Source: Blastocatellia bacterium
Lineage (GTDB): Bacteria > Acidobacteriota > Blastocatellia > HR10 > J050
NCBI GenBank assembly: GCA_025054955.1
Contig: JANWZE010000031.1
Location: forward strand, 38,567-102,566
Length of the DNA stretch: 64,000 nucleotides
Reading direction: 5' to 3'
Part shown: in pieces, positions 1 through 64,000 of the stretch
Position numbering within the stretch: position 1 is the stretch's first letter
Layout of the letters: every line of letters begins with the position of its first letter
Made by a program: the position numbers and the translations under genes
Notes under the pieces: model-generated
What the model was told of the DNA's origin: nothing
The model's database searches: none
Seen by the model: the letters and a program-made list of their open reading frames with translations, nothing else

Positions 1-1
1 C

Positions 2-142
2 CGACAGGCGCGCCGGCTGGCCGTTGAGCGATTTAACATCGAGCGACACGTTGATACCCTGCTACAAATCTACCAACAGGCATGCGCTGCTCAGCAATCA
101 AAACGCTGGGATGCGTTAGCGACCTTTCCATATCGGCGGTGA
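2..142 (+). CDS. 3' end of an upstream gene (partial); tail ...ERFNIERHVDTLLQIYQQA resembles a GT4 glycosyltransferase C-terminus
   Basis: Frame-2 translation is open from the window edge to TGA at 140-142. The start lies outside the window. Confidence 0.3.
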   Translation, partial: RQARRLAVERFNIERHVDTLLQIYQQACAAQQSKRWDALATFPYRR

Positions 143-153
143 CTTGCTGTTGT

Positions 154-1317
154 ATGAGGCTGGCCATACTCTGTCCGGATTTTCCGCCTGAGCGCAGCGC
201 GCTGGCCGACCATACAGCGGCGCTGGCGGCGCATCTCGGTCAACAGGCTGAAGTCGCCGTCATCACCTCGCAGCGCAACAGCGGTGCTCACTCGATGGTC
301 GGTGTGCGTGTCGAGCCATGCGTCCGGTCGTGGAATCTCTTCGGGATCATTCGCGTTCAACAAGTGCTCTGCGAATTTCAACCTGATTGGTTGATCGTAC
401 AGTATGTGCCGCACATGTATGGTCGAGCCGGCATCAACCTGGCGTTGCCGTTGATGCTCTGGTGGTGGCGACTTCACGGCTATAGGATTTTTCTTTTGCT
501 TCATGAACTCTATCTGGCTTGGTCGCTCAGACCGAAGCGTATGATTGCCGGTCTGCTGCAACGACTCATGCTGATGATGTGCGTTGCGGCGGCCTGTCGG
601 GTTGGTGTTTCGACGCAGGTATGGCAGCAGAAACTCCAACGATTATTTCCGATGTGGCTCTCTCATTTTCATTACTTGCCATCGCCATCGAACATTCCGG
701 TGACGATTGTCAGCGACGCGGAGAAGAGAGCGACGCGAGCACAACTTGGACTGGCTGGCGACAGTTTCGTTGTAGGATTATTCGGTACGCTTCACGATTC
801 CGTATTGCTTTCGTATGTCAGGGAGAGTTTGTCCGCGCTTCAGGCGTGTGGTCAACGGACGCAAGTGCTCTATGTTGGCCCGGCTTCTGGAGAGCTAGCG
901 GGTTCGCTTGGCAGTTCTGAACATGGCATGAACTGGCAGGTGATATGTACGGGTTACGTTGAGCCGGCGTGGGTCTCTCGTTACTTATCGCTGATGGATG
1001 TGCTGTTGCTGCCGCTGGTGGACGGCGTCTCGAGTCGGCGATCCTCGCTCATGGCGGCGCTCAGTCATCGTCTTGCTGTTGTGACCACGTCGGGTCCGGG
1101 AACCGATCCATTGCTTACCAACTCGGCCGCGCTGACTCTGTCGCCTGTCAACGATCAGCAGGCTTTTGTCGCTAATGTCTGCATGCTGGCCACTGATCAG
1201 GCGCGGCGACGCCAACTGGCCGAGGCTGGCGAAAGGCTTTACCGGGATCATTTCAGTTGGCCGGTTGTCACACAGCGGCTCCTATCCATCATGGAGAATG
1301 CGCATGAGCGCGCCTAG
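154..1317 (+). CDS. glycosyltransferase, GT4 (group 1) family
   Basis: ORF 82..1317 with internal start MRLAILCPDFPP at 154. GT-B architecture with a C-terminal sugar-donor-binding half. The stop overlaps the next GT start (ATGAGCGCGCCTAG). Confidence 0.65.
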   Translation: MRLAILCPDFPPERSALADHTAALAAHLGQQAEVAVITSQRNSGAHSMVGVRVEPCVRSWNLFGIIRVQQVLCEFQPDWLIVQYVPHMYGRAGINLALPLMLWWWRLHGYRIFLLLHELYLAWSLRPKRMIAGLLQRLMLMMCVAAACRVGVSTQVWQQKLQRLFPMWLSHFHYLPSPSNIPVTIVSDAEKRATRAQLGLAGDSFVVGLFGTLHDSVLLSYVRESLSALQACGQRTQVLYVGPASGELAGSLGSSEHGMNWQVICTGYVEPAWVSRYLSLMDVLLLPLVDGVSSRRSSLMAALSHRLAVVTTSGPGTDPLLTNSAALTLSPVNDQQAFVANVCMLATDQARRRQLAEAGERLYRDHFSWPVVTQRLLSIMENAHERA

Positions 1318-2434
1318 GAAAATCCTGTTGGTTTTCCCTGTCGGTGAGCGTGGTGGCGCCGAGCGTGTCTTTGCGGCTATCGCGCGCCATCTGGATCGGA
1401 GGCGATTTGAGCCGGTAGCGTGGTTTTTGCGGCCCGGCTCGCTCGTGCAAGAAATTCAAGCGCTCGGTGTTCCAACATTCCTCGATCCGATCACGCGACT
1501 GAGCGATCCGGTCAATTACTGGCGAACGGTGAAAGCTGGGCGGCAGCTTATCATCAACGAGTCTATTCAACTGGTGTTAAGTTCGCTCGGATATGGTCAT
1601 CTATATGGTGGCGTAGCGGCGCTCTGCGCCAACGTTGATGCAATATGGTGGCAGCACGGCATTGCCTCGCTCACCAATTGGATTGATCAACTGGCTGCCG
1701 CCGTCCCGGCCAAACTTATCATCACGAGTTCATATATTGCAGCGCGCGCGCATGCCGACGCCTTGAGTTTGAACGGAACGCCACTGACCATCATTCATCC
1801 TGGCATTGAACCGGCGCCGGACAGAGTGTGGGATCGTCAACTGGTCTTGAAAGAATTTGGCATCGAGCCGGGAGCGACCGTCGTCGCCGCCATCAGCCGT
1901 CTCCAGCCCGGCAAAGGACAGGATGTGCTGATCCGCGCAGCTTCGCTGCTGATCGAGCGCTATCGGCAGGTCATGTTTCTAGTTGTCGGCAGCGAGCTGT
2001 TCAATAAGAGCCAGGGCTATGAATCAATGTTGAAGCGATTAGCTGTGGAGCTAGGCGTGGCCGATCATATTGTCTTCACCGGATTGCGTCATGACATTGA
2101 TCGTCTCCTGAGTGCGATTGACGTCTTCGTGCATCCGGCCACAGCGCCCGAATCATTTGGTCTGGCTGTTGTCGAAGCGATGGCCGCTGGCAAGCCGGTG
2201 ATTGTGACTGATGTCGGCGGCCCGCGCGAGACGGTCGTTGACGGCTACACCGGAATGATCATACCGCCACGCGATGTTCAGCAACTCGTCCACGCGCTCG
2301 CGGTGTTGATCGAGCGTCCCTCGTTACGAGAGGCGATGGGTCAAGCCGCGCGCGCGCACGTGCTGGAGCATTTCAGCCAGCAGACGATGATCCGAAAGGT
2401 CGAATCGGCGCTGGCGGCTGTGTTAGAGTGTTGA
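1304..2434 (+). CDS. glycosyltransferase, GT4 family
   Basis: Start taken at MSAPRKILLVFPVGERGGAERV (1304), which overlaps the upstream stop. C-terminal GT1 motifs (...FVHPATAPESFGLAVVEAMAAGKPVIVTDVGG...). Confidence 0.8.
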   Translation: MSAPRKILLVFPVGERGGAERVFAAIARHLDRRRFEPVAWFLRPGSLVQEIQALGVPTFLDPITRLSDPVNYWRTVKAGRQLIINESIQLVLSSLGYGHLYGGVAALCANVDAIWWQHGIASLTNWIDQLAAAVPAKLIITSSYIAARAHADALSLNGTPLTIIHPGIEPAPDRVWDRQLVLKEFGIEPGATVVAAISRLQPGKGQDVLIRAASLLIERYRQVMFLVVGSELFNKSQGYESMLKRLAVELGVADHIVFTGLRHDIDRLLSAIDVFVHPATAPESFGLAVVEAMAAGKPVIVTDVGGPRETVVDGYTGMIIPPRDVQQLVHALAVLIERPSLREAMGQAARAHVLEHFSQQTMIRKVESALAAVLEC

Positions 2435-2437
2435 CCA

Positions 2438-3196
2438 ATGACGGAACCGGCTGGCCCAGAATTTTATACCGGCGATTACTACCGCACGCGATGTGGCGGT
2501 CACGAGCTATTCGATTCATTCGATGGGCGTGAGCTTGAACCGATTCGCCGAAAAGCTATTGAACTAGCCCAACCGGGACCTGGGCAGCTCATCTTGGATG
2601 TCGGTTGTGGACGTGGCGAAATTGTCTTGGCCTGCGCACTACGGGGCGCGCGCGCTATCGGCATTGATTTCAGCCCGCATGCTATTGAGCTGACCCGACA
2701 TTTGCTGAACAAACTCCCGGCCGACGCCGCAGCGGCCGTTGTTCAGATGGATGCGGCTGATTTAGGATTTTGCTCCAATCAGTTCGATTCGATCCTGATG
2801 TTGGATTTCGTCGAACATGTCCCGCAAGATCGGCTGCGCCAGATCATTGCCCGTTGTCATGCCCTGTTGAAGCCGGGTGGGCGACTGATCATTCACACTG
2901 GACCGACGCAAGAATTCATTCGCTATGGACAGCACGCCAAGCGTCTGTTATACAAGCTGCTTGGGCGACCCGTTCCAGCCCTGATTACGTGGGAGGGCGA
3001 AGCGCGGCTGGCCGGTCATTGTAATTTGCATACCAAGCAGAGTCTTCGAGAAGCAATGGCAGTATTCGAGCAAAAATCGGTGCAATACCATTTTGCTATT
3101 GAGCAGGGATGGCTCAAGCGGTTGGTCCGAACAAGCGGCTTGACCCGTTATTTCGCTTTTCATTTGTGGGGCATTGGTGTTAAACGTTCATCATAA
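2438..3196 (+). CDS. class I SAM-dependent methyltransferase
   Basis: SAM-binding motif LDVGCGRGEIVLACALRGARAIGIDFS. It starts 4 nt after the upstream stop. Confidence 0.8.
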   Translation: MTEPAGPEFYTGDYYRTRCGGHELFDSFDGRELEPIRRKAIELAQPGPGQLILDVGCGRGEIVLACALRGARAIGIDFSPHAIELTRHLLNKLPADAAAAVVQMDAADLGFCSNQFDSILMLDFVEHVPQDRLRQIIARCHALLKPGGRLIIHTGPTQEFIRYGQHAKRLLYKLLGRPVPALITWEGEARLAGHCNLHTKQSLREAMAVFEQKSVQYHFAIEQGWLKRLVRTSGLTRYFAFHLWGIGVKRSS

Positions 3197-3386
3197 GTCA
3201 TCAATGGTGGTTTCATTCAGATTGTTCTGGCAGGATTAGAAAGCGCGGATTGAGAAGCAATCACACGAGACCATCAGCGGTGGTTTCATTCAGATTGTTC
3301 TGGCAGGATGAGAAAGCGCGGATTGAGAAGCAATCACACGAAACCATCAGCGGTGGTTTCATTCAAGCTGTTCTCACAGGAAGGCT
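3197..3386. repeat. tandem direct repeat, ~81-bp unit x ~2.3, beginning at the methyltransferase stop codon
   Basis: 'catca(a/g)(t/c)ggtggtttcattcagattgttctggcaggat(t/g)agaaagcgcggattgagaagcaatcacacga(g/a)ac' is repeated. The first copy includes the gene's last codons. Confidence 0.85.
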
Positions 3387-4850
3387 ATGGACATAAGGAC
3401 GTATGGACGGAGGGCGGATAAGGCGCCTGTTCTCATTGCTGGTTATCCGCGCCGACGCTCGCCTGCACTGGTTGGTCTGGGATGGCGTGATCTGTTCGTT
3501 CAGGATCAGCTCGTGCATAGCGCATTGATTGGCACGATTGTCATCGGCTTTTTCATCGCCTATATCAAGGATCGTTATCCGATTCCGCTAAGCTATTTCC
3601 TATTCGACATCGGTCTGGGTGTGACGCTGTTATTTTGGTTGACGGGAACGGATCGGCTCTCTCATCTGCGGCTGCCGCGAACGCCGCTGACGCTGCCGCT
3701 GCTGATTTTCTACATGGTGTGCTTTGTCTACATTTTCTTTCCTGATGTTCCGTTGCTGGTTAGTCTATCAGCCTTTCGCGGCTGGTGTGTATCATCGCTG
3801 GCGTTTTTCATCGGTTATGATCTCATCAAATCCGAGCGGCATGTTGAGTTCTACCTGCGTCTTGTTATTCTGCTAGGGATGATCGCCGGCGCCTACGGCA
3901 TCTACCAATATGCGGCTGGCATCGAGAGTGTGCTGAGCGACGATGTCATCGCTTCGCAGCGTCACCAGTTTGCTACCTATGTCACCGAGGAAGGTGAGTT
4001 GGAATTTCGCATTTTTTCCACGTTCGTCTCGGCAGGCGCATTCGGTACAATGATGTCATATACCAGCTTCATCGCGTTGGCGCTCGCCATCAGCGATAAG
4101 GTTTCAACGCGCCAGAAGGTGCTACTGGGATTGGCGATCCTGCCGATGTTGACCAGCCTTGTGCTAACCGGCACGCGCGCAGCGTTGCTCATGATGGTGA
4201 TTGGCGTGGTGATTCTTTACTGGTACAAGCGCCATTTCCGCATCTATGTCACGGTCATGATTCTGATCCTGATAGGCGTTCAACTCGGCATCAGCCTGAC
4301 GGAAGGGCGCGCCGCGAGCCGGTTCGCTTCGTTGACCAACCTCGACGTGTTGCTCGGGCGGCTATCCAATCCGTTCATTACTGGCTGGGAATCGCTCATG
4401 CAAGCGCCATTGGGGCATGGCCTCGGCGTCACCGGTCATGGCGTGCCGTTCTATCTGCTGCAACAGTATCCAACATTGCAGCTCATCTTTTCCGATGGTG
4501 ATTATGGACGAATCATGGTGGAAATGGGCATCGTGGGCTTGGCGCTGCTCTCGTTGATCATGCTGACGGCCATTCGAGGTGGTGTTAAATCACTGCGGAT
4601 GCTACGCACGACGCCATCACAAGATGCCGCATTGGCCATCTTCGGCAGCAGCGTGATGGTTGGCATTACAACGTTGGTTGGCTCACCATTTCTCGGCATT
4701 CCTCATGGCTTGTTGTGGTGGTTTTTCATGGGCGCGCTGTTCAAATTGCAGATAATCTGGGCTGACCGCCGACAAGGCGCGGCGATTGAGGTCGCTCGAC
4801 GCCAGGTGGCGACTGCTGCTGCACGCCGCCGTGCGAACGTAGCGCCGTGA
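3387..4850 (+). CDS. O-antigen ligase / polysaccharide polymerase-like polytopic membrane protein (Wzy/WaaL family)
   Basis: About 10-12 hydrophobic segments. Lies in a GT cluster. A loop segment ...GTRAALLMMVIGVV... and a periplasmic-loop region are typical of the O-antigen ligase family. Confidence 0.6.
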   Translation: MDIRTYGRRADKAPVLIAGYPRRRSPALVGLGWRDLFVQDQLVHSALIGTIVIGFFIAYIKDRYPIPLSYFLFDIGLGVTLLFWLTGTDRLSHLRLPRTPLTLPLLIFYMVCFVYIFFPDVPLLVSLSAFRGWCVSSLAFFIGYDLIKSERHVEFYLRLVILLGMIAGAYGIYQYAAGIESVLSDDVIASQRHQFATYVTEEGELEFRIFSTFVSAGAFGTMMSYTSFIALALAISDKVSTRQKVLLGLAILPMLTSLVLTGTRAALLMMVIGVVILYWYKRHFRIYVTVMILILIGVQLGISLTEGRAASRFASLTNLDVLLGRLSNPFITGWESLMQAPLGHGLGVTGHGVPFYLLQQYPTLQLIFSDGDYGRIMVEMGIVGLALLSLIMLTAIRGGVKSLRMLRTTPSQDAALAIFGSSVMVGITTLVGSPFLGIPHGLLWWFFMGALFKLQIIWADRRQGAAIEVARRQVATAAARRRANVAP

Positions 4851-7057
4851 TGAAAATAGCCTTCGTTGTGCATGACTATCACAAAGCCGGCGGCCACAGC
4901 CGGTATGTGGCCGAGTTGGCCGAACGCTTCGCTCGCGAGCACGACGTGCATGTATTCGCCAACCGGATCGAAGGTGATCAGCCGGCCAACATTCATTTCC
5001 ATCATGTCCCAGCGTGGCGCGCGAGCGCGTTGAGCACGATCCTGACCTTCATCCTGCCGGCGACGCTGAAACTCACCGACCCGTTCGAGATCGTTCACGC
5101 TCAAGGTTTGTCCTGTTGGCGGGCTGATGTAGTGACGGCGCACATTTGTCAGGAAGGCTGGTTTGCCGCACAGGCAGCGTATCAAGGCGGACTCACTTGG
5201 CAGCAACGCCTCTTTCGCGCGCTCGTCGGACGGATGGAACGATGGGTCTATCAGCCAGCGCATTCATCGCACGTCATTGCCATTTCCCAAGCCGTGCGCC
5301 AGGATTTACGCCAGCACTACGGTCGCACACAAAATGTGCATGTGATTCATCACGGCGTGGACGTCACACGATTTCATCCGAATCAACGAGCGCGCCATCG
5401 GGCGCATACACGCGCCGTATGGGGATTGGCCGACACAGATTTCGTCGCCCTGTACGTCGGTGATTTGCAGAAAGGCGCTGCCACAGCCATTGAAGCCATC
5501 GCTCGCGTCGAGGGCGCGCGATTGGTTTTCGTCTCCCGCTCACAAGCAGATTCCTATCGGCAACAAGCAACAGCATTGAATGCCGGCGACCGCGTCATCT
5601 TTTGTCCGCCGACCGACCAGATTGAACGAATCTACGCTGCCGCCGACGCGCTCTTATTCCCCACGTTCTACGATGCGTTCGGCATGGTCATTACGGAAGC
5701 GATGGCGATGGGCTTGCCGGTTGTCACAAGTCGGGCAGCAGGCGCCGCCGAATTGATCGAGCATGAACGGAGCGGCATCATCGTTGAAAAAGCCGATGAT
5801 GCCACATCATTCAGCGTGGCCTTGCGACGCTTGATGACTGACGTTCAGCTCAGAGAACGACTCGGCGCAAACGCTCGCCAAACGGTTGAAGCACGCACGT
5901 GGGATCACGTCGCCGAACAAACAATGGCCGTCTACCGACGAGCGTATGAGCAAAAACACTCGGCCAAACCAACAATTGCGTTTCTGATCAACGGCGGTCC
6001 AACCACCCCCTTGAGCGCGCGCGCCGAAGCGTTCACCAAGCGATTGCAGGAAGGCTATGACATTCATCTGTTGTATCGCTCCCGACGCAAAATCGGCTCG
6101 CTGTTGCGATTGACAGCAGCGTTGTTTCGTATCAAGCCGTCGCTCAGTTATGTGTTCGACATGAGCTACTCCGGCGTGCTGGCGGCGGCGCTTTACAAGC
6201 TCTGGTCAAACAATCGGGTTGTTGTTGATACAGGCGATGTCATTTATGAGCTGGCCAAATCAATGGGCACACGAAGCCGTTTAGGACTTTGGTTGACAAA
6301 GCAACTGGAGACGCTGTCGTTAAACGTGGCCGATTATCTCATTGTGCGTGGCACGCGCCATAAGCAATGGCTCCAGTCACAAGGCCTCCATCGCGTCGAG
6401 GTCATTCAAGATGGTATCGAACGGGAAGCGTTTCGACCTGTGGACGCAACGGCGCTGCGCCGGCAACTGGCGTTGGAGAATGTGTTGACCATCGGACTTG
6501 TCGGGACATCCATCTGGAACGAGCGATGGGATATGGGCTACGGCTGGGAGCTGGTTGAGGCGCTGCGGCTGCTCAAAGGCGAGCCGGTGAAAGGCATTTT
6601 GATCGGCGATGGCGACGGCATTGCGCGACTGAAGGCACGTTGCCGGGAGTATGGCCTCGAAGACAATATGCTGTTTCTTGGTTATGTGCCGCACGAGCAA
6701 TTGCCGCTCTACCTCAACCTGATTGATGTGTGCATTTCTACGCAGACGAACGATCTGGTTGGTCAGGTGAGAACGACCGGCAAACTGCCACTCTATCTAG
6801 CCGCCGGACGATTCATTCTGGCGACCCGCGTGGGCGAGGCTGCGCTCGTGTTGGACGAGGACATGCTCGTGGATTATGAAGGCGTCAAAGATAGAGAGTA
6901 TCCGCAACGGCTCGCCCAGCGCATCCGCGCCATTGTGCGCGACCGCGCCCAGCTTGAACGCGGCGAGCGCAACCGGCGCGTGGCGGCTGAGTATTTCGAT
7001 TATGATGTGTTGGCTGAGCGGCTCAAAAACGTGATCTCCGGCTTGATAGGAGTATGA
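4847..7057 (+). CDS. two-domain glycosyltransferase (N-terminal GT4 domain plus a second GT-B-like domain)
   Basis: 736 aa. Residues 1-370 are a classic GT4 (MMKIAFVVHDYHKAGGHSRY ... FPTFYDAFGMVITEAMAMGLPVV). Residues ~375-736 form a second Rossmann-like GT-B domain. The gene overlaps the upstream stop. Confidence 0.7.
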   Translation: MMKIAFVVHDYHKAGGHSRYVAELAERFAREHDVHVFANRIEGDQPANIHFHHVPAWRASALSTILTFILPATLKLTDPFEIVHAQGLSCWRADVVTAHICQEGWFAAQAAYQGGLTWQQRLFRALVGRMERWVYQPAHSSHVIAISQAVRQDLRQHYGRTQNVHVIHHGVDVTRFHPNQRARHRAHTRAVWGLADTDFVALYVGDLQKGAATAIEAIARVEGARLVFVSRSQADSYRQQATALNAGDRVIFCPPTDQIERIYAAADALLFPTFYDAFGMVITEAMAMGLPVVTSRAAGAAELIEHERSGIIVEKADDATSFSVALRRLMTDVQLRERLGANARQTVEARTWDHVAEQTMAVYRRAYEQKHSAKPTIAFLINGGPTTPLSARAEAFTKRLQEGYDIHLLYRSRRKIGSLLRLTAALFRIKPSLSYVFDMSYSGVLAAALYKLWSNNRVVVDTGDVIYELAKSMGTRSRLGLWLTKQLETLSLNVADYLIVRGTRHKQWLQSQGLHRVEVIQDGIEREAFRPVDATALRRQLALENVLTIGLVGTSIWNERWDMGYGWELVEALRLLKGEPVKGILIGDGDGIARLKARCREYGLEDNMLFLGYVPHEQLPLYLNLIDVCISTQTNDLVGQVRTTGKLPLYLAAGRFILATRVGEAALVLDEDMLVDYEGVKDREYPQRLAQRIRAIVRDRAQLERGERNRRVAAEYFDYDVLAERLKNVISGLIGV

Positions 7058-7061
7058 TGTT

Positions 7062-8159
7062 GTGCGCGTGTGCTTGTTTCCAGATTTGCCGATTGAAAAT
7101 TGGAAGAGCATGGACCTTTACGCAAACAAGCTCACCGCCGGACTACGCGCCGTTGCCAATGACGGAGAATTCGAGCTCGTCGCTGTCAAACCGTCGCCGC
7201 GACATCATCGGTATATCGCTCGGTATGTCGTCTATCCTCAAAGGGCGAAATCGTATCGAGCTGACGTTTACCACGTGCTCGATCATTCTTACGGTCATCT
7301 GGTAGGCGCGCTTGACGCAACGCGAACTGTCGTGACCGTGCATGATGTCTACCCGCTGCGTCTCGTCAATGAGCGCGCCGACTCGTGGCGCGAGCGGCTC
7401 CGCAACCGATTGCTGCGTTGGGTTATGACCCAGATGCAGCGAGCTGGCTGGCTCATTGCTGATTCGCATTTCACCAAACGAGAGTTGCTTGAACTGACGG
7501 ATTTCCCCGAAGCGCGCATCAGCGTTGTTCATCTCGGCGTCGAGGAAGCGTTTTTCCAACCGGTGAGCCTGGACGCGCGGCAGCAGTTCCGGCACGCCTT
7601 GCGTGTGCCTGAACAAGCACCCTTGCTGTTGCACGTGGGCAGTTGCGATCCACGAAAAAACATTCCGACGTTGCTGCGCGGGTTCAAGCAGTGGCTGAGT
7701 GAGTCACACGTTGATGGTCATCTTCTTCAAATTGGCGGACGGTTCACGGACGATCATCGCCGGCTGATCGCCGCATTGGATATTGCGTCGCGCGTCCACC
7801 AACGACCGCAGGTTTCACTGGATGACCTTCGCTGCGCTTATCAAGCTGCCGATGTATTACTGCTCCCGTCAACATACGAGGGATTCGGCCTGACGGTGTT
7901 GGAAGCGATGGCGTCAGCCACGCCGGTCATTGCGTCCCATGTTGGTCCTCTACCGGAAGTGCTGGGCGATGCAGGCCTGCTGGTTGCGCCGATCAATCCG
8001 ATGACGTTGGCCGAAGCTGTGGCCAGAGTTCTCGATGACGCGACATTGAGAAAGCAGCTCATTGAGCGAGGCCGCTTGCGGGCCATGGCGTTTACGTGGA
8101 CTGAGACAGCGCGCCAGACGCTGGCCGTTTACCAACGCATCCATGCAGAGCACGCGTGA
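7062..8159 (+). CDS. glycosyltransferase, GT4 family
   Basis: C-terminal motif ...LLPSTYEGFGLTVLEAMASATPVIAS.... Confidence 0.8.
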   Translation: MRVCLFPDLPIENWKSMDLYANKLTAGLRAVANDGEFELVAVKPSPRHHRYIARYVVYPQRAKSYRADVYHVLDHSYGHLVGALDATRTVVTVHDVYPLRLVNERADSWRERLRNRLLRWVMTQMQRAGWLIADSHFTKRELLELTDFPEARISVVHLGVEEAFFQPVSLDARQQFRHALRVPEQAPLLLHVGSCDPRKNIPTLLRGFKQWLSESHVDGHLLQIGGRFTDDHRRLIAALDIASRVHQRPQVSLDDLRCAYQAADVLLLPSTYEGFGLTVLEAMASATPVIASHVGPLPEVLGDAGLLVAPINPMTLAEAVARVLDDATLRKQLIERGRLRAMAFTWTETARQTLAVYQRIHAEHA

Positions 8160-9331
8160 TTAGGATTTTGTTTCTCAATTCATCATCGCAACTGGGCGGC
8201 GCCGAATGGGTGCTGCACGACGTGGTCACCCATCTGGATGCAAAGCGATTCACGTCATTGGTGGTTCTGCCAAAGCCGGGGCCGCTCCTTGATAAACTGC
8301 GCGACGCCGGCATTGACGTTCGACTTATGAGCCCATTCGAGCCGTTGCTTGGACTGGGTCGCTACAGTCGCTGGATGGAGATCGGGCGCATGCTGCCTGC
8401 CTTCGCCCGCGCTCTGACCGGGCTGTTTCACCTCAAGCGGATCATCGAACAAGAAAGGATTGACATCGTTCATGCACACGGCATCAAGATGCATTTTCTG
8501 AGTGGCGCGCTTCGTCTTGTGATTAACACGCCGCTGATATGGCATCTTCACGATTTCGTGCGTCAGCGCCGTTTTTACCCGCTGTATGTGCGGTTGGCCG
8601 AGGCATGCCCGTCATTGATCATTGTCAACTCGCATGCGGTCGCTGCTGACTTGGGTCGAATGCGGAACATTGCTGTCGTCCACAACGGCGTTGACATTGA
8701 TAGTTTTTCGCCGGTCGAGAGGCAGCGCGATGGTTCTCTGCGCGTCGGCATCATCGGCATGCTCGCGCCGTGGAAAGGGCATCATGTATTCCTCGACGCA
8801 GCTCGGCTGGTCAGTCGGCAAGTAGATCAGGTGACCTTCTGGATCATCGGCGACGAGATTTACGATACCGCCGGCCATCGAGGCTACCGACAACAGCTTG
8901 AGGAGTGGGTAAGGGTCAACAACCTTGAGCAGTATGTGAGGTTCACTGGCTTTCGCTCGGATGTCGCCCGCGTCATCAATACACTCGACGTCGTCGTCCA
9001 CGCCTCAATTGAGCCGGAGCCGTTCGGCCGTGTCTTGATTGAAGCGATGGCGTGTGGTAAACCGGTGATCGCCTCGAATGCAGGCGGAGTGCCAGAAATT
9101 GTTGAGCATGAAGTGACCGGCTTGTTGACTAGGCCGCGCGATGCCCAACAACTGGCGGGTATGATCATGAGATTGTTGCAGGACGAATCAGAGCGCAAGC
9201 GATTCGGATTGGCAGGCCGTCGGCGTGTCGAGCAGCATTTTTCGTTACAGCGGCAGGTTCATCGGATTGAAGCGATCTATGAATCGTTGATGAGTGGACG
9301 GTGGTCAGTGGGCAATGAAGAGGAAAGGTGA
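8156..9331 (+). CDS. glycosyltransferase, GT4 family
   Basis: MIRILFLNSSSQLGGAEWVL... and ...HASIEPEPFGRVLIEAMACGKPVIASNAGG.... 4-nt overlap with the upstream gene. Confidence 0.8.
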   Translation: MIRILFLNSSSQLGGAEWVLHDVVTHLDAKRFTSLVVLPKPGPLLDKLRDAGIDVRLMSPFEPLLGLGRYSRWMEIGRMLPAFARALTGLFHLKRIIEQERIDIVHAHGIKMHFLSGALRLVINTPLIWHLHDFVRQRRFYPLYVRLAEACPSLIIVNSHAVAADLGRMRNIAVVHNGVDIDSFSPVERQRDGSLRVGIIGMLAPWKGHHVFLDAARLVSRQVDQVTFWIIGDEIYDTAGHRGYRQQLEEWVRVNNLEQYVRFTGFRSDVARVINTLDVVVHASIEPEPFGRVLIEAMACGKPVIASNAGGVPEIVEHEVTGLLTRPRDAQQLAGMIMRLLQDESERKRFGLAGRRRVEQHFSLQRQVHRIEAIYESLMSGRWSVGNEEER

Positions 9332-9540
9332 TCGGTGGTTGTGGCCAGTGGTCAGTGGACAGGGGACAGTGGTTAGTAGACATTGAACAGGAGAAGTGGA
9401 CAGTGTTTGGTGGCTAGTGGTCAGTGGACCGGAGCTAGTTATTTCAATTAGCTCCTGGCTTCTGGCTCCTGATTTCTGGCTTCTGGCTTCTGACTCCTGG
9501 CTTCTGACTCCTGGCTTCTGACTTCTGACTCCTTCAACCT
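9332..9540. repeat. composite short-period repeat region: a 'cagtggacag'-type block, a 7-bp-stem palindrome (ggagcta...tagctcc), then ~9 copies of a 13-14-bp unit 'cctggcttctgact'
   Basis: Read directly from the sequence. The antisense ORF 9448..9633 is only the translation of this repeat. Confidence 0.85.
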
Positions 9541-10674
9541 ATGAAAGTATTGCAAGTCGGAAAATTCTATCCCCCTCATCCTGGCGGCATGGAAACGGTG
9601 TTGATGAACATCTGTCAGGCGATCAAGGATCATGTTGAGTTACGTGTGCTGGTCGCCAATTCTCAGGCACGAACTGTGCGTGAAATGGTGGATGGTGTAG
9701 ATGTGTTGCGTGCGGCCAGTTGGGGCACGGTGGCGGCGACTTCGGTGTGTCCGACGTTTCTCTACTATTTGAAGACAATCAAAGCGGACATCGTTCATCT
9801 TCATGAACTGAATCCGCTGGCGACGGTGGCGTATCAGGTTGTCAAGCCGTCAGGCAAGCTGATCGTATCGTTTCACAGTGAATGGGTGCGACAAAGAGTA
9901 TTGGGGCGCGTTTACGCTCCATGGCAGCAACGGATGCTGCGGCTGGCTGATCGCATCGTGGTGAGTTCGCCGCCGGCGATTGAACATTGGCCGGCATTAG
10001 CGACTGTGCGTGAGAAGTGCGTTGTCGTGCCATTTGGGATTGATGTGAGCTACTTGCAAGATGCTGGCCGGTCTATGGTGGCGGCGCGAGCGATACGGCG
10101 TCAATATGGCGCCCCGTTGCTGTTATTCGTCGGGCGCGTGGTCTATTACAAAGGGTTGGATGTGTTACTCAAAGCGATGCGCGAAATACCAGCTCGGTTA
10201 CTGATCGTTGGCGATGGTCCGTTGAGGCCACAGTTTGAACAGCTCGTCGAGCGGGATGGGTTGAGAAGCAAAATTGTATGGCTGGGTGAGCGCCCGTTGG
10301 AAGAGTTGGCCGCGTTTTATCATGCCTGCGACATCTTTGTTTTGCCTTCAACACACAAGAGCGAAGCGTTCGGCATGGTGCAGCTTGAAGCGATGGCCTG
10401 TGGCAAGCCGGTGGTCAGCACGAATTTGCAGTCCGGTGTGCCGTGGGTCAATCAGGACGGCGAGACAGGTCTTGTTGTCCCGCCCAATGATGTGGGCGCG
10501 TTGGTTCGAGCGATTCAGACGTTGCTCACGGATCAGGCTCTGCGATTGAGATTGGGTGATGGTGGCCGTCGTCGCGTTGCGCGTGAGTTCACGCGCGAGC
10601 GTATGGGTCAGCGTTTGCTGGCGCTTTACCGGAGCGTGTGCGATGCTCCGCCGGCCCGGATCAACTCAGAGTGA
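9541..10674 (+). CDS. glycosyltransferase, GT4 family
   Basis: MKVLQVGKFYPPHPGGMETV... and ...VLPSTHKSEAFGMVQLEAMACGKPVVSTN.... Confidence 0.8.
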   Translation: MKVLQVGKFYPPHPGGMETVLMNICQAIKDHVELRVLVANSQARTVREMVDGVDVLRAASWGTVAATSVCPTFLYYLKTIKADIVHLHELNPLATVAYQVVKPSGKLIVSFHSEWVRQRVLGRVYAPWQQRMLRLADRIVVSSPPAIEHWPALATVREKCVVVPFGIDVSYLQDAGRSMVAARAIRRQYGAPLLLFVGRVVYYKGLDVLLKAMREIPARLLIVGDGPLRPQFEQLVERDGLRSKIVWLGERPLEELAAFYHACDIFVLPSTHKSEAFGMVQLEAMACGKPVVSTNLQSGVPWVNQDGETGLVVPPNDVGALVRAIQTLLTDQALRLRLGDGGRRRVAREFTRERMGQRLLALYRSVCDAPPARINSE

Positions 10675-10935
10675 TGAACTCGCACGGGCGTGAGTGCGAG
10701 GTGGTTGAGTGCATCTTTTGGGTCGGACAGCAAGGGGACGAGGCATGAGGCCTAGACAAATCCACGAGAGGAATTGTTCATGTTGCCGGTCGCGCCGCCC
10801 AGAAACGATGAGAATGGATCACAGGCGGGACCGTCTGTGCCACATTCTCGGAGGAACGATGTGCTTGCAATGTTTTTTCCCCATAGCCTCACTGCGCGAC
10901 AGGTTTTCTTGGGCAAAAATATTCTTTCCGATGAC

Positions 10936-10995
10936 GTGGATTGCTGTGCCGGTCTGCGAGAGCGAGGATTGCTGCGTCGGTCTGCGACAGCCTGG
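10936..10995. repeat. two tandem ~27-bp direct repeats (ggattgctg(t/c)g(c/t)cggtctgcga(g/c)agc) upstream of the nuo promoter
   Basis: Seen directly. Possible operator or regulator-binding site. Confidence 0.6.
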
Positions 10996-11057
10996 ATTGC
11001 CAACCGGATCAATCATTCTCGTCCTCATCGTGAATTCCTGTGCGACATGCCCTTTTC

Positions 11058-11087
11058 TTGACAATTTCAAAACCTTGGCACTATATT
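11058..11087 (+). promoter_or_regulatory. candidate sigma-70 promoter for the nuo operon (TTGACA-18-TATATT)
   Basis: ttgaca at 11058-63 and tatatt at 11082-87, about 48 nt upstream of the nuoA ATG. Confidence 0.4.
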
Positions 11088-11135
11088 CCCGCTTCAAATA
11101 GAGACGGCGAGTCATTCAGTGTTATGTGAACGATC

Positions 11136-11516
11136 ATGTCGGAAACCGCACAGTACATTCCGGTCTTGATCCTGCTGATTTTCACGTTGCTCATTGGCGG
11201 TGTGATGTTGTTGTTGCCTAGGTTGATTGCCCGTCGTCGCCCGACGCCGGAAAAGAATATGGCGTATGAGTGTGGCAAAGACCCCATTGGCTCGCCGCGC
11301 GAACGTTTTAGTATTGCGTTTTATCTGGTTGCCATGATTTTCATCTTGTTTGATATTGAGGCAATTTTCCTCATTCCGTGGGCAGTGGTGTTTCATGATC
11401 TGGCTGCGGAGTTTTCCAAGGCATTCGTTTTCGTTGAGATGATGATTTTCATTGCCATCTTATTGGTTGGTTACGTCTACGTGTGGAAGAAAGGCACGTT
11501 TGATTGGAATCGGTGA
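11136..11516 (+). CDS. nuoA: NADH-quinone oxidoreductase subunit A
   Basis: Small 3-TM protein. Conserved ...YECGKDPIGSPRERFSIAFYLVAMIFILFDIE.... Confidence 0.9.
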   Translation: MSETAQYIPVLILLIFTLLIGGVMLLLPRLIARRRPTPEKNMAYECGKDPIGSPRERFSIAFYLVAMIFILFDIEAIFLIPWAVVFHDLAAEFSKAFVFVEMMIFIAILLVGYVYVWKKGTFDWNR

Positions 11517-11600
11517 TCGTTATGATGGATGACAGGCGCATGGCCATCCATGTTTCATCGTAAACCTCCAACGTTTGATTGGAATTGGTGATCGTTATGA
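11497..11600. repeat. duplication of the 29-bp 3' end of nuoA (cgtttgattggaat(c/t)ggtgatcgttatga), repeated 75 bp downstream and overlapping the nuoB start
   Basis: Copies at 11497-11525 and 11572-11600. Confidence 0.85.
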
Positions 11601-12172
11601 ATGAGAACTGGCTCGACGCACAACGACGCGAGGCGCAAGCCAAGAGCGGTTTATCGGGCGTGTTGACGGCCAAATTCGACGAGTTGATTGGCTGGGCGCG
11701 CAAATCGAGCATGTGGCCGATGCAATTTGGATTGGCTTGTTGCGCCATCGAGATGATGGGGATGATCTCGGCGCGCAATGACATTTCACGGTTCGGCGCT
11801 GAGGTGTTTCGCGGTTCGCCGCGCCAATCCGACGTGATGATCGTGGCCGGGCGCGTCTCGCAGAAGATGGCGCCGGTGGTCAAACGACTCTATGAGCAGA
11901 TGGCTGAACCGCGATGGGTCATTTCGATGGGTGTGTGTGCCTCGACGGGTGGCATGTTTGATAATTACGCGCTGGTGCAGGGCGTGGATAAGATCATTCC
12001 TGTGGACATTTATGTACCGGGCTGCCCGCCCCGGCCGGAGATGTTGTTGTATGCCATGATGAAGCTACAAGAAAAAATTGAGCGGCAGCGACTGCACGAA
12101 CAGATGGCGGAGAAACCCAAACGGGTGCTACCCAAGGAGCCAATCTTCCCAGATAAAGCCTATATGAAATAG
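11597..12172 (+). CDS. nuoB: NADH-quinone oxidoreductase subunit B
   Basis: ...CCAIEMM...[10 protein letters not shown]...PGCPP... motifs carrying the N2 Fe-S cluster ligands. Start set at MNENWLD. Confidence 0.9.
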
Positions 12173-12233
12173 ATGAAGGCCCGAGCCGTGGTTGTGTTTC
12201 AGCAGATGTCGCGCGGCATTCATCATTCGGGTT

Positions 12234-12698
12234 ATGAACAATCAGGCACAGTTGAGTATACTGCAAGCCCGATTCGCAACAGAGATTGTCGAATCAAAGG
12301 AGCAGTGGAACGAATTGACGGTGGTCGTCAAACCGGACGCCATTGTGCGCGTGAGCCAGTTTTTGCGCGACGAGCCGGCGCTCGCTTACGATTTTCTCGC
12401 TACGGTTACCGGCGTGGACCTCGGCGTGGATGCCGATCCTCGGTTTGAAGTCGTCTATCACCTCTACTCCTACACGCACCGCCACCGCTTGCGCGTCAAA
12501 GTGCGAGTCAATGAAGATGAATCGGTGCCGACAGTGACGTCGGTGTGGAAATCAGCCGATTGGTATGAACGCGAGGTCTATGATCTATTCGGTATCCGCT
12601 TTGACGGACATCCGAATTTGAAACGCATCATGATGCCGGATGATTACGAAGGGCATCCGCTGCGCAAAGATTTCCCACTGCGCGGCTACACGAGGTAA
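12234..12698 (+). CDS. nuoC: NADH-quinone oxidoreductase subunit C
   Basis: ...YERE(V)YDLFGI.FDGHP.L.RI... motif. Start set at MNNQAQL. Confidence 0.85.
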
Positions 12699-12701
12699 GT
12701 C

Positions 12702-13907
12702 ATGACGGAAGCGTTGCTCGAGGTGAAAGCCAGTCCACTGGACTCTGAAATGGTGATCAACATGGGGCCGCAGCACCCCTCGACGCACGGCGTGCTGCGC
12801 GTGATCCTGACGCTGGATGGCGAGCGCGTGGTCAAAGCGGATCAGGAAATCGGCTACCTGCACACCGGCATGGAGAAGCTGGCCGAGTACAAAAAATACA
12901 ATCACGTGATCACCATCACCGACCGGATGGATTACCTGAACTCAACAGGCAACAATTTGGGCTTCGTGCTGGCGGTGGAGAAAATGTTGGAGCTAGAGAT
13001 TCCGCCGCGCGCGCAAGCCGTTCGCGTCATCATGACAGAATTGCAACGTCTGGCCAGCCACGCCATCTGGATCGCCACACACGGGCTCGAGCTGGGCGCG
13101 ATGAGTTTCTTCTTTTACGGCTTCCGCGTTCGCGAGATGGTGTTGCAACTGATTGAAGCGGCCTGTGGCGGCCGCATGATGCCGAGTTACTTCCGCGTGG
13201 GCGGTCTGGCGCGAGACATTCCTGACGGCTGGACGCAACGGGTGCTTGATCTGTGTGACACGTTCGAGCGGGAGACAGTGCCGGAAATTCACACGTTGTT
13301 GACGACCAATCCGATCTTTCGCGCGCGCACCGAAGGTCTGGGCTACATCAGCGCAGAGGAAGCAATCAATTGGGGCATCAGCGGGCCGGCACTGCGCGGC
13401 AGCGGTCTGGCTCACGATTTGCGCCGGGCCAGCCCCTACTCCGGCTATGAGAACTACGATTTTGATATTCCCACTCGCCGTGAAGGGGACGTCTATGCCC
13501 GCTACCTGGTGCGCGTGGATGAAATGAAGGAATCGGTCAAGATCATTCGTCAAGCCGTGCAAAAGTTGCCGTCCGGTCCCGTCAAAGCCAATGCGCCGCG
13601 CATTGTGTTGCCCGATCGTCACCTGATGAAGACGCAGATGGATGCACTCATCTATCACTTTCTCATCACCTGCGACGGATTTCCGGTGCCGGCAGGCGAA
13701 GTCTACATGCCGGTCGAGAGTCCGCGCGGCGAGCTTGGATTTTACATCGTCAGCGACGGTGGCCCAAAACCCTATCGCATGCACGTGCGCACGCCGTCGT
13801 TCGGCAACTTGCAGGCGCTGCCACGCTTGATCGAAGGCCACCTGGTGGCTGACGTCGTCGCCATTATTGCCAGTATTGATATTGTGCTGGGAGATGTGGA
13901 TCGCTGA
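12702..13907 (+). CDS. nuoD: NADH-quinone oxidoreductase subunit D
   Basis: 401 aa. ...MVINMGPQHPSTHGVLRV... and a C-terminal ...RTPSFGNLQALP... typical of the 49-kDa subunit. Confidence 0.95.
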   Translation: MTEALLEVKASPLDSEMVINMGPQHPSTHGVLRVILTLDGERVVKADQEIGYLHTGMEKLAEYKKYNHVITITDRMDYLNSTGNNLGFVLAVEKMLELEIPPRAQAVRVIMTELQRLASHAIWIATHGLELGAMSFFFYGFRVREMVLQLIEAACGGRMMPSYFRVGGLARDIPDGWTQRVLDLCDTFERETVPEIHTLLTTNPIFRARTEGLGYISAEEAINWGISGPALRGSGLAHDLRRASPYSGYENYDFDIPTRREGDVYARYLVRVDEMKESVKIIRQAVQKLPSGPVKANAPRIVLPDRHLMKTQMDALIYHFLITCDGFPVPAGEVYMPVESPRGELGFYIVSDGGPKPYRMHVRTPSFGNLQALPRLIEGHLVADVVAIIASIDIVLGDVDR

Positions 13908-13917
13908 GGAGCCAAGC

Positions 13918-14382
13918 ATGTTTTCGCAACAAGCAGAAAAGAGAATTGATGAATTGTTAGCCAAGTACCCGCAGAAGCGCTCGGCCTTGCTGCCGATTCT
14001 CTATGTCGCTCAAGCTGAGAACGGCTATTTGAGCGATGACGTGATGGAGTACGTCGCCCAACGTATGGGATTGACCTATCTGGACGTGCTCTCCACAGCC
14101 AGCTTCTATACGATGTTTTATCGCCGGCCGGTGGGCAAATACGTGGTTCAATTGTGCACCAATGTTTCTTGCTGGTTGATGGGTTCGGACCACATTGAGA
14201 AGTGCATCGAGCGCAAACTCGGTATTCGTTTGGGCGAAACGACGCCCGATGGCAAATTCACGTTCGTCGAAGTTGAATGCATAGGCGCGTGCGGTGGGGC
14301 GCCGGCCATGCAAGTCAATTTTGACTATCACGAGAATCTGACACCCGACAAGGTGGATCAGATTTTGGACGCGCTGCCCTAG
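13918..14382 (+). CDS. nuoE: NADH-quinone oxidoreductase subunit E (24-kDa, 2Fe-2S)
   Basis: Four Cys (C..C...C..C). RBS GAGGAG 7 nt upstream of the ATG at 13918. Confidence 0.9.
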   Translation: MFSQQAEKRIDELLAKYPQKRSALLPILYVAQAENGYLSDDVMEYVAQRMGLTYLDVLSTASFYTMFYRRPVGKYVVQLCTNVSCWLMGSDHIEKCIERKLGIRLGETTPDGKFTFVEVECIGACGGAPAMQVNFDYHENLTPDKVDQILDALP

Positions 14383-14473
14383 CAGCGCGTCTGTCGCCGC
14401 GACATCGCCGATAGACGCAACGGCGAAAGCGTGGCGTCAGTTCGTGTGATGTGGCGGTTGGATGTGTTTGGTT

Positions 14474-15736
14474 ATGGAAAAAGTGCTCAGTGCCAGATTC
14501 GATATTCCCAATTCACACACGCTGGATGTCTACCTGCAGCACGGTGGATATAGGGCGCTCCAGAAAGCGCTCACCGAGATGACGCCGGAGCAAATCACCG
14601 AGGAGGTCAAGAAATCGGCATTGCGCGGGCGCGGCGGCGCTGGCTTTTCGACCGGCTTGAAGTGGAGCTTTGTGCCGAAGGATAGCCCGAAGCCAATCTA
14701 TCTGGTCGTCAACGCCGACGAAAGTGAACCGGGAACGTTCAAGGACCGGCCGATCATGGAGAAAGACCCACACGCGCTGCTGGAAGGCATGATGATTGCC
14801 GCCTATGCCATCAGCTCGCATCTGGCGTTCATCTACATTCGCGGGGAGTACTGGTATTTGAAGGAGCGGCTCGAGCAGGCCATCGAGGAGGCGCGCGCCC
14901 GTGGATACGTTGGCAAGAACATCCTGGGCACCGGCTTCGATTGCGACGTGATCGTTCATCCGGGCGCCGGCGCGTACATCTGTGGCGAAGAGACGGCGTT
15001 GCTGGAATCATTGGAAGGCAAGCGCGGTTATCCGCGCATCAAGCCGCCGTTTCCCGCGCTGGTCGGTTTATACGGCTGTCCGACAGTCGTCAACAATGTC
15101 GAGACGATTGCTTCGGTTCCGCCGATTATCGTCAACGGCGGCGATTGGTTCCGACGCTTAGGCACCGAGAAAAGCGGTGGCACACGCTTGTTCGCGGTCA
15201 GTGGACACGTCGAGCGACCCGGCGTCTATGAGCGCCCGCTTGGCTATCCGCTCAAGCAATTGATCGAAGATTGTGGCGGCGTGCGCGGCGGCAGAAAACT
15301 GAAAGCTGTTATTCCCGGCGGCACATCAGCGCCGATTCTCACAGCCGAGGAGGCCGAAACCATCACGCTGGACTTTGAGGCCCTGGCCGCGATCGGTTCC
15401 ATGCTCGGCAGCGGCGGCGTGATCGTCATGGATGAGACGACCGACATCGTGCAAGCCACCTATCGTTCCATCAAATTTTACGAACATGAATCCTGTGGCT
15501 GGTGTGTGCCCTGCCGCGAAGGCACGAATTGGTTGGTAAAAATTTTCCGACGCTTGCTGCGCGGCGGCGGCACCGAGCGGGACATTGACATGTTGATCGA
15601 GCTTTCCGACAACATGTTTGGTCGCACACATTGTCCGCTGGGCGATGCCGCTGCATGGGCGGTAGCGCCGGCGGTCAAGAAATTCCGCGCCGAGTTTGAG
15701 CGCTACGTTCAACGGCGAGTCAGCGTCGCCGTATGA
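14474..15736 (+). CDS. nuoF: NADH-quinone oxidoreductase subunit F (51-kDa, FMN/NADH-binding, 4Fe-4S)
   Basis: GRGGAGFSTG FMN motif and CGWCVPCREGT cluster motif. Confidence 0.95.
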   Translation: MEKVLSARFDIPNSHTLDVYLQHGGYRALQKALTEMTPEQITEEVKKSALRGRGGAGFSTGLKWSFVPKDSPKPIYLVVNADESEPGTFKDRPIMEKDPHALLEGMMIAAYAISSHLAFIYIRGEYWYLKERLEQAIEEARARGYVGKNILGTGFDCDVIVHPGAGAYICGEETALLESLEGKRGYPRIKPPFPALVGLYGCPTVVNNVETIASVPPIIVNGGDWFRRLGTEKSGGTRLFAVSGHVERPGVYERPLGYPLKQLIEDCGGVRGGRKLKAVIPGGTSAPILTAEEAETITLDFEALAAIGSMLGSGGVIVMDETTDIVQATYRSIKFYEHESCGWCVPCREGTNWLVKIFRRLLRGGGTERDIDMLIELSDNMFGRTHCPLGDAAAWAVAPAVKKFRAEFERYVQRRVSVAV

Positions 15737-15749
15737 GGAATCAGGGGTC

Positions 15750-17939
15750 ATGACAGAGTTGGTGAAAGTGACCATTGATGGTCGAGAGTTCACAGCGCCC
15801 AAGGGAGAGTACCTGTTAGAAGTTTGCGAAACGAACGGCATTTATGTGCCGAACTTCTGCTATTATCACAAACTGCAACCGCAGGCCGCTTGCCGCATGT
15901 GTTTGGTGCGGATTGAGCGCATGCCGAAACTGCAAACAGCCTGCACTGTGCGCGTGCAAGACGGCATGATCGTGACGACACAATCGGATGAAATCAAGCA
16001 AGCGCAGCAAGGCATGGTTGATTTCATCCTGTCAAATCACCCGCTGGATTGCCCCATGTGCGACAAGGGCGGCGAGTGCGAATTGCAGTACATGAGCTTC
16101 ACCTTCGGCAATCTGTTCGCTCGCATGATGGAGACAAAGAACCATCAGGACGAGCGAGCGCTCAGCCCGTTCATTTATCTGGACCCGCAGCGGTGCATTC
16201 TCTGTTATCGTTGCATTCGCACCTGCGATGAGTGGGTTGGCGACCATGCGCTCGGCGTGCTGGGACGCGGCGCGCGTTCGGTCATCATCGGCAATAAGCG
16301 AGATGGGACGCTCGAATGCGAGCAGTGCGGCAATTGCGTTGAGGTCTGTCCGGTCGGGGCATTGACCAGCGCCAATTTCCGCTTCAAAGCGCGTCCATGG
16401 GATATTGAGGACACGATCACGACCTGCACCTACTGCGCTGACGGCTGCCAGTTGAAATTGAGCGTGCGTGAAGGCAAAATCGTACGCGCTTGGGCCAAAG
16501 ACATGACCGGCATCAATCACGAATTCCTGTGTATCAAGGGACGCTACGGAAATGAATTTGCTAATAGCCCGGACCGTATTCGCACGCCGCTGATTCGTCG
16601 CAACGGCCAGTTGGAACCGGCCGGCTGGGACGAAGCTATCGCGCTCGTTGCTGCCCGATTGAAAGAAATCAAAACCAAGTACGGCGCGGATAGTATTGCC
16701 TGCATCGGCTCGCCACGATTGACTAATGAAGTGCTCTACGTGTTCAACAAGTTTGCGCGTGAGGTGATTGGCGCTTCCCGTGTCAGCTTGGTGGCCGACG
16801 ACTGGCGCCCGTTCTTCAAGCATCTGAGCTCACCATTGGCAACGCAGGAAGAGATTCGCACAGGGCGAAAAACCCTGCTGCTCATTGGCGGTAATCCACC
16901 CGAATACAACCCGCTGACTGCCTACAGCCTGCGGTTTGCCGTCAGAGAGAATGGGTCACGACTGATCTATGCCAACGCGCGACCGCTGCGGCGCATGCAA
17001 CACGCGGCAGAGTTCTTGCATATCCGGTCTGGCTCAGAACCGGCGCTCATCTTGGCGCTGCTTGATGAGACGCAGTTGGAAACGGCCGCAGCCTGCACCA
17101 ATCTCAGCATCGAGCAGCTACGCGGCCTGCGCCATACGCTCGAACAAAGCCAGGATGTCGTGTTCCTAATCGGACCGGAGGTTCGCGGCGCGGCGATGGA
17201 AGCAGCAGCGATGCTTGGCCAACGATGGTCAACGGATGGCCGTCAGGTACGTTTGCTGCCGCTCTTGCGATTTAACAATTCGCTCGGCGCACTCGATATG
17301 GGACTCACCGACGACTTGCCAGCGCCGGAAGATGTCGGGCCAAGCATCAAGGCGCTCTATCTGGTCGGCGCGGAGCTGATCCGCTATGGCGGCGCTCAGT
17401 GGTGCGATGCGTTGGAACGAGCCGAATTTGTCGTCATGCACCAGTTATTCATGACGCCATCATGCGAACGCGCCGATGTGGTGCTGCCGGCGATGAGCTT
17501 CGCCGAAATTGACGGCACGTTTACCAACGACGGCGGTCAGGTGCAACGCGTGCGTCGCGCGCTGGATGCGCCCGGCGAACGTCGGCCCGATTGGATGATT
17601 ATTCGTCTGGTCGCCAAATGCATGGGTCAGGATATGGATTTGAAGAGTTCGGCCCCAGCGCTGTTCAAAGACATGGCCGAACAGATTCCGGGCTATGAAG
17701 GCATCACCTACGCGTTGCTTGGTCAACAGGGAGCTGTGCAAACGCAACGACCAATGGCTCACGGCATCAATATTGAAAAGATTATGAGCCGACTCAAAGC
17801 GCAAGTCGAGGCAGTGGATCGGACCCGCGCAATGATCAACGAGCCGCCGCCGCTTGGCGAAGGATTATTCGAGCGCGGTTCGCTGGTGGAACACGTGCCG
17901 TTGCTGGCCAAGGTGTTTGGGTGGAATGGGCAGGAGTAG
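15750..17939 (+). CDS. nuoG: NADH-quinone oxidoreductase subunit G (75-kDa)
   Basis: N-terminal 2Fe-2S and 4Fe-4S Cys clusters (CYYH..C..C; HPLDCPMCDKGGECELQ) plus a molybdopterin-like domain. Start set at MTELVKV, which overlaps the nuoF end. Confidence 0.9.
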   Translation: MTELVKVTIDGREFTAPKGEYLLEVCETNGIYVPNFCYYHKLQPQAACRMCLVRIERMPKLQTACTVRVQDGMIVTTQSDEIKQAQQGMVDFILSNHPLDCPMCDKGGECELQYMSFTFGNLFARMMETKNHQDERALSPFIYLDPQRCILCYRCIRTCDEWVGDHALGVLGRGARSVIIGNKRDGTLECEQCGNCVEVCPVGALTSANFRFKARPWDIEDTITTCTYCADGCQLKLSVREGKIVRAWAKDMTGINHEFLCIKGRYGNEFANSPDRIRTPLIRRNGQLEPAGWDEAIALVAARLKEIKTKYGADSIACIGSPRLTNEVLYVFNKFAREVIGASRVSLVADDWRPFFKHLSSPLATQEEIRTGRKTLLLIGGNPPEYNPLTAYSLRFAVRENGSRLIYANARPLRRMQHAAEFLHIRSGSEPALILALLDETQLETAAACTNLSIEQLRGLRHTLEQSQDVVFLIGPEVRGAAMEAAAMLGQRWSTDGRQVRLLPLLRFNNSLGALDMGLTDDLPAPEDVGPSIKALYLVGAELIRYGGAQWCDALERAEFVVMHQLFMTPSCERADVVLPAMSFAEIDGTFTNDGGQVQRVRRALDAPGERRPDWMIIRLVAKCMGQDMDLKSSAPALFKDMAEQIPGYEGITYALLGQQGAVQTQRPMAHGINIEKIMSRLKAQVEAVDRTRAMINEPPPLGEGLFERGSLVEHVPLLAKVFGWNGQE

Positions 17940-18065
17940 TGGACTGTGGAGAGCGGACGGTGGACAGCACGCGTCACCTCTCCACTGGTCACTGAATGGG
18001 AGAGTGGACGGTGGACAGCGCTCATCAACTGTCCACTGACCACTGAATTCGTGGTGGGAAAGAAC
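17940..18065. repeat. 'GTGGACAG'-type short-period repeat block with an imperfect palindrome, directly after the nuoG stop (family B)
   Basis: gtggactgtggagagcggacggtggacagc...cagcgctcatcaactgtccactgaccactgaa. The tail is shared with the 23838-23880 block. Confidence 0.8.
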
Positions 18066-18069
18066 ATCA

Positions 18070-19083
18070 ATGAACATAGCCATTGAAGCAACGCTCAAGA
18101 TCGTCGTGGCGCTCTTTGTGATCATGACGACGTTAGCCTACCTGGTGCTGATTGAGCGGAAGGTGTTGGCCTGGATTCAGTATCGCGTGGGACCGAATCG
18201 CGTTGGGCCGTGGGGATTGTTACAACCGCTGGCCGATTTGCTCAAGTTTCTGGCCAAAGAAGACGTCACGCCGGATACGCCCAACAAAATTCTATTCACG
18301 CTCGCGCCATTGCTGTCGTTTGTGCCGGCGATGATGACGCTCGCCGTTATTCCGTTTGGCGGCTCGATGACGCTCTTTGGGCAGGAAATCGGATTGTACA
18401 TTACCACACTCAATGTCGGCGTGTTATACATCTTGGCGTTGGGCAGCTTGGAAGTCTATGGCGTGGTGCTGGCCGGATGGGCATCCAACAGCAAATATGC
18501 CCTGCTGGGCGGATTGCGGTCAGCCGCGCAGATGATCAGCTACGAGCTGGCCTTGACGCTGTCTGTCGTCGGTGTGTTGATTCAAGCTGGCACGCTCGAT
18601 CTGCAACAGATTGTGCAACAACAAGCGGGAACCTACCTGGGATTCATTCCCAGATGGTACGTGTTCTGGTATCAGCCGCTCGGTTTTCTGATTTTCTTTA
18701 TCGCAGCAGTGGCCGAGACCAATCGCGTGCCGTTCGATTTGCCCGAAGCGGAAACCGAACTGGTCGCCGGTTATCATACCGAATACAGTTCCATCAAGTT
18801 TGCTATTTTCTTTGTCGCCGAGTATGCCGCGATGTTTGCTGTTTCATCCCTAGCGACGACGCTGTTTCTGGGTGGATGGAACGGGCCAGGCGCTGATCGC
18901 GTGCCGTTGCTCGGTGTTGTCTATTTTGCCCTCAAGGTGGGGGCGTTGTTGTTTGTGTACATCTGGTTGCGGGGTACGCTGCCGCGCTTCCGCTATGACC
19001 AGTTGATGCGATTCGGTTGGAAATTTCTTGTGCCGATGGCAATGCTCAACATCGTCATCTCGGCGGTGCTGGCGTTGTGGTAG
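18070..19083 (+). CDS. nuoH: NADH-quinone oxidoreductase subunit H
   Basis: About 8 TM segments. ...ERKVLAWIQYRVGPNRVGPWGLLQPLAD.... Confidence 0.95.
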   Translation: MNIAIEATLKIVVALFVIMTTLAYLVLIERKVLAWIQYRVGPNRVGPWGLLQPLADLLKFLAKEDVTPDTPNKILFTLAPLLSFVPAMMTLAVIPFGGSMTLFGQEIGLYITTLNVGVLYILALGSLEVYGVVLAGWASNSKYALLGGLRSAAQMISYELALTLSVVGVLIQAGTLDLQQIVQQQAGTYLGFIPRWYVFWYQPLGFLIFFIAAVAETNRVPFDLPEAETELVAGYHTEYSSIKFAIFFVAEYAAMFAVSSLATTLFLGGWNGPGADRVPLLGVVYFALKVGALLFVYIWLRGTLPRFRYDQLMRFGWKFLVPMAMLNIVISAVLALW

Positions 19084-19170
19084 TCGTTGATTGGCAGTGG
19101 CCAGTCGTTGCTCGTTAGCGCCTTTGGCTTGACCAGCATCGGACGACAAGCGGCGGACAGCGGGATTGAT

Positions 19171-19728
19171 ATGGAACAGACGCTTTTCATCGTGTTTGCC
19201 GGGATTGCCGTCGTGGCGGCGCTCAACGTCTTGCTGCGACGTAATCCGCTGCATAGCGCCTTATCATTGCTTGCCGTAATGGCAGCGTTGACAGGATTGT
19301 ACATATTGCTCAATGCTCATTTCATCGCCGTTGTGCAGGTCATCATTTACGCCGGCGCCATGTTGGTCCTCTTCCTGTTCGTCATCATGTTGCTTAATGT
19401 GCGAACGGAAGAGACACGGATAGATCGTTGGCCGGTGATGAAATGGTTGGCAATTCCCTTTGCCATCGGATTAGCCGGACAGATCGTGTATGTCCTGCGG
19501 TTGTTTGAGGCGAATCCAGTGCCGGTCGGCAACGATATTGGATTGACTGAGTCTGTTGGCAAAGCGATATTCACCAGGGGATTATTGCCGTTTGAACTCA
19601 CTTCAATCCTGATCTTGGTTGCGATCATCGGAGCGATGGTGTTGGCGCAAAGGGATCGCGGATCACGGACCACGAATCACGGAGCACGGATCACGGACCA
19701 CGAATCACGGACCACGGAAAGAGGTTGA
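19171..19728 (+). CDS. nuoJ: NADH-quinone oxidoreductase subunit J, with an unusual C-terminal repeat tail
   Basis: NuoJ-like TM core. It follows nuoH directly with no nuoI between them. The C-terminus DRGSRTTNHGARITDHESRTTERG is encoded by a tandem 'cacgga(c/g)cacgaat' repeat. The start may lie upstream (ORF opens at 19087). Confidence 0.8.
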   Translation: MEQTLFIVFAGIAVVAALNVLLRRNPLHSALSLLAVMAALTGLYILLNAHFIAVVQVIIYAGAMLVLFLFVIMLLNVRTEETRIDRWPVMKWLAIPFAIGLAGQIVYVLRLFEANPVPVGNDIGLTESVGKAIFTRGLLPFELTSILILVAIIGAMVLAQRDRGSRTTNHGARITDHESRTTERG

Positions 19729-19729
19729 T

Positions 19730-20032
19730 ATGATTCCAATGTCATGGTACTTAGCATTGGCCGCTGTGCTGTTTACAATTGGCGCTGTTGGCGTGGTCGT
19801 CAAGCGCAATGTCATTTCCATGATGATTGCCATTGAGTTGATGCTCAATTCGGCGAATCTGACACTGGTGACATTCTCCAGTTACTTTGGCGAGCTGAGC
19901 GGACAGGTGTTAGTTTTCTTCGTCATGGTCGTGGCCGCGGCAGAAGCGGCTGTCGGATTGGCGATTGTCGTGTTGTTATTCCGCAATCGTCAAACGATCA
20001 ACGTTGATGAAGCCAGCATGTTGAAGTTGTGA
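19730..20032 (+). CDS. nuoK: NADH-quinone oxidoreductase subunit K
   Basis: 100-aa 3-TM protein MIPMSWYLALAAVLFTIGAVGVVVKRN.... Confidence 0.9.
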   Translation: MIPMSWYLALAAVLFTIGAVGVVVKRNVISMMIAIELMLNSANLTLVTFSSYFGELSGQVLVFFVMVVAAAEAAVGLAIVVLLFRNRQTINVDEASMLKL

Positions 20033-20183
20033 TGGGGATCAGAAGTCTAGGTAAAGGATGTTGTATTCAACGTTGATGAAGCGAGCCTGTTGAAGTTGTG
20101 ATGGGGGTGAGAAATCTAAAACACATTGCATTCAACGTTGATGAAGCCAGTCTTGTTGAAACCTGTGATGCGATGAGAAGCCC
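20000..20183. repeat. three tandem ~65-bp copies of the nuoK 3' end (caacgttgatgaagc(c/g)ag...ttgaag(t/a)tgtgatgggg)
   Basis: Copy 1 is the true gene end and stop. Copies 2 and 3 fill the nuoK-nuoL spacer. Confidence 0.85.
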
Positions 20184-22151
20184 ATGTTAAAACTCGTTGT
20201 CTTCAGTCCACTGGTTGGCGCGGCGCTCATCGGCCTGTTTGGTCGCCGGTGGAGCGAGCGCCTGATTAGTTTGATCGGTTGCGCCTCGGTCGGCGTCTCG
20301 ATGATGGCGGCTTTTCATGTTTTCTTTGCCCGATTGCGATTCTTGCCTGAAGGCGAACGGATCATCCTCGAATCGGTCTACTCCTGGATTGTGTCTGGGC
20401 CATTGAAAGCCGAGTTCGGTTTTCAACTGGATGAATTGTCTGGCATCTATATTCTGTTTGTAACGTTCGTTGGCTTCTGGATTCATGTTTTCGCCGTCGG
20501 CTACATGCGTGGGGAGCCGGGATATTATCGCTTCTTCTGCTTCATGAATCTGTTCATGTTCATGATGCTGACGCTCGTGCTGGCCAATAATTTCTTGCTC
20601 ATGTTCGTTGGCTGGGAAGGCGTCGGACTATGCTCATATTTGCTCATCGGATTTTATTTCAAGCGCGGCTATGCGGCTGATGCGGCGAAGAAAGCGTTCA
20701 TCGTGAATCGGATTGGCGATGTTGGCTACGTGTTGGGCGTATTGCTGGTGTTCGCCCACTTTAAGACGATTGATTACTATCAGGTCATGATTGCTGCCAA
20801 ACAGATGCCGGTTGAGCCGCTGGGCACAATAGGCCTGTTGACGGCGATCAGTTTGTTATTTTTCCTTGGCTGCACCGGCAAGAGCGCGCAGATTCCGCTT
20901 TATGTTTGGTTGCCCGATGCGATGGCCGGCCCGACGCCGGTTTCTGCATTGATTCATGCGGCGACGATGGTCACAGCGGGCGTCTATCTGGTAGCGCGGG
21001 CCAGTTTCATCTTCGCGCAAGCGCCGACGGCGCTGGCAGTCGTCGCTGTGATCGGCGCGGTGACCGCCTTGTTTGCTGCGACAATTGCACTGGGTCAGGA
21101 CAACATCAAAAAGGTGCTGGCTTACTCAACTATCTCACAGCTTGGTTATATGTTCATGGCGTGCGGTGTCGGCGCATTTGTGGCCGGCATCTTTCATGTG
21201 GTGACGCACGCATTTTTCAAGGCGCTGCTGTTCTTGGGGGCGGGCAGCGTGATCCTGGCCTTGCACCATGAAGAGGACATGCGCCGGATGGGTGGATTGC
21301 AGCAGCGGTTGCCGGTAACCTACCGAACGTTCGTGATCGGGTGGTTGGCGTTGGCCGGCATCTTTCCTCTGTCAGGCTTCTTCAGCAAGGATGAAATTCT
21401 CTGGCGCACGTGGGCGACGCCGGTGTTGCCCGACCCGTGGGGCAAGCTGCTTTGGTTGCTGGGATTCCTCACGGCGATGCTCACAGCAGTTTACATGACG
21501 CGCCTCATGGTGATGACGTTTTACAGTGAGGCGCGTTTTGGCGCTTCAGCCAGTCATCATGGGGAGCATCATCCGCATGAAGCGCCACGTGAATCGCCTG
21601 CCGTCATGACCGTGCCGTTGATCGTGCTGGCCATCCTGTCAGTGGTCGGCGGGTGGATGGGCATTTCCGAAGGCTTGACCGGCGGCAAGATTCCAAATTG
21701 GTTTGAGCACTTCTTGCAGCCGGCCGTGGCGCCGTCGCCGGTCCATCCCAGTCACAGTCTAGCTGCTGTTGAACATCCGAGCCATGCGCTGGAAATTGGA
21801 CTGGCTGTGATGACTGTGGCGCTGGCGCTCATCGCGATTGTGTTGGCCTACCGCGCTTATCAACGGAAGCCGCTCTGGACGCCGCCAGCGGTGTTGGTCA
21901 ATAAGTATTGGGTTGATGAAATCTACGACCGGTTGGTGGTTCGACCAATCAAAACCGCGTCCACGCATCTGTTCTGGCAATTGATGGACGTCAAGGTGAT
22001 TGACGGCGCCGTCAACGGCACAGCCGAGCTAGTCCGCTGGTTTGGGCGCGGCCTGCGGCACATGCAAACAGGATTAGTGCGCTCGTATGTGGTGATGATT
22101 TTCTTGGGGGCTGTCGTGGTGATCGGTTATTTTGTGTTCGGTGGGAGATGA
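20184..22151 (+). CDS. nuoL: NADH-quinone oxidoreductase subunit L
   Basis: 655-aa antiporter-like subunit with a long C-terminal amphipathic extension. Confidence 0.95.
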   Translation: MLKLVVFSPLVGAALIGLFGRRWSERLISLIGCASVGVSMMAAFHVFFARLRFLPEGERIILESVYSWIVSGPLKAEFGFQLDELSGIYILFVTFVGFWIHVFAVGYMRGEPGYYRFFCFMNLFMFMMLTLVLANNFLLMFVGWEGVGLCSYLLIGFYFKRGYAADAAKKAFIVNRIGDVGYVLGVLLVFAHFKTIDYYQVMIAAKQMPVEPLGTIGLLTAISLLFFLGCTGKSAQIPLYVWLPDAMAGPTPVSALIHAATMVTAGVYLVARASFIFAQAPTALAVVAVIGAVTALFAATIALGQDNIKKVLAYSTISQLGYMFMACGVGAFVAGIFHVVTHAFFKALLFLGAGSVILALHHEEDMRRMGGLQQRLPVTYRTFVIGWLALAGIFPLSGFFSKDEILWRTWATPVLPDPWGKLLWLLGFLTAMLTAVYMTRLMVMTFYSEARFGASASHHGEHHPHEAPRESPAVMTVPLIVLAILSVVGGWMGISEGLTGGKIPNWFEHFLQPAVAPSPVHPSHSLAAVEHPSHALEIGLAVMTVALALIAIVLAYRAYQRKPLWTPPAVLVNKYWVDEIYDRLVVRPIKTASTHLFWQLMDVKVIDGAVNGTAELVRWFGRGLRHMQTGLVRSYVVMIFLGAVVVIGYFVFGGR

Positions 22152-22152
22152 C

Positions 22153-23730
22153 ATGGACGTTCTACTGGATCATCCGTTGACCTTGGTCGTGTTTTTGCCT
22201 ACAGTCGGCGCGGCGCTATTGTTGCTCTACAGCTTGTGGAGCGGCAAAGACGATGATGTCGTGCGATTCATCGCCTTTGTGTTTTCTTTGCTGACATTCA
22301 TCATGTCGCTGCCGCTGGTAGTTGGATTCAACCCGCGACTGAGTGGCATGCAGTTCACTGAGCGAGTGCCATGGATCAACAGTTTTGGCCTAAACGTGGA
22401 GTATCACCTCGGTCTGGATGGATTGAGTCTGTGGTTAGTGGTGTTGACGACAGTTCTGACCGTTGTCTCGGTGCTGGCCAGTTGGCAGTCAATTCAGCGA
22501 CATGTCAGCGAGTTCTTCATCTTCCTCTTGTTGTTGGAAACAGGCATTCTCGGCGTATTTGTTGCGCTCGACATGTTTCTTTTTTACTTGTTTTGGGAAG
22601 TGATGCTTGTGCCGATGTACTTTCTGATCGGCGTGTGGGGCGGCGAGCAGCGCATCTATGCGGCCATCAAGTTCATCATTTACACGATGGCTGGCTCGGT
22701 GCTGATGCTAGTGGCGATGCTGGCTCTCTACTATTTGAACGGGCAAGCAACCGGGCAGTATACGTTCGATCTCGTCCAGATCACCAAGAACCTGCAGCAA
22801 GGCGTCTTGACGTTGGACCCACAGGTTCAAATGTGGTTGTTCCTCGGTTTTGCCATTGCTTTCATGATCAAGGTTCCGCTCTTCCCATTGCATACATGGT
22901 TACCGGATGCGCACGTTGAAGCGCCGACGGCCGGTTCGATCATGCTGGCTGGCGTCTTGCTGAAGATGGGTACGTATGGCTTGTTGCGATTCAATCTGCC
23001 GATGTTTCCTCAAGCGACAGCCGAATGGACGACGCCGATTTGCATTCTCGCTGTCATTGGCATCATCTATGGCGCGTTGGTCGCTATGGTGCAGCCCGAC
23101 ATGAAAAAGCTCGTCGCCTATTCGTCAGTCAGTCACATGGGTTTCGTCGTGCTCGGCACATTTGCCCAGACGGAGCAAGCATTGCACGGCGCCATTTTTC
23201 AGATGCTCAGTCACGGCGTTGCCACGGGCGCATTGTTTTTGCTGGTTGGTATTATTTACGACCGGCGTCACACGCGGTTGATTGCTGATTTTGGCGGCAT
23301 CGCTAACGTCATGCCGGTTTACACGGGGATGTTTGGCATCATCATGCTGGCCTCGGTCGGGTTGCCAATGTTAAGTGGGTTTGTCGGCGAGTTTCTCGTC
23401 CTGGTTGGTACATACACGTCTAAGATCGCCTATGCTCGCTGGTTCACCGTCCTGGCCGCTCTGGGCGTGATTCTCTCTGCTGTATATCTGCTGTGGTTGT
23501 TCCAACGGGTTTTCATGGGCGAGATCACCAATCCGGAGAACGCTGCATTGGCGGATGTGAACGCACGCGAAAAAATGGCGATGATGCCGCTGGTGGTGCT
23601 GGTGATTGTGTTAGGCGTCGTGCCAAATTGGTTTTTGCGGAAGATGGACCCGGCTGTGCGAGCGGTGATGCCGGCGGCTGTGACAGCGGTGGAGAGTGGG
23701 CATGCTCAGTGGACAGTGGGCGGTGAGTAG
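22153..23730 (+). CDS. nuoM: NADH-quinone oxidoreductase subunit M
   Basis: Antiporter-like subunit. Start MDVLLDH placed immediately after the nuoL stop. Confidence 0.9.
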   Translation: MDVLLDHPLTLVVFLPTVGAALLLLYSLWSGKDDDVVRFIAFVFSLLTFIMSLPLVVGFNPRLSGMQFTERVPWINSFGLNVEYHLGLDGLSLWLVVLTTVLTVVSVLASWQSIQRHVSEFFIFLLLLETGILGVFVALDMFLFYLFWEVMLVPMYFLIGVWGGEQRIYAAIKFIIYTMAGSVLMLVAMLALYYLNGQATGQYTFDLVQITKNLQQGVLTLDPQVQMWLFLGFAIAFMIKVPLFPLHTWLPDAHVEAPTAGSIMLAGVLLKMGTYGLLRFNLPMFPQATAEWTTPICILAVIGIIYGALVAMVQPDMKKLVAYSSVSHMGFVVLGTFAQTEQALHGAIFQMLSHGVATGALFLLVGIIYDRRHTRLIADFGGIANVMPVYTGMFGIIMLASVGLPMLSGFVGEFLVLVGTYTSKIAYARWFTVLAALGVILSAVYLLWLFQRVFMGEITNPENAALADVNAREKMAMMPLVVLVIVLGVVPNWFLRKMDPAVRAVMPAAVTAVESGHAQWTVGGE

Positions 23731-23935
23731 TGGAGAGTGAGAGCGGTTTGCAAATGAGTTTATCCTGGGGGGCACGCACGTGCATCAGCCCGCAAGATGC
23801 AGGCCCCAGGCTAACGGCAATGGAAAATCGCTCTAGAGTGGACAGTCCACAGCACTCATCAACTGACCATTGATACAAACCGCCGACCACCGGCCACGAA
23901 TCACTGGCGTACTTGGGATTTCAGATTTTTAGTTT
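23690..23935. repeat. composite repeat: family-B 'gtggacag/gtggagag' blocks flanking a ~90-bp family-A structured element (23745-23836)
   Basis: Left B part 23690-23744, A element 23745-23836, right B part 23838-23880. The arrangement suggests A inserted into B. Confidence 0.7.
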
Positions 23936-25429
23936 ATGGGCATCGAAAGTTTGGCAATCAACTATCGCGTCATTCTGCCAGAGATCATCCTGGCGGCTAC
24001 TGGCATCGTGCTGATGTTGGTAGACGCCTTCGCGCCAAACGAGCGAAAAATACGCGCAGGCGTGATTTCATTGGTAGGATTGGCTGCTGCGTTGCTGGTT
24101 ACATGGCAGCTTCGAGATATACCGCCGCAGACAGCGTTCGCCGGCATGGTCATCGTAGATGGGTTTCGGGTGCTGTTCACGTTGATCGTCGTTATCGGCG
24201 CCATGCTGTCTGTATTGTTAGCGTGGAACTTCCTGGATGAAGAGCGCATTCAACCGACTGAGTACTATGCGCTCATTATGTTCTGCGCTGTTGGGATGGC
24301 GTTTTTGGCCAGCAGTCATGATCTGATCATGGTCTTTCTGGGGATGGAGACAGTCACCATCTCTACGTACGTCTTGGCCGGATACCGCCGCGACGATGTG
24401 CGCTCGACCGAAGCGGCGCTGAAATACTTCATTCTCGGCGCATTCTCATCTGCCTTTTTGATCTACGGGATCGCGTTGATTTACGGGGCGACGCGGACGA
24501 CGAACCTGGCCGGCATTCAGGCAGCCTTAAATGGGGCGATGGGCGAACCAGAACGGGCGTTGATGCTGGCTGGAGCGGCGATGTTACTCATTGGATTTGG
24601 ATTCAAGGTGACAACGGTGCCGTTCCACATCTGGACGCCAGATGTCTACGAAGGATCGCCGACGCCGGTGACGGCATTCCTTTCAGCAGCCACCAAAGCA
24701 GCCGGATTCGCGGCTTTCTTGCGCGTCTTTTCGCTCGTCTTTGGATTGCCGTTCACGCCCGACAGTGCGGGCAGCATGTTGCAAAGTCATTGGGTGTCGG
24801 CTTTGTCCGTCATGTCTATTCTCACCATGACGATTGCCAATCTGATTGCCATCACGCAGACCAATATCAAACGCATGCTGGCATATTCATCCATCGCTCA
24901 CGCTGGGTACGTGCTGATGGGACTTGTCGCGCGCGATTGGAAAGCGGTGGCGTTCTACATGCTGGCCTATACGATCATGAATCTGGGGGCCTTCGCCGTC
25001 GTTGCGCTCATCGCTCGACGTCATGACGAAAAGGTCTTGATCGAAGATTATCACGGATTAGGATTTCGCCAACCGGGATTGAGCTTTCCGCTCACTGTGT
25101 TCCTCATCAGCTTGACAGGCATCCCCGGCACAGCCGGATTCGTTGGCAAATTCTGGTTGTTCAAGTCGGCCTGGGAAGCGGGCTTTCCTGTGCTCGTGAT
25201 CGCGGCCGTCATCAATACGGTGGTCGCGGCTTACTACTACCTGTACGTTGTCATTGTCATGTTCTTCCGCGAGCCCAAGCGCGACATTGAATCGGTGCCG
25301 CTTCCCCGGGTGTTTGCGTTGACGCTGGCTCTGACCGTGTTTGGCACGTTTTATCTGGGGTTGCTGCCTGAGCGCGTCTTTCAATTCCTCAACGCCGCGC
25401 AAACCGCCGTGGCCGGACTGATCAGATAA
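23936..25429 (+). CDS. nuoN: NADH-quinone oxidoreductase subunit N
   Basis: 497-aa antiporter-like subunit. Last gene of the operon. Confidence 0.9.
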   Translation: MGIESLAINYRVILPEIILAATGIVLMLVDAFAPNERKIRAGVISLVGLAAALLVTWQLRDIPPQTAFAGMVIVDGFRVLFTLIVVIGAMLSVLLAWNFLDEERIQPTEYYALIMFCAVGMAFLASSHDLIMVFLGMETVTISTYVLAGYRRDDVRSTEAALKYFILGAFSSAFLIYGIALIYGATRTTNLAGIQAALNGAMGEPERALMLAGAAMLLIGFGFKVTTVPFHIWTPDVYEGSPTPVTAFLSAATKAAGFAAFLRVFSLVFGLPFTPDSAGSMLQSHWVSALSVMSILTMTIANLIAITQTNIKRMLAYSSIAHAGYVLMGLVARDWKAVAFYMLAYTIMNLGAFAVVALIARRHDEKVLIEDYHGLGFRQPGLSFPLTVFLISLTGIPGTAGFVGKFWLFKSAWEAGFPVLVIAAVINTVVAAYYYLYVVIVMFFREPKRDIESVPLPRVFALTLALTVFGTFYLGLLPERVFQFLNAAQTAVAGLIR

Positions 25430-25587
25430 AATCGGCGACACGAGGACCTACAAACGAGCATAGGTTGCGATGCTGAGCGAGCAGACGAAAGCGAATTTTG
25501 AGTGGATTGGCTCCCTCTTGGCTGAGCGGCGGCTTGCTCCAATTCAAAGAGCGCGGCTCCACCTTCGATCACGCTAGGAATTCGCCT

Positions 25588-26148
25588 CTAGGAATTCGCT
25601 TTGAGCACGCCGACGTAGGGTAAATTGCGGTATCGCTCGCCGCAATCCAAACCAAAGCCCACAACAAACGCATCAGGAATGTCAAATCCCTTGTAGGCTA
25701 TGTCAACTTCGACAATGCGCCGCGACGGTTTATTGAGCAGGACGGCGACGCATACCGAGTTCACGCCGCGCGTTCGCATGTTGTTCAGCAGATAATTCAG
25801 CGTCAGCCCAGTGTCCAGAATGTCCTCGACGACAATCACGTCGCGGCCTGCTGGACTCGTGTCAAGGTCCTTAATCAATCGAACCTCGCCCGATGTTTCT
25901 GTCGCCGCGCCATAACTGGACACCGCGATGAAATCAATCGTGACAGGCAAATCAATCGTTCTGGCCAGTTCCGACATAAAGACCACCGCGCCTTTCAGCA
26001 CACAAATCAGGTGTGGCGTTCGACCTGCATAATCGCGCGTGATGGCCGCGCCCATTTCCTTGATTTTTTCTCGAATGGTGATTTCGTCAATGAGCACTTC
26101 AACGGCTGGATTATGGAACTCTGAGTGATGAGCAACCCCAACGGACAT
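25588..26148 (-). CDS. hpt: hypoxanthine(-guanine) phosphoribosyltransferase
   Basis: PRPP-binding motif VIVVEDILDTGLT and ...LICVLKGAVVFMSELAR.... Start set at MSVGVAHHSEF, shorter than the ORF (to 26262). Confidence 0.85.
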   Translation of the reverse strand: MSVGVAHHSEFHNPAVEVLIDEITIREKIKEMGAAITRDYAGRTPHLICVLKGAVVFMSELARTIDLPVTIDFIAVSSYGAATETSGEVRLIKDLDTSPAGRDVIVVEDILDTGLTLNYLLNNMRTRGVNSVCVAVLLNKPSRRIVEVDIAYKGFDIPDAFVVGFGLDCGERYRNLPYVGVLKANS

Positions 26149-26243
26149 ACGCCGCTCTCCTTCCTGTGAGTGAGTTGAATAAACGGGGGCAAAATATATG
26201 AACCCCATGCTGTCTCTGTCAAACTTCTTCGGGCCGGCGATAG

Positions 26244-26283
26244 AAAAAAGCCGCCAGAGCAAGAGCGGATACCCTGGCGGCTT
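26244..26283 (-). terminator. Rho-independent terminator after the TonB-dependent receptor gene
   Basis: Minus-strand RNA is (a)gccgccag-[17-nt loop]-ctggcggc followed by uuuuuuc. It lies 70 bp downstream of the receptor stop. Confidence 0.7.
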
Positions 26284-26355
26284 CCGATGAAAATTACCTA
26301 AGCCGAAGTTCGTTCACGTCCTCAGCAGGACGAAACAAACTGCGGCAGAACCAGT

Positions 26356-29300
26356 TTAGAAAATGTAGCGCAACCCAAGTGTCACGCGACGGCGACCACC
26401 ATCCGTTCCCCACTGGTTGAGGAAATTGCCGGAATTGATACGCGCTTCAGGAATACCGAAATTGCGCGTGTTGGTGGTGTTGTACATCTCGACACGGAAC
26501 TGAATCCGCTGCGACTCGGTGATGTTGGTGTTCTTGAAAATACCGAGGTCCCAGTTGGTGATGCCATCGGCGCGCAGCACATTGCGACCAACGTTGCCCA
26601 ACCGCTCGCCGCGAGCTGGATCAACTTGACGGAACAAGCTCTGACCGCCGGCCCGAACAATCTCTTCAATGCTCATCGAAGAAAGGTCCAGCCCCGTGTT
26701 GAGATTGGCGCGGATGGCGTTGCCGACGAGTCCGTCAATGCCGGCCAGCGCGCCCGTTGGGTCCGCACCGTTCAATGCCGTGAATGGAGCGCCCGATTGC
26801 AGCGTCACAAATGAGTTGACTTGCCAACCGCCGAGAATGTGGCCAATCAGACCCTGCTGCTCACGGAAGAACGGCAATTCATAAACGAAGTTGGCCGAGA
26901 AACGATGCGGACGATCATAGGTCGAGCGACCACGGTCAGCGCGACGATTGAACGAGTCTTGCGACACGGCCACTTCGCCATTGACCGACGGATTGAAAAT
27001 TTCCGATGCGTCGTCAATGTAAGCGCTCCACGTGTAGTGCGCGCCCGCGCTGAAACCGCGAGACAAGCGCTTTTCAAGACTGACCTGCATCGAGTGGTAA
27101 ATGGACGAAGATGCGTTGGCGCGCAAACGTCGCACGCCCTCGTTCGGGTTGACGCGGACCAACGGTTGGCTAGCCGACGTACGCGGCAGCGCCGGATTGC
27201 CGTCAATCGTTTGGAACAGAGCTGTGCCCTTCGTGCCAACGTAGCCGACACTCAGCACAACGTCCGTCGTCAACTCGCGCTGAATCTGCAAGCTGTACTG
27301 ATCGGCGTATGGCGAGCGGAAGTCGGCTGCCACAATCGTCCGGGTTAGCGCGTCAGGATTCGCCACCGTAGGCGTCAACGTCGGCAGCACAACAAATGCA
27401 TTGGCCAGATTCGACCGGTTGATGGCTGCCACGAATGGGAATGAGCTGGCGACGTTCAGCGCAATGTTGATAAACGCATAATCGTTGGTGCGAGCATAGC
27501 CGCCACGCACAACCAGCTTGTCACCTCCGGTGAAGAAGCCCAGAATGCCGTCTTCGCTCGTTCGCGGATTCCAATTGAATCCGAAGCGAGGTTGCCAATT
27601 ATTGGTATCGCGCTTGGGTACAGGCTTCAAGGCATATCGTTGATCGCCACCGGCTGCTGCAATGATTCGCTGATTGACCGGCAACAGGCTCAGCAACGAC
27701 TCGCCCGGCGTCTCATATCGCAATCCATACGTCAGTGAGAAATTCGGGCGGACCCGCCACTCGTCCTGGAAGAACGCGAAGTAGTCGTACCACTTGTAGT
27801 ATTGAATCGCTTCGCCGCCTGGCAATGGTTTGTTGATGTTAGCTGCCTCAGCCACGTCATCCACGAAGGCCTGCAGCGTGGGGTAGCGCAATAGACCGCG
27901 GATCGTGGGGAAGAAGAAGCTCTTCACATCAATCCGGCGGAAGTCAATGCCTGCTTTGAGCGCATGGCCACCGGCCGTATAGGAAATTGTTTCCTGAATC
28001 TGATAGGTGTTGTTGTAACGGAACTGCGGCAGATTGACTGCCAACCCGATGGCGGTTCGGCTCGCTGCCGCATTGAATCCGGTCAAACCCAGTTGTGGAA
28101 TTTCAATTGAAGGAATTTGTTCCGACGATGGGTCGGATGCGCTGGTAATCGTGCCCAGCCGTTGATAAGAGACGCGGAATTCATTGAGCAGTCGCGGCGT
28201 GAACACACTGTTGAAATATGCCGTCGCAGCCTGCTGTCGAGCTTGGTTGGCCGTTGTTAATCCAGGTGGATTGGCCTGACCAGCACCGTCAGACTCCTGA
28301 TCGTTCCACAGGTAGCGAGCGCCGATTCGATGCTTCGCGTTGAAATGATGATCGCCGCGGACAGAGAACTGAGAATTATTGAGCTTGAAGCCCGTTGCGT
28401 TGCTCAATGTTCCCACAGGGATTTGCACTGTCTGCCCGCCAACGGTCAATGGAATGCTGCGGTTAAGCGGCGCTTGGGCTGCTGGCAGGAATCGCAGCAG
28501 GGCTTGCACCTGTGGCCGATTGCCGGCCAGTTGCTGAAGCAACCGACGGCCCTCTTCTGTTGGAACGCCATTGATGGTGCTGCCCGAGCCAAGCTGCCGA
28601 TCCGTCCAACCCTGGATCGAACCGAAAAAGAACGACTTGTCTTTGACAATTGGTCCACCGACCGTGCCGCCAAACTGATTCTCAATCCGGAACGGCGCAT
28701 CACTGAAGCGCGGGCGACCGCCAACTAGCACCTTGTCCAGATTGTTTCGCGAATTCAATTTGTTGGAATTGTGAAACCAGAAGGCCGACCCGTGCAGCTC
28801 GTTGGTGCCTTGCTTGGTGATGATGTTCATGACTGAACCGGCTGCGCGGCCGTACTCAGCCAGGAACTGATTGGTGATGAGTCGAATCTCTTGAATGAGG
28901 TCGGGATTGTTCAGTGGCTGCTGCAGCCCCGTGATTGACGGATCATTACTATCTTGTCCGTCAATCATGAAATTGTTCGAGCGCGTGCGCATGCCATTGA
29001 CCGAGAAACTAACGCCGCCAGTGGTGAATTGCGAATTACCAGCGGAAAGCTGGCTAACGCCGGCCACCGATAGTGCCACCGTCAGCACATTGCGATCAGG
29101 CGCCAGCGGCAGTTCCGAGATACGACGTGTATCAAACTGCACGCCGACTTCTGCGTTGGTGCGGTTCAGCAGCGGCGCGTCGCCTGTCACCGTGATAACT
29201 TCTTGTACGCCGGCCGGCTTCAACGTGACCTCAACCACCGCTTCTTGATTCAAAGCCAACGTAATGGGTGATTGAACATACCGAGCAAACCCAGTCTGTT

Positions 29301-29547
29301 CAACTGTCAACTCGTAGGTCCCCACGGGTAGGCCGGGAAACCGATAACGACCGTCACTATCTGTGGTTGCCGAACGCGACGTATTGGTTTGCATGTTGCG
29401 CACCGTCACGTTGGCACCCGTGATGACGGCCTTTTGCTCATCCATTACCGTTCCAGAAATGGTTCCGGTCGTAGATTGAGCTAGCCCATGTGTGCTCACT
29501 GCTGTGAATATCAGCAGAAGCATTAGAATTTGTTTCGTAGGTCTCAT
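26356..29547 (-). CDS. TonB-dependent outer-membrane receptor with N-terminal carboxypeptidase-regulatory-like (CarbopepD_reg) domain
   Basis: Signal peptide, then a ~80-aa Ig-like TGTISGTV...GTYELTV domain, plug and barrel. C-terminal ...LGLRYIF ends in Phe. RBS GGAGGAAG before the ATG at 29547. Confidence 0.8.
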   Translation of the reverse strand: MRPTKQILMLLLIFTAVSTHGLAQSTTGTISGTVMDEQKAVITGANVTVRNMQTNTSRSATTDSDGRYRFPGLPVGTYELTVEQTGFARYVQSPITLALNQEAVVEVTLKPAGVQEVITVTGDAPLLNRTNAEVGVQFDTRRISELPLAPDRNVLTVALSVAGVSQLSAGNSQFTTGGVSFSVNGMRTRSNNFMIDGQDSNDPSITGLQQPLNNPDLIQEIRLITNQFLAEYGRAAGSVMNIITKQGTNELHGSAFWFHNSNKLNSRNNLDKVLVGGRPRFSDAPFRIENQFGGTVGGPIVKDKSFFFGSIQGWTDRQLGSGSTINGVPTEEGRRLLQQLAGNRPQVQALLRFLPAAQAPLNRSIPLTVGGQTVQIPVGTLSNATGFKLNNSQFSVRGDHHFNAKHRIGARYLWNDQESDGAGQANPPGLTTANQARQQAATAYFNSVFTPRLLNEFRVSYQRLGTITSASDPSSEQIPSIEIPQLGLTGFNAAASRTAIGLAVNLPQFRYNNTYQIQETISYTAGGHALKAGIDFRRIDVKSFFFPTIRGLLRYPTLQAFVDDVAEAANINKPLPGGEAIQYYKWYDYFAFFQDEWRVRPNFSLTYGLRYETPGESLLSLLPVNQRIIAAAGGDQRYALKPVPKRDTNNWQPRFGFNWNPRTSEDGILGFFTGGDKLVVRGGYARTNDYAFINIALNVASSFPFVAAINRSNLANAFVVLPTLTPTVANPDALTRTIVAADFRSPYADQYSLQIQRELTTDVVLSVGYVGTKGTALFQTIDGNPALPRTSASQPLVRVNPNEGVRRLRANASSSIYHSMQVSLEKRLSRGFSAGAHYTWSAYIDDASEIFNPSVNGEVAVSQDSFNRRADRGRSTYDRPHRFSANFVYELPFFREQQGLIGHILGGWQVNSFVTLQSGAPFTALNGADPTGALAGIDGLVGNAIRANLNTGLDLSSMSIEEIVRAGGQSLFRQVDPARGERLGNVGRNVLRADGITNWDLGIFKNTNITESQRIQFRVEMYNTTNTRNFGIPEARINSGNFLNQWGTDGGRRRVTLGLRYIF

Positions 29548-29677
29548 AGCTTCCTCCAAGTTTGATAAGAAAATGCCGAAGTACAAGCGATGTTGCCAGC
29601 AATCCGCATGCCACCGGCAGGGTAAACCTATAATCCTTGAAAGAGCAATGAGTTAATTTTTATCGCCGACTGACATT

Positions 29678-29715
29678 ATCCATTTTTTTGGAAATCTGTG
29701 ACCAAAAAAATGGAT
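29678..29715. promoter_or_regulatory. perfect 14-bp-stem inverted repeat (atccatttttttgg-N10-ccaaaaaaatggat) in the receptor's 5' region
   Basis: Seen directly. The A/T tracts in both arms would make it a bidirectional terminator-like or operator-like structure. Confidence 0.5.
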
Positions 29716-29789
29716 GCCTGCGCCCGATCAATAAGCAACCGTCTCCTTGATTTCAATCGGCTTCTGCGTACCGAGAATGTTCTATAGCG

Positions 29790-29867
29790 ACAATTGCCTT
29801 TACCCGGGGAGCACCCGCCTCATGTACGCTTGAGTGGGCGCTCCTAGGGTAGGGCAAACCGCTCTAG
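29790..29867. repeat. degenerate copy of the structured family-A repeat
   Basis: cccggggagcacccgcctcatgtacgcttgagtgggcgctcctagggtagggcaaaccgctctag, compare with the copies at 23745 and 43231. Confidence 0.5.
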
Positions 29868-30144
29868 TACAGGAGACACGTTCATGGAGGCAAAAGCATG
29901 GCGGGAGCCGAACTGAGTGAAGGGGAATGTCCGATCTTGGCTCGATATTGGTAGAATACCTCCCGCCGCACAGTTAGTGGAGTGTGCAGCGGATTTATCG
30001 TCTTATGGTCACCAGCCTGAAGTCATGCTCGGCACTGGAGCCACAACTCCAGAGGGCTGCTGCAGCCACCCATCTATCTTTCAGGGCTATTATGTAGTGG
30101 CACCCACAGGTGCGAGTGGCTGATTCAGTCATCAGGCGGTTTTG

Positions 30145-30525
30145 TTAGAAGCCGCCAAACAGTTCAAATGAAAACAGGTCAAAAAGCCACTGAAACACGC
30201 GCCACGATGACTGGTAAGACCAATAATGAGTGCCATAGGAGGAATATGAATTGGCCTGAACACCCGCGACGGAACCACGACCAAAACCGGAGCCACCCAT
30301 GATACTGCCACTCACGCTGACATGCCCGATCGTCCCACTGCTGGAGCTAGCACCGCCAACAACTCCACTACCGCCACCGGGTCGGCCGGTGTGACCCTCT
30401 CTGGAGGCTTGTGAACTTATGCGAATGTCTCCACCGGGTCGGCCTGTATGGCCCTCTCGTGCAAAAACTGGAACCGTAGCCAAGAATAAAATGAAGAGTG
30501 CGAAAAGCGTCAATGTTTTCTTCAT
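30145..30525 (-). CDS. small secreted Gly/Ser-rich repeat protein (hypothetical)
   Basis: RBS GGAGGAAAGC before MKKTLTLFALFILFLATVPVFA (signal peptide). Internal repeat REGHTGRPGG x2. Confidence 0.5.
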   Translation of the reverse strand: MKKTLTLFALFILFLATVPVFAREGHTGRPGGDIRISSQASREGHTGRPGGGSGVVGGASSSSGTIGHVSVSGSIMGGSGFGRGSVAGVQANSYSSYGTHYWSYQSSWRVFQWLFDLFSFELFGGF

Positions 30526-30626
30526 GCTTTCCTCCGTTCCGCTATCAAAAACACGGTTACTTAGTATGATTGCGCAGCCAAGACGTTGCTTGGTTGCAAT
30601 CATTGTCTGACGATATAAAATTGGAA

Positions 30627-32066
30627 TCAAACATTATATTTCCTTCTCAACATAGTGATATAAGCCTTGGTGACCCCAAGTAACTCAGCAGCGCGCACCT
30701 GACTTCCATTAGCGCGTTGCAACGCTTCCGTCAGTAAAAACTTACCCAGTGACTCATGGGCTTCTCGCCACGTCGGCAGAAAGCTGCTTTTGATAACAAA
30801 AACGCCGCCGGCTGTCTTGATTTTCTCTTCCTTGAGCAGGTTCTCGATTCGCTCGATCTGCGTCTTGATATAGGCATCTGTATAGCCGTTTAGCAAGTTC
30901 TTCGCTCGATGAAGATATTCATAAGCCACAACTCCCTCACCCTTGCGAGCGTAGACCTCAGCCAAATACGTGCAGCTTTCGCATTCGAGCATTTTACTTT
31001 TGAGCTGAATAGCAAGCCGCAAGGCCTCGTCGAGCTTTTCCTTGCTTTCGTCCAGCGCGCCTTGAGTAGCCAACACACGACCCAGTGTGATGAGCGCGAA
31101 CGCTTTCTCCTGGTCATTTTTGGCTAAGTCAGCCAGTTGAATAGCTGAGTAAAGGACCTGACGAGCTTCCTCCAAGCGCCCTTGCTCAAGATGTAATACG
31201 CCCATCAGCTCAAGCGTCATGGACTCGCCAGCAATATCAGTGGCCCGACGACGGAGTTCCAGGCTCTCTTGAAGCAGGTCTGCGGCTGCTTTGTACTTAC
31301 CAAGGCGAATATAGGTGTAGGCTAAGTTGTTTGTAGCATGGCCGAGGTCATCAAAGACCGCGCTTTCTGAAAAGTAATGAATCGCTTTTTGAAACAGCTC
31401 CGCCGCCTCATCATACCGTCCCTTTGCACGCAACAAGATGGCGTAACTATTCAACACACCTGCATAGTATCGCCCATCTTCGGTCTTTTTGAGCAGTTTT
31501 ATGGCTTTGTTGTAAAACGATTCGGCCTGACTTAACTCACCTAACTGGTGATGAATGACTCCCAGGTTGAACGAAATGATCCCGGTAATGAAGTCTGTGT
31601 CTATGTCTGTCTGTGACTCGATAACGTCTAGTGCTTCGTCCAGATGTTTTTTAGCAAGCTCATATTGACCCTGGCGACGGTAAATCCTGCCCAACACAGA
31701 GAGCGCACGAGCTTGACCAAACCTATCGCCCTTAATCCGGTAGATGCCCAGCACATTCTGTAATTGCTTCTCGGCCGCTTCATACTCACCCCGCCAGTAC
31801 AATAATTCTGTTTTGGCCAACCCAAATTCAGCCGTGTCTTTCAGGTTTGTCTCGTCGTCAATCTTGTCTTCAGACGATTGGAGCACCTCTTCCGCTTCTT
31901 CAAGCCGCCCTTGATAGATCAGAATGTGCGCCTTGATAGCCGAAGCTCGCAGTTCACTCGTATCAGGGATACGCTCGATGAGCTTCGCTGCTTGCTTGTA
32001 ATTCCCACGTAGTACTAAATCCTCAACTTGGGAGATGTCTGTGGTGTGCAAAATGGATTTTGTCAT
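30627..32066 (-). CDS. TPR-repeat regulator with C-terminal Fis-type helix-turn-helix
   Basis: About 8-10 TPR-like repeats. C-terminus ...EALQRANGSQVRAAELLGVTKAYITMLRRKYNV matches an HTH_8/Fis motif. GC content is lower than the surroundings. Confidence 0.7.
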   Translation of the reverse strand: MTKSILHTTDISQVEDLVLRGNYKQAAKLIERIPDTSELRASAIKAHILIYQGRLEEAEEVLQSSEDKIDDETNLKDTAEFGLAKTELLYWRGEYEAAEKQLQNVLGIYRIKGDRFGQARALSVLGRIYRRQGQYELAKKHLDEALDVIESQTDIDTDFITGIISFNLGVIHHQLGELSQAESFYNKAIKLLKKTEDGRYYAGVLNSYAILLRAKGRYDEAAELFQKAIHYFSESAVFDDLGHATNNLAYTYIRLGKYKAAADLLQESLELRRRATDIAGESMTLELMGVLHLEQGRLEEARQVLYSAIQLADLAKNDQEKAFALITLGRVLATQGALDESKEKLDEALRLAIQLKSKMLECESCTYLAEVYARKGEGVVAYEYLHRAKNLLNGYTDAYIKTQIERIENLLKEEKIKTAGGVFVIKSSFLPTWREAHESLGKFLLTEALQRANGSQVRAAELLGVTKAYITMLRRKYNV

Positions 32067-32243
32067 AATTGCCTTCCTTGTTTACGAGTATCAATTCTTA
32101 CCATAGTCAACATGAGTATACCAAAATGATGATTAATAGTCAATTCAAAAAATTATCTAGTTTCGATTACTGCAACTAATTCACTCAATAACAAAGAATT
32201 ATAAAATTTTCAATAAAAAAGTTCACAATAATAAATTTTCTTC

Positions 32244-32271
32244 TTGACAAATAGATTTATCATGCTATACT
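32244..32271 (+). promoter_or_regulatory. near-consensus sigma-70 promoter (TTGACA-16-TATACT) ahead of the peptide array, inside a <35% GC tract
   Basis: ttgaca at 32244-49 and tatact at 32266-71. The first peptide ATG is at 32313. Confidence 0.55.
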
Positions 32272-32312
32272 AATGACGTGTTTGACAATTATGAACTCAT
32301 AAGGAGTGAACG

Positions 32313-32426
32313 ATGAAAAACATTCGACAACAACTCGGACAGATTGATCCAATTACCTTGGCTTTGGCTCTCTTGCTGGCGCTTGGCACGTTCTTTAGCG
32401 GTGCTTGTCCCATTCCAACGCAGTAA
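32313..32426 (+). CDS. small peptide 1 of a tandem paralogous array (37 aa, MKNIRQQLGQIDPITLALALLLALGTFFSGACPIPTQ)
   Basis: Own RBS AAGGAG 6 nt upstream. Conserved core QLGQIDPITL(L/A)LALLLALGT-GACPI is shared with peptides 2-5. Confidence 0.6.
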   Translation: MKNIRQQLGQIDPITLALALLLALGTFFSGACPIPTQ

Positions 32427-32466
32427 GGAGTCTCTTTCTATCCAAAAATATAAAAGGAGAACGACA

Positions 32467-32568
32467 ATGAACAGAATCAAGCAGCAATTTGGTCAGATTG
32501 ACCCGATCACTTTACTGTTAGCTTTGCTCCTGGCCCTGGGCACAGGTGCTTGCCCTATTAGGTTTTAG
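32467..32568 (+). CDS. small peptide 2 (33 aa, MNRIKQQFGQIDPITLLLALLLALGTGACPIRF)
   Basis: RBS AAGGAGA. Paralog of peptide 1. Confidence 0.6.
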   Translation: MNRIKQQFGQIDPITLLLALLLALGTGACPIRF

Positions 32569-32610
32569 CAATTGAGATTTCTCTTAACTTCATATCAAGG
32601 AGTGATGATT

Positions 32611-32712
32611 ATGAATAAGATCAAACAGCAACTCGGACAGATTGACCCCATCACCCTATTGCTGGCTTTATTGTTGGCGCTGGGCACGGGTGCTTGCCCG
32701 ATTAGCTTTTAG
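32611..32712 (+). CDS. small peptide 3 (33 aa, MNKIKQQLGQIDPITLLLALLLALGTGACPISF)
   Basis: RBS AAGGAG 8 nt upstream. Paralog. Confidence 0.6.
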   Translation: MNKIKQQLGQIDPITLLLALLLALGTGACPISF

Positions 32713-32767
32713 TCGTAATTCAGGTTTTTCTTACTTTCAAAATATCAAATAAAAAAGGAGAAATGAC

Positions 32768-32875
32768 ATGAATAAGATCAAACAGCAACTCGGACAGATT
32801 GACCCCATCACCCTATTGCTGGCTTTGTTGTTGGCGCTGGGCACAGGCGCTTGCCCTATTGCGCTGGGTCGCTAA
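32768..32875 (+). CDS. small peptide 4 (35 aa, MNKIKQQLGQIDPITLLLALLLALGTGACPIALGR)
   Basis: RBS AAAAGGAGA. Paralog. Confidence 0.6.
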   Translation: MNKIKQQLGQIDPITLLLALLLALGTGACPIALGR

Positions 32876-32911
32876 TCACGACGCATCAGCCTGCAAATCA
32901 GGAGACGAAAC

Positions 32912-33013
32912 ATGAAAGCGATTACGCGACAGCTCGGACAAATAGATCCCGTTACCATTTTGATAGCCCTGTTGCTTGCACTAAGCGCGGGAACTTGTTC
33001 AATCGTACCCTGA
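32912..33013 (+). CDS. small peptide 5 (33 aa, MKAITRQLGQIDPVTILIALLLALSAGTCSIVP), most divergent copy
   Basis: RBS CAGGAGA. Paralog. Confidence 0.55.
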   Translation: MKAITRQLGQIDPVTILIALLLALSAGTCSIVP

Positions 33014-33036
33014 CCAGCTTTCAGGTCAACATCGGG

Positions 33037-33077
33037 ACCAAGCTGAGCATTTACCAAACCATCACGCTCAGCTTGGT
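33037..33077 (+). terminator. perfect 12-bp-stem hairpin (accaagctgagc-N17-gctcagcttggt) between the peptide array and the ECF sigma gene
   Basis: Seen directly. Followed by a weak T-rich stretch 'tcctgttat', so it may be a terminator or attenuator that allows read-through. Confidence 0.5.
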
Positions 33078-33108
33078 TCCTGTTATGGAGAGTTATGGAG
33101 GATCAGCT

Positions 33109-33708
33109 ATGGCTGCACAAATGGTTGCAAGATTGACGGATTTTCAGTTAGCTCGAGCTTCAGCCGCTGGGGATCATCGGGCTTTTGAAATGCTTTACTG
33201 CCAGCATCACCGACGGGTTTACAGTCTGTGCTTGAGGATGCTGAGGAACCACGAAGAGGCGGAGGATGTGACCCAAGAGGTTTTTCTCCAGGTCTATCGT
33301 AAGATCAATAGTTTTCAGGGCAATTCGGCTTTCACCACCTGGCTTCACCGATTGACAGTTAACATGGTGCTCATGTATTTACGGCGCAAACAGAAGGGGC
33401 ATAGGCAGGAAGAGACGTTGGAAGCAAACCAAATGGCCGATCCACTGGAGAATCGCAAACAGGTTGGGCATCCTGATTTTCCCATTGAGGCAGTTGATTT
33501 GCAGAACGCGATCAATGATCTACCAAATGGCTACCGCCAGGTCTTTATCCTGCATGATATCGAAGGATATGAGCACAATGAGATTAGTCAATTACTGGGC
33601 ATTAGCGTCGGAACGGCGAAATCTCAACTGCACAAAGCTCGGTTGAAACTGCGACAAGCGCTGCGAGCTACCCACCCGCAACAACTCGTGACGGCGACCG
33701 TTCAATAA
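33109..33708 (+). CDS. ECF-type (sigma-70 family) RNA polymerase sigma factor
   Basis: Region 2 (...DVTQEVFLQVYRKINSFQGNSAFTTWLHRLTVNMVLMYLRRK) and region 4 HTH (...NEISQLLGISVGTAKSQLHKARLKLR). Start set at MAAQMVARL with RBS GGAGGA, with 33085 as an alternative. No anti-sigma gene follows. Confidence 0.8.
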   Translation: MAAQMVARLTDFQLARASAAGDHRAFEMLYCQHHRRVYSLCLRMLRNHEEAEDVTQEVFLQVYRKINSFQGNSAFTTWLHRLTVNMVLMYLRRKQKGHRQEETLEANQMADPLENRKQVGHPDFPIEAVDLQNAINDLPNGYRQVFILHDIEGYEHNEISQLLGISVGTAKSQLHKARLKLRQALRATHPQQLVTATVQ

Positions 33709-33710
33709 CT

Positions 33711-35066
33711 TTATTCAGTGTCAGTTTCAATCGGTTCTTTCTGAGGGCTACTGCGCAAGCCATATTTTTCCAACCGGTACTGTAGCGTGCGAAACGAAAT
33801 GCCCAGCAGTTTAGCGGCCTGCGTGATGTTTCCATCCGTGCGCTGCATAGCTTGGACGATCAGCGAGCGTTCGACTTCGTCCAGGACCACGCCGTCGGGC
33901 GGCAACTTAAAGATCGCGGCGCTTCGCTCTTGTTGATGTTGGCGTAATTCCGGGGGCAAATCGTCCTGACCGATCTGGTCGCTTTCACACAGTAAGATGG
34001 CGCGCTCAATCACTGATTCAAGTTGACGCACATTGCCCGGCCAACCATAGTTCATGAGCGCCTCCATCGCCGAGCGTGTCAGGCCGCTGATCCGTCGGTG
34101 AGCGGCTCGGGCATGCTTAGCCAGAAACAGATTGACCAACACCGGGATGTCCTCACGACGTTCCCGCAACGGCGGCACGTCAATCGAAAGCACATTGATG
34201 CGATAGAATAAGTCCTCGCGAAACCGACCATCTTGCACCATTGCGTCTAAATCCCGATTGGTGGCCGTCAGGACGCGAACGTCAACTTTGACCGGTCGCG
34301 TGCCGCCGACGCGCATGATTTCTTTCTCTTGCAGCGCTCGCAGTAGCTTGGCTTGCATGCTTGTGTTGAGCTCAGCAATTTCGTCTAAGAACAGTGTCCC
34401 TTGATCGGCGACCTCAAACAGGCCTTTTTTCTGCGCGTGGGCGCCGGTGAAGCTGCCTTTTTCGTGGCCGAACAATTCGGACTCCATCAGGTTCTCATTG
34501 ATAGCCGCGCAGTTGACTGCCTGAAAAATCTGGTTTGACCGTTGACTAGCTTTGTGGATCGCGCGTGCGATGCGCTCTTTACCGACGCCAGACTCGCCGC
34601 GAATGAGCACCGTTGAAGATGAATTGGCCACTTTTAAGATCATTTTTTTGACGCGCTCCATGGCTGCTGAGGCGCTGACGATCTCTTCGTCAATCGCGTC
34701 CAATTGCTTAAGCGCCTCTTGGATCGTTTTCAGCAGTGTGTCACGCTCCAGTGGTTTTTCCAGGTAGTCATAGGCGCCTAGCTTAATAGCTTCCTTAGCC
34801 GAATCAATCGAGCCATGGGCTGTCATCATGATGACGCAGGTGGATGAGTCCTGCGTCAGAAGCTCCTTCAGAAGCTGCAAGCCATCCATGCCTGGCATTT
34901 TCAGATCGGTGAGCACTAAATCGAAATGCTCATGTGCGACAAGCTGCATAGCCTGATGGCCGCTTGCGGCTGTGCTGACCTGATGTCCCTCTTCAGCGAG
35001 GATCAGTTGCAGAATATCGCGTTGAAGCTTTTCATCATCTACAACCAAAATCTTTCTGCTACGCAT
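33711..35066 (-). CDS. sigma-54-dependent response regulator (NtrC family: REC + AAA+ + Fis HTH)
   Basis: Receiver DLVLTDLKMPGMDG, Walker A GESGVGKE, GAFTGA motif (GSFTGA) and C-terminal HTH. Confidence 0.9.
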   Translation of the reverse strand: MRSRKILVVDDEKLQRDILQLILAEEGHQVSTAASGHQAMQLVAHEHFDLVLTDLKMPGMDGLQLLKELLTQDSSTCVIMMTAHGSIDSAKEAIKLGAYDYLEKPLERDTLLKTIQEALKQLDAIDEEIVSASAAMERVKKMILKVANSSSTVLIRGESGVGKERIARAIHKASQRSNQIFQAVNCAAINENLMESELFGHEKGSFTGAHAQKKGLFEVADQGTLFLDEIAELNTSMQAKLLRALQEKEIMRVGGTRPVKVDVRVLTATNRDLDAMVQDGRFREDLFYRINVLSIDVPPLRERREDIPVLVNLFLAKHARAAHRRISGLTRSAMEALMNYGWPGNVRQLESVIERAILLCESDQIGQDDLPPELRQHQQERSAAIFKLPPDGVVLDEVERSLIVQAMQRTDGNITQAAKLLGISFRTLQYRLEKYGLRSSPQKEPIETDTE

Positions 35067-35086
35067 GAGGCCGTCTCCTTAGTAGT

Positions 35087-36589
35087 TCATCCGTGCTGTT
35101 GGTTGGCATTTGTGTCAGAGGCCGGCGTTGGGGTATGCAAGCGTGGTAGCGTGATCGTAAACGACGAGCCTTGATCAAGCTGGCTGTGAACGCTAATAGT
35201 CCCGCCGTGGTCTTGCACCAATTTTTTAGTCACAGCCAGCCCCAGGCCAATGCCGGTCTCCTTCGTTGAGTAGTACGGCTCAAAGATTTTGTCCAGTTGC
35301 TCAGGGGCAATGCCAACGCCTGTATCGCTCACCGTGATTTGCACATCCTGATCAGAGGAAGCCAGGGTGATCCTCAATTGACCGCCTGTCGGCATAGCTT
35401 GAATGGCGTTCATCACCAAATTGGAGAGACAAATCTTCAGTAACTGCTCATCTGCCTGAATCTCTGGCACATCACCGTTGCATTCAACGAGCAAATGAAT
35501 TTTCTGTTCTTTTGCTTGCAGTTGCAATGGGGAAACGACATCGTTGAGCAATTGGGACAGGTTAACCGATTGAGGTGACAGTTTTGTTGGTTTGCCATAA
35601 TTGAGGAAGTCAGTCACAAGTTGGTTTAATCGCGCTATCTGGCTTTTAATTGAATCCAGTAAATTGTCGAACATGGATTGATCGGCCTCGGCGCTTGGGC
35701 GGAAACGGCTGCGTACATGGTCAATGCTGAGGTTGATGAAGTTCAGCGGATTGCGGATTTCGTGAGCGATGCCGGACGCCAAGCGTCCGATGGCGGCTGC
35801 TTGTTCAACCTCGCGCAGACGTTCTTCAAGCTGCCGATTGCGCTTTAAGCCATGAACCATTTCATTGAACGTGGCTGCCAGGCTACCGATCTCGTCGCGA
35901 TGTCTGACTTGGAGTTGCACATCAAGGTCGCCTTGGGCCACGCGGCGTTCAGCTTTGAGCAAATCGTCAATCGGACGAGTGAATCGCCTCACTAACCAGA
36001 TTAACAGGCAGGCGGTCACGCTCATCATGCCGATCATCGCCCACAGCCGGTTACGCGAGTTTTGTGTCAACACGTTGGAAATCCCTTCCCACGACAGCAG
36101 CACATGGATTCGCTCTTGTTGGGTAGCATTACCATTGCCTGTAGTGATGGGGAAATTGTAATAACGGACTTCGCCGGGCGCTGTCTGTTGGGCTTGCTGG
36201 AAGAGTTCGTTGTAGCTGATCTGGTGCTCTGGATCGGGTAACGGACCGGCGCTGACCAGCTCTTTGCCGAAGACGGCCGGGTTGGTACTGTCCTTGATCA
36301 CGCGACGATGGTCGGTGATGAAGATAAGCAAGACGATTGGCCGAAATCGCGGTTGCATGGGATGTTGCTCAATGTATTCGGAGAGCCACAGTGGTGTGGG
36401 AATGGAGGCTAATGAAACCTGCACAGCCTCAGCTAACGCGCCGACGTGCTCGTCCACTTTATCGTGAATTTCTGCCTCAGCTTTCACGTTGAGCTGATAC
36501 AGCAAAAAGGTTGTTAATCCGACCATCGTCACCAGCAACAGCGTGACTTGCAGCATGAAGCTCATGTAGCGACCATCTTTCCTTTGCAT
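35087..36589 (-). CDS. sensor histidine kinase (membrane anchor, periplasmic-like domain, HAMP, HisKA, HATPase)
   Basis: H-box AAIGRLASGIAHEIRNPL and G-boxes DTGVGI / GLGLAV. Cognate partner of the adjacent response regulator. Confidence 0.85.
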   Translation of the reverse strand: MQRKDGRYMSFMLQVTLLLVTMVGLTTFLLYQLNVKAEAEIHDKVDEHVGALAEAVQVSLASIPTPLWLSEYIEQHPMQPRFRPIVLLIFITDHRRVIKDSTNPAVFGKELVSAGPLPDPEHQISYNELFQQAQQTAPGEVRYYNFPITTGNGNATQQERIHVLLSWEGISNVLTQNSRNRLWAMIGMMSVTACLLIWLVRRFTRPIDDLLKAERRVAQGDLDVQLQVRHRDEIGSLAATFNEMVHGLKRNRQLEERLREVEQAAAIGRLASGIAHEIRNPLNFINLSIDHVRSRFRPSAEADQSMFDNLLDSIKSQIARLNQLVTDFLNYGKPTKLSPQSVNLSQLLNDVVSPLQLQAKEQKIHLLVECNGDVPEIQADEQLLKICLSNLVMNAIQAMPTGGQLRITLASSDQDVQITVSDTGVGIAPEQLDKIFEPYYSTKETGIGLGLAVTKKLVQDHGGTISVHSQLDQGSSFTITLPRLHTPTPASDTNANQQHG

Positions 36590-36790
36590 ATCGTCACCTC
36601 ATGACCAGCGAAATTGATCGCTTCGTCCAATGCGCTCATCCAGGATGGACCTGGCTGAGCCCCTCAGTGGTGGCAACAAGATGATTGTCTCCGGCATCAT
36701 GACAGTGTTATATTAACTTACGGCGAGTCGGCGTTGAAGTGCTGTGGCAAAAAGTGAATAACGGTATATTGCGATGACGGGAGCGAAGAG

Positions 36791-38032
36791 ATGATGAACA
36801 GAAAGATACGTGCGCTGACATTAGGTTTGACATTTCTTGTCACATCTTTGGGGTGGCCCTCCAGCGGGCTCAGTTACGCCAGCTCTGCGGCTGTCCTCGG
36901 CCAACGCAAAGCGTATCGGAGCGGCGTCAAGGCTCGCAAAGCCTCCTTGCAATCGAAACGTAAGACGTCGCAAGCAAGACAGCGATCAGCCGGCACGCGC
37001 TGGCGTCGGGCACGGCGCCGGCGTGGCCCGACGATGGCTGAGATACTGGCGGCCAGAGCCCGTGCTCTGCGACTGCAATCGCAAATGGCTATCGCTCAAG
37101 ATGACGTGCGCGGTGAAGACCCTGAGGTACGTCAAGCTGTCCTCAATGCCCTTGGCGATCAGGCGGGAACGGTGGTGGTGATGGATGCGCAAACAGGCCG
37201 AGTTTATAGCATCGTCAACCAGGAGTGGGCGATTCGCCAAGGGTTCACTCCCTGCTCGACGATCAAACCTTTTGTGGCTCTTGCTGCCTTGAAGGAGAAT
37301 CTGATTCGGCCCACATTCCCTGCTGGTCAAGCCTCGCTGTCGTTGAGCTTGCTTGATGCCCTCTCACGTTCGGACAACATCTACTTTCAGCGAATCGGCG
37401 CGAGCCTCGGCGCTGAGCGCCTGCGGCGCTACGCAACCGACTTTGGACTGGGACAACTGACAGGCATCAATTTGCCTGGTGAGATTGCTGGCCGTATCCC
37501 TGACGGCCCTGTTGTAGGGACAGCATCAAGTCATGGCACCGGCTTTGCCGTCACGGCGATTCAGTTGGCCGTCTTCACGGCAGCTATCGCCAATTATGGA
37601 GCGGTGTACAGGCCTCAAGTGGTGATTGATGATATGCAAGCGCAGCCTGCTGGTGATCAGCATGGCGAAAGCCACGGCGATTTGGCGTCCGGGGGCCCGA
37701 CGGTTGCTTTCAAGCCGATTTTGCATCGCCATCTGAATATCAGTGAGGTCGAGCGCTTGAACCTGCTGGCTGGGATGACCGGCGCCGTCGAATTTGGTAC
37801 AGCCCGCCGGTCATACGACCCGACAATTCAGGTAGCTGGCAAGACCGGCAGTTGTACTGGCGACGCCGGCGTTCGTCTCGGCCTGTTCGCTTCGTTTGCG
37901 ACCGTCGAGCGACCGAGGCTCGTGGTGGTGGTCATAACGCAGGGAATCAATGAACGGGGTTCTTCAGCAGCGCAGATTGCTGGTCATATCTACCAGCAAC
38001 TTGCCGACCGATTCCAATTACGACATCCGTAA
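36791..38032 (+). CDS. penicillin-binding / beta-lactamase-fold transpeptidase-domain protein with Arg/Lys-rich N-terminal region
   Basis: All three active-site motifs present: STIK (SxxK), SDN (SxN) and KTGS (KTG). Signal peptide plus a low-complexity basic segment. Confidence 0.65.
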   Translation: MMNRKIRALTLGLTFLVTSLGWPSSGLSYASSAAVLGQRKAYRSGVKARKASLQSKRKTSQARQRSAGTRWRRARRRRGPTMAEILAARARALRLQSQMAIAQDDVRGEDPEVRQAVLNALGDQAGTVVVMDAQTGRVYSIVNQEWAIRQGFTPCSTIKPFVALAALKENLIRPTFPAGQASLSLSLLDALSRSDNIYFQRIGASLGAERLRRYATDFGLGQLTGINLPGEIAGRIPDGPVVGTASSHGTGFAVTAIQLAVFTAAIANYGAVYRPQVVIDDMQAQPAGDQHGESHGDLASGGPTVAFKPILHRHLNISEVERLNLLAGMTGAVEFGTARRSYDPTIQVAGKTGSCTGDAGVRLGLFASFATVERPRLVVVVITQGINERGSSAAQIAGHIYQQLADRFQLRHP

Positions 38033-39136
38033 TCATAGGTTGTTGCTAGCGCTGGCGGGCAGCGCGGCATGTCCTTGATAACAGCACGGACCCGGAGGAA
38101 TCCGTTTGCCATGCGGACAGTGCGTCGGGTGACCAAGGAAGGCGCATATACTATTGGTCATTTCCGGGCTTAAAATGTGCTCGAACACACAGGCTTCAGC
38201 TTCAGCCTGTTGATCCGGCATGCTGAGCGTGTTTGAGAAAAGCGTCTCAGCGAGCCGATGTCGTCGAATCAAGCTCCGAGCGCGTGCCTCGCCTTCCGAG
38301 GTGAGAAAGATGTCGTTGCCGTTGAGCGTGAACAACCGATTCATCCGCTCCGCATTGATATAGGCCTCACCGAACCGTCCGAGTGTTTTGATCACTGCAT
38401 CGCGTGTCAACTGACCGTCTTCTCTGAGCACCCAGAGTTGCTCCATGATTTCGTCAATGTTCTCCTCGACTTTTTCCGGCGTCAGATCAAAACCGATGAC
38501 GCGGCCATGATCCAGTTGAATCTGCCGATCCGCTTTCTGACCGATGCGGACATCGTGTGTGACCAGCACAATGGTATGGCCTTCGTGATGCAGTTCGCTC
38601 AACAGGTCCATGACAAGGCGTTCGTTCTCTTCATCAAGATTGCCCGTTGGCTCATCGGCCAGCAGCAAAGGCGGCTCATTGATCAGCGCCCGAGCGATGC
38701 ATACGCGCTGTTGTTCACCTCCGGAGAGCTCGCAAGGCCGATGGGTCAAGCGGTGGCCTAGGCCAACTCGCGCGAGCGCTTCGGCAGCTTCTTTCTCATC
38801 AACCATACTGTGGTAGTACTGAGCCAGCATGACGTTTTCCAGGGCTGTCAGATAAGGGATCAAGTGGAATTGTTGAAAAATCAGGCCGACATGTTCACGA
38901 CGGAATTCAGTCAATTGCGCGCCGGACAATTGCGTCACATCGTGGCCGGCAATCACCAGTCGTCCTTCGTCTGGTGTATCCAGGCAACCGAGCAAATTCA
39001 ACAGTGTCGTTTTACCTGAACCCGATGGCCCCATCACGGATACCCACTCGCCTTGCTCGATACGCATATCCACGTGATCAAGCGCGCGAACCGGGCCGTA
39101 GTCTTTGGTTAATTTTTCCGCCGTGATGAATGACAT
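38033..39136 (-). CDS. ABC transporter ATP-binding protein (LolD/MacB-type) fused to a C-terminal DtxR-like metalloregulator domain
   Basis: Walker [10 protein letters not shown], signature LSGGEQQR, Walker B LLLADEP. Residues ~225-367 align to the DtxR HTH plus metal-binding/dimerisation region (…[13 protein letters not shown]…[25 protein letters not shown]…) and end in a Cys-rich tail [13 protein letters not shown]. Confidence 0.75.
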
Positions 39137-39140
39137 AATT

Positions 39141-40283
39141 TCACTCTCCTTTCAACGCCGAGGCCGGCTCGATCGTGAGCGCCCGCTTGAGCGGCGCGTA
39201 TGCTGCCAGCCAACACACAATCAGAGCAAGCGCCAGTGTCAATGGAATCGTCTCTGGCCGAGGTGAGACGCCGGTCTGGAATAGACGCAGGCCAATGAGC
39301 CGTGACCCGATCACGCCGATAGCAAAGCCCGCCAACCCGCCAACCAACGCCAACACCGACGCCTCACTCAACAACAGTCCCAAAATCTGACGCGGTTGCG
39401 CGCCCAACGCTTTCATCAAACCAATTTCACGATGACGTTCCATCACAAGCGCCATCATCGTCGTCATCACGCACAACGCTGAAGTGATCAGGATGATAGC
39501 CGTCAGCACGAACATCACCCATTTGACTTTGCTCAGCACCTGAGCTTCGGATTGCGCGACTTGTCTGAGCGGACGCGCTTCAACGCCTGTAATCCGTTGT
39601 TCAATTTCTCGCGCTGTGGCTTGAACCTGTTGAAGGCCACCCATGACACTCAATGCCAAGAGTGAAATCTGAGCCTTCAGGCCGGTTGCGTGTTGGAGCG
39701 TCGAGAGGCTCATGAATACTTGCTCATCTTCGGATTCACCGGTCGTAACAATGCCCGTGATTCGTAGCAGGCCTTTCCAGCTCCCATCGCCGATGGCCAA
39801 CTGAATGCGATCGCCGACTTGCAATCCCAATCGCTGGGCCAGTTGCGAGCCAATCATGCCTGCATCAGTATTGTCATCGCGAGCCCATTCTCCTTGAACG
39901 TGCCAATATGGGCTGACTTGGCGAACGCTGTTGAATCGGACCCCAGCAACGATGACTGCCTCGTTGCTGGGGTCGGCCTGAATTGTCCCCGTTGCGTAAA
40001 GATAGGGCGCTGAACCAATCACCTTATCAGTGCCGCTGAGGCGTTCCACTTCCACCCACGACTCGCTCAAATGGCTTTCAGGGAACCGGGGGATCACAAC
40101 CAGGTTCGCTCCGTAGGTTCTGAGCTCTCGGTTCATTTTGCGCTCCACATCGAACGTCAAATTGAGCAGCGTCGCTGCCGCCGCCGTTCCCACCATGACA
40201 GCCAGTAAAGCCAGCGCCACTTTGACGCCCCGTCGCACCAGCGATTGTTTGAGCATCTGCCAAAAAAGTTGCTGCTGATTCAT
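39141..40283 (-). CDS. FtsX/MacB-family ABC transporter permease
   Basis: N-terminal TM, large periplasmic domain, C-terminal 3-TM FtsX domain (...GLMKALGAQPRQILGLLLSEA...). Start set at MNQQQLFWQ, 16 nt after the upstream gene's stop. Confidence 0.75.
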   Translation of the reverse strand: MNQQQLFWQMLKQSLVRRGVKVALALLAVMVGTAAAATLLNLTFDVERKMNRELRTYGANLVVIPRFPESHLSESWVEVERLSGTDKVIGSAPYLYATGTIQADPSNEAVIVAGVRFNSVRQVSPYWHVQGEWARDDNTDAGMIGSQLAQRLGLQVGDRIQLAIGDGSWKGLLRITGIVTTGESEDEQVFMSLSTLQHATGLKAQISLLALSVMGGLQQVQATAREIEQRITGVEARPLRQVAQSEAQVLSKVKWVMFVLTAIILITSALCVMTTMMALVMERHREIGLMKALGAQPRQILGLLLSEASVLALVGGLAGFAIGVIGSRLIGLRLFQTGVSPRPETIPLTLALALIVCWLAAYAPLKRALTIEPASALKGE

Positions 40284-40299
40284 ACGCCTTCGTGTATCG

Positions 40300-41577
40300 T
40301 CATGTATTGCGCAAAATTTCAACCGGACGGAAACCAAGCAATTGTCTTGCCGGCACAGCGCACCCAATCAGCGCAATGGCTACTGCCACGCCCAATGCCA
40401 GTGGTAATATGATCGGCTTAAGAGCGACGCTTGAACCGAAAACCACGCTGCCAACCAGCTTGGCTAGTATGATCCCTAAGCCGCAGCCCATGAACCCGCC
40501 GATCAATCCCATCAACGACGCCTCTGTAAGAAACAGAACAACCACCTGTGCGTTGGTCGAGCCAATGGCTTTCATCAATCCAATCTCGGTTCGTCGCTCC
40601 AGCACCGTTGTCATCATAGTGCTCATCACAGCCAGCGCCGATGCCACCAATGCCAGTGCAGCAACCAGTATCATCATGAGTTTCATTTTCTGCAGAATTC
40701 GAGCTTCGGATTCAACAACCCGCTGAATCGGTTTGACGTCAGCCATCGGGAACACCTCACGCAGATTGTGGGCAATCGAACTGACGAATGGCGTACACAT
40801 CCACCGCTCGAATTCTTCTGGCGGCAACCGGTGCGGGTCAGTCCCGAGGCGTTCATAGACTTTGCTTTCCGGTGTCGTGAGCGCGCTGACCAATACGCGC
40901 TCGATTTGTCCTTCACGCCGGGTGAGCTTCTGTACAGCAGCAAGCGTGGTGAAAATTTGATCGTCTTCCGCTCCGCCGGTTGTCAGGACACCGGTGACAT
41001 AAAACGAATCCTGCTGGTTGCCAACTTTGATCTCAAGCGTCTGGCCAGGCTGAATCTGTAATGCCTTGGCTACCGCTTGGCCAACCAGGGCCTGTTGAGG
41101 CGCGTTGGTTTCATCAACCCACTGACCCTCCACATGCCAAAGCGGATTGAGCGTCTTCATGCCGGTTTCCATGGCCCCGCCCTCGAAGCGAACCGGCTGA
41201 TGAAACCAAGTTCCGACCAATTTGACCGCCCGACCACGCACCGAGGCCCACTCGTCCAATATCGGAGCGAATGCCAAAATGTTGTGTCGCCAGAAGACCT
41301 CTTTGATTCTCGGCAGATGGCTTTCAGGCAATGCGCCTTCGGGTTTAAGCCGGCTCAAATCCTCGCCACCAATCTCTAACGGCAGAGCCGTCCCTTTGGG
41401 CACAATCAGCAAGTTGGCTCCAAACGCTTTCAGCTCACGATTGACCTTATCCTCCACATCCAGTGTGATGTTGAGTAGAACGACGATCACACTTGTGCCC
41501 AGCATCAGCGCCAACGTCGCAATCAATTTGCTACGTCGCTGTCGGCGGAACGATTGTGCGACCACACGAAAAAACAT
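40300..41577 (-). CDS. FtsX/MacB-family ABC transporter permease
   Basis: Same architecture (...GLMKAIGSTNAQVVVLFLTEA...). Paralog of the downstream permease. Confidence 0.75.
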   Translation of the reverse strand: MFFRVVAQSFRRQRRSKLIATLALMLGTSVIVVLLNITLDVEDKVNRELKAFGANLLIVPKGTALPLEIGGEDLSRLKPEGALPESHLPRIKEVFWRHNILAFAPILDEWASVRGRAVKLVGTWFHQPVRFEGGAMETGMKTLNPLWHVEGQWVDETNAPQQALVGQAVAKALQIQPGQTLEIKVGNQQDSFYVTGVLTTGGAEDDQIFTTLAAVQKLTRREGQIERVLVSALTTPESKVYERLGTDPHRLPPEEFERWMCTPFVSSIAHNLREVFPMADVKPIQRVVESEARILQKMKLMMILVAALALVASALAVMSTMMTTVLERRTEIGLMKAIGSTNAQVVVLFLTEASLMGLIGGFMGCGLGIILAKLVGSVVFGSSVALKPIILPLALGVAVAIALIGCAVPARQLLGFRPVEILRNT

Positions 41578-41605
41578 CAGGCGTACTCCTGATTTTTACT
41601 TCTCG

Positions 41606-43027
41606 TTAACGAGCGTACATCTCTGGGTTCTTCTCGAATGCCTTAGCGCATTCCGGCATTTTGCAAAAATAGTAAGTCCGCCCATTGTGCTGAACCTGCT
41701 TGCCCACATCAGCCATGCGCAGCTTCATCTGGCAAACAGGATCAAGAAGTTCGACCGGCTCGCTGTTGCCGAATCGTCCAACTTCCTTCATCACATCGCT
41801 GGCAGCGACCACTAACCAATCTCCATTAACGTGAGACGCCAGTGGAATGGGATTGCAGCCGCCGGTTTCGCCGATCGTCGGCGCATGAATATCTGCCGCG
41901 CAGTTGAGGCAGACGATCGCCCGGTCCTCCTGAACATATCCGTAAGCGCCGCAAATTTCGCAGGCGTCAAATGCCGTGCGGATTTTACCCTCGTCTGTCT
42001 TGAGCGCCAAAAAGCGAACCGTCGTCCCATTGACCGGCAAGCCGAAGCGATGAAGCTGGCCGTCATTGACCTCAGCGATAGGAATTTTGATCAGACCATT
42101 GTCGGCTTGCACGAGCTTCGGTGGACTAATCGTTCTCGAGCGCGTCGAGTAAGCATAATTGACTGTCAACACGGTGACGATCAAAACGCCAACCGTCGCC
42201 GTGATCAGTCGCCACCGCTTTTCCCGATTGAGCTGGGCCAATTGTTTGCGTGCTTCGGCCCCGTGAAGTTCAGCCGCCATGCTCAGGCGTTGTCGCGCTT
42301 GTTGACTGGGAACGAGTGTCATGATCAGTGGCAGCGCAATGATCGTCAAGATGAACAGCACATCGTGCTTGACAAGTGGTCCAATCAGGCTCATTTGGCG
42401 CGGCCCCAGAGGAATGACGCCGGCTTCCGCCAACTCGTGCAGACCACCGATTACAAGCTGCACGGCAAAGACCAGCAGCACAATACCTGTTACCTTGAAG
42501 AACCGGCCTAGATCAATGCGTACCGCTCCTTTGAATATGGCAATGCCCAGCGTCACGGCCAAACCAAGACCTATTATTCCGCCAAGCCAGCTAAGCAGCG
42601 CGTCGGTTGTCAAATTGACTGCGCTCAGAAATAGGATCGTCTCGATGCCTTCGCGAAAGATCATGACAAAAGTGAATCCAACAAGTCCCCACGAGTAGCC
42701 GGCAGCAGCTCCCTCGACAATTGTGCCGACGCGCTGCTCAATCTCTCCTTTTAATCTATGAGCCGTGCGCCACATCCAAATGATCATACTGCTGACAAAC
42801 ACAGCAGCCACCAGCATGGCAACGCCTTCAAATAACTCAGCGTTGAACTGAATGCGACTGAGACTCCACGCCCCGATGAGGCTAGCCAGCACAGCCAAGC
42901 TTAACCCCAAATAGACCGAGCGCGTTAAATCACTTCGCTCAATTTTGCGCAGGTAGGCCAGAATGATCCCAATAATGAGGGCGGCTTCAACGCCTTCACG
43001 CAACATGATGACGAGTGCTTGAAACAT
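41606..43027 (-). CDS. FTR1-family high-affinity iron permease fused to a Cys-rich periplasmic domain and a C-terminal YHS domain
   Basis: Two REXXE motifs (MLREGVEAAL, IFREGIETILF) in a 7-TM core. Then DACEICGAYGY...CLNCAADIH...GGCNP. Then the YHS-like DPVCQMKL...GRTYYFCKMPECAKAFEKNPEMY. Start set at MFQALVIML. Confidence 0.75.
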   Translation of the reverse strand: MFQALVIMLREGVEAALIIGIILAYLRKIERSDLTRSVYLGLSLAVLASLIGAWSLSRIQFNAELFEGVAMLVAAVFVSSMIIWMWRTAHRLKGEIEQRVGTIVEGAAAGYSWGLVGFTFVMIFREGIETILFLSAVNLTTDALLSWLGGIIGLGLAVTLGIAIFKGAVRIDLGRFFKVTGIVLLVFAVQLVIGGLHELAEAGVIPLGPRQMSLIGPLVKHDVLFILTIIALPLIMTLVPSQQARQRLSMAAELHGAEARKQLAQLNREKRWRLITATVGVLIVTVLTVNYAYSTRSRTISPPKLVQADNGLIKIPIAEVNDGQLHRFGLPVNGTTVRFLALKTDEGKIRTAFDACEICGAYGYVQEDRAIVCLNCAADIHAPTIGETGGCNPIPLASHVNGDWLVVAASDVMKEVGRFGNSEPVELLDPVCQMKLRMADVGKQVQHNGRTYYFCKMPECAKAFEKNPEMYAR

Positions 43028-43102
43028 AGGAATGGATCCTAATTTGAAAATGGTTTTCAATTTCGAGCAGAAGAGATTAACGACAGAAGGGGAAAAAGTC
43101 AA

Positions 43103-43390
43103 CGAGCAAGGCCAGCGCGTTCAGCAACGTTTCATCCGCACGCATGTTTCGACGTGTATTAGTAGAGATGAGCAGGGCTAGATTGCGTTCAGTGACGTTT
43201 CATCCGCGCGCGTATCTGGACACGAGCTAGAGCGATTTGCGAATGAGTTTATCCTGGGGCGCGCACTTCCAGCATGCATGAGCCCGCAAGATGCGGGCGC
43301 TCCCCGGGTAAAGGCAAATGAAAATCGCTTTAGTGAGAAGGATGAGCGCGGCACAGGGTCGCGTTCAGTGACGTTTCATCCGCGCGCGTA
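43103..43390. repeat. repeat cluster: three copies of a ~35-bp unit derived from the GT2 gene 3' end (gcgttcag(t/c)(g/a)acgtttcatccgc(g/a)cgc(g/a)t(a/g)t) flanking a ~100-bp family-A structured element (43231-43333)
   Basis: Unit copies at about 43126, 43185 and 43357. The 43357 copy contains the gene's stop and last codons. Confidence 0.8.
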
Positions 43391-44867
43391 TCTCGACTGT
43401 CCGCAGCCAATCCTTATAGGCGTCATATTGATTCATCGTGGTTAAAGGCAAGGCTCGGTCTGTATTCTCTTCCCAGCGCCGGACCAAATAAAGCGATTCA
43501 TAGATGCGTCCGATTTCATACTCTCGACTGATGCGCAGCCCGACGGCATAATCTTCGCCATAGCTCGTATTGGGAAACTTGATCTGTCGTAGCACAGGCA
43601 CATAAAACGCGCGAGGCGCGCCCAGACCAAGAACCCGTAACGCATTATTGCGACCGTTCTCCTGCGTCCATTCCCGATGATCAATCAACCCGGGGGGGGT
43701 CTCTTCGAGGTTGAAGTTGACGGTCGTGTACGAGCCAATGACCATCGCATATCGAGGCGCGGCCGTTGGCGATTCCCAGAATTTGTCAACCATCGTTTGT
43801 AGGGTATGTGTGTCACGATACAAATCATCCGAATCAAGCTGGACAGCAATTAACCCGCACTCCGGTGAATCAATCGCTTCATTCCAGCAACCACCAATAC
43901 CGAGATCGGTTCGTTGAGGAATCTTGTGAATCAAATTCTTATGCTGTCGAGCCGAGTTTTTGACGATGTCTGTTGTGCCGTCAGTCGAGTGGTTATCCAC
44001 CACGATGACGTTATAAGCGAACGAGGTTTCCTGGCTCAGGGCGCTATTGATAGCATCGGCAATCGTTTTCTCTCGATTACGCACTGGAATGACGATGCTT
44101 GCCATCACGGGAAAAGCGGTTTCGGTCGCCGGCGGTGATTGAAAGACCGGCTCCAAAAACGCGCCGATACGACGTAGATGGGCAGTAGCAATTCGCTCCA
44201 TCTCCAGTTGGTAATCGCGGTTATTGGGGTCAACATAACGATGGACAGGCTCCAGATCGGCTTGCTCGTCAATGGCCACCGGGCAGCGCGTGTAGAGCGG
44301 TTCCGGAACGCGGACAATGGCTGAATCAATTGAGATTTTCAGCCGAAGATCGTACACGCCGCCCCAGCGGATCGTTGCTTCAATGCGCCCGTGCTGCCGT
44401 CGCGCCCGGTCTGCTGCTTGTTTTGAGATCAGCAACAGCGAACCAAAATCAAAGGTGTCGCGGATGCTGCCCAGTTGATAATCAATGGTCGGGTGTTCGG
44501 TCACCTGACCGTGATTCCGCTCTCTAAAATCGGCATATATGATTCCGGCCTGTGTATCATCCATCACGGCGAGCAACCGTTCGATGGCTTGCTGACTGAT
44601 GTCCACCTCGTGACCGGGTAAAAGAAGCAACAGATGCTCAGTCGTGACAGCATCGAGGGCGCGCTCGATGCAATCACCGGAGAACCAGGAATCGGCCTGA
44701 AGGAATTGCACGCCGTCAGGCGGCGCTTGTAGCGGTGGGGTTTCCCGATGTAACACCACGGTGCGCTCGATCAGCGGATTCTGCGTGAACAGTTCGAGCT
44801 GGCGAGCAAACCCAGAAGCGCCAGCGTGATCAGAGAAATCAGGTATGATAGCTGTCAACGGTTTCAT
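43365..44867 (-). CDS. glycosyltransferase family 2 protein (two-domain; GT2 catalytic domain in the C-terminal half)
   Basis: ...MASIVIPVRNREKTIADAINSALSQETSFAYNVIVVDNHSTDGT... with a DxD-like QLDSDD. Confidence 0.7.
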   Translation of the reverse strand: MKPLTAIIPDFSDHAGASGFARQLELFTQNPLIERTVVLHRETPPLQAPPDGVQFLQADSWFSGDCIERALDAVTTEHLLLLLPGHEVDISQQAIERLLAVMDDTQAGIIYADFRERNHGQVTEHPTIDYQLGSIRDTFDFGSLLLISKQAADRARRQHGRIEATIRWGGVYDLRLKISIDSAIVRVPEPLYTRCPVAIDEQADLEPVHRYVDPNNRDYQLEMERIATAHLRRIGAFLEPVFQSPPATETAFPVMASIVIPVRNREKTIADAINSALSQETSFAYNVIVVDNHSTDGTTDIVKNSARQHKNLIHKIPQRTDLGIGGCWNEAIDSPECGLIAVQLDSDDLYRDTHTLQTMVDKFWESPTAAPRYAMVIGSYTTVNFNLEETPPGLIDHREWTQENGRNNALRVLGLGAPRAFYVPVLRQIKFPNTSYGEDYAVGLRISREYEIGRIYESLYLVRRWEENTDRALPLTTMNQYDAYKDWLRTVEIRARMKRH

Positions 44868-45117
44868 CTTGTCGTTACGTCCTTGCAGTTTTCACTGAAT
44901 CAGCGATTGTACACAGCCTTGGGTGTGTATTCAAAATTTTTTGCTGATGGCTCACGTCGGACCGTCAATCTAGCTGGTGAGAAATGCATCAGTTGATTGT
45001 GAAGATGCTCCAATCGGTTCTCTCTTCGTTTACTGGCATCCCATGCTGGTCATGCCGGCGTTACTGATGTAGCGCAGATGAGCGCATCTTTGTCCCAGGT
45101 GCGTATCGTGCAAAATC

Positions 45118-46068
45118 CTATTGATAAAGGTCTGGTTCTCCGGTCGGTCGTGTATGCCACCGCTTATGAACCCACAGCCACTGATCTGGATGACGACGGA
45201 TGATCTGTTCGATGACCTGGTTGAACCGGGTGGTATTAAGTTGAATATCGCGCTGTGCATCGTCCGTTGTTTGCAGTGGCACGGGTGGCTCAAAATGCAG
45301 TCGGTGCTTTTTCCGTTGCTCGTCCCAGATGAGGTAGCCGGGGACGACCGGCGCGCCGGTGCGCCGTGCCAGCATGGCCATGATCGGAGATGTACAGGCT
45401 GGGCGTCCGAAAAAGTCGCAAAAAATGCCTTCGTGAGGTTGTGTATTCAAATCGAGCAGGATGCCAACCGTTGCGCCGCGCCTGAGAGCTTGCAAGACAT
45501 GCCTGACTGAGTCTGTTTTGTTCACGACGAGGACTCCGCTTGATCGGCGATAGCGTTCGATCAAGCGATCCAGCCGAGGATTGTCTAGCCGTCGCGCCAG
45601 AACATACATGGGATAGCCGAACAGCGCGTGGGCAAACGAGCTCAGCTCCCATGCGCCGATATGAGCCGTCAGTATCAGCACGCCGCGTGCTTGTGCTGAC
45701 GCCTGTTGATAGTGTTCGAGGCCGTCATATTCGACAATCTCAGAGACGTTCGCCGGAGTCAGTTTTGGAAATTGACTGAACTCACCTAGCAAGCGTCCGA
45801 GGTTACGAAAGGCGCCGCGCAGGACTCGGTCGCGTTCCGCTTGGCTCATATCTGGAAAGGCCAGTTCTAGGTTACGTCGTCCCACTCGCCGCAGCCTTCT
45901 CCACACGTGACCGGTCAATTGCCCGATGACGCATCCGGCTGTAAGCGCCCATGAACGGGGCAGCATGCCCAGGCCTTTCAACACCGCAAAAGCAATGATG
46001 AATTCAAGCCAATCGCGGATGAGGCTGCGTGCTTTCATGTTCTGATGCAGCGGGCGGCAAACTACCAC
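45118..46068 (-). CDS. lipid A biosynthesis (Kdo)-lipid IVA acyltransferase-like protein (HtrB/MsbB/LpxL lysophospholipid acyltransferase family)
   Basis: Family-typical ...LILTAHIGAWE... with the HX4E-type catalytic region (HIGAWE) and overall length. An alternative start MKARSL lies at 46038. Confidence 0.7.
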   Translation of the reverse strand: MVVCRPLHQNMKARSLIRDWLEFIIAFAVLKGLGMLPRSWALTAGCVIGQLTGHVWRRLRRVGRRNLELAFPDMSQAERDRVLRGAFRNLGRLLGEFSQFPKLTPANVSEIVEYDGLEHYQQASAQARGVLILTAHIGAWELSSFAHALFGYPMYVLARRLDNPRLDRLIERYRRSSGVLVVNKTDSVRHVLQALRRGATVGILLDLNTQPHEGIFCDFFGRPACTSPIMAMLARRTGAPVVPGYLIWDEQRKKHRLHFEPPVPLQTTDDAQRDIQLNTTRFNQVIEQIIRRHPDQWLWVHKRWHTRPTGEPDLYQ

Positions 46069-46437
46069 AGCTAAAATTCGGCTGTCAATTTGCTCAAGCC
46101 AGGTCAGTGCGCACGTTTTGGGTTACCACACTGACAATCCAGTGTGGTGTGATTGGTCGAGCGAATTCGGCGATGACGCCCGATTGGTTGGTAAATTTTT
46201 CTCCTCCAACTCATTGTTCATGATGGTGAGTTGCCCAGCTTTCATGGCATGGCAGTTGCTCAATCTTGGTTGCGAAGGACAGTAACACGTCAAAGAAGCG
46301 TTGAGACAATCGGGGGGCTGCACGGTCAAACCGGCGGCGCTCAACGCTTCTTTGTTTTTTCTCTGGTTGCAAGCCGTGACAAGTTCCTAAGCCGAGCCTG
46401 TTGGCCATAGCGGAGAGGCAACCGAGGCACGCCGCAG

Positions 46438-46543
46438 CCGTGACAATCATACGCCAAGCATCACCGGTATACGGTGGCTCGGGCAATGGCATTTGCTGTA
46501 GACGAATCGGGTGACAATCATACGCCAAGCATCAGCGGTATGC
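46438..46543. repeat. two direct copies (~33 bp, gtgacaatcatacgccaagcatca(c/g)cggtat(a/g)cg), the second containing the 3' end and stop of the 46532..47650 gene
   Basis: Seen directly. The copies are spaced ~73 bp apart. Confidence 0.8.
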
Positions 46544-47650
46544 GACTCTCATCTGCGACGGTCGTTGTTGAACCGCTATCACATCGAACGAAAGGCGGCC
46601 GAGCAACCGACCCTGCGTTGTTTTCACTTCCACGCGCCACTTGCCCGGTCCAATGTTTCGCTTGAGCGAGTAACCGCGATAGCCGCCCTCGCGACCGCCT
46701 ACAATCGGGTAGCTATGTTGGCCTCGGATGGTCCACCGGCCGTTTGCGTCTTTTTGTTGCCATTCGTGCACAACCTGCTCGTTCAATTGCGTCGGCGCGA
46801 ACACGGCTGTGAAGCAGTAAACGGTATCACCCGTGGCGTAGTGGAAATCGCGTTCATCCTGTTTCCAAAATTGCCACCAACTTGGCTGACGATATGTCAC
46901 CTCGTACTTGTCGCCGAGGCGCTTGACGCTGCGATAGATGCCGCCATCTTTCAGCGCGAGCGGCACAGGCGGCATCCAGTTTAAGAAATAGAAGCAGACA
47001 AGCGCGGCGAAAATCACCAACGGGAGTTGAGCAGCATGTAGCATCTGGTTGCGCCATCGCTTGCCATGAATGAGCGCCAGGATGGCGGCCAGCGGCGCAA
47101 AGCTCACAAGGCCGCTTGTGATGAACAGGCCGTCGCTCATGGTACGGGTTACCACCGGCAGGAAAAATGTGAAAAAAGCGAAGCAGCAAAAGTAATAGAT
47201 CGCCGTGAGCAGCGTGAGATTGCGGAGCCGATGCGAAAAGAATTCGTTCGCCAACATCAATCCCACAAGCAGGAGGACGAAGATCAGGGATTTTCCCACG
47301 CCAGCGCTTTTGAAATAAAAGACCACATAGCTGGAAAGCAAGCCACCCAAGAAAAAGTGGGTAGCAGCGGTGATCAGGTCCAGCCGACGGATGACCCAAG
47401 CGCGGGTGAGGTATCCTTGCTCGACGCGACCGATGATGACGATAAGCAAGCCGGCGGCCAAGGCGTAGCCGAGCAGGATCAGATTGTCAGACCATTTGTC
47501 AATCCGTGTGAGCGTAAGCGTATCCCAGAGGAATCCGGCGATGAACGCTCCCAACGGGATGTATTTCTCATAGCGCTGATACCAGTATTTAAGCAGTTGG
47601 TGGCGATGTGCGATGGTTGGTGGCGTGCGCGCGATATGCTCGTCGGACAT
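46532..47650 (-). CDS. polytopic membrane protein with C-terminal soluble beta-rich domain (hypothetical; DUF2914-like impression)
   Basis: About 8 hydrophobic helices followed by a ~130-aa hydrophilic domain. No catalytic motif recognised. Confidence 0.45.
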   Translation of the reverse strand: MSDEHIARTPPTIAHRHQLLKYWYQRYEKYIPLGAFIAGFLWDTLTLTRIDKWSDNLILLGYALAAGLLIVIIGRVEQGYLTRAWVIRRLDLITAATHFFLGGLLSSYVVFYFKSAGVGKSLIFVLLLVGLMLANEFFSHRLRNLTLLTAIYYFCCFAFFTFFLPVVTRTMSDGLFITSGLVSFAPLAAILALIHGKRWRNQMLHAAQLPLVIFAALVCFYFLNWMPPVPLALKDGGIYRSVKRLGDKYEVTYRQPSWWQFWKQDERDFHYATGDTVYCFTAVFAPTQLNEQVVHEWQQKDANGRWTIRGQHSYPIVGGREGGYRGYSLKRNIGPGKWRVEVKTTQGRLLGRLSFDVIAVQQRPSQMRVAYR

Positions 47651-47805
47651 AGTCGTTGTGGTTATAAAGCCATTGTCATTTCGCTCGTTTTCGACGGGCT
47701 GCTGGTGAGCCTGTTTGGACGCGCAAAGCGGCGGTGTTTCTGTCGCGCTATGTCGAGACTGAATGCTAACGCCGACCTCAACAGCAAGTCGTATGTGAGA
47801 TGATC

Positions 47806-47969
47806 GTGCCGGTTCATGTTTCTCTTTGTGTCGTGTGCCGAATTAGTGCGTTAGCTCATAGTTCTCTTCATTCGGCAGGTCGTATGCAAGGTTATTGCGT
47901 TGGTTCATGGATCGCTTCGTGTGGTGCGCAAGGTTATTGTGTTGGTTCATGGCTCTCTTCGTTCGGCAG
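47806..47969. repeat. tandem partial duplications (~40-bp unit x ~3) of the adenosine deaminase gene 3' end
   Basis: gcaaggttattg(c/t)gttggttcatgg(a/c)tc(g/t)cttcgt... is repeated. The last copy encodes ...LPNEESHEPTQ*. Confidence 0.8.
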
Positions 47970-48995
47970 ATGAATTTTGCGCAATTGCATGAACTCGGAC
48001 TTGAACGCCGCTTCCATGTCGGTTCGCTCAGAAGCTGGCAGTAGTGAAGCTCGCACGCCGTTTAATACCAATTGTTCCAATTGATCGGCGCCCATCTGAA
48101 ATGTACGGGCGATTGCCAGGTACTCATCCGTCAGCGTTGTATTGAACAATGGCGGATCGTCGGAGTTGAGTGTAACAAATAATCCTTCGGCCAACAGCCG
48201 CGGGAGCGGATGATCGGCCAGCGTCGGCACAACATGCAAACAGACGTTACTGGTGACGCAGACATCGAGGGGAATTTGCCGCTCGCGCAGTTCTGCGACC
48301 AGCGCAGTGTCTTCCAGGCAGCGCACGCCGTGTTGAATCCGGTCGGCGTGCAATGCGCGGAGCGCCCCCCAGATGCTTTCCGGCCCGACCGTTTCGCCAG
48401 CGTGCGGCACGCTGGCCAGACCGGCACGTCGCGCGCGGTCAAAGGCTTTTTGGAATCGTTCCGGTGGATGTCCGACTTCGGGGCCGCCCAGCCCGAGCGC
48501 CACAACGCCGTCGCCCATTCCACTGATTGCCCAGTCGGCCACGAGTACCCCTTCAGTGGGCGCGATCATGCGGGGGATGTCAATGATGAATCCTGCACGG
48601 ACGCCATGCTCGGCAGCAGCCCAGGCGCGCGCGCGATTGAGCGCAGCCAGTTGATCGCGGAAAGGAATTTTCTTGAAATGATAGTGCAAGTAGGCCGTAT
48701 AGGTGACTTCGCTATAACGAATGTTTTGCGCGGCCTGACCAGCAAGAAATTCCCGAGCGATCAATTCAATATCGTCGGGCGTCCGAATGCATGAACAAAT
48801 CGTCAAATAGGCGCGGACGAAATTGTCAAAGTCGCTAAACGTATACCATTGGCGCAGTCCTTCAACCGTCTGCGCCGGCAACTGAACGCCGTGACGTTGC
48901 GCCAGCGTCAGTAACGTGGCCGGTTGGATCGAGCCTTCCAGATGGACGTGCAGCTCGACCTTAGGCATCGCGCGAATGAATGTTTCAAGAGACAT
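47934..48995 (-). CDS. add: adenosine deaminase
   Basis: Metal-binding HVHLEGS start motif, ...SLNSDDP..., catalytic His/Asp positions. Start set at MSLETFIRAMPKVELHVHLEG. Its stop is 10 bp from the M2 peptidase gene. Confidence 0.8.
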   Translation of the reverse strand: MSLETFIRAMPKVELHVHLEGSIQPATLLTLAQRHGVQLPAQTVEGLRQWYTFSDFDNFVRAYLTICSCIRTPDDIELIAREFLAGQAAQNIRYSEVTYTAYLHYHFKKIPFRDQLAALNRARAWAAAEHGVRAGFIIDIPRMIAPTEGVLVADWAISGMGDGVVALGLGGPEVGHPPERFQKAFDRARRAGLASVPHAGETVGPESIWGALRALHADRIQHGVRCLEDTALVAELRERQIPLDVCVTSNVCLHVVPTLADHPLPRLLAEGLFVTLNSDDPPLFNTTLTDEYLAIARTFQMGADQLEQLVLNGVRASLLPASERTDMEAAFKSEFMQLRKIHLPNEESHEPTQ

Positions 48996-49005
48996 CGTAC
49001 ACGCT

Positions 49006-50883
<1,878 letters not shown>

Positions 50884-50920
50884 AGAGCCTCCTCAAGGAT
50901 CAATGATTCGATCTTCACGT

Positions 50921-51070
50921 CTCCGTTTTCTCGCATCAGTTTTGAACTGTCCCAGATGGCGTGTCCGCCTGGGCATTCGACACATTCGATATTCCAGTTT
51001 CAAGTCCCCGCTTTCTCCCGTCAGTTTTGAACTGTTCCAATCGCATGTCCACCGGTGCATTCGATATTTT
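50921..51070. repeat. two tandem ~75-bp direct repeats in the 5' leader of the M2 peptidase gene
   Basis: cc(g/c)(t/c)tttctc(g/c)c(a/g)tcagttttgaactgt(c/t)cca... is repeated. Confidence 0.8.
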
Positions 51071-51081
51071 AGGATGTTGCC

Positions 51082-52161
51082 TCACACATTGAACAGGAAA
51101 TGACAGACGTCGCCATCCTGAATAATGTAGTGCTTGCCTTCCACCTTAAGCGTGCCGCGTTTTCTTGCTTCAGCCAGGCTGCCGGCGGCGACCAGGTCTT
51201 CAAAGCGCACGACTTCGGCCCGAATGAAGCCGCGCTGCATATCCGAGTGAACCACGCCCGCCGCGTCAACCGCTGATGTCCCTTGGCGAATTGGCCAGGC
51301 ACGCACTTCTTCAGGGCCAATTGTTATGAAGCTGATCAGTCCAAGCAGCTTGTATGATTGAGCAATGACCCGATCACGCGCCGGTTGGCGAATTCCTAGA
51401 TCATCCATGAAGACGCGGGCTTCGGCGTCCTCCATCTGCGCCAGTTCGGCTTCAAGCTTACCGCAGAAGGCGATCACATCGCTCTTCCGATGCGGGTAAT
51501 CAAACTGTGGCGGACACTGGATTTGATCCTCGCCGATGTTGATGACAATGAGCGCGGGTTTCGCCGTCAAAAATTGGTAACCCCGCAGCAGCCATTCATC
51601 GTCCGGCGTCAGGTCAACGTCACGGATCAGCGTTCCAGCCTCCAGCGCCGTTTTGAGCCGTTGCAACAGCTCACGCTCGTGGATGCGCTTCTCTCGATCC
51701 TTGGCGATCTTCTGGATGTCCGTTTCCAATCGTTCCAGTCGTCGCTCGATGATGCTCAAGTCGGAAAATGCTAACTCCAGATCAAGCGCCGCCACGTCGC
51801 GGGCAACATCCAATGAGCCTGATGGATGGGGAACTGTTACGTCTTCAAACGCGCGCACCACGTACAGCAGCGCATCGGCAGTGGCTAAATAATTGAGCAG
51901 AGCCGGCGGCAGCCCGCGGCTTTTGTGGGACTCGCCGCCCAGCCCAGCTATATCCACGTATTGCACGTCGGCGTAGGTGATTTTCTTGGGATGGTACATC
52001 TCGGCCAGGACTTCCAGTCGCGGGTCTGGCACCTTGACCATCATCACATTCGGTTCAAGCCGTCCTGACGCATAAGCAGACGTCTCGGCCCTGCCGCGCG
52101 TCAGCGCATTAAACACGGTGGTTTTGCCGCTGTTTGGCAATCCGATGAGGGTGACTTTCAT
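51082..52161 (-). CDS. ychF: redox-regulated ATPase YchF (Obg-family GTPase with TGS domain)
   Basis: G1 GLPNSGKTT, coiled-coil insert, C-terminal TGS domain ...EGKHYIIQDGDVCHFLFNV. Confidence 0.85.
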   Translation of the reverse strand: MKVTLIGLPNSGKTTVFNALTRGRAETSAYASGRLEPNVMMVKVPDPRLEVLAEMYHPKKITYADVQYVDIAGLGGESHKSRGLPPALLNYLATADALLYVVRAFEDVTVPHPSGSLDVARDVAALDLELAFSDLSIIERRLERLETDIQKIAKDREKRIHERELLQRLKTALEAGTLIRDVDLTPDDEWLLRGYQFLTAKPALIVINIGEDQIQCPPQFDYPHRKSDVIAFCGKLEAELAQMEDAEARVFMDDLGIRQPARDRVIAQSYKLLGLISFITIGPEEVRAWPIRQGTSAVDAAGVVHSDMQRGFIRAEVVRFEDLVAAGSLAEARKRGTLKVEGKHYIIQDGDVCHFLFNV

Positions 52162-52329
52162 AGCCGCCTCATATCGAGGCAGCTAGTATATCTGGCGCTC
52201 ATTAAAAAAGAAACCGCAGAGCATGCGCAGAACGCTAAGCAAACAGCGTCATTGCGCTGCGCCCGCTCTGCGGTTCGTTTCCCGACGGAGTGCATCAATC
52301 GCCCATGTTCGTATGCACGCCATGCGCGA

Positions 52330-52425
52330 TAAAAATCCGGGAGCGCACGCTTCCGGCGTGCCGAGCTGTCCGCTCCAACAAGCATGCAAGATGCATGCGC
52401 TCCCAGGGGGATGGCAGGGAAGGTT
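52330..52425. repeat. deleted or variant copy of the family-A structured repeat
   Basis: ccgggagcgcacgc...agcatgcaagatgcatgcgctcccaggggg preserves the outer stem gggagcgca/tgcgctccc. Confidence 0.45.
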
Positions 52426-53012
52426 TACTTGACCTTGATCGGCACGCGAACTTCCGTGGTGATCCATTTGAAGATCATGTGCGCTCCGTCATTCACCTTC
52501 TCAAACGCGATGGTGAACGGATCAACTTCCTTCTCAAGCTTGGTAACAGGAGCTGTGACGACCACCACATCATTGGCGGCAAGGTAGCCTTCCTCGAACT
52601 TCTTCGTCTCAGGGTTATAGCGGGCTGTGCCTGACAGGCCAAGCGCTTTGTTAAAGTGAATGGTCCACTTCTCAGGGCCAGGGGTCGTGAAGAGCGAATA
52701 GGTGCCGGCTGGCAATTTCTTATCGCCAATCATGACGTCGCGAGTGACAGTGATCTCAGTCGCTTCATTAGCGCCGGTGCGCCAGATTTCGCCAAACGGA
52801 ACCAATGCTCCTGACTCTTTCGTGCCAAAAATGTTCGTGCGGTCCCGCTTGTACGGACGGCTGTACACGACGCGGATATAAGTATCGCCCAGCATGATGC
52901 GCGACATGCTCATCGGGCTAGGACGTTTGGCCGGATCATCTTGCGCTGCCAGTGGCACGGCAGCGAACAATACGCCGATGACCAAGCTCATGCTCATCAT
53001 TCTTTTCATCAT
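52425..53012 (-). CDS. secreted DUF2911-like hypothetical protein
   Basis: Signal peptide MMKRMMSMSLVIGVLFAAVPLAAQ. Family assignment rests on recollection of the motif ...WRTGANEATEIT..., so it is uncertain. Confidence 0.45.
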   Translation of the reverse strand: MMKRMMSMSLVIGVLFAAVPLAAQDDPAKRPSPMSMSRIMLGDTYIRVVYSRPYKRDRTNIFGTKESGALVPFGEIWRTGANEATEITVTRDVMIGDKKLPAGTYSLFTTPGPEKWTIHFNKALGLSGTARYNPETKKFEEGYLAANDVVVVTAPVTKLEKEVDPFTIAFEKVNDGAHMIFKWITTEVRVPIKVK

Positions 53013-53199
53013 GGTGCCTCCTCAATGTTTGAGTTTGAGTTCAACGATAGGCTGGTAGTTAAGCATACCGGCGGACGACACAGCAAGCCGATGACCCAAC
53101 GCATGGCCTGATTTACAGTGTTTTACAATCGGCGCATCGCGCGCTCTATGCGCTCACGAGAGTTGGCCGATCCGGCAGCGTGTTGCATAATTCACGCCT

Positions 53200-53574
53200 A
53201 TGAGTAACGAGAAGCTCGCTCAATTCGCCGGTCAATCTTATCTCAATCTGGAGACGTATCGCAAAACGGGCGTGCCTGTGCGGACGCCGATGTGGTTTGC
53301 CGAGCAGGACGGCTTGCTGTATGTCTACACCTCATCAACAGCCGGCAAGGTGAAACGAATTCGTAACAATTCAGCCGTGCGGGTTGTGCCCTGTGATGTC
53401 CGCGGCAACCCAAAGGGAACGTGGGTCGAGGCCAAAGCCCGGCTGGTCGGCCACTCGGAGCGGCAACGCGGCTTGCAGTTGCTCAATCGCAAATACGGTT
53501 GGCAGAAAACAGTCATTGATTTCTTCTCCAGCTTGCGAGGACGCACGCCGGTCGTTATTGCGATTGAGATTTGA
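53200..53574 (+). CDS. pyridoxamine 5'-phosphate oxidase-family (PPOX class, putative F420/FMN-binding) protein
   Basis: 124 aa. ...YLNLETYRKTGVPVRTPMWFAEQDGLLYVYT... split-barrel signature. Confidence 0.6.
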   Translation: MSNEKLAQFAGQSYLNLETYRKTGVPVRTPMWFAEQDGLLYVYTSSTAGKVKRIRNNSAVRVVPCDVRGNPKGTWVEAKARLVGHSERQRGLQLLNRKYGWQKTVIDFFSSLRGRTPVVIAIEI

Positions 53575-53635
53575 CAGACAGGCGCCGGACGCGCCATCAT
53601 ACCCCGCCTGTAAATTGCTTCAAGGAGATATGGAT

Positions 53636-54028
53636 ATGAAACGAATCACCATCGTGTCAGCGTTGCTGTTAACGCTCGGTTGCTTACTGCTTACTTCGGC
53701 AGAAGCGAGCCAAAAGCCTAAAAAGGCTGTTGCCAAGCGCGCTACCCTGAAGGTTGTCAAGCCGAATTTGGTTTGCATGGTGAACAACACCGTCTTTTCC
53801 CGCGAGCAGATTCCGGTTGAAGTTGACGGCAAAACCTACTACGGATGCTGCGAGATGTGCAAAAGCCGATTGGCCAATGATGAAGCGGTGCGGTACGCCG
53901 TTGATCCTGTGACCAACAAAAAGATTGACAAAGCCACCGCCGTGATCGGCGCCAAAGCTGATGGCAGCGTGCTTTATTTTGAGAGCGAAAAAACGTTGAA
54001 GCAGTACAGTGCCGGCGGCGCTCAGTGA
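53636..54028 (+). CDS. secreted YHS/TRASH-domain (metal-binding) protein
   Basis: RBS AAGGAG 8 nt upstream of MKRITIV. Signal peptide. ...GKTYYGCCEMCKSRLANDEAVRY... is YHS-like. Confidence 0.6.
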   Translation: MKRITIVSALLLTLGCLLLTSAEASQKPKKAVAKRATLKVVKPNLVCMVNNTVFSREQIPVEVDGKTYYGCCEMCKSRLANDEAVRYAVDPVTNKKIDKATAVIGAKADGSVLYFESEKTLKQYSAGGAQ

Positions 54029-54155
54029 GCGATCTTTTGCTCGACGCGCAAGCCGTGCATAGTGCAGACCAAGTAACGCCGGGTCACCACTGATCCATTG
54101 CTTGCAGCCAAGGGAATCGCTCCTATGCAATAGCACGCCACGAAGAAAAGGGGAG

Positions 54156-54190
54156 CGCAGGCGGAAACGCCTGTGCCACATACTCAAGAG
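54156..54190 (+). repeat. family-C motif copy (gcgcaggcggaaacgcctgtgccacatactcaagag)
   Basis: Shares the 'cacaggc-N6-gcctgtgccacat(t/a)ctcaa' core with three other intergenic sites. Confidence 0.6.
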
Positions 54191-54290
54191 ATGTGGGTGA
54201 GAAAGTTGCACAATCCAAAACCAACGACGGCACGTTACAGCTTGACCCTTGGTTCATGATCGTGACGAACCGAGCGCTTTTGCAGTGATG

Positions 54291-54410
54291 TTTGGCTTAC
54301 TCATTCGTATCGAACATGCCCACTGAGCGGCTTGGCTTGCTCGTTCGTATCAAACATGCCCACTGAGCGGCTTGGCTTGCTCATTCGTATCGAACATGCC
54401 TACTGAGCGG
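54291..54410. repeat. three tandem 40-bp repeats containing the aguB 5' end (…cttggcttgctc(a/g)ttcgtatc(g/a)aacatgcc(c/t)actgagcgg)
   Basis: Period exactly 40 bp, three copies. The third copy carries the presumed ATG at 54396. Confidence 0.85.
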
Positions 54411-55295
54411 AGATTCACCATTGGCCTTGTGCAGATGGCCATGTCGGCTGAGCCGGCAGAGAACCTGGCGCGCGCGCTGGAACATGTTCGCGCGGCAGCC
54501 CGGTTGGGCGCGCAGGTCGTTTGCCTGCCCGAACTATTCCGCTCGCGCTACTTCTGTCAGCACGAGGACGCGGCGTGGTTTGACTTAGCCGAACCCATTC
54601 CCGGACCAACCACTGAGGCGCTCTCCGCAGTGGCTCAGCAAGAGGCTGTGGTTGTGATTGCGTCAGTGTTTGAGCGGCGCGCGCCGGGCCTCTACCACAA
54701 CAGCGCGGCTATCATTGACGCTGATGGCCAGCTTGTTGGCCTTTATCGCAAGATGCACATTCCTGACGATCCGGCCTATTATGAAAAATTCTATTTCACG
54801 CCTGGCGACCTCGGTTTCCGTGCGTTTGAAACGCGCGTCGGGCGGCTCGGCGCGTTGATCTGTTGGGATCAGTGGTATCCAGAGGGCGCGCGCTTGACGG
54901 CGCTTCGTGGCGCCAGTGTGCTGTTTTACCCGACAGCCATTGGGTGGCATCCGCATGAGAAAGAGCAGTACGGCGCGGTGCAGCGCGATTCGTGGCGCAC
55001 CATTCAGCGCGGCCATGCGATTGCCAACGGCGTGTACGTGGCGGCCGTCAATCGTGTGGGACATGAAATCCCTCCAACAGGTGGGGCAGGCATCGAGTTT
55101 TGGGGCAGCTCATTCATTGCCGACCCGCAAGGCGTGATCATTGCTGAAGCCTCCACCGACAAGGAAGAAATTCTGCTCGGTGATGTTGACCCGGAACGCA
55201 TCGAAGATGTGCGGCGCAACTGGCCATTCCTGCGCGACCGGCGGATTGATGCGTATGTCGGGCTGGACCGGCGCTATCTCGAAGAGGAGCGGTGA
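54396..55295 (+). CDS. aguB: N-carbamoylputrescine amidase (carbon-nitrogen hydrolase family)
   Basis: Nitrilase-superfamily Glu-Lys-Cys triad (E50 of ...VCLPELF..., K in ...YRKMHIP..., C in ...LICWDQWYPE...). Strong similarity to plant and bacterial N-carbamoylputrescine amidases. Adjacent to aguA. The start is uncertain because it sits inside the repeat. Confidence 0.8.
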   Translation: MPTERRFTIGLVQMAMSAEPAENLARALEHVRAAARLGAQVVCLPELFRSRYFCQHEDAAWFDLAEPIPGPTTEALSAVAQQEAVVVIASVFERRAPGLYHNSAAIIDADGQLVGLYRKMHIPDDPAYYEKFYFTPGDLGFRAFETRVGRLGALICWDQWYPEGARLTALRGASVLFYPTAIGWHPHEKEQYGAVQRDSWRTIQRGHAIANGVYVAAVNRVGHEIPPTGGAGIEFWGSSFIADPQGVIIAEASTDKEEILLGDVDPERIEDVRRNWPFLRDRRIDAYVGLDRRYLEEER

Positions 55296-55329
55296 TGGGG
55301 CAGAGCGCCTGTGGACCTGCGGAGGAGTC

Positions 55330-56412
55330 GTGACGCAGCAGCTCATCAGCCGACCGACGCCGGCCTCGCTCGGTTTTCAGATGCCTGCTGAGTGGGAGCC
55401 GCACGAAGCCACGTGGATTGCCTGGCCGCATAATCGCACGGATTGGCCGGGCAAATTGGCGGCGATTCAGTGGGTCTACGGCGAGATCGTCCGCAAACTA
55501 GCGCCTGGCGAACTCATTCGCATTTTAGTCAACTCGGCAGCGCATGAAGCGCAGGCGCGCCGATTACTGGCTCGCGTGGGCGTTGATCCAACTCGCGTCG
55601 AATTCTTTCGCATTCCTACTAATCGCTCGTGGACGCGCGATTATGGTCCGTGGTTTGTGCGCAAGGCAGGCCGTCGCCGAGAAGCGGCCGTCATACGATT
55701 TCGCTTCAATGGCTGGGCGCGTTATCGCAATTGGCAAAGAGATGATCGGGTGGCTGAACGCGCGGCGCGCGTGCTTGGTTACCGGTTGTTCTCGGCGAAG
55801 GTCAACGGACGGCTCTTCGTGCTGGAGGGCGGCAGCATTGACGTCAATGGACACGGCACCGTGATGACAACGGAAGAGTGCTTGCTTGATCCCGTTGTGC
55901 AAGTGCGCAATCCAGGAGTGACGCGCCAGCAGACGGACGCTGCATTGAAAGCGTTTCTCGGTGTGACCAATGTGCTCTGGTTGGGCAAGGGCATTGCTGG
56001 CGACGATACGCACGGTCACATTGACGATCTCTGCCGGTTTGTTGGCCCGCGCACGGTGGTCCTGTGTCGTGAAACAAATCCGAAGGACGCTAATTACCGT
56101 CCGCTGGAAGAAAACCGCGAACGGCTTGAAGGCATGCGACTGGAAGATGGCTCGAAAATAGAGATTGTTCCGCTGCCGATGCCCGCGCCTCTGTATTTCG
56201 CTGGCCGACGATTGCCGGCCAGTTATGCCAATTTCTATATTGCGAACGCTGCCGTGCTTGTGCCGACGTTCAACGATCCGAATGATCGCATCGCGCTTGG
56301 CACGCTAGCCGAATTATTCTCTGATCGTCCGGTGATTGGCATTCATGCTGTTGACCTCGTATGGGGCTTTGGCACGCTCCATTGCCTCACGCAGCAGCAG
56401 CCCCGTTTGTGA
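55330..56412 (+). CDS. aguA: agmatine deiminase
   Basis: MPAEWEPHEATWIAWPH signature and the C-terminal catalytic Cys region ...GTLHCLTQQ. GTG start preceded by GGAGGAG. Confidence 0.85.
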   Translation: MTQQLISRPTPASLGFQMPAEWEPHEATWIAWPHNRTDWPGKLAAIQWVYGEIVRKLAPGELIRILVNSAAHEAQARRLLARVGVDPTRVEFFRIPTNRSWTRDYGPWFVRKAGRRREAAVIRFRFNGWARYRNWQRDDRVAERAARVLGYRLFSAKVNGRLFVLEGGSIDVNGHGTVMTTEECLLDPVVQVRNPGVTRQQTDAALKAFLGVTNVLWLGKGIAGDDTHGHIDDLCRFVGPRTVVLCRETNPKDANYRPLEENRERLEGMRLEDGSKIEIVPLPMPAPLYFAGRRLPASYANFYIANAAVLVPTFNDPNDRIALGTLAELFSDRPVIGIHAVDLVWGFGTLHCLTQQQPRL

Positions 56413-56416
56413 TCGC

Positions 56417-56518
56417 GCCACGCAGGCTCCTTGCTTGCATACAAGCCCGACTGCCCCCTTGTCAACGAGCGACCACGCTTTGCAATCATGCCACGCAGGG
56501 CCACTGCTTGCACAGGGC
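56417..56518. repeat. two ~32-bp direct repeats (gccacgcagg(c/g)(t/c)c(c/a)(t/c)tgcttgca(t/c)a) between aguA and the S9 peptidase gene
   Basis: Seen directly. Confidence 0.6.
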
Positions 56519-56580
56519 AGCGGTCACGCCGTATGATGATGCTGCTTAATTTTGATTCTGATTCAACAAGGAGACGACCC

Positions 56581-58548
56581 ATGAAATATCGTTGCCTTTT
56601 GCTCGCTCTACTGGTGCTGGTCAGTGTGAGTGTGCCGACGCAGGCTGAGCGCCGGGAACTGGGCAACCTCATCATTGACGGCGTGCCGGAGATTCCCAAA
56701 GCCATTGCCGAGCGCATGGAGCAGTACCAGAACGTGCGCTCTGCCTCATTTCTTGATTGGAATCCGTCTGGTCCGGGGATGTTGATCTCGACGCGGTTTG
56801 GTGAAACGAGTCAGATTCACTATGTTGAGCAGCCGGGCGGCGCGCGCCGGCAGCTCACGTTCTTCAAGGAACCGGTGACCGATGCCCGTTACTATCCGGG
56901 GTTGGATCGGCGCGGCTTTCTGTTCAGCATGGATCGAGGCGGCGCTGAGTTCTTTCAATTCTATTTTTTCGATCTCGACACAGGTCGCGTGACGTTGCTC
57001 ACTGATGGTCAATCCCGAAATACAGGAGCGCGCTGGTCGCCTGATGGCAAATGGATCGCCTTCTCCAGCAACTTACGCAATGGTCGCGATACCGACATTC
57101 GCTTGATGCGGTTTGATCAGCCGGGCGTTTCTGAGGTGCTCGTCGAAGCCAAAGGCAGCTATGAGGTGCTGGATTGGTCGCCTGATCAGAGCCGGCTGCT
57201 CGTGCGACGCAACGTGTCAGTCAATGAATCCTATCTGTATTGGTGTGACCTTGCCACCAAGAAGCTGACGCAAATCAATCCACAAAAAGCGGCCACTGCC
57301 TATGGCTCGGCGCGATGGAGTCGAGATGGTCAAGGGGTGTACTACACCTCGGATGAAGATAGCGAATTTCAGCGGCTCACCTACTATGAGCTGGCCACCA
57401 AGAAGAAAACAGTGCTCACGGAGAATCTGCCCTGGGATGTGCAAGGTTTTGAGCTATCGCCAGACGGGCGGCGCTTGGCGTTTGTGCTGAACGCCGGCGG
57501 CATCAGTCAACTGCATGTGATCAATCCCAAGACCCGCCGGCCGCTCACAATGCCGGACGTGCCGATAGGCGTCATCGGAGGATTGGAATTTTCCAAAGAC
57601 GGCAATGAATTAGGCTTCACGCTCGACTCAGCGCAGTCGCCGGGCGATGCTTATTCGATTCGGCTCACCACGCGCAAGCTGGTGCGCTGGACGTTCAGCG
57701 AAACGGGCGGGCTGAATCCTGAGCATTTCGTTTCGCCGCAACTGATCCACTATCCGACATTCGATACAGTCAACGGGCAGCCACGCCTGATTCCGGCATT
57801 CTATTACAGACCGCGCCATATCACCGGCAAAGCGCCCGTCGTCATCTCGATTCACGGCGGGCCGGAAGCGCAGGAGCGCCCCAGCTTCAATTCGACCTAT
57901 CAGTACCTCGTCAACGAACTCGGCATTGCTGTGCTGGCGCCGAACGTGCGCGGCTCGTCCGGATATGGAAAAACCTATTTGACGCTCGATAACGGCATGT
58001 TGCGCGAGAACGCAGTGAAAGACATCGGGGCGTTGCTCGATTGGATTGCCCAGCAACCTGAACTGGATGCCGAGCGTGTCGGCGTGATGGGCGGTTCCTA
58101 TGGCGGGTACATGGTGCTAGCCAGCATGACACACTATAACGATCGCATCCGCGCGGGCGTTGACGTGGTCGGCATCAGTAATTTCGTCACATTTTTGGAA
58201 AGCACGCAGGAATATCGCCGCGATCTACGTCGCGTCGAATACGGCGACGAACGCGACCCGAAGATGCGCGAGTTTCTCTTGCGGATTTCACCGCTGACGA
58301 ATGCGCACAAGATCACCAAACCGTTGTTCGTCGTGCAGGGACTAAATGACCCGCGCGTGCCGTACACCGAATCGGAGCAGATGGTCAAAACGATTCGCCA
58401 AAACGGCGGACAGGTGTGGTATCTGGCTGCCAAAGATGAAGGACACGGATTTCGCAAGAAATTCAATCGCGATTTCTACTTGAACGCCATGTCGCTGTTT
58501 TGGGAAGAATTTTTGCTGAGCGGAAAACCAATGGTGGTCACCAAGTGA
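56581..58548 (+). CDS. S9-family serine peptidase (prolyl oligopeptidase / dipeptidyl aminopeptidase type) with N-terminal beta-propeller
   Basis: Signal peptide MKYRCLLLALLVL. Catalytic GGSYGGYM (GxSxGG), and Asp/His in ...QGLNDPRVP... / ...EGHGF.... Propeller repeats (…WSPDGKWIAFSS…). Confidence 0.85.
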   Translation: MKYRCLLLALLVLVSVSVPTQAERRELGNLIIDGVPEIPKAIAERMEQYQNVRSASFLDWNPSGPGMLISTRFGETSQIHYVEQPGGARRQLTFFKEPVTDARYYPGLDRRGFLFSMDRGGAEFFQFYFFDLDTGRVTLLTDGQSRNTGARWSPDGKWIAFSSNLRNGRDTDIRLMRFDQPGVSEVLVEAKGSYEVLDWSPDQSRLLVRRNVSVNESYLYWCDLATKKLTQINPQKAATAYGSARWSRDGQGVYYTSDEDSEFQRLTYYELATKKKTVLTENLPWDVQGFELSPDGRRLAFVLNAGGISQLHVINPKTRRPLTMPDVPIGVIGGLEFSKDGNELGFTLDSAQSPGDAYSIRLTTRKLVRWTFSETGGLNPEHFVSPQLIHYPTFDTVNGQPRLIPAFYYRPRHITGKAPVVISIHGGPEAQERPSFNSTYQYLVNELGIAVLAPNVRGSSGYGKTYLTLDNGMLRENAVKDIGALLDWIAQQPELDAERVGVMGGSYGGYMVLASMTHYNDRIRAGVDVVGISNFVTFLESTQEYRRDLRRVEYGDERDPKMREFLLRISPLTNAHKITKPLFVVQGLNDPRVPYTESEQMVKTIRQNGGQVWYLAAKDEGHGFRKKFNRDFYLNAMSLFWEEFLLSGKPMVVTK

Positions 58549-59859
58549 ATCAACAAGCAAGCGCAAGAACGATGAAACGCGTAGCAGTAGCACGAAGCCG
58601 CTCGCCGATTCGGTTTGCGCAGGTGATGTCGCAGCCTCGGTAGACGAAGAGATTGGGCGATTGAAGGTAAGGGATTGAGGCGGACTCGGATTGAGTGTGG
58701 AACGACGACCTTGCAGGTACTCCGGGATGGTGGTGGCGTAGATCATGATGTAGCGGCCATCGGGCAGGCGAGCCACAGCGGGGTCCTTAACGCCCAAGGC
58801 TTCGAGGCTGGAGGAGGGGTCAGGCAATAATCTCGCTCCGGCGTCCACCCTCCATGTCACACCGTCAGTGGTAAAGATTGAGTAGATGGCCATGGGCGGG
58901 ATAGCAGGCGGTGGAGGCGGTTGGGCAGCTACGCGAAAACCGTAGAAGCGGTAGCCACCATCTACAGCTAGGCCGTTGGCCATGATCATGTTGCCGGTGG
59001 AGAAGTCGGCTTGGCGAGTGAAGTTCAGGCCGTCGGTGGAGGTAGCATACCAGTTGGCGCCGGGTGTACTGACCTGCCCACCGGCAAACAGGTGCCAGGA
59101 GTTACCAATCAGTATCACAGACGGGTCTAAGACGGCCCTCCCTTGCACGGTCAGGCGGAAGCCGGGTTCCAGTTGAAAGGTGAACCCGTCATCGGAGATG
59201 GCGGAAAAGGTGCGAGGACTGTTGCCGGGGCCGGCCGGCGCGGTCGTGAAGTAAAGTCTCCACTTTCCATCGGGTGTCCGGATGATGTCTGGGTCTACTG
59301 GGTCGGGCTGGCCTGGTGTCAAACCGGCGATGGTCACCCGACGGTAGTTCCACGTCTGGCCGCCGTCCGGTGAGAGCGCGACGACGACCTTGTTGCGGAC
59401 GGCCTGAGGACACCAGGTCACGTAGTAGAGGCGCAACACGCCATCATCGTCCACGATGGCGTCGGGAACGTCAGCCTGATCACTCACAATGCGATTGGCG
59501 CGGGTCCAGGTCAGGCCATCGTCAGAGTAGGCAATCATCAGCCGGTTGGCCCAAGGACCTTGTCGGCCCTCCGGGCCAGGCGGCGGGATGCCATAGCCGG
59601 TGCAGGGCGTGAAGTCGTTGGTGGCCGGCATCGCCGTTTGGAACGCTGCACGCTCCCAGTTTGCTTCAGCTCGGTTCGAGGGCGTGGCTTGAGCATAGTT
59701 GTTTGCCGAGGTAAGGGCGCGCAACTTCTCGCTGCCCAAACCTTCGTTGGGCATACGCTCATTATGGCCATTCACTTCACGCATGCTGACAATTGGAGCA
59801 CGCATTCCTAATAAGACAATCACAACAACAAGACAGCCAATTCGTGTAAGTCTGTTCAT
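58342..59859 (-). CDS. secreted BNR/Asp-box repeat protein (sialidase-like beta-propeller fold); 3' end uncertain
   Basis: RBS GGAGGAG before MNRLTRIG. Asp-boxes SDDGLTWT, SPDGGQTW, TTDGVTWR. The ORF runs 207 bp antisense into the S9 peptidase gene, so its true C-terminus is unclear. Confidence 0.55.
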   Translation of the reverse strand: MNRLTRIGCLVVVIVLLGMRAPIVSMREVNGHNERMPNEGLGSEKLRALTSANNYAQATPSNRAEANWERAAFQTAMPATNDFTPCTGYGIPPPGPEGRQGPWANRLMIAYSDDGLTWTRANRIVSDQADVPDAIVDDDGVLRLYYVTWCPQAVRNKVVVALSPDGGQTWNYRRVTIAGLTPGQPDPVDPDIIRTPDGKWRLYFTTAPAGPGNSPRTFSAISDDGFTFQLEPGFRLTVQGRAVLDPSVILIGNSWHLFAGGQVSTPGANWYATSTDGLNFTRQADFSTGNMIMANGLAVDGGYRFYGFRVAAQPPPPPAIPPMAIYSIFTTDGVTWRVDAGARLLPDPSSSLEALGVKDPAVARLPDGRYIMIYATTIPEYLQGRRSTLNPSPPQSLTFNRPISSSTEAATSPAQTESASGFVLLLRVSSFLRLLVDSLGDHHWFSAQQKFFPKQRHGVQVEIAIEFLAKSVSFIFGSQIPHLSAVLANRFDHLLRFGVRHARVI

Positions 59860-59911
59860 GATCTCCTCCGTCAAAAAAGTCACAGATTGCTCGGATTCCC
59901 ACTGATTTTTC

Positions 59912-59950
59912 TCCTTTGAGCATGTGGCACAGGCATTCGCGCCTGTGCTC
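59912..59950 (-). repeat. family-C motif copy (reverse orientation) in the BNR gene leader
   Basis: Reverse complement reads gagcacaggcgcgaatgcctgtgccacatgctcaaagg. Confidence 0.6.
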
Positions 59951-60206
59951 TATTTTCATGCTTCTTGGCGAGCCTCAGCTCATGAACGATTCCTCGGTGA
60001 AGACCAACGTTGGGCGTGTCCCTCCTTAGTGTCTTTCTCATAACTGTGTTGCCCGAAATGTTGAGACACTGGAGAGTAGGCGTGAGTTTGAAAAAATTTT
60101 CACCGTTGTGAGAATGGGGATCCCCGGACGGGAGAAGCGATGAAAATCCGGCCACGGATGAATACAGATGGACACCGTGTGATGAGACGATCCATGTTGA
60201 TGTGTA

Positions 60207-60270
60207 TCCATCCGTGGTGATTTTCCGGGGAATTGCCCATGATCGCTGAGCACGCCACGAACGATGACAA
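60207..60270 (+). repeat. family-D repeat copy (…g(a/t)ttttccg(a/g)gg(a)attgcccatga(t/g)cgctgagcacgccacgaacga…)
   Basis: Second copy at 63478-63540. Confidence 0.7.
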
Positions 60271-60424
60271 TGGAACAGATCAGTCTGATATAGTTTTACC
60301 CCATGCGCAAATCCACATGAGCCTTCTTGGCTTTTTGCATTCGCTTTGCTACACACTCCAAGAGCATTCAACCTGTTGCTCTCTGCTAGCTTGGGCATTA
60401 AACTAACAATCCGCCGATACGGTT

Positions 60425-61411
60425 ATGTACATGAGGCACACACAACAACCAGCGAGCGCAATGACGCACGATGAGCCAGCCTATCGCCGGCTTTATGAAT
60501 CGGGCGAGCTCCAAGCGCGTGTGGAACGAGCGCGGGCGTTGCTGGAGTCCTGTCGGGCCTGCCCACGCGATTGCAAGGTGAACCGCTTGGAAGACAAAAC
60601 GGCCGCTTGTCATACGGGTCGCTATGCCATCGTCAGTAGCTACTTTCCTCATTTCGGCGAAGAGGATTGCCTGCGCGGTTGGAACGGCTCAGGTACGATT
60701 TTCTTCTCGATGTGCAATCTGCGGTGCGTCTTTTGTCAAAACTACGACATCAGCCAACTCGGACAGGGGCGTGAAGCGCGGCCTCAGCAGTTGGCAGCGA
60801 TGATGCTTGAGCTGCAAGCGCGGGGCTGCCACAACATCAACTTTGTCACGCCCGAGCACGTGGTGCCGCAAATTCTGGAAGCGTTACCGCTGGCTATCGA
60901 GCGCGGCTTACGGTTGCCGCTCGTTTATAACACGAGTGCCTACGACTCACTGGAAAGCTTACAGTTGATGGATGGCGTCATAGATATCTACATGCCCGAT
61001 TTCAAGTTCTGGGACTCTGCCTTGTCGCTGCGCTACCTGAAAGCTAAAGACTACCCTGAAGTGGCCCGTCGCGCGATCAAAGAGATGCACCGTCAAGTCG
61101 GCGACCTTGTGTTGGACGAACACGGATTGGCTCGGCGTGGTCTGCTGGTGCGTCATCTGGTGATGCCTGGCGAGCTGGCCGGGACGCGCCAGATCATGCG
61201 GTTCATCGCGCAGGAGATTTCGCCTGCCACCTACGTCAATATCATGGGGCAGTACTATCCGGCAGGCAAAGTGAGCAGAGAAAAATACACTGAGATTAAT
61301 CGGCGCATCACACCGGAGGAATACGAAGCCGCCTTGCAAGCAGCGTATGAAGAGGGCATACGCCGACTTGATCAACGACCACTCAGGCAACTGTATTGGC
61401 AGTCAGTGTAA
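60425..61411 (+). CDS. radical SAM protein, PflA/PflX-like activase family
   Basis: CNLRCVFCQN (CxxxCxxC with the activase-typical Cx2RCx(Y/F)CxN spacing). Extra N-terminal Cys cluster CRACPRDCKVN. Confidence 0.7.
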   Translation: MYMRHTQQPASAMTHDEPAYRRLYESGELQARVERARALLESCRACPRDCKVNRLEDKTAACHTGRYAIVSSYFPHFGEEDCLRGWNGSGTIFFSMCNLRCVFCQNYDISQLGQGREARPQQLAAMMLELQARGCHNINFVTPEHVVPQILEALPLAIERGLRLPLVYNTSAYDSLESLQLMDGVIDIYMPDFKFWDSALSLRYLKAKDYPEVARRAIKEMHRQVGDLVLDEHGLARRGLLVRHLVMPGELAGTRQIMRFIAQEISPATYVNIMGQYYPAGKVSREKYTEINRRITPEEYEAALQAAYEEGIRRLDQRPLRQLYWQSV

Positions 61412-61418
61412 GCACACA

Positions 61419-61910
61419 ATGCTCGATTACGATCTGATTATCCCCAACCTGTTTGTCGGCGCGCACCCTAGAGGCGGCGCAGAGATTGAATATCTGCGGC
61501 GCGGCCCCCAGATTACGGCTGTGCTGAACCTACAAACTGACGACGATCTTCGCGCCTGGAAGTGCGATTGGCCGACGTTGATCGAACACTATCTGAGGTG
61601 TGGGATACAGGTTCGGCGCGTTCCGATCCGCGACTTCGATGTCGTTGACTTGGGCCGGCAACTGCCCGAAGGTGTCCATGTCTTGAGTCAACTGTTACAG
61701 GCTGGCCATACCGTCTACGTTCACTGCACCGCCGGCGTGTGGCGCGCGCCGACGCTCGTCATTGCATACCTGCACTGGTGTCAAGGGTGGCCTCTGGACG
61801 AGGCGTTTGCCCATGTCAAGCGACAACGTCCCTGCTCACCCAGCCTGGAGGCGCTGCGCACCGCAACGCGTGAGTTTCTGGCCGATCGTCAGGTTCAACG
61901 ACGAGTCTAA
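61419..61910 (+). CDS. dual-specificity / tyrosine protein phosphatase-like protein
   Basis: CX5R P-loop VHCTAGVWRAPT. Start set at MLDYDLIIPNLFVGAHP. Confidence 0.7.
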   Translation: MLDYDLIIPNLFVGAHPRGGAEIEYLRRGPQITAVLNLQTDDDLRAWKCDWPTLIEHYLRCGIQVRRVPIRDFDVVDLGRQLPEGVHVLSQLLQAGHTVYVHCTAGVWRAPTLVIAYLHWCQGWPLDEAFAHVKRQRPCSPSLEALRTATREFLADRQVQRRV

Positions 61911-61923
61911 GGTGAGCCGCAGG

Positions 61924-63153
61924 ATGCTACCGGGCGAAGAGATTCTTCATGAAGTGAACTACCGATCGCTGATCGAGCAACTGCGCCGATTTTCCACGCT
62001 CAAACAACTCTACCGATCCGATGCCTACCGCGCTCACCAACAGGCGCTCTTTTGGGTGCTCAGCGTGCCTCAGCCCTATTTGCTGCAGACGGCGCGGCCA
62101 CGCCTGCATGATTTTGTGCGTGTCGTCCAGTGGAATATCGAAAAAGGCAAAAACTTTGAAGGATTGGTCGAGACGTTTTCGGCTCACCCGATACTGCGCT
62201 ACGCCGATCTGATCCTGTTGAACGAGGTTGATTATGGCATGGCCCGCTCCGGACAGCGGCACGTCGCGCGCGAGCTGGGCCAATGGCTCGGCATGCACGT
62301 CGCCTTTGCGCCGGCCCATCTGGAATTAACCAAAGGCGTCGGCGATGACCGGAGCGCCGAGGGCGATAATCAAACGGCCTTACAGGGTAACGCAATTTTG
62401 TCCCGCTATCCGATGGATCAACTTCGCATCATTGACCTGCCCACGCAATTTGAGCCGTTTGAGTTTGAAGAGAAGCGATTCGGACGACGGATTGCATTGG
62501 TCGCTGAAGTGTTCATCAACCGAGAGAAACTCACCGTCGTCAGCACGCACTTAGAAGTTCGCGCCACACCGCGCGGGCGCGCCAAGCAAATGGCCGCATT
62601 GCTTGCCAGACTCGATCACGTCGAAGGACCGGTGTTGATCGGCGGCGATTTCAACACGGCGATATTTTCCCGTGGAAATCGGTGGCGCACGTTTCAGAGC
62701 ATCGCTCGATTGCTCTGGGCTGAGCCGGCGCAGCTCAAAGACGATTTGTTACACCCTGACAAGGATCACCGAGAACCTTTGTTTGATTTGCTACGACGAC
62801 ACGGATTTTCGTTTGAAGCGTTCAATACGCGCGAGGCAACGCACCGTGCCTCGTTGAGCGAGTTGGAAGAAAATGATCATCTGCCCGCGCTGCTGAGAAA
62901 CTGGGTGATACGTAAACTGCGTCAGTACGATTTCCGGCTCGACTTCAAGCTCGATTGGATCGCTGGGCGTCAGATCAGTCCGTTGACCGCCGATCAACTG
63001 ACCGATTCGCATTCTGGCATTGCCAGCATCAGCCCGCAAACCATTAAACATTTGACCTACCAAGGCCGGAAGATCGCCGATCACGACCCGATTGTAGTGG
63101 ACATCCGGCTGACCGAAGTCCAACGCCATGCACAGGAATCGCTCATGAGCTGA
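61924..63153 (+). CDS. endonuclease/exonuclease/phosphatase (EEP) family protein
   Basis: ...DLILLNEVD... and C-terminal ...DHDPIVVDI... are EEP catalytic motifs. Confidence 0.7.
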   Translation: MLPGEEILHEVNYRSLIEQLRRFSTLKQLYRSDAYRAHQQALFWVLSVPQPYLLQTARPRLHDFVRVVQWNIEKGKNFEGLVETFSAHPILRYADLILLNEVDYGMARSGQRHVARELGQWLGMHVAFAPAHLELTKGVGDDRSAEGDNQTALQGNAILSRYPMDQLRIIDLPTQFEPFEFEEKRFGRRIALVAEVFINREKLTVVSTHLEVRATPRGRAKQMAALLARLDHVEGPVLIGGDFNTAIFSRGNRWRTFQSIARLLWAEPAQLKDDLLHPDKDHREPLFDLLRRHGFSFEAFNTREATHRASLSELEENDHLPALLRNWVIRKLRQYDFRLDFKLDWIAGRQISPLTADQLTDSHSGIASISPQTIKHLTYQGRKIADHDPIVVDIRLTEVQRHAQESLMS

Positions 63154-63177
63154 CGCGCGCCACGAAGGATAAAAATG

Positions 63178-63217
63178 GAGCACACAGGCAGGAATGCCTG
63201 TGCCACATTCTCAAAGG
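63178..63217 (+). repeat. family-C motif copy immediately after the EEP gene stop
   Basis: gagcacacaggcaggaatgcctgtgccacattctcaaagg. Confidence 0.6.
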
Positions 63218-63477
63218 GGCGATCTCAGGAAGCGGCGTCGTTAGACGCCGCAAGCGGGTAGCCAGACGTGAAACGTCTGGCTGGGCGCCATACCCAATCC
63301 CTCACGCCCTGAAGGGGCGCTAGCAGTTCCCCCATTGGGTCGTTCATGCAGTTGAACCGCTCGCCGTGGGCACGCACGTCTTGGCGCGTCTCCAACGCGC
63401 CACGATTGTTCGGCCTGCTGTTCCAGACGTTGCACGTCTGGCTACCTGCTGTTTGTGCCTCCAGCGCAAGCCGCCCT

Positions 63478-63540
63478 CGGACGTTTTCCGAGGAATTGCC
63501 CATGAGCGCTGAGCACGCCACGAACGAGGAAAATACAATT
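63478..63540 (+). repeat. family-D repeat copy
   Basis: gacgttttccgaggaattgcccatgagcgctgagcacgccacgaacgaggaaaat. Confidence 0.7.
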
Positions 63541-63599
63541 CTTTCGTGAAGTTGGTGTGTTTCGTGGGCTATCTTCAAGGGAATCGTCCCCATGCGATT

Positions 63600-63690
63600 G
63601 CACACCGCGAAGAACCTGGGAGCGCCCGCAGCTTGCGGGCTCAACAGGCACGCCCGGAGGCATGCGCTCCCAGCGATTTCACTGGAGGAT
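63600..63690. repeat. variant copy of the structured family-A repeat (outer stem ctgggagcgc...gcgctcccag; inner hairpin cccgcagcttgcggg)
   Basis: Seen directly. Internal order differs from the other copies. Confidence 0.5.
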
Positions 63691-63774
63691 TGAGGCGGCT
63701 GTGGCGACGTACTGGGATATACCTGGTTTGTTGGCTTGTCCTCTTTTTGTACGGGTGGGTATACTTGCCAACCG

Positions 63775-64000
63775 CATGGCTGAGCGAGGGTCGAAGGTTA
63801 CGAACGGAGATCGAGTTTGGCGAGCAAGTATTTTCGTCGTCGGACTGATCTGGTTCAACAGTGGGCTATCGGTTGGCGGAGCATGGCTACAAGACTGCTC
63901 ATCTGAGGCTGTGGCGACGGGTAGGTGTTTTATGGTGCGTGCAGAAGATTGTATTGAACGAGCGGTGAAGCCGTTCGATGAGGTTTGCTCGGAAATCGGC
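63775..64000 (+). CDS. possible 5' part of a gene running off the window edge (MAERGSKVTNGDRVWRASIFVVGLIWF...)
   Basis: Frame open from ATG 63775 to the end of the window. It sits in a repeat-dense region and no homology is recognised. Confidence 0.15.

Follow-up and report, generated by a model that had tools for sequence, protein, structure and literature searches.

The RRNPP receptor families of Bacillota and phages, i.e. Rap-Phr, NprR-NprX, PlcR-PapR, AimR-AimP, Rgg-SHP, PrgX and ComR-ComS, employ a common logic, in which the output of the receptor changes when a peptide, re-imported (Opp), occupies its TPR groove. The N-terminal XRE-type HTH of these receptors is missing in the Rap phosphatases, and we know of no RRNPP member with a C-terminal Fis-type HTH. 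RRNPP systems have been described as restricted to Bacillota (PMC10075063), and our literature search found no paper linking them with Acidobacteria.

The locus described here lies in a stretch of 64,000 nucleotides (the window) from a Blastocatellia bacterium (assembly GCA_025054955.1, contig JANWZE010000031.1). It resembles RRNPP systems in that its regulator is a cytoplasmic TPR superhelix within the 250-500 residue range, with peptide-bound Rap as the best structural match; in that a gene for a small exported protein lies directly downstream of the regulator gene, as in Rap-Phr, NprR-NprX and AimR-AimP; in that its upstream flank carries divergent genes for short hydrophobic peptides, the layout of Rgg-SHP and PrgX-PrgQ; and in that an alternative sigma factor is linked, as sigmaX is to ComRS. 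It differs in its host, a diderm member of the Acidobacteriota, in the HTH, which is C-terminal and Fis-type (HTH_8) rather than N-terminal and XRE-type, in having no specific sequence homology to RRNPP families, and in the downstream partner, which has 111-126 residues and a hydrophobic tail. The module is compact, its four gene types and both of its strong sigma70 promoters lying inside 3.6 kb (Table 1).

Table 1. Features of the locus, in window coordinates except where residues (aa) are given.
Feature	Position	Strand	Basis or remark
Small exported protein, co-transcribed with regulator, 126 aa	30145..30525	-	Orthologue loci, AF2
TPR-HTH_8 one-component regulator, 479 aa	30627..32066	-	ATG start
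Regulator TPR superhelix	aa 1-415		AF2 model
Regulator Fis-type HTH	aa 433-477 (nt 30636-30770)		Pfam HTH_8, AF2 three-helix bundle
Divergent intergenic region, 246 bp	32067-32312		Holds two back-to-back near-consensus sigma70 promoters
Regulator-operon sigma70-type promoter, TTGACT-17-TATACT	32115..32143	-	Scan 10/12, extended -10 TG
Peptide-sigma operon near-consensus sigma70 promoter, TTGACA-16-TGcTATACT	32244..32271	+	Scan 11/12
Mini-peptide gene 1, 37 aa, MKNIRQQLGQIDPITLALALLLALGTFFSGACPIPTQ	32313..32426	+	Codon comparison, family profile search
Mini-peptide gene 2, 33 aa, ...GACPIRF	32467..32568	+	Codon comparison
Mini-peptide gene 3, 33 aa, ...GACPISF	32611..32712	+	Codon comparison
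Mini-peptide gene 4, 35 aa, ...GACPIALGR	32768..32875	+	Codon comparison
Mini-peptide gene 5, 33 aa, ...GTCSIVP	32912..33013	+	Codon comparison
Stem-loop, stem ~14 bp, no U-tract, in spacer between last peptide gene and sigma gene	33035..33080	+	Sequence
ECF sigma factor, 199 aa	33109..33708	+	Pfam Sigma70_r2, r4_2, ECF

Results

The original prediction described the regulator as a protein made almost entirely of TPR repeats that ends in a Fis/NtrC-type HTH and lacks receiver and AAA+ domains. The open reading frame, Pfam and the AF2 model bear this out, with ~10 TPR hairpins preceding the HTH in a cytoplasmic protein. Since orthologues exist at 37-95% identity, the gene is not a chance open reading frame. 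Both proposed domain types were found in Pfam searches: several TPR families are represented (TPR_12 at 2.8e-40; TPR_MalT at 97 bits, cut-off 45), and HTH_8 matches residues 444-466 at 23.5 bits, narrowly over its cut-off of 22. The same search gave no match to Response_reg, Sigma54_activat or AAA, whereas the NtrC-type protein encoded at 33711-35066 scored 241 bits on Sigma54_activat. A STAND/NB-ARC NTPase is also absent, the Pfam matches being to TPR families and HTH_8 only, and there was no Pfam or NCBIfam match in the regulator to an anti-sigma domain (zf-HC2/RskA-type, ~60-90 cytoplasmic residues). The AF2 model (pLDDT 90.9, pTM 0.82) has ~21 helices, arranged as a TPR superhelix and a three-helix bundle.

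The C-terminal ~45 residues of the regulator (...AAELLGVTKAYITMLRKKYG) match HTH_8 and resemble the DNA-binding domain of NtrC-type proteins, including that of the NtrC-type neighbour, which carries the same domain. Lacking the receiver and AAA+ sigma54-interaction domains of these proteins, the regulator cannot work as an enhancer-binding ATPase; the promoters nearby are both sigma70-type. It differs from the MalT, LAL and SARP-AfsR regulators in lacking their STAND/NB-ARC ATPase, in having a Fis-type HTH where theirs is of LuxR or OmpR type, and in being half their size or less. An assignment to the PEP-CTERM regulators PrsT/PrsR was rejected, as the match to TIGR02915 (E 0.003) covers the HTH_8 segment only. 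Conservation across the regulator family is highest over the C-terminal 50 residues and HTH_8 was found in 17 of 19 orthologues, a pattern that argues for conserved DNA binding by the putative output domain. The assignment as a cytoplasmic one-component regulator composed of TPR and HTH regions is supported.

Structural searching placed the regulator fold nearest to a peptide-bound Rap receptor, and comparison with NprR gave a TM of 0.71 (Foldseek). At the sequence level no RRNPP-specific homology was detected, either with NCBIfam (RGG_Cterm, E 0.91) or in a profile search against PDB sequences, in which consensus TPR, KLC and LGN were the best matches and RapF reached only 1.7e-5, over 140 residues; PADLOC returned generic TPR matches only. 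Scaffold TPRs (LGN/Pins, kinesin light chain, APC subunits) are the top sequence and Foldseek matches. They, together with the TPR_MalT matches and the existence of a broader family of ~470-aa TPR-HTH_8 proteins that occur in varied contexts and without small-peptide neighbours, are what might be expected if the TPR region binds a protein partner, such as the ECF sigma factor, RNA polymerase or a chaperone, with the protein acting as a scaffold or co-regulator, or with HTH_8 as a vestigial dimerisation module, and with no cell-cell signalling involved. We regard this as quite improbable, given that the HTH, as the most conserved region, argues for DNA binding and that this reading gives no account of the invariant exported partner co-transcribed with the regulator.

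That partner, which was absent from the original prediction, sits in the canonical receptor-then-propeptide position. It, and not the peptide array, is the constant neighbour of the regulator, being encoded directly downstream in all orthologue loci with downstream DNA, in both types of context; a 31%-identical relative of the regulator is also followed by a similar exported protein. In the protein, a signal peptide is followed by two copies of REGHTGRPGG and by a disordered region rich in Gly and Ser, and the C-terminal helix is hydrophobic and aromatic. The family motif, a duplicated x4-GG[RK]P, adjoins the signal-peptidase site; G28, P30, G47 and P49 are invariant and R48 nearly so, with fast divergence of the sequences outside the motif. 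The AF2 model (pLDDT 49.7) predicts disorder, with helices only for the signal peptide and the C terminus. All 16 clusters of the family are annotated as hypothetical, and Pfam and NCBIfam searches with the protein gave nothing significant. Both the length of the family members (111-126 aa) and their hydrophobic C-terminal helix are atypical for pro-peptides.

The divergent arrangement originally described holds, in that five tandem plus-strand genes encoding 33-37 aa, each preceded by an AGGAG-type ribosome-binding site, face the minus-strand regulator gene. Codon differences between the paralogues are mostly synonymous (e.g. 14 synonymous versus 2 non-synonymous), so the mini-peptide genes are really coding, and the peptides are under purifying selection. 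Across the family, the peptides are 32-39 aa long, occur in 1-5 copies and follow the pattern GQxD, 16-19 hydrophobic residues, G-x-C, with ~10 residues preceding the hydrophobic stretch (the N-terminal 12-mer is MNKIKQQLGQID). The N-terminal GQxD, the transmembrane stretch and one Cys are conserved; all 40 peptides have exactly one Cys, whose spacing to the invariant Asp is fixed at 19 or 16 residues. The C-terminal tails, which the original prediction had put forward for docking, show the least conservation, being reduced to 3 residues in some lineages and missing altogether in one (L023).

Several assignments of the peptides to known classes were tried. None has an NCBIfam match, anti-sigma domains included. 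A firm lipoprotein call was rejected, because the strict lipobox [LVI][ASTVI][GAS]C matches 0 of 40 peptides; a permissive PROSITE-like pattern fits 29 of 40. Position -1 is Gln in five of the peptides, which, with the failure of the strict lipobox, makes processing at the Cys uncertain. On inspection, the G|Q-x-D junction is unlike the G|FTLIE or G|xxxxEY of type IV pilins and Flp-like proteins and the mature part would have only ~24 aa. A RiPP or bacteriocin reading was likewise discarded, since none of the contexts has a conserved modification enzyme, PCAT or immunity gene beside the peptides. Only in two clades does a gene for a MacB-type ABC exporter lie nearby.

The constant neighbour of the peptides is not the regulator but the downstream ECF sigma gene; the order peptide(s)-then-sigma is kept in every complete locus with DNA available. 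For the sigma factor, the generic sigma70-ECF model was the only NCBIfam entry over cut-off, and no anti-sigma gene adjoins it. The region before the sigma gene has a conserved hairpin and a AGCTTCTTCATA spacer, and a GC-rich hairpin with compensatory changes occurs at the equivalent position in other lineages; Rfam gave no match within 29500-34000. Upstream of the operon, the -35 and -10 elements of the sigma70 promoter are kept in all eight aligned lineages, those with an unlinked regulator included, and regulator orthologues have near-consensus promoters equivalent to that of the regulator operon. Such near-consensus, conserved promoters fit repressor or switch control rather than dependence on an activator. 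No inverted repeat that might serve as an operator is conserved across the eight divergent regions. The candidate GTTT-N-AAAC / TTTG-N-RAAC, located downstream of the -10 in the 5'UTRs of both the peptide and regulator transcripts, looked promising at first but stays tentative, as it is not strictly conserved and its frequency (9 observed, 5.5 expected from shuffles) is indistinguishable from chance. An autoregulatory ECF-type promoter (GGAAC-N15-18-CGT/GTC) was discounted, with a match in one of nine regions upstream of the operon, the promoter there being sigma70-type.

The regulator family is confined to a narrow group of Blastocatellia, mostly hot-spring Acidobacteria, and the regulator (~20 clusters), peptide (~34 clusters) and partner (16 clusters) families share the same narrow range. 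Four lineage-specific families, i.e. the regulator, the GG(R/K)P protein, the mini-peptides and the ECF sigma factor, travel together in this Blastocatellia clade. The regulator/partner pair lies back-to-back with the peptide/sigma pair in the window clade and in four other diverged lineages (L013/14, L005/11, L003 and L004), five in all. In the largest clade the two pairs are unlinked, and there the peptide-sigma operon diverges from groES-groEL. Co-occurrence, which the original prediction proposed as a check, is borne out in the three unlinked genomes checked (HR08, HR10 and GCA_053493675.1), each of which has both regulator and peptide families. Of the 22 orthologue records that include upstream DNA, 14 have a LacI-KduI-PfkB operon as the regulator's divergent neighbour and no adjacent peptide gene; formally, this is the outcome that the original prediction had named as refuting it. 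The same applies to distant TPR-HTH_8 relatives, which have no peptide neighbours: P0020, P0107, P0133 and P0123 showed no informative small-ORF neighbours, and distant family members have neither type of partner. In L023, a divergent peptide remnant persists beside the regulator, though there is no sigma gene.

The fixed pairing of peptides with the sigma gene, across a conserved structured spacer, raises the possibility that the peptides serve the sigma factor, as membrane mini-proteins which sense an envelope, redox or heat signal via a Cys at the periplasmic face and control or assist the sigma factor, the TPR-HTH protein being independent and its adjacency a matter of shared regulon or ancestry. 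The missing anti-sigma gene, the single Cys at its fixed spacing and the groES-groEL neighbour would all accord with such a role. To our knowledge, however, known anti-sigma domains are all far larger than the ~10 cytoplasmic residues available here. Small transmembrane proteins are negative regulators of some ECF groups, as with YxlCD and ECF31 (PMC7826278), and SigY-YxlCD resembles the present case in having such proteins beside an ECF sigma gene that lacks a classical anti-sigma gene (PMC7826278); it differs in that here the peptides, of 32-39 aa, are encoded ahead of the sigma gene in 1-5 copies and match no anti-sigma domain. The shared narrow distribution and the five-lineage adjacency of the two pairs would remain unexplained, and the scarcity of ECF-type promoters upstream of the operon also speaks against this interpretation, which we consider fairly unlikely.

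A further alternative, closer to the original prediction, is that the divergent mini-peptides are themselves the signal for the regulator in the manner of Rgg/SHP, PrgX/iCF10 or ComR/ComS. They would act once exported and processed, or else as membrane-embedded peptides through the conserved cytoplasmic GQxD tail, in which case the regulator would be membrane-tethered. The RRNPP-like fold, the divergent layout kept in five lineages, the presence of both families in one genome when unlinked and the remnant beside the L023 regulator are consistent with this. So are the properties of the peptides, which are short, hydrophobic, Lys/Arg-headed, multi-copy, predicted to be strongly expressed and under purifying selection, with an invariant GQxD, which is not usual for an ordinary signal peptide and which implies a specific partner. 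Against it, the invariant neighbour of the peptides is the sigma gene, the regulator of the largest clade is unlinked from them, processing at the Cys is uncertain and the tails are variable, with five different ones in one genome facing a single receptor and very short or absent ones elsewhere. On balance we judge it unlikely. The proposed receptor function is supported only in part: the Rap-like fold, the conserved divergence and the co-presence agree with it, but the constant partners of regulator and peptides are different genes.

Discussion

Our tentatively favoured explanation, which we rate as possible but short of probable, is that the regulator works as a one-component protein gated by a peptide, in an RRNPP-like manner, and has the peptide-sigma operon under its control. 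The Rap/NprR-like superhelix would be the sensor and the C-terminal three-helix Fis/NtrC-type domain the DNA-binding output; entry of a short peptide segment into the TPR groove would alter DNA binding by the HTH, and the regulator would thereby set the output of the sigma70 promoters of both the peptide-sigma operon and its own operon. The ECF sigma factor may then pass the signal to a wider regulon, as ComR/ComS does via sigmaX. As a source of the ligand, the GG(R/K)P protein appears at least as good a candidate as the divergent peptides, and we favour it because of its Rap-Phr/NprR-NprX/AimR-AimP-like position, its invariant linkage and its repeated motif by the signal-peptidase site. Were it the source, the divergent peptide-sigma operon would be mainly a regulated output.

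Counted against peptide gating are the lack of a recognisable operator, of RRNPP homology and of partners beside the distant family members, the C-terminal Fis-type HTH, the atypical pro-peptide features of the exported protein and the diderm host, in which an extracellular peptide would need to cross two membranes. No importer gene is linked to the module.

A bolder proposal, which we consider unlikely, is that the locus represents the first communication system of RRNPP logic, i.e. a cytoplasmic receptor with a gene-encoded peptide, outside Bacillota. Such a system would have arisen in the thermophilic, diderm Blastocatellia by the independent joining of a TPR sensor to a Fis-type HTH. Its signals would be SHP-like mini-peptides, a secreted pro-peptide with GG(R/K)P repeats, or both, and its output would be relayed by a dedicated ECF sigma factor, analogous to ComRS-sigmaX.

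The architecture of the regulator and its partner families are undescribed. Whether or not cell-cell signalling takes place, the locus brings to light three orphan families that are unannotated everywhere, i.e. the TPR-HTH_8 regulator, the GG(R/K)P exported mini-protein and the GQxD...C mini membrane peptides, as well as a possible new means of controlling an ECF sigma factor without an anti-sigma gene. Signalling by peptides that act on cytoplasmic TPR receptors is considered peculiar to Firmicutes (Bacillota) and their phages, and the Acidobacteria are a dominant yet poorly understood phylum of soils and hot springs. A convergent version in Acidobacteria, if true, would mean that diderms too use gene-encoded peptides with intracellular receptors.

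Results

The genomic comparison reveals a module of two invariant gene pairs, one joining a regulator gene to a gene for an exported mini-protein and the other an array of mini-peptide genes to an ECF sigma factor gene; the pairs are often, not always, adjacent and share one narrow phyletic range, as follows from neighbour patterns that are constant for each pair and from equally narrow family ranges. The original prediction mentioned neither the exported mini-protein gene nor the sigma factor gene. GC content over the module (30001-34000) is 0.50 and then 0.46, against ~0.55 elsewhere in the window.

Features of the module, its neighbours and related loci (positions in the window unless a locus is named)
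Feature	Position	Strand	Description
Exported mini-protein gene	30145-30525	-	126-aa ORF, directly downstream of regulator gene
Regulator gene	30627-32066	-	479-aa ORF
Mini-peptide genes	32313-33013	+	five in tandem, 33-37 aa each, divergent from regulator gene
Terminator-like hairpins with T-rich runs	32538-32555; 32681-32700	+	inside 3' ends of mini-peptide genes 2 and 3
Stem-loop	33035-33080		14-bp stem, last mini-peptide gene to sigma gene
Spacer stem-loop, related loci	L003 5245-5344; L004 5336-5449; L025 6256-6379; L028 6259-6380; L031 7100-7218
ECF sigma factor gene	33109-33708	+	directly downstream of array, past stem-loop
NtrC-type response regulator (sigma54-dependent) and HAMP histidine kinase	33711-36589	-	convergent with sigma gene
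NtrC-type gene, related locus	L013 6-338
MacB/FtsX-type ABC exporter	38033-41577	-	two permeases, ATPase fused to DtxR-type Fe_dep_repr_C domain
Permease and ATPase pair, related loci	L005/L011 2650-4895		homologous to exporter
groES-groEL beside peptide-sigma operon	L025 5440-5800
Peptide remnant	L023 3773-3865	-	divergent from regulator, 26-30 aa
Wider-family TPR and HTH_8 protein	L036 5001-6737

The regulator has ~20 full-length orthologue clusters (37-95% identity), found only in Blastocatellia or other Acidobacteriota MAGs, many from hot springs. Across the 24 orthologue loci at which gene contexts were compared, the exported mini-protein gene lies directly 3' of the regulator gene wherever downstream DNA is available. 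The co-occurrence of regulator and peptides, which the original prediction had proposed as a check, holds in part. Five diverged lineages, namely the window clade, L013/L014, L005/L011, L003 and L004, have the layout sigma <- peptides / regulator -> mini-protein with one to five mini-peptide copies, and three genomes (HR08, HR10 and GCA_053493675.1) carry both pairs unlinked. The largest clade, which comprises 14 records and includes HR08 and HR10, has a LacI-KduI-PfkB operon divergent from the regulator gene, to which neither a mini-peptide nor a sigma gene is adjacent. The contexts of HRbin08_00668 and HRbin10_00658 consist of peptide(s) and then an ECF sigma gene. The unlinked peptide-sigma site is syntenic with L003/L004 (DHOase, YceD, L32, PlsX, FabH), and in the unlinked clade (L025-L032) groES-groEL replaces the regulator as the operon's divergent neighbour, which hints at a heat or proteostasis tie in these thermophiles. 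At L023, the remnant M(EKKM)DTSAINPGLLPLALAVLLLLSAGVC beside a 49%-identical regulator stops at the conserved Cys and has neither a GQxD motif nor a convincing -35 element. No sigma gene separates this remnant from the DHOase gene, and the copy is probably in decay.

The NtrC-type gene recurs in the same position only in the closest clade (78% identity; the L013 contig is not long enough to reveal the histidine kinase) and is absent there in more distant lineages; the NtrC-type/kinase pair was therefore left out of the conserved module. The exporter's homologous permease and ATPase pair directly adjoins the sigma gene at L005/L011; other clades have no such pair close to the module. The exporter could export the mini-peptides, or its position could be coincidental.

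The regulator ORF is exactly as first described, a TPR protein with a C-terminal Fis-type HTH: Pfam returns many TPR families (TPR_12, 2.8e-40; TPR_MalT, 97 bits) and a C-terminal HTH_8 (residues 444-466; 23.5 bits, cut-off 22 bits) and, again as anticipated, neither a receiver nor an AAA+ domain. HTH_8 is found in 17 of 19 orthologues, and conservation across the family is highest in the last ~60 residues, G.F.IKSSFLPTWREAHESLGKFLLTEAL..AGG.Q..AAELLGVTKAYITMLRKKYG. Structure prediction, likewise suggested at the outset, gave a confident AlphaFold2 model (pLDDT 90.9, pTM 0.82; orthologue alignment as input), in which ~21 helices form a continuous TPR superhelix (residues 1-415), followed by a short beta hairpin and then, at 433-477, by a bundle of three helices. 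The regulator has no signal peptide or membrane segment and is thus assigned to the cytoplasm. Foldseek ranks LGN/Pins first and NprR 41st (TM 0.71) against the model, and the top sequence-profile matches are consensus TPR, kinesin light chain and LGN, with RapF weak. The model has the kind of TPR fold that binds extended peptides and, at the level of fold, is compatible with an RRNPP-like receptor; that the TPR domain is a protein scaffold seems improbable to us.

A search with the C-terminal 75 regulator residues against 1.84 billion representative proteins gave at least 10 further clusters (50% identity) of 463-482-aa TPR proteins with C-terminal HTH_8 (e.g. L036, P0105-P0134); contexts differ, and no mini-peptide genes lie beside the relatives examined. 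Because one 31%-identical relative also precedes a small exported protein (73 aa; signal peptide, GEFQGG..., poly-Pro run, hydrophobic tail), the sequences suggest that the pairing of regulator and small exported protein is older.

In the window, the exported mini-protein (GG(R/K)P protein) comprises a signal peptide, two copies of REGHTGRPGG, a Gly/Ser-rich region and an aromatic hydrophobic C terminus. Its family (16 clusters, 111-126 aa, every one annotated hypothetical), whose range is as narrow as those of the regulator and mini-peptides, keeps the order signal peptide, duplicated [RG][EVQ][GST]x[TAG]G[RK]P, Gly-rich linker and aromatic tail. The AlphaFold2 model (pLDDT 49.7) has helices only at the signal peptide and C terminus, as would suit either a disordered pro-protein or a linker anchored by its tail.

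The mini-peptide array is, as predicted, divergent from the regulator and on the opposite strand. An AGGAG-type ribosome-binding site precedes each of the five genes, and since paralogue divergence is mostly synonymous (synonymous:non-synonymous codon differences 14:2, 12:2 and 4:0), we conclude that they are translated and under purifying selection. A profile search returned 34 clusters, all of 32-39-aa proteins and no others, including HRbin08_00668 and HRbin10_00658. The 40 unique sequences share an invariant G-Q-x-D, one Leu and one Cys, and 39 of them have Gly at -2 from the Cys. The distance from Asp to Cys is 19 residues in 30 sequences, 16 in nine and 17 in one, and none matches a strict lipobox. 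Judged by sequence, the conserved determinants are the N-terminal motif, membrane segment and Cys, whereas the C-terminal tails, the segments originally put forward for docking, vary after the Cys (CPISF, CPIRF, CPIALGR, CSIVP, CPIPGISQ, CPPVQ, CPIP). The hairpins in genes 2 and 3 arise from LGTGACP codons and could be partial terminators within the array or a mere by-product of conserved coding sequence.

The 246-bp region between regulator and mini-peptide genes holds two near-consensus sigma70 promoters back-to-back, one for the regulator operon and one, cTTGACa-17-TGnTATACT, for the peptide operon, the latter kept in all eight aligned lineages, linked and unlinked alike. We found no conserved operator in the module's divergent or 5' regions in the aligned lineages, no ECF-type promoter upstream of the peptide-sigma operon, and no anti-sigma gene beside the sigma gene in the window. 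The peptide-sigma spacer always carries a GC-rich stem-loop with compensatory changes across lineages and no U-tract; the invariant 12-mer AGCTTCTTCATA, unique per locus, precedes it in L003, L004 and the HR08/HR10 clade, and a CCTCC stretch after it could pair with the GGAGG ribosome-binding site of the sigma gene. On sequence grounds, the spacer may regulate how the sigma mRNA is processed or translated, perhaps as a function of temperature.

Discussion

The best-supported explanation, which we hold tentatively, is that the regulator is a one-component switch gated by a peptide, along RRNPP-like lines; we infer ligand, target and signalling alike. A peptide ligand would gate the regulator, whose output would include the peptide-sigma operon; by analogy, the sigma factor would be a second-tier relay in the fashion of ComRS acting on sigmaX. 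Of two possible ligand sources, we give the GG(R/K)P protein a slight preference over the divergent mini-peptides, because it is invariably linked to the receptor, in what is apparently the older association, because it occupies the canonical receptor-then-propeptide position, and because it is exported, disordered and fast-evolving save for the duplicated motif abutting the signal-peptidase site. This pattern resembles the Phr or AimP families, in which variable residues surround an invariant Arg/Gly core. The size of the protein, its hydrophobic tail and the need for a signal to cross two membranes argue against it.

That the divergent mini-peptides are themselves the signal, with the regulator as their receptor, was the original model and is in our view unlikely, though it retains real support: its SHP-like divergent arrangement and the co-occurrence in genomes stand, and the invariant cytoplasmic-side motif implies a specific partner, but the tightest link of the mini-peptides is to the sigma factor, and one clade has the regulator unlinked from them. 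It is doubtful, too, that the mini-peptides are part of a sigma module that senses envelope or redox state via the single Cys, the regulator being independent.

Compared with known systems, the regulator does not belong to the RRNPP, NtrC or MalT families by the features that define them. Its function may resemble that of RRNPP receptors; we class it among TPR-sensor one-component regulators, as a variant. The architecture, N-terminal TPR and C-terminal HTH_8 in ~470 residues, is unannotated, as are both partner families. RRNPP systems are treated as restricted to Bacillota (PMC10075063), and we found no literature linking RRNPP to Acidobacteria or Blastocatellia to peptide quorum sensing. The pattern across genomes is clean and lends itself to testing, and the novel, RRNPP-like reading would be important if true.

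Follow-up and report, generated by a model that had tools for sequence, protein, structure and literature searches.

The window (the whole stretch of 64,000 nucleotides that was analyzed) contains five very small open reading frames (ORFs) in tandem on the plus strand, and these raise the question of whether they are genuine genes and, if so, what their products do beside genes for an ECF sigma factor and a TPR-HTH regulator.

Five tandem peptide genes

The ORFs encode peptides of 33–37 amino acids (aa), and each is preceded by its own GGAG Shine-Dalgarno (SD) sequence, which ends 6–8 nt before the ATG. Along the plus strand they are c1 (32313–32426; 37 aa, MKNIRQQLGQIDPITLALALLLALGTFFSGACPIPTQ), c2 (32467–32568; 33 aa, MNRIKQQFGQIDPITLLLALLLALGTGACPIRF), c3 (32611–32712; 33 aa, MNKIKQQLGQIDPITLLLALLLALGTGACPISF), c4 (32768–32875; 35 aa, MNKIKQQLGQIDPITLLLALLLALGTGACPIALGR), and c5 (32912–33013; 33 aa, MKAITRQLGQIDPVTILIALLLALSAGTCSIVP). 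The start-to-start distances from c1 to c5 are 154, 144, 157, and 144 nt, and the spacers between ORFs (36–55 nt) contain only the SD. The peptide tails differ between paralogs (PTQ, RF, SF, ALGR, and VP). Remeasurement agreed throughout with what the preliminary description had reported of the layout, namely the five ORFs, their SDs, a promoter, and a hairpin.

The likeness among the five copies is far beyond chance. Codon position 3 varies in 28 of 31 columns, whereas position 2 varies in 4 of 31; dN/dS among the copies is about 0.01–0.2, and synonymous sites are nearly saturated. The peptide genes are under purifying selection. It had been proposed at the outset that copies conserved as DNA but unrelated as protein would indicate a DNA repeat and not a gene family; the copies are instead akin at the protein level, and the codon-position pattern together with dN/dS rules out a repeat that lacks coding constraint. 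Similarity between copies ends at the ORF borders, the SD excepted. The youngest pair is c3 and c4 (dS 0.2, dN 0), with c4 a recent duplicate of c3. Tail codons have a pN/pS of 0.5, compared with 0.08 for codons 1–31, and the variable part comprises only 2–4 residues.

Gene c1 is of a “long” type, with a 3-residue insert and the PTQ tail, which is present in most lineages, and c5 is of a divergent type whose ortholog is retained in lineages L009 and L014. Judged from the sequences, this retention of distinct paralog types across lineages argues for sub-functionalized or hetero-oligomeric parts over simple dosage. Annotation systematically misses conserved bacterial micro-proteins; the five tandem genes described here, for membrane-type peptides of about 35 residues, are real, conserved, and unannotated.

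Peptide architecture

Motifs were counted over 28 members of the peptide family. On the N-terminal side of the hydrophobic helix, the peptides have a basic N-terminus (K or R within the first 7 residues in 28/28) and the motif G-Q-x-D, in which the invariant Gly is followed by Q-[ILV]-D-[PL]. Residues Q7, G9, Q10, D12, and P13 are invariant in clade 1, and G-Q-x-D is also retained in clade 2. The hydrophobic span is 16, 17, or 19 residues long, with a mean Kyte-Doolittle value of about 2.0, and the peptides are uniformly hydrophobic, not amphipathic. On the C-terminal side, an invariant Gly at −2 and the Cys are typically followed by Pro-Ile (G-[small]-C-P-I) and then by a short tail. The Cys occupies position 29–32 in all 28 members, and the residue at −1 is always small (A, G, S, or T); C-P-I is retained in both clades, but c5-type copies have Cys-Ser. 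Only four residues lie beyond the Cys in c2, c3, and c5, and the other members extend to +5 to +7. The AF2 peptide model has helices at residues 2–10 and 13–28, a break at D12/P13, and a coil tail.

Because invariant motifs flank the hydrophobic helix on both sides, the simplest account is that the intact peptide is the working unit. We lean, tentatively, toward a reading in which the peptides are single-pass membrane micro-proteins that serve as the membrane-spanning element of a sigma/TPR pathway; in its favor, the tail beyond C-P-I is far less constrained than the scaffold. Several features tell against it. A stable span is usually longer than a 16-residue helix, which is more like the h-region of a signal peptide, and the residue just before the Cys, small in every member, resembles a peptidase site. 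The N-terminus carries a net charge of just 0 to +2 across the 28 members, so that the assignment of topology, with a predicted cytoplasmic part of 5–13 residues, is weak. Furthermore, the 1–5 gene copies and the very strong promoter would also fit an abundant secreted product.

Some of these features would suit a lipoprotein-type precursor, which is the chief competing explanation, possible but rather unlikely. The peptide up to the Cys would then be a type II signal peptide, and Lgt, LspA, and possibly Lnt would produce an acylated lipopeptide of 5–8 residues (lipid-Cys-Pro-Ile-x-x) that acts as an abundant envelope lipopeptide or as a signal; by analogy with the enterococcal pheromones, the released signal peptide could be processed further. 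The K/R-containing n-region, the 16–19-residue h-region, the G-[A/G/S/T]-C with its Cys at 29–32, the confinement of variation at −1 to small residues, and the retention of C-P-I in both clades are consistent with such a precursor, and the sequential action of signal peptidase II and a site-2 protease is a precedent for bioactive peptides of this origin (PMC10202637). Against it, the canonical lipobox [LVI][ASTVI][GAS]C is found in 0 of the 28 members, as position −3 is G, S, T, or A and not Leu, and position −2 is always Gly. The relaxed PROSITE PS51257-type rule, which we take to be {DERK}(6)-[LIVMFWSTAG](2)-[LIVMFYSTAGCQ]-[AGS]-C, matches 24 of 28 members, which speaks for a precursor; the four failures have Thr at −1, and the rule is permissive for any hydrophobic helix with small residues and a Cys. 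The sequences compared contain only 1–3 candidates for ordinary lipoproteins, too few to define a clade-specific lipobox. Other points against a precursor are the invariant cytoplasmic G-Q-x-D, a motif without function in ordinary lipoprotein signal peptides, the absence of Lgt and LspA genes from the module, and a putative mature part of 4–7 residues, for which we know of no precedent.

The basic leader, invariant Gly, acidic residue, and hydrophobic helix also recall class III signals, as in prepilin-like mini-pilins cleaved at G|Q-x-D. However, the peptides contain neither the motif G|[FYLIVM]-[ST]-[LT]-[LIVP]-E nor the Flp motif G-x-x-x-x-E-Y, there is no Flp or pilin match in Pfam, and no peptidase or assembly gene lies nearby; we regard mini-pilins as very improbable. 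Two further candidates were rejected. For an AgrD-type peptide, there is no AgrB and no AgrD match in Pfam, and a Cys followed by four residues is confined to the three copies named above. For a heme-regulatory “Cys-Pro” motif, the nearby iron genes lie outside the conserved module, and the c5-type copies do not have Cys-Pro.

Rarity of the family and conservation of the module

The peptide family has no match in Pfam, NCBIfam, or Rfam, and a word-indexed protein search with the concatenated peptides also returned no match. An exhaustive HMMER search and an alignment search led by a 40-aa member did identify relatives. The family is exceedingly rare, with about 3 clusters in a set of 1.84 billion representatives. 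Two matches were set aside: the HMMER match P0003 (155 aa, E 1e-8) has three core-like internal repeats but no BLASTP pairwise similarity and is possibly spurious, and P0004 (1515 aa) matches only over a short stretch of low complexity. Among the matches listed in a scan of genome contigs with the TPR protein, L001 and L002 showed only 26–28% TPR similarity. The proposal that the peptides form a true paralogous family, translated independently and not recognized before, is supported.

Every family member found sits in the same module, which consists of 1–5 peptide genes, a stem-loop, the ECF sigma gene, and the divergent genes for the TPR-HTH regulator and an exported protein. The module is kept across two clades (about 10 lineages), and the genes that flank it are unrelated; we found no description of this four-gene module in the literature. 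The preliminary description had asked whether copy number varies among relatives and whether the peptide genes always accompany the two regulators; copy number does vary, from 1 to 5, and in the loci found the peptides always occur with the TPR-HTH and ECF sigma genes. In L017, the TPR-HTH and exported-protein genes are present without adjacent peptides or ECF gene, so the two operons are separable, and this locus counts against a membrane micro-protein that works in a sigma/TPR pathway.

The conservation of the module also bears on whether the array encodes RiPP precursors, as had been suggested, with a conserved leader, a short variable core with one Cys, and enzymes encoded elsewhere. The multi-copy layout and the conserved N-terminal part with its more variable C-terminal tail could fit such precursors, although the tail varies in only 2–4 residues and C-P-I is conserved, and the TPR protein has weak, far sub-threshold similarities to RiPP-associated TPR proteins (HaaT, FxSxx-COOH system). 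Nevertheless, the TPR matches represent generic repeat similarity far under the family cut-offs, and whereas RiPP leaders are soluble, the supposed leader here is a membrane-type helix of strong hydrophobicity. No tailoring enzyme was found, in that genes of the radical SAM, YcaO, LanB/C/M, peptidase-transporter, and RRE types are absent within ~12 kb and from all of the about 10 related loci, the flanks of which differ. We give the RiPP reading hardly any credence.

Promoters, stem-loop, and expression layout

The array is preceded by a near-consensus sigma-70 promoter (32244–32271, plus strand; TTGACA-16-TATACT with a TG-extended −10, 11/12) in a tract with 20–27% GC, compared with 55% for the window. 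Its hexamers are kept in 6/6 aligned clade-1 lineages, with a single −10 substitution in L013, and clade 2 has an equivalent near-consensus sigma-70 promoter. Back to back with the peptide promoter lies the promoter of the TPR-HTH operon (32115–32143, minus strand), which is of the sigma-70 type (TTGACT-17-TATACT), and back-to-back near-consensus sigma-70 promoters are seen in both clades. Both divergent promoters are of this type, and no ECF-type promoter was found within the module.

A stem-loop (33034–33080, plus strand; arms 33034–33048 and 33066–33080) separates the array from the ECF gene. The stem has 12 perfect pairs, or 15 with one G-U and two G-C pairs added, and the loop is 17 nt; the region 33005–33115 folds with z = −4.1 against shuffles. 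No U-tract follows the stem-loop, which is therefore not a canonical intrinsic terminator. The stem in L014 carries a compensatory A>G/T>C pair, and a strong hairpin of differing sequence occurs at the same place in 9/9 lineages folded. Across lineages the spacer between array and ECF gene is 93–290 nt long, with both on the same strand, and contains no recognizable sigma-70 or ECF-type promoter; in several lineages just ~28–45 nt lie between the hairpin and the ECF start, which is too little for a separate ECF promoter. The ECF gene can be transcribed only by read-through of the hairpin. The stem-loop is probably an attenuator or a 3′-end stabilizer that results in high expression of the peptides and low expression of the sigma factor.

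Given a structured spacer and an array directly upstream of the ECF gene, the ORFs might be regulatory uORFs, the translation of which, rather than the product, controls ECF read-through or translation. Like the mini-pilins, which we treated as a variant of the same proposal, this is very improbable. Attenuation does not need up to five full-length copies under purifying selection for amino acids along the whole peptide. In the window, translational coupling looked feasible, with the ECF SD pairing to the region of the c5 stop, but it was dropped since the pairing is not conserved; the paired probability of the ECF SD in the spacer structure is 0.33–0.69 across lineages, and its sequestration is not conserved either.

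The expression layout speaks most directly to membrane-active toxins, whether tandem type I toxins, PSM-like cytolysins, or leaderless bacteriocins. Small hydrophobic peptides encoded in tandem, each with its own SD, are what such a locus would contain, and PSM-alpha operons have a layout comparable to that of the array. However, the array is polycistronic, and its 36–55-nt spacers leave no space for per-gene promoters or antisense RNA genes; the sole antisense promoter-like match is weak (9/12). A type I toxin expressed from the single near-consensus promoter would kill its host. Searches of Pfam and NCBIfam returned no Hok, Ldr, Fst, TisB, Ibs, entericidin, or bacteriocin match at E ≤ 10, no gene for immunity or export is present, the array keeps strict synteny with the regulators, and the peptides lack amphipathicity. 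The tandem type I toxins of the preliminary description are thus not supported, and toxins in general are among the least probable of the explanations considered. The RiPP, type I toxin, prepilin, and AgrD readings all fail on defining features.

Outside the module and in clade 1 only, a palindrome (TCCAnnTTTTTGGA-N8-inverted copy; 29679–29714, minus strand) and a sigma-54-type −24/−12 element (29613–29598, minus strand) lie within 29598–29714, upstream of the neighboring gene for a TonB-dependent receptor (26356–29586). The palindrome and the sigma-54-type element occur as a pair once per locus in L011, L013, and L014, where the receptors are only 32–53% identical. A search for the ECF-type sequence GAAC-N-CGT upstream of TonB receptors found none, and the window contains no tRNA gene.

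Partner genes

The ECF sigma factor gene (33109–33708, plus strand) encodes a 199-aa RpoE/SigE/SigW-like protein, and in the related loci compared it is always directly downstream of the peptide genes. No anti-sigma gene follows it, and the next gene is convergent. The TPR-HTH regulator gene (30627–32066, minus strand; 479 aa) diverges from the array, and its product is 76–95% identical among orthologs in clade 1 and 54–57% in clade 2. The regulator has ~10 TPR hairpins in its N-terminal part and a Fis/NtrC-type HTH_8 domain at its C-terminus, without an AAA+ domain. The fourth gene (30145–30525, minus strand) encodes a 126-aa protein with a signal peptide and two “(E/V)(G/S/T)(H/N/M/Q)(T/G)G(R/K)P” repeats; it also has a linker rich in Gly and Ser and an acidic, aromatic C-terminus, and it belongs to no known family. 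In all lineages whose contigs are long enough, L017 among them, this gene comes after the TPR-HTH gene in a shared operon. This exported fourth gene, the missing anti-sigma gene, the ECF read-through, and the lipobox-like site of the peptides had not figured in the preliminary description.

The AF2 model of the TPR-HTH protein (pLDDT 90.9) is a superhelix with a peptide groove, and its Foldseek neighbors are LGN/Pins, KLC1, APPBP2, and NprR. Against apo NprR (5dbk), the model has a TM-score of 0.71 normalized to the target, but many eukaryotic TPR proteins score better. For the analogy with RNPP receptors that had been drawn earlier, the TPR model with a peptide groove and the presence of NprR among its neighbors count in favor, although the similarity itself is generic.

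Such a regulator could receive an exported pheromone, with the hydrophobic part of the peptide as an export leader and a released C-terminal peptide that re-enters the cell and binds the TPR-HTH protein as in RNPP, Rgg/SHP, or AimR receptors. Beyond the proximity of peptide genes to a regulator modeled like peptide-binding superhelices, the variation of the tails among paralogs is consistent with this, and so is the succession of peptide genes and regulator gene in one operon, which resembles that of three-component autoinduction operons. We nonetheless consider a pheromone improbable. Constraint is concentrated in the N-terminal motif, in the helix, and in G-x-C-P-I, with a comparatively relaxed tail, which weakens the idea, as the supposed leader holds the invariant residues and the supposed signal is the least constrained part. 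A single receptor would have to serve up to five different tails, and its domain order and HTH type are unlike those of RNPP proteins. Moreover, the module has no oligopeptide importer (Opp), dedicated exporter, or processing peptidase, and the promoter is a constitutive-type sigma-70 consensus that is not visibly autoinduced.

A possible role for the peptides

If the peptides are membrane micro-proteins, as we tentatively prefer, then the array, ECF sigma factor, TPR-HTH_8 regulator, and exported repeat protein would form a four-gene envelope-signaling module. A clade-restricted family of ~35-residue peptides, N-terminus in the cytoplasm and C-terminus in the periplasm, would be produced in excess from one strong sigma-70 promoter and co-transcribed, across an attenuating stem-loop, with an RpoE-like ECF sigma factor that has no anti-sigma gene. 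We infer that the peptides would be retained intact, with the periplasmic G-[small]-C-P-I, a single thiol at the membrane surface, as the sensing or modified end that possibly contacts the exported partner. At the other end, a partner in the cytoplasm would recognize G-Q-x-D, and the most plausible candidate is the TPR regulator with its peptide-binding groove. As its output, the module would control the operon and, by that means, sigma activity.

A bolder proposal, which we consider unlikely, is that the peptides replace the missing anti-sigma factor as a new kind of minimal transmembrane signaling adaptor. The periplasmic G-x-C-P-I, redox- or lipid-modifiable, would report the state of the envelope, maybe through the exported protein, and the HTH_8 regulator would bind the cytoplasmic G-Q-x-D end in its TPR groove, or else this end would act on the ECF sigma factor; 35-residue proteins, encoded by the same transcript and produced in stoichiometric excess, would then run a sigma pathway. 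Even the smallest anti-sigma domains known measure about 40 residues or more, and the short cytoplasmic part of the peptides is thus no anti-sigma domain of that kind. Co-transcription with the ECF gene and membrane anchoring, which an anti-sigma factor would also have, are found here (same strand, promoterless spacer, and hydrophobic helix). In an equally unlikely variant, the peptides would be Lgt/LspA substrates that meter the flux of lipoprotein maturation, and the module would yield ribosomal lipopeptides of 5–8 residues.

This compact four-gene module is strictly conserved, it links a tandem array of micro-proteins physically to an ECF sigma factor without an anti-sigma gene, and it could be transferred to a heterologous host for direct testing. 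If lipidated, the peptides would represent a ribosomal route to lipopeptides and, to our knowledge, the shortest lipoprotein products known. If they are intact membrane adaptors, they would represent a new wiring of a cytoplasmic TPR regulator or an ECF sigma factor to the envelope; ECF sigma factors that lack an anti-sigma gene pose an unsolved problem, as many ECF groups have no known regulator (PMC7826278, PMC8999054). If they are neither, they are still a new and cleanly defined micro-protein family for curated databases.

Comparison with known systems

In lantibiotic operons of the nisA type and in pilin operons, a stem-loop after the structural gene lets only part of the transcripts through. 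The present locus shares with them one or more abundantly expressed small genes, a stable stem-loop, and some transcripts that would reach downstream genes; however, nisA-type operons have modification or export machinery downstream, whereas a sigma factor gene is found here. RNPP systems (Rap/NprR/PlcR/PrgX with Phr/NprX/PapR peptides) likewise combine a TPR superhelix and an HTH domain with adjacent small-peptide genes, but their HTH is N-terminal and XRE-type, whereas that of the present regulator is C-terminal and Fis/NtrC-type, and no Opp importer is part of the module.

The enterococcal pheromones cAD1 and cCF10 are processed by signal peptidase II, then by the site-2 protease Eep/RseP, and then by an ABC exporter (PMC10202637). 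The array peptides likewise resemble a type II signal peptide, with a small residue and then a Cys. In contrast, cAD1 and cCF10 are by-products of normal-sized Firmicutes lipoproteins, whereas here the “mature” part would be 4–7 residues and follows no strict lipobox, and the host, judged from the type of its TonB receptor, looks diderm and Acidobacteria-like.

As in RpoE-RseA and SigW-RsiW, an RpoE/SigW-like ECF gene is co-transcribed with genes for single-pass membrane proteins of predicted N-in topology, and the exported repeat protein is comparable to RseB, the periplasmic accessory protein of RpoE-RseA. The gene order is opposite, with the peptide genes ahead of the sigma gene and a hairpin between. 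The ECF31 sigma factor SigY requires small membrane proteins in addition to its anti-sigma factor (PMC7826278). Like the array peptides, MgrB, which acts on PhoQ, and the YxlD/YxlE- and YhdK-type partners of Bacillus ECF sigma factors are shorter than 50 aa, have one hydrophobic helix, and are tied to signaling; MgrB also has a functionally important periplasmic Cys, to which the peptide Cys may be compared. The array peptides have no sequence relation to these proteins, and they differ in that 1–5 tandem copies lie upstream of a sigma gene with no recognizable anti-sigma gene, and in having a TPR-HTH_8 regulator together with an exported repeat protein as partners.

Peptide genes and coding constraint

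All five tandem small ORFs of the preliminary description are present on the forward strand: c1 at 32313-32426 (MKNIRQQLGQIDPITLALALLLALGTFFSGACPIPTQ), c2 at 32467-32568 (ending GTGACPIRF), c3 at 32611-32712 (ending GTGACPISF), c4 at 32768-32875 (ending GTGACPIALGR), and c5 at 32912-33013 (MKAITRQLGQIDPVTILIALLLALSAGTCSIVP). As claimed there, each has its own Shine-Dalgarno sequence, with GGAG ending 6-8 nt upstream of the ATG, and the spacing of about 150 bp corresponds to start-to-start distances of 144-157 nt. The near-consensus sigma-70 promoter (32244-32271, + strand; TTGACA-16-TATACT with a TG-extended -10, 11/12 matches) lies in an AT-rich tract, intergenic GC being 20-27% vs. 55% window-wide. 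The perfect 12-bp hairpin after the array (+ strand; arms 33034-33048 and 33066-33080, 17-nt loop) extends to 15 pairs; the folding z-score of region 33005-33115 is -4.1, and no U-tract was found at the stem-loop. Small terminator-like hairpins with T-rich tails also occur within the 3' ends of c2 (32538-32555) and c3 (32681-32700). They are built from the L-G-T-G-A-C-P codons and are probably incidental; partial termination inside the array could result from them.

Across 31 aligned codons of the five copies, 28 third positions are variable, compared with 14 first and 4 second positions. Between pairs of copies, dN/dS is 0.01-0.2 and synonymous sites are close to saturation, c3 and c4 being the sole young pair (dS 0.2, dN 0), and pooled pN/pS is 0.21 for orthologous copies compared across lineages. 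Outside the ORFs, the copies resemble one another in DNA sequence only at the Shine-Dalgarno sequence. The array is therefore a gene family and not a DNA repeat, an alternative that the preliminary description had raised.

Paralogue types are kept between lineages: window copies 1 and 5 pair with copies 1 and 4 of locus L014, the copies of L006 pair with those of L011 in order, and in the more distant clade 2, copies 1 and 3 of L019 pair with copies 1 and 3 of L022. The copies are thus more than dosage duplicates. L009, whose source is closely related to the window's organism, has four copies vs. five, and its copy 2 (744-845) is a chimera with the N-terminus of c2 and the tail of c3, which is evidence that unequal crossing-over has taken place within the array.

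Distribution and module conservation

The peptide family has no match in Pfam, NCBIfam, or Rfam. Searched exhaustively with an HMMER profile, 1.84 billion cluster representatives yielded three genuine clusters; another profile search, over 5.8 billion sequences, identified 19 peptides of 33-39 aa, all unnamed. The HMMER search also matched P0003 (155 aa, NCBI, on a 3.9-Mb contig; E 1e-8), which contains three tandem 26-28-residue repeats ("...DQVPVTMAFATLLELGQGSCPHVPLP...") loosely like the peptide core (QVDPVT...LLALGTGACPIVP); pairwise BLASTP of P0003 against the peptides gave no match.

Every recovered locus has the same arrangement, with a TPR + HTH_8 gene on one strand and one to five peptide genes upstream of an ECF sigma gene on the opposite strand, so the co-occurrence described for the window holds wherever the peptides were recovered. 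Copy number varies among relatives: one in L013, two in L004, three in L006 and L011, four in L009 and L014, and five in the window. By way of more distant TPR-HTH orthologues (54-57% identity), we reached clade 2, consisting of L019 (NCBI assembly GCA_053490795.1), L021, L022, and L023, in which the same module carries two to three peptides (e.g., MRTQHGQLDLAVLLLALLALIPLITSGSCPIPGISQ) among entirely different neighbours (plsX-fabH, rpmF, dihydroorotase, and CBS/PFOR genes).

L017 (7001-8786) retains the exported-protein gene and a TPR-HTH gene (54% identity); the peptides and ECF sigma are absent at that locus, where a LacI-type regulator and sugar-acid genes take their place. L017 shares its right-hand flank (HK, RR, PhoU, pst) with peptide-bearing L021, which suggests loss or relocation. 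Wherever the peptides were found, the module's remaining three genes accompanied them; L017 shows that the converse does not hold.

Upstream of the module, the window carries an ordinary, complete-looking NADH:quinone oxidoreductase (nuo) run (12702-25429, +), so the window is chromosomal core and not a mobile element. At 38033-39136 (-), one gene joins an ABC-transporter ATPase domain to the C-terminal domain of a DtxR-type iron-dependent repressor (ABC_tran + Fe_dep_repr_C), an unusual fusion that adjoins two MacB/FtsX permease genes and is kept in L009 and L014. A single ORF at 41606-43102 (-) combines an FTR1 iron permease with FtrD-like and YHS domains.

Sigma factor and hairpin

The ECF sigma factor (33109-33708) is nearest to RpoE/SigE/SigW/SigM-type sigmas, which are normally held by a membrane anti-sigma factor. 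No anti-sigma domain was found at the module loci in any lineage. The next gene is convergent; in the window, L004, L009, and L014 it encodes a response regulator of NtrC type, and in L006 and clade 2 it is unrelated. Both divergent promoters of the module are near-consensus sigma-70 and kept in both clades, and no ECF-type promoter was seen in the module.

A strong GC-rich hairpin always occupies the spacer between the last peptide gene and the sigma gene, with a sequence that differs by lineage (15 bp in the window, 21 bp with a compensatory pair in L014, ~20 bp in L011, and CCGGGCCCG-type in clade 2). Just ~28-45 nt lie between hairpin and sigma start in several lineages, so transcription of the sigma gene must begin at the peptide promoter and read through the hairpin. 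Judging from precursor-hairpin operons, the most plausible role of the hairpin is to keep peptide output high relative to sigma.

Exported protein and TonB-dependent receptor promoter

Directly after the TPR-HTH gene (30627-32066, -), and sharing its operon in every lineage examined, is an unannotated gene encoding an exported protein of 102-127 aa, which belongs to the module as its fourth member. The protein (126 aa in the window, 30145-30525, -) has a signal peptide, two repeats, a Gly/Ser-rich linker, and a C-terminus that is aromatic and acidic, as in WLFDLFSFELFGGF. The two copies of the motif (E/V)(G/S/T)(H/N/M/Q)(T/G)G(R/K)P are of EGHTGRPG type, with GGRP in clade 2. The protein matched no family in Pfam or NCBIfam.

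In clade 1, a TonB-dependent receptor gene (CarboxypepD_reg + OMP_b-brl_4) always lies past the exported-protein gene. These receptors are non-orthologous (32-53% identity); those of the window and L014 are 35% identical, whereas the TPR-HTH proteins are 95% identical. Upstream of the receptor is a ~36-bp palindrome (TCCAnnTTTTTGGA-N8-inverted copy; window 29679-29714), and 66-89 nt past it a sigma-54-type -24/-12 element (TGGYAY-N5-TTGCW; window 29613..29598). Each occurs once per locus in every clade-1 lineage (together at window 29598-29714, L011 4436-4573, L013 7215-7351, and L014 3781-3918), and the promoter cassette appears conserved while the cargo receptor gene is exchanged. Beside a second TonB-dependent receptor, L013 also has two neighbouring called ORFs of 51 aa (2165-2320 and 2358-2513, -).

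TPR-HTH_8 has the DNA-binding domain type of sigma-54 activators and lacks an AAA+ domain; it may therefore act at the palindrome with or against a true activator, e.g., the neighbouring NtrC-type regulator.

Peptide structure and interpretation

Among 27 distinct clade-1 peptide sequences, M1, Q7, G9, Q10, D12, P13, L20, Gly at -2, and Cys are invariant; only small residues immediately precede Cys (A 19, T 6, G 1, S 1), and Cys is followed by P and then I (24/27 each). Clade-2 peptides retain basic residues, G-Q-[IL]-D, the hydrophobic span, G-S-C-P-I-P-G, and a final Q or G. The stretch from D to C is 16, 17, or 19 residues long and has a mean hydropathy of ~2.0. The N-terminus carries a net charge of 0 to +2, and a tail of 4-7 residues follows the Cys. 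AlphaFold2 with the family alignment predicted helices at 2-10 and 13-28, a break at D12/P13, and a coil tail (pLDDT 70.6).

Our tentative reading is that the peptides are intact micro-proteins that serve as the transmembrane component of an envelope-signalling module with four parts, because invariant motifs flank a membrane-length helix on both sides, because they are co-transcribed with a sigma factor that lacks its usual membrane partner, and because a cytoplasmic regulator of peptide-binding type and an exported protein accompany them. The N-terminus would be cytoplasmic and the C-terminus outside, and the peptides would stay unprocessed and interact within the module. The strongest rival, itself unlikely, treats them as type II signal peptides whose mature part is minimal, yielding 5-8-residue lipopeptides; 24 of 28 sequences satisfy a relaxed, permissive lipoprotein rule, but none of the 28 satisfies the canonical lipobox, and the conserved cytoplasmic motif would lack an explanation.

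The preliminary description also proposed an RNPP-like peptide signal. The confident TPR-HTH model (pLDDT 90.9; ~10 TPR hairpins and a three-helix Fis-type HTH) has as its nearest structures TPR superhelices with a peptide groove (LGN/Pins, KLC1, APPBP2 with degron peptide, and NprR), which is consistent with, not specific for, binding of a linear peptide. Against a pheromone, there is a single receptor for up to five tails, import, export, and processing genes are absent, and the tail past C-P-I is far less constrained (pN/pS 0.5 vs. 0.08 elsewhere; indicative only, with non-independent pairs), making it improbable. The suggested RiPP-precursor and small-membrane-toxin functions each fail defining features, as do prepilin, AgrD, and pure-uORF readings.

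Comparison with known systems

No description of the module was found in the ECF classification paper, a review of non-canonical ECF regulation, or full-text literature searches. A realistic though less likely prospect is that the module embodies a new way of regulating ECF sigmas that lack an anti-sigma, or a ribosomal path to lipopeptides. Four kinds of system come closest by logic: small membrane-protein regulators, sigma operons of RseA/RsiW type, pheromones derived from lipoprotein signal peptides (PMC10202637), and RNPP systems. In each analogue system where membership was tested, a defining feature fails. We class the peptides with conserved micro-proteins of bacteria that are coupled to signalling, a known kind.

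Follow-up and report, generated by a model that had tools for sequence, protein, structure and literature searches.

A FetABCD-like iron-uptake operon of a Blastocatellia bacterium whose ABC ATPase is fused to a DtxR-like, putative metal-sensing module

The open reading frame at positions 38033-39136 (minus strand) of the window, the whole stretch of 64,000 nucleotides analysed, encodes without interruption a protein of 367 amino acids plus stop. Pfam matched ABC_tran at residues 19-164 (2.2e-36) and Fe_dep_repr_C at residues 279-347 (4.5e-26), and Pfam, profile and fold together place the two-domain DtxR/IdeR core at residues 220-352. The polypeptide is an iron-uptake ATPase joined to a metal-sensing module typical of DNA-binding iron repressors. 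The features of the gene and of its operon were the following:

38033-39136, minus strand: fusion gene, FetD-like ABC ATPase with a C-terminal DtxR-like module (ORF, Pfam)
38480-39136, minus strand: nucleotide-binding domain, residues 1-219, of the MacB/LolD/FtsE (type VII) kind
38417-38479, minus strand: connector and helix 1 of the DtxR-like domain, residues 220-240
38300-38416, minus strand: degenerate winged helix-turn-helix, residues 241-279 (predicted fold)
38081-38299, minus strand: DtxR-type dimerisation and metal-binding domain, residues 280-352 (Pfam, invariant columns)
39141-40367, minus strand: FtsX/MacB-type permease, FetC-like (Pfam FtsX plus MacB_PCD; kept in related loci)
40300-41577, minus strand: second FtsX/MacB-type permease, FetB-like (Pfam FtsX plus MacB_PCD; kept in related loci)
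41606-43102, minus strand: FTR1-family iron permease with FtrD-like/DUF2318 Cys-rich and YHS domains, FetA-like (Pfam)
43042-43062, no strand assigned: candidate palindromic operator ATTTGAAAATGGTTTTCAATT, 15-35 nt upstream of the ATG at 43027 (weight matrix)

The operon runs from the FTR1-DUF2318(-YHS) permease through the two FtsX/MacB permeases to the fusion ATPase, which comes last, and this order was held in the 69 species loci with the fusion wherever the locus extended far enough upstream. The iron-uptake context proposed in the preliminary description is borne out. The FetA-like gene likely starts at the ATG at 43027, and its product matched FTR1 (2.8e-41), FtrD-like (3.6e-28) and YHS (1.9e-8) in Pfam; its translation includes two REXXE motifs (REGVE, REGIE) and the cysteine arrangement CEIC-x13-CLNC-x14-C (CxxC-x13-CxxC-x14-C). 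A CxxC-x13-CxxC-x14/15-C motif and a YHS domain were reported as features of the DUF2318 membrane protein of Fet clusters (PMC6083913, PMC10783030). The TTG start listed for the FetC-like gene overlaps the upstream gene, making the ATG at about 40283 (MNQQQLF...) the likelier start. Neighbouring genes encode a glycosyltransferase, a lipid A acyltransferase, a penicillin-binding protein, a histidine kinase and a sigma-54 response regulator; a visual check of three upstream repeats gave no convincing match to a sigma-54 promoter. Neither P19/FetP, a separate FetM nor thioredoxins (FetE/F) were found near the operon, and neither P19 nor an adjacent thioredoxin in the annotated relative L001. Operons of this type were found in Acidobacteriota, Binatia, Methylomirabilota, Dormiibacterota, Chloroflexota and Verrucomicrobiota.

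The N-terminal ~220 residues, previously described as a LolD/MacB-type ATPase, proved to be just that. The Walker A motif (GPSGSGKTT, 36-44), Q-loop (Q88), signature (LSGGEQQR, 137-144, with S138-Q143), Walker B with its catalytic Glu (D161-E162) and H-loop (H194) were invariant in 119 homologous sequences. Foldseek searches with the full-length model placed the MacB ABC domain first (target-normalised TM 0.91), MacB, MJ0796, LolD, YbbA and FtsE being the top matches (0.85-0.92). The best NCBIfam matches were LolD (212 against an equivalog cutoff of 308), FtsE (209 against 265) and MacB (208 against 966), each under its cutoff: the putative ATPase belongs to the MacB/LolD/FtsE class, yet it is none of those named proteins. 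The two genes adjoining the fusion gene encode permeases with FtsX and MacB_PCD matches in Pfam. In the list of the 50 best PDB matches to the full-length model, every match stayed within the ATPase domain and no solved chain bore both parts; since only ABC ATPase domains were matched, the C-terminal part was modelled separately. The full-length monomer model had a pTM of 0.62, which leaves the relative placement of the ATPase and DtxR parts undefined.

An assembly or frameshift artefact was considered as the origin of the fusion and rejected: both Pfam domains were present in all 120 homologues listed, and the two halves lay in one frame in 69/69 GTDB species loci, 67 of which were uninterrupted ORFs. 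At least 120 homologues, with 54-94% identity, share the architecture, and a genome scan returned at least 591 DtxR-type matches, the best 80 of which included 69 fused to the ATPase. The fusion is not rare and is spread over hundreds of species of soil bacteria. A representative search at 50% clusters retrieved mostly stand-alone proteins of ~220 aa as relatives of the module; fused members collapse into few such clusters, so this search is unable to count fusions. A related lineage (L106, L117) carries the same operon type with an unfused ATPase of 225 aa, indicating that the DtxR-like domain is an accessory module. The closest stand-alone relatives combine Fe_dep_repr_C with FeoA and are encoded directly after a split feoB in 9 of 12 loci, and in 6 of those 9 feoB is closely preceded by a Fur-family gene, which ties the clade to transporter engines and puts a separate transcription factor at hand. 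The literature search found no paper describing an ABC-DtxR fusion or FeoA-DtxR fusions, and no characterisation of the stand-alone proteins; the ABC ATPase-DtxR fusion thus appears undescribed in the literature searched, as the preliminary description had supposed.

Alignment of the C-terminal region to DtxR/IdeR was upheld by Pfam (Fe_dep_repr_C), profile and fold. Fe_dep_repr_C (PF02742) scored 91 bits against a cutoff of 27, with model positions 1-69 of 70 covered, and a profile built from the C-terminal 146 aa matched IdeR/DtxR chains (E 2e-22) over IdeR residues 8-133, that is, domains 1 and 2. The AlphaFold model of this part (pLDDT 91) superposed on two-domain IdeR, DtxR and DR2539 with TM 0.72-0.78 (~2 Å over ~126 columns). 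To call the domain complete, as was done before, goes too far: DtxR's SH3/FeoA-like third domain is missing, and the DNA-binding part is recognised by profile extension and fold only. Pfam gave no FeoA or SH3 match in the fusion protein, which ends 15 residues past the CC motif (family tail 0-25 residues). The predicted helix 1 (220-239) starts four residues past the final strand of the ATPase part, and the distance from G211 to W235 is 24 residues in 117/119 sequences. Connector and helix bear D228, E229, E232, W235 and the invariant E239; aligned to IdeR, residue 229 occupies the M10 position and E239 the E20 position.

The winged-helix region claimed earlier is seen by profile extension and fold, not by Pfam. 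The predicted fold of residues 241-279 (helices 245-252 and 254-260, wing 269-278) is confident and superposes on IdeR domain 1. The Pfam model of the DNA-binding domain, Fe_dep_repress (PF01325), gave no match at E<=1 on the fusion protein; of the three Pfam models put forward in the preliminary description it alone failed to match, and for this reason the protein was not classed as a canonical repressor. Despite the missing PF01325 match, the alignment of the family profile takes in IdeR residues 8-65. Mean pairwise identity was 0.34 in the helix-turn-helix and wing, 0.69 in the ATPase domain and 0.74 in the metal/dimerisation domain. The helix-turn-helix segment varies among homologues from 50 to 58 residues, including insertions of 7-9 aa; its net charge, counted by hand, is similar to that of IdeR and does not discriminate. 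Retention of the winged-helix fold counts against a reading in which the module serves the motor only.

The primary site of DtxR/IdeR consists of IdeR M10, C102, E105 and H106, and the ancillary site of H79, E83 and H98, plus two ligands from the SH3 domain 3. In the fusion, the metal/dimerisation domain holds H293, E297, E312, C316, E319 and H320. The hallmark RRHRLAETL was confirmed at residues 291-299, and the twelve-residue metal-site segment noted earlier is present at 314-325; its C-x-x-E-H, formerly assigned to the ancillary site, belongs to the primary site C102/E105/H106 by the established nomenclature and the IdeR alignment. These three equivalents (C316, E319, H320) were 100% conserved in 119 plus 68 sequences. 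Position 229 was E or H in 183/187 sequences (D or N in the remaining 4), so metal binding is still possible there, though the residue is not Met. Among the ancillary-type ligands, E297 was 100% and H293 91-100% conserved (119 plus 68 sequences), and position 312, the H98 equivalent, was mostly H, E or D; as domain 3 is absent, its two ancillary ligands cannot exist. Judged by conservation, the metal ligands of DtxR domains 1 and 2 are all kept under strict selection. As to the identity of the metal, Cys occupies the C102 position, as in DtxR, which favours Fe; at the M10 position stands an acidic residue or His, as in MntR, and the operator is common to mntH.

The Cys-rich end of the protein, also noted before (C331, C340, C351, C352), forms part of a set of four Cys and two His, C331, H336, C340, H342, C351 and C352, which is invariant, has fixed spacing in 119/119 sequences and is not present in classical DtxR and IdeR. 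Two alternative readings of the module start from this cluster. The module might be purely structural, joining the ATPase subunits as a dimerisation device, maybe with a permanent Zn at the cluster, and transmitting no signal of metal status. DtxR domain 2 is indeed a dimerisation domain and is the best-conserved region here, the six additional residues with their fixed spacing resemble a structural metal site, and the related lineage manages with an unfused ATPase; but a pure clamp needs no full set of DtxR regulatory ligands, including position 229 in helix 1, and LolD, FtsE and MacB, all type VII, dimerise without such a domain. We consider this reading unlikely. A metal acceptor, taking over Fe2+ from the FTR1 channel in the manner of a chaperone, or an Fe-S/redox sensor, would fit the cluster, which classical DtxR and IdeR lack; the same Cys/His signature is found in the stand-alone proteins whose genes follow feoB, and the Cys-rich DUF2318 and YHS domains of the partner suggest redox chemistry (PMC10783030). 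Against this reading, the regulatory ligands of classical DtxR show the same invariance; we consider it improbable. A redox or Fe-S role of the module may be loosely compared with FeoC, a Cys-rich winged-helix protein of some Feo systems. The invariant cluster is left unaccounted for by a model of metal feedback.

The candidate operator at 43042-43062, ATTTGAAAATGGTTTTCAATT, is a copy of the family consensus AGTTGCAAAT-C-ATTTGCAACT, a 21-bp palindrome with the arm-1-arm geometry of DtxR/Fur sites. It scored 21.6 with the weight matrix and was the sole site scoring at least 10 in the 64-kb window; one such site lies just upstream of the FTR1-FtrD gene in most related loci that hold the promoter. 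The IdeR/DtxR box is TTAGGTTAGCCTAACCTAA, and the consensus AGTTGCAAATCATTTGCAACT is unlike it. Away from the operon, the palindrome accounted for 52/120 metagenome matches, 38 of these sites being intergenic, and, on unrelated contigs, it adjoins Nramp/mntH genes (8) and a ZnuA-type gene (1) and lies directly upstream of Fur-family genes (2: L109, L161). Its occurrence before these genes indicates a trans-acting Fur/Mur-like regulator. A 19-bp Mur box of mntH and sitABCD was described by Rodionov et al. (PMC1698941). The palindrome was not found in 13 loci with stand-alone relatives. An operator private to the operon and bound by the fusion was among the candidates examined, and was weakened by the palindromes found before mntH, znuA-type and fur-type genes in the metagenome scan.

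These data bear on the suggestion in the preliminary description that the transporter doubles as a repressor, in which the metal-loaded DtxR-like module would bind the operon palindrome and act as an autorepressor tethered to the transporter. The predicted winged helix superposes on DNA-bound IdeR, the palindrome 15-35 nt upstream of the first gene is the sole site in the window and the sole strong one in most loci, and, as this reading would have it, no other regulator gene is encoded within ~7 kb either side of the operon. Against it, the off-operon palindromes just described (52/120 metagenome matches, including those at mntH, ZnuA-type and Fur-family genes) place the same operator before other genes, and a nearly invariant operator faces a putative recognition helix with an identity of only 0.34, the lowest in the protein. 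The positions of IdeR S37-G38 are deleted, the equivalents of P39 and Q43 vary, insertions of 7-9 aa lengthen the turn in some members that share the operator, Fe_dep_repress is unmatched, and the palindrome is missing from the 13 loci with stand-alone relatives. Autorepression is therefore disfavoured, and we regard it as quite improbable.

Metal gating of the motor, the other mechanism suggested earlier, is the better fit of the two, because the ligands are strictly selected, the connector length is fixed and the domain is an accessory module. We propose, with a probability of about one half, that the protein is the ATPase of a FetABCD-like uptake system carrying a two-domain metal sensor, derived from DtxR, whose target is the motor and not DNA. 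The complex would consist of the FTR1-DUF2318-YHS permease, a heterodimer of the two FtsX/MacB-type permeases and the ATPase, with the DtxR-type dimerisation domain joining two ATPase subunits beneath the nucleotide-binding domains. Rising cytoplasmic Fe2+ (or Mn2+) would bind the primary site, bridging helix 1 (E/H229) to C316, E319 and H320, and would also occupy the H293/E297/E312 site. In DtxR and IdeR, bridging by the metal changes the orientation of domain 1 with respect to the dimer; as helix 1 of the fusion runs on from the ATPase via a connector of fixed length, the same movement would re-position both ATPase domains. Most likely these would be kept unable to close on ATP, amounting to feedback inhibition of uptake, as proposed by analogy with trans-inhibition in MetNI and ModBC; the sign of the regulation by metal is a guess drawn from that analogy. 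A distinct Fur/Mur-like regulator, acting in trans on the conserved palindrome, would control transcription of the operon. MacB-type transporters perform periplasmic mechanical work, not import, an observation that counts against gating.

More tentatively, a whole clade within the DtxR family may have left transcription and now consist of metal sensors bound to transporters, in an ATPase-fused branch and a FeoA-FeoB branch. In the former, the DtxR "caliper" motion, which normally places DNA-reading heads, would place the two ATPase domains; in the latter, the module would be coupled to FeoB through the FeoA domain. Bacterial metal homeostasis has been described almost wholly as transcription (Fur, DtxR, MntR, riboswitches). 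If the proposed gating is true, the fusion of sensor and motor adds a layer able to close uptake within seconds, ahead of transcription; if the reading of the clade is true, this would be the first transition-metal ion gating an ABC motor directly and allosterically, and iron/manganese homeostasis would have, parallel to Fur, a second layer that is fast and post-translational. Acidobacteriota and other phyla that dominate soils are rich in this family, which thus bears on soil iron and manganese acquisition.

The closest described system is Campylobacter fetABCD. In C. jejuni, the fetMP-fetABCDEF (cFtr1-P19) cluster follows a Fur box (PMC6083913, PMC10783030), fetA-D are each required for growth under iron limitation (PMC10783030), and the role of the ABC part is left unexplained in both papers. 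Both systems comprise a membrane protein with DUF2318 and YHS, two ABC permeases and an ATPase, in the same gene order, but here the DUF2318 protein has an N-terminal FTR1 permease domain, and nearby there is no separate FetM, no FetP (P19) and none of the thioredoxins FetE/F of the Campylobacter cluster. A DtxR-like extension, present on the ATPase here, is unmentioned for FetD in PMC6083913 and PMC10783030. For Fet/P19-type systems, a motor wired to a sensor would tell which signal the motor answers to, in a soluble and tractable domain.

In comparison with DtxR, IdeR and MntR (M. tuberculosis IdeR 1b1b/1fx7, Saccharopolyspora erythraea IdeR 7b1v, DR2539 8pvt), domains 1 and 2 are homologous, the equivalents of IdeR H79, E83, C102, E105 and H106 are conserved, and the two-domain format is that of MntR and Deinococcus radiodurans DR2539. 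Unlike these regulators, the module is not free-standing, its recognition helix is variable and its DNA-binding domain is too diverged for PF01325; unlike DtxR/IdeR, it has E/H at the M10 position, no SH3-like domain 3, and four Cys and two His added. The stand-alone Fe_dep_repr_C+FeoA proteins (L078, L031, L029 and others) are 43-50% identical to the C-terminal module and share its diverged N-terminal domain and the signature C-x4-HP-x2-CPHG-x7-CC, but they bear a FeoA/SH3 domain instead of the N-terminal ABC ATPase and accompany FeoB, not FTR1/FtsX.

Other ABC ATPases have C-terminal substrate-sensing regulatory domains, namely MetN (C2/ACT-like), ModC and MalK (TOBE-type), and FbpC (paper PMC2896483, structure 9j4r). 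As in MetN, ModC and MalK, the extra domain follows directly on the nucleotide-binding domain and is expected to dimerise beneath it, and the proposed logic, by analogy, would be alike, a cytoplasmic ligand throttling the motor. The sensor fold is of the DtxR type here, not TOBE or ACT, and MetN, ModC and MalK belong to type I importers, whereas the present system is a type VII MacB/FtsX mechanotransmitter whose regulation is only predicted. The sensor fold common to ModE and ModC parallels the one shared by DtxR and the fusion ATPase, which would thus offer a natural example of the sensor domain of a transcription factor re-used as the regulator of an enzyme.

The ABC ATPase-DtxR fusion gene is one ORF of 367 codons and the final member of a tightly packed four-gene minus-strand unit, composed as follows (ORF and domain assignments):

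41606-43102, minus strand: FTR1 (iron permease), FtrD-like/DUF2318 and YHS domains in a single protein; likely start, ATG at 43027
40300-41577, minus strand: permease, FtsX and MacB_PCD
39141-40367, minus strand: second permease, FtsX and MacB_PCD
38033-39136, minus strand: ATPase (the fusion gene)

For the first gene, the ATG at 43027 is a more probable start than the TTG at 43102. For the second permease, the TTG start that was listed mechanically creates a 68-nt overlap with the first permease gene (40300-40367); an ATG at approximately 40283 (MNQQQLF...) avoids it and is the more plausible candidate. The flanking genes are unrelated (family 2 glycosyltransferase, lipid A acyltransferase, penicillin-binding transpeptidase, histidine kinase with a sigma-54 response regulator, ECF sigma factor), and the operon is consequently a self-contained unit. 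The transpeptidase gene (36791-38032, plus strand) is convergent, its last base adjoining the ATPase-gene stop codon with zero intergenic space (38032/38033); scanning of 37800-43500 revealed no terminator-like site. The ECF sigma factor, sigma-54-dependent response regulator and HAMP histidine kinase genes (32851-36589) lie directly downstream of this convergent neighbour, and no link between them and the iron operon was seen. A 37-nt unit is present in three direct copies, 81-100% identical (43117-43153, 43185-43221, 43361-43397), the third overlapping the 3' end of the glycosyltransferase gene (43365-44867, minus strand), so that the intergenic region directly ahead of the operon promoter seems to have received two duplicates of this gene end. 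Elsewhere in the window, a 625-aa protein (49006-50883, minus strand) matches the full Peptidase_M2 model (angiotensin-converting enzyme family, E 5e-230), an uncommon family among bacteria.

Residues 1-219 of the fusion protein form a complete ABC ATPase (ABC_tran, 2.2e-36), whose top NCBIfam matches are LolD, FtsE and MacB, each short of the equivalog cutoff, and whose catalytic motifs are all invariant in 119 homologues. The AlphaFold model of the protein (pLDDT 86.6) gave target-normalised TM values of about 0.85-0.92 against the MacB, MJ0796, LolD, YbbA and FtsE domains. This resemblance and the two FtsX/MacB_PCD partners assign the transporter to the MacB/LolCDE/FtsEX mechanotransmission class. 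In the C-terminal half, Pfam Fe_dep_repr_C matched residues 279-347 (4.5e-26, entire model covered), and the DtxR DNA-binding domain had no Pfam match even at E≤1. A 22-member family profile aligned with IdeR and DtxR chains (E 2e-22 to 2e-19) over IdeR residues 8-133, a stretch that takes in the winged helix of domain 1 as well as domain 2; the helix-turn-helix shows small deletions. Residues 222-367, modelled separately (pLDDT 91, pTM 0.83), superposed on two-domain IdeR, DtxR and the Mn-repressor DR2539 with TM 0.72-0.78 and ~2 Å rmsd over ~126 columns. The preliminary description, which had read an ABC ATPase with a complete DtxR-like C-terminus, was right in substance; its word "complete" does not hold for the three-domain format of DtxR, the third, SH3-like domain of DtxR/IdeR being missing.

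Each of the 120 best homologues in the databases (identity 54-94%) has both Pfam domains. A scan with the query motif RRHRLAExLF, covering a single genome for each GTDB species, gave at least 591 relatives; in 69 of the best 80 of these an in-frame ATPase domain lies immediately upstream, and the ORF is uninterrupted in 67 of these 69 fused loci. The order FTR1-FtrD, FtsX, FtsX, ATPase was found in every fused locus extending far enough upstream. Hosts among the matches listed are mainly Acidobacteriota (Terriglobia, Bryobacterales, Acidoferrales), together with MAGs labelled Binatia, Methylomirabilota, Dormiibacterota, Limnocylindrales and Udaeobacter. The fusion is thus no artefact of two joined ORFs, and it is not rare.

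The IdeR positions M10, E20, H79, E83, H98, C102, E105 and H106 correspond to E229, E239, H293, E297, E312, C316, E319 and H320 of the fusion protein, respectively. The preliminary description had placed C-x-x-E-H in an ancillary-site segment; in established DtxR/IdeR nomenclature this motif (C316, E319, H320) is part of the primary site. In the 187 sequences compared (119 from metagenomes, 68 from genomes), no variation occurs at C316, E319, H320, E297 or E239, and conservation of H293 is 91-100%. Position 229 is occupied by E or H in 183 of them and by D or N in four; position 312 is H, E or D in most. Six extra residues with fixed spacing (C331, H336, C340, H342, C351, C352) are also invariant and have no IdeR counterpart, IdeR having SPFG where the fusion family has CPHG; through this cluster the module could act as a metal acceptor or as a Fe-S/redox sensor, which we consider rather improbable.

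Constraint is uneven along the protein: compared pairwise, 68 fused proteins have a mean identity of 0.69 in the ATPase domain, 0.56 in helix 1, 0.34 in the helix-turn-helix and wing, and 0.74 in the dimerisation/metal domain. G211 (ATPase domain) and W235 (helix 1) are 24 residues apart in 117 of 119 sequences, and the segment with the helix-turn-helix varies between 50 and 58 residues, with 7-9-residue insertions in the turn in some lineages. Therefore, the sensor half and the motor junction are fixed and the would-be DNA-reading head is drifting. The fused genes with insertions in the presumed turn are those of L005, L007, L040, L075 and L080 (e.g. GPAGQLPVIAAEPVS); in a fused homologue from a metagenome (L183, 329-952, minus strand), a Cys-rich insertion (…PGHPLNCPLADGGDCC…) lengthens the ATPase-DtxR connector, whose length is otherwise fixed. 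In DtxR and IdeR, metal bound at the primary site links helix 1 with domain 2 and changes the orientation of domain 1 on the dimer. Since helix 1 of the fusion protein continues the ATPase domain directly at a fixed length, a DtxR-type movement would act on the ATPase domains, and metal would alter the spacing or orientation of the two. We give a probability of roughly one half to the DtxR-derived module being a cytoplasmic Fe2+/Mn2+ sensor acting in this way on the ATPase. That the conserved domain is purely a structural dimeriser holding a structural metal seems unlikely.

Most related loci have a 21-bp palindrome (consensus AGTTGCAAAT-C-ATTTGCAACT) 10-70 nt ahead of the FTR1-FtrD gene; of 57 promoters, 39 reached at least 11 of 14 consensus-arm matches, compared with 13 of 810 random windows. 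It is usually the sole strong site per 14-kb locus, and the copy at 43042-43062 is the only such site in the 64 kb. The operons of the five loci with turn insertions retain it. Metagenome contigs contain at least 120 exact sites; among the 120 listed, 68 adjoin FTR1 homologues and 52 lie elsewhere (38 of them intergenic). Among the neighbours of these other sites are genes for Nramp/MntH, found in eight contigs, and for a ZnuA-type binding protein, a TonB-type outer-membrane barrel and a PepSY_TM protein; in L109 and L161 the palindrome immediately precedes a Fur-family gene. Autoregulation, with the ATPase doubling as repressor, at first seemed to be supported by the palindrome and was then countered by the metagenome sites beside Nramp/MntH, ZnuA-type and Fur-family genes, outside the operon. 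Moreover, the operator is almost invariant whereas the recognition helix is not conserved, the reverse of what would be expected of a cognate pair, and such a bifunctional protein is quite improbable. Sharing of the palindrome with genes elsewhere therefore indicates a regulon under a trans-acting regulator, most simply, and probably, a Fur/Mur-like protein; the palindrome would define a candidate metal regulon in Acidobacteriota and neighbours. As to the metal sensed by the module, iron is suggested by the FTR1 domain's REXXE motifs and by the Cys aligned with C102, whereas the acidic or His residue aligned with M10 and the shared regulation with mntH would also be compatible with manganese.

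The nearest stand-alone relatives among the matches listed are 43-50% identical to the module and have the same diverged N-terminal domain and Cys/His signature (C-x4-HP-x2-CPHG-x7-CC), Fe_dep_repr_C being followed by a FeoA domain. They come directly after a split feoB (a FeoB_N gene and a Gate/FeoB_C gene) in 9 of 12 loci (L078, 2447-3151; also L011, L028, L029, L031, L032, L057, L062, L072), and in 6 of those 9 feoB is itself closely preceded by a Fur-family gene; in L078, an FTR1 gene follows. One lineage (L106, 3152-3787, minus strand; L117, 241-894, minus strand) has the same operon and operator with a 225-aa ATPase that lacks the extension and shares 62% identity with the ATPase domain encoded in the window; next after it comes a GBBH-like_N/DUF971-type gene, and a gene of this kind also follows the fused ATPase in L001. 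The feoB-linked proteins and the unfused lineage fit an accessory, transporter-associated sensor.

The operon corresponds to the fetABCD portion of the Campylobacter fetMP-fetABCDEF cluster, where FetA has transmembrane helices, DUF2318 with CxxC-x13-CxxC-x14/15-C and a YHS domain, FetB and FetC are permeases and FetD is the ATPase; each of fetA-D is needed for growth under iron limitation, a Fur box precedes the cluster, and the role and substrate of the ABC part are given as unknown (PMC6083913, PMC10783030). Neither paper mentions a DtxR-like domain, the literature searches found no description of an ABC ATPase-DtxR fusion, and the homologues are labelled in databases only "ATP-binding cassette domain-containing protein" or "putative ABC transport system ATP-binding protein"; the architecture, real and widespread, is apparently undescribed so far, as the preliminary description had supposed. 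The fusion would be a variant within a known class, the ABC ATPases with a ligand-sensing C-terminal regulatory domain. The proposed gating, which is open to direct testing, resembles the trans-inhibition of MetNI and ModBC, although fold and transporter class differ in the fusion system.
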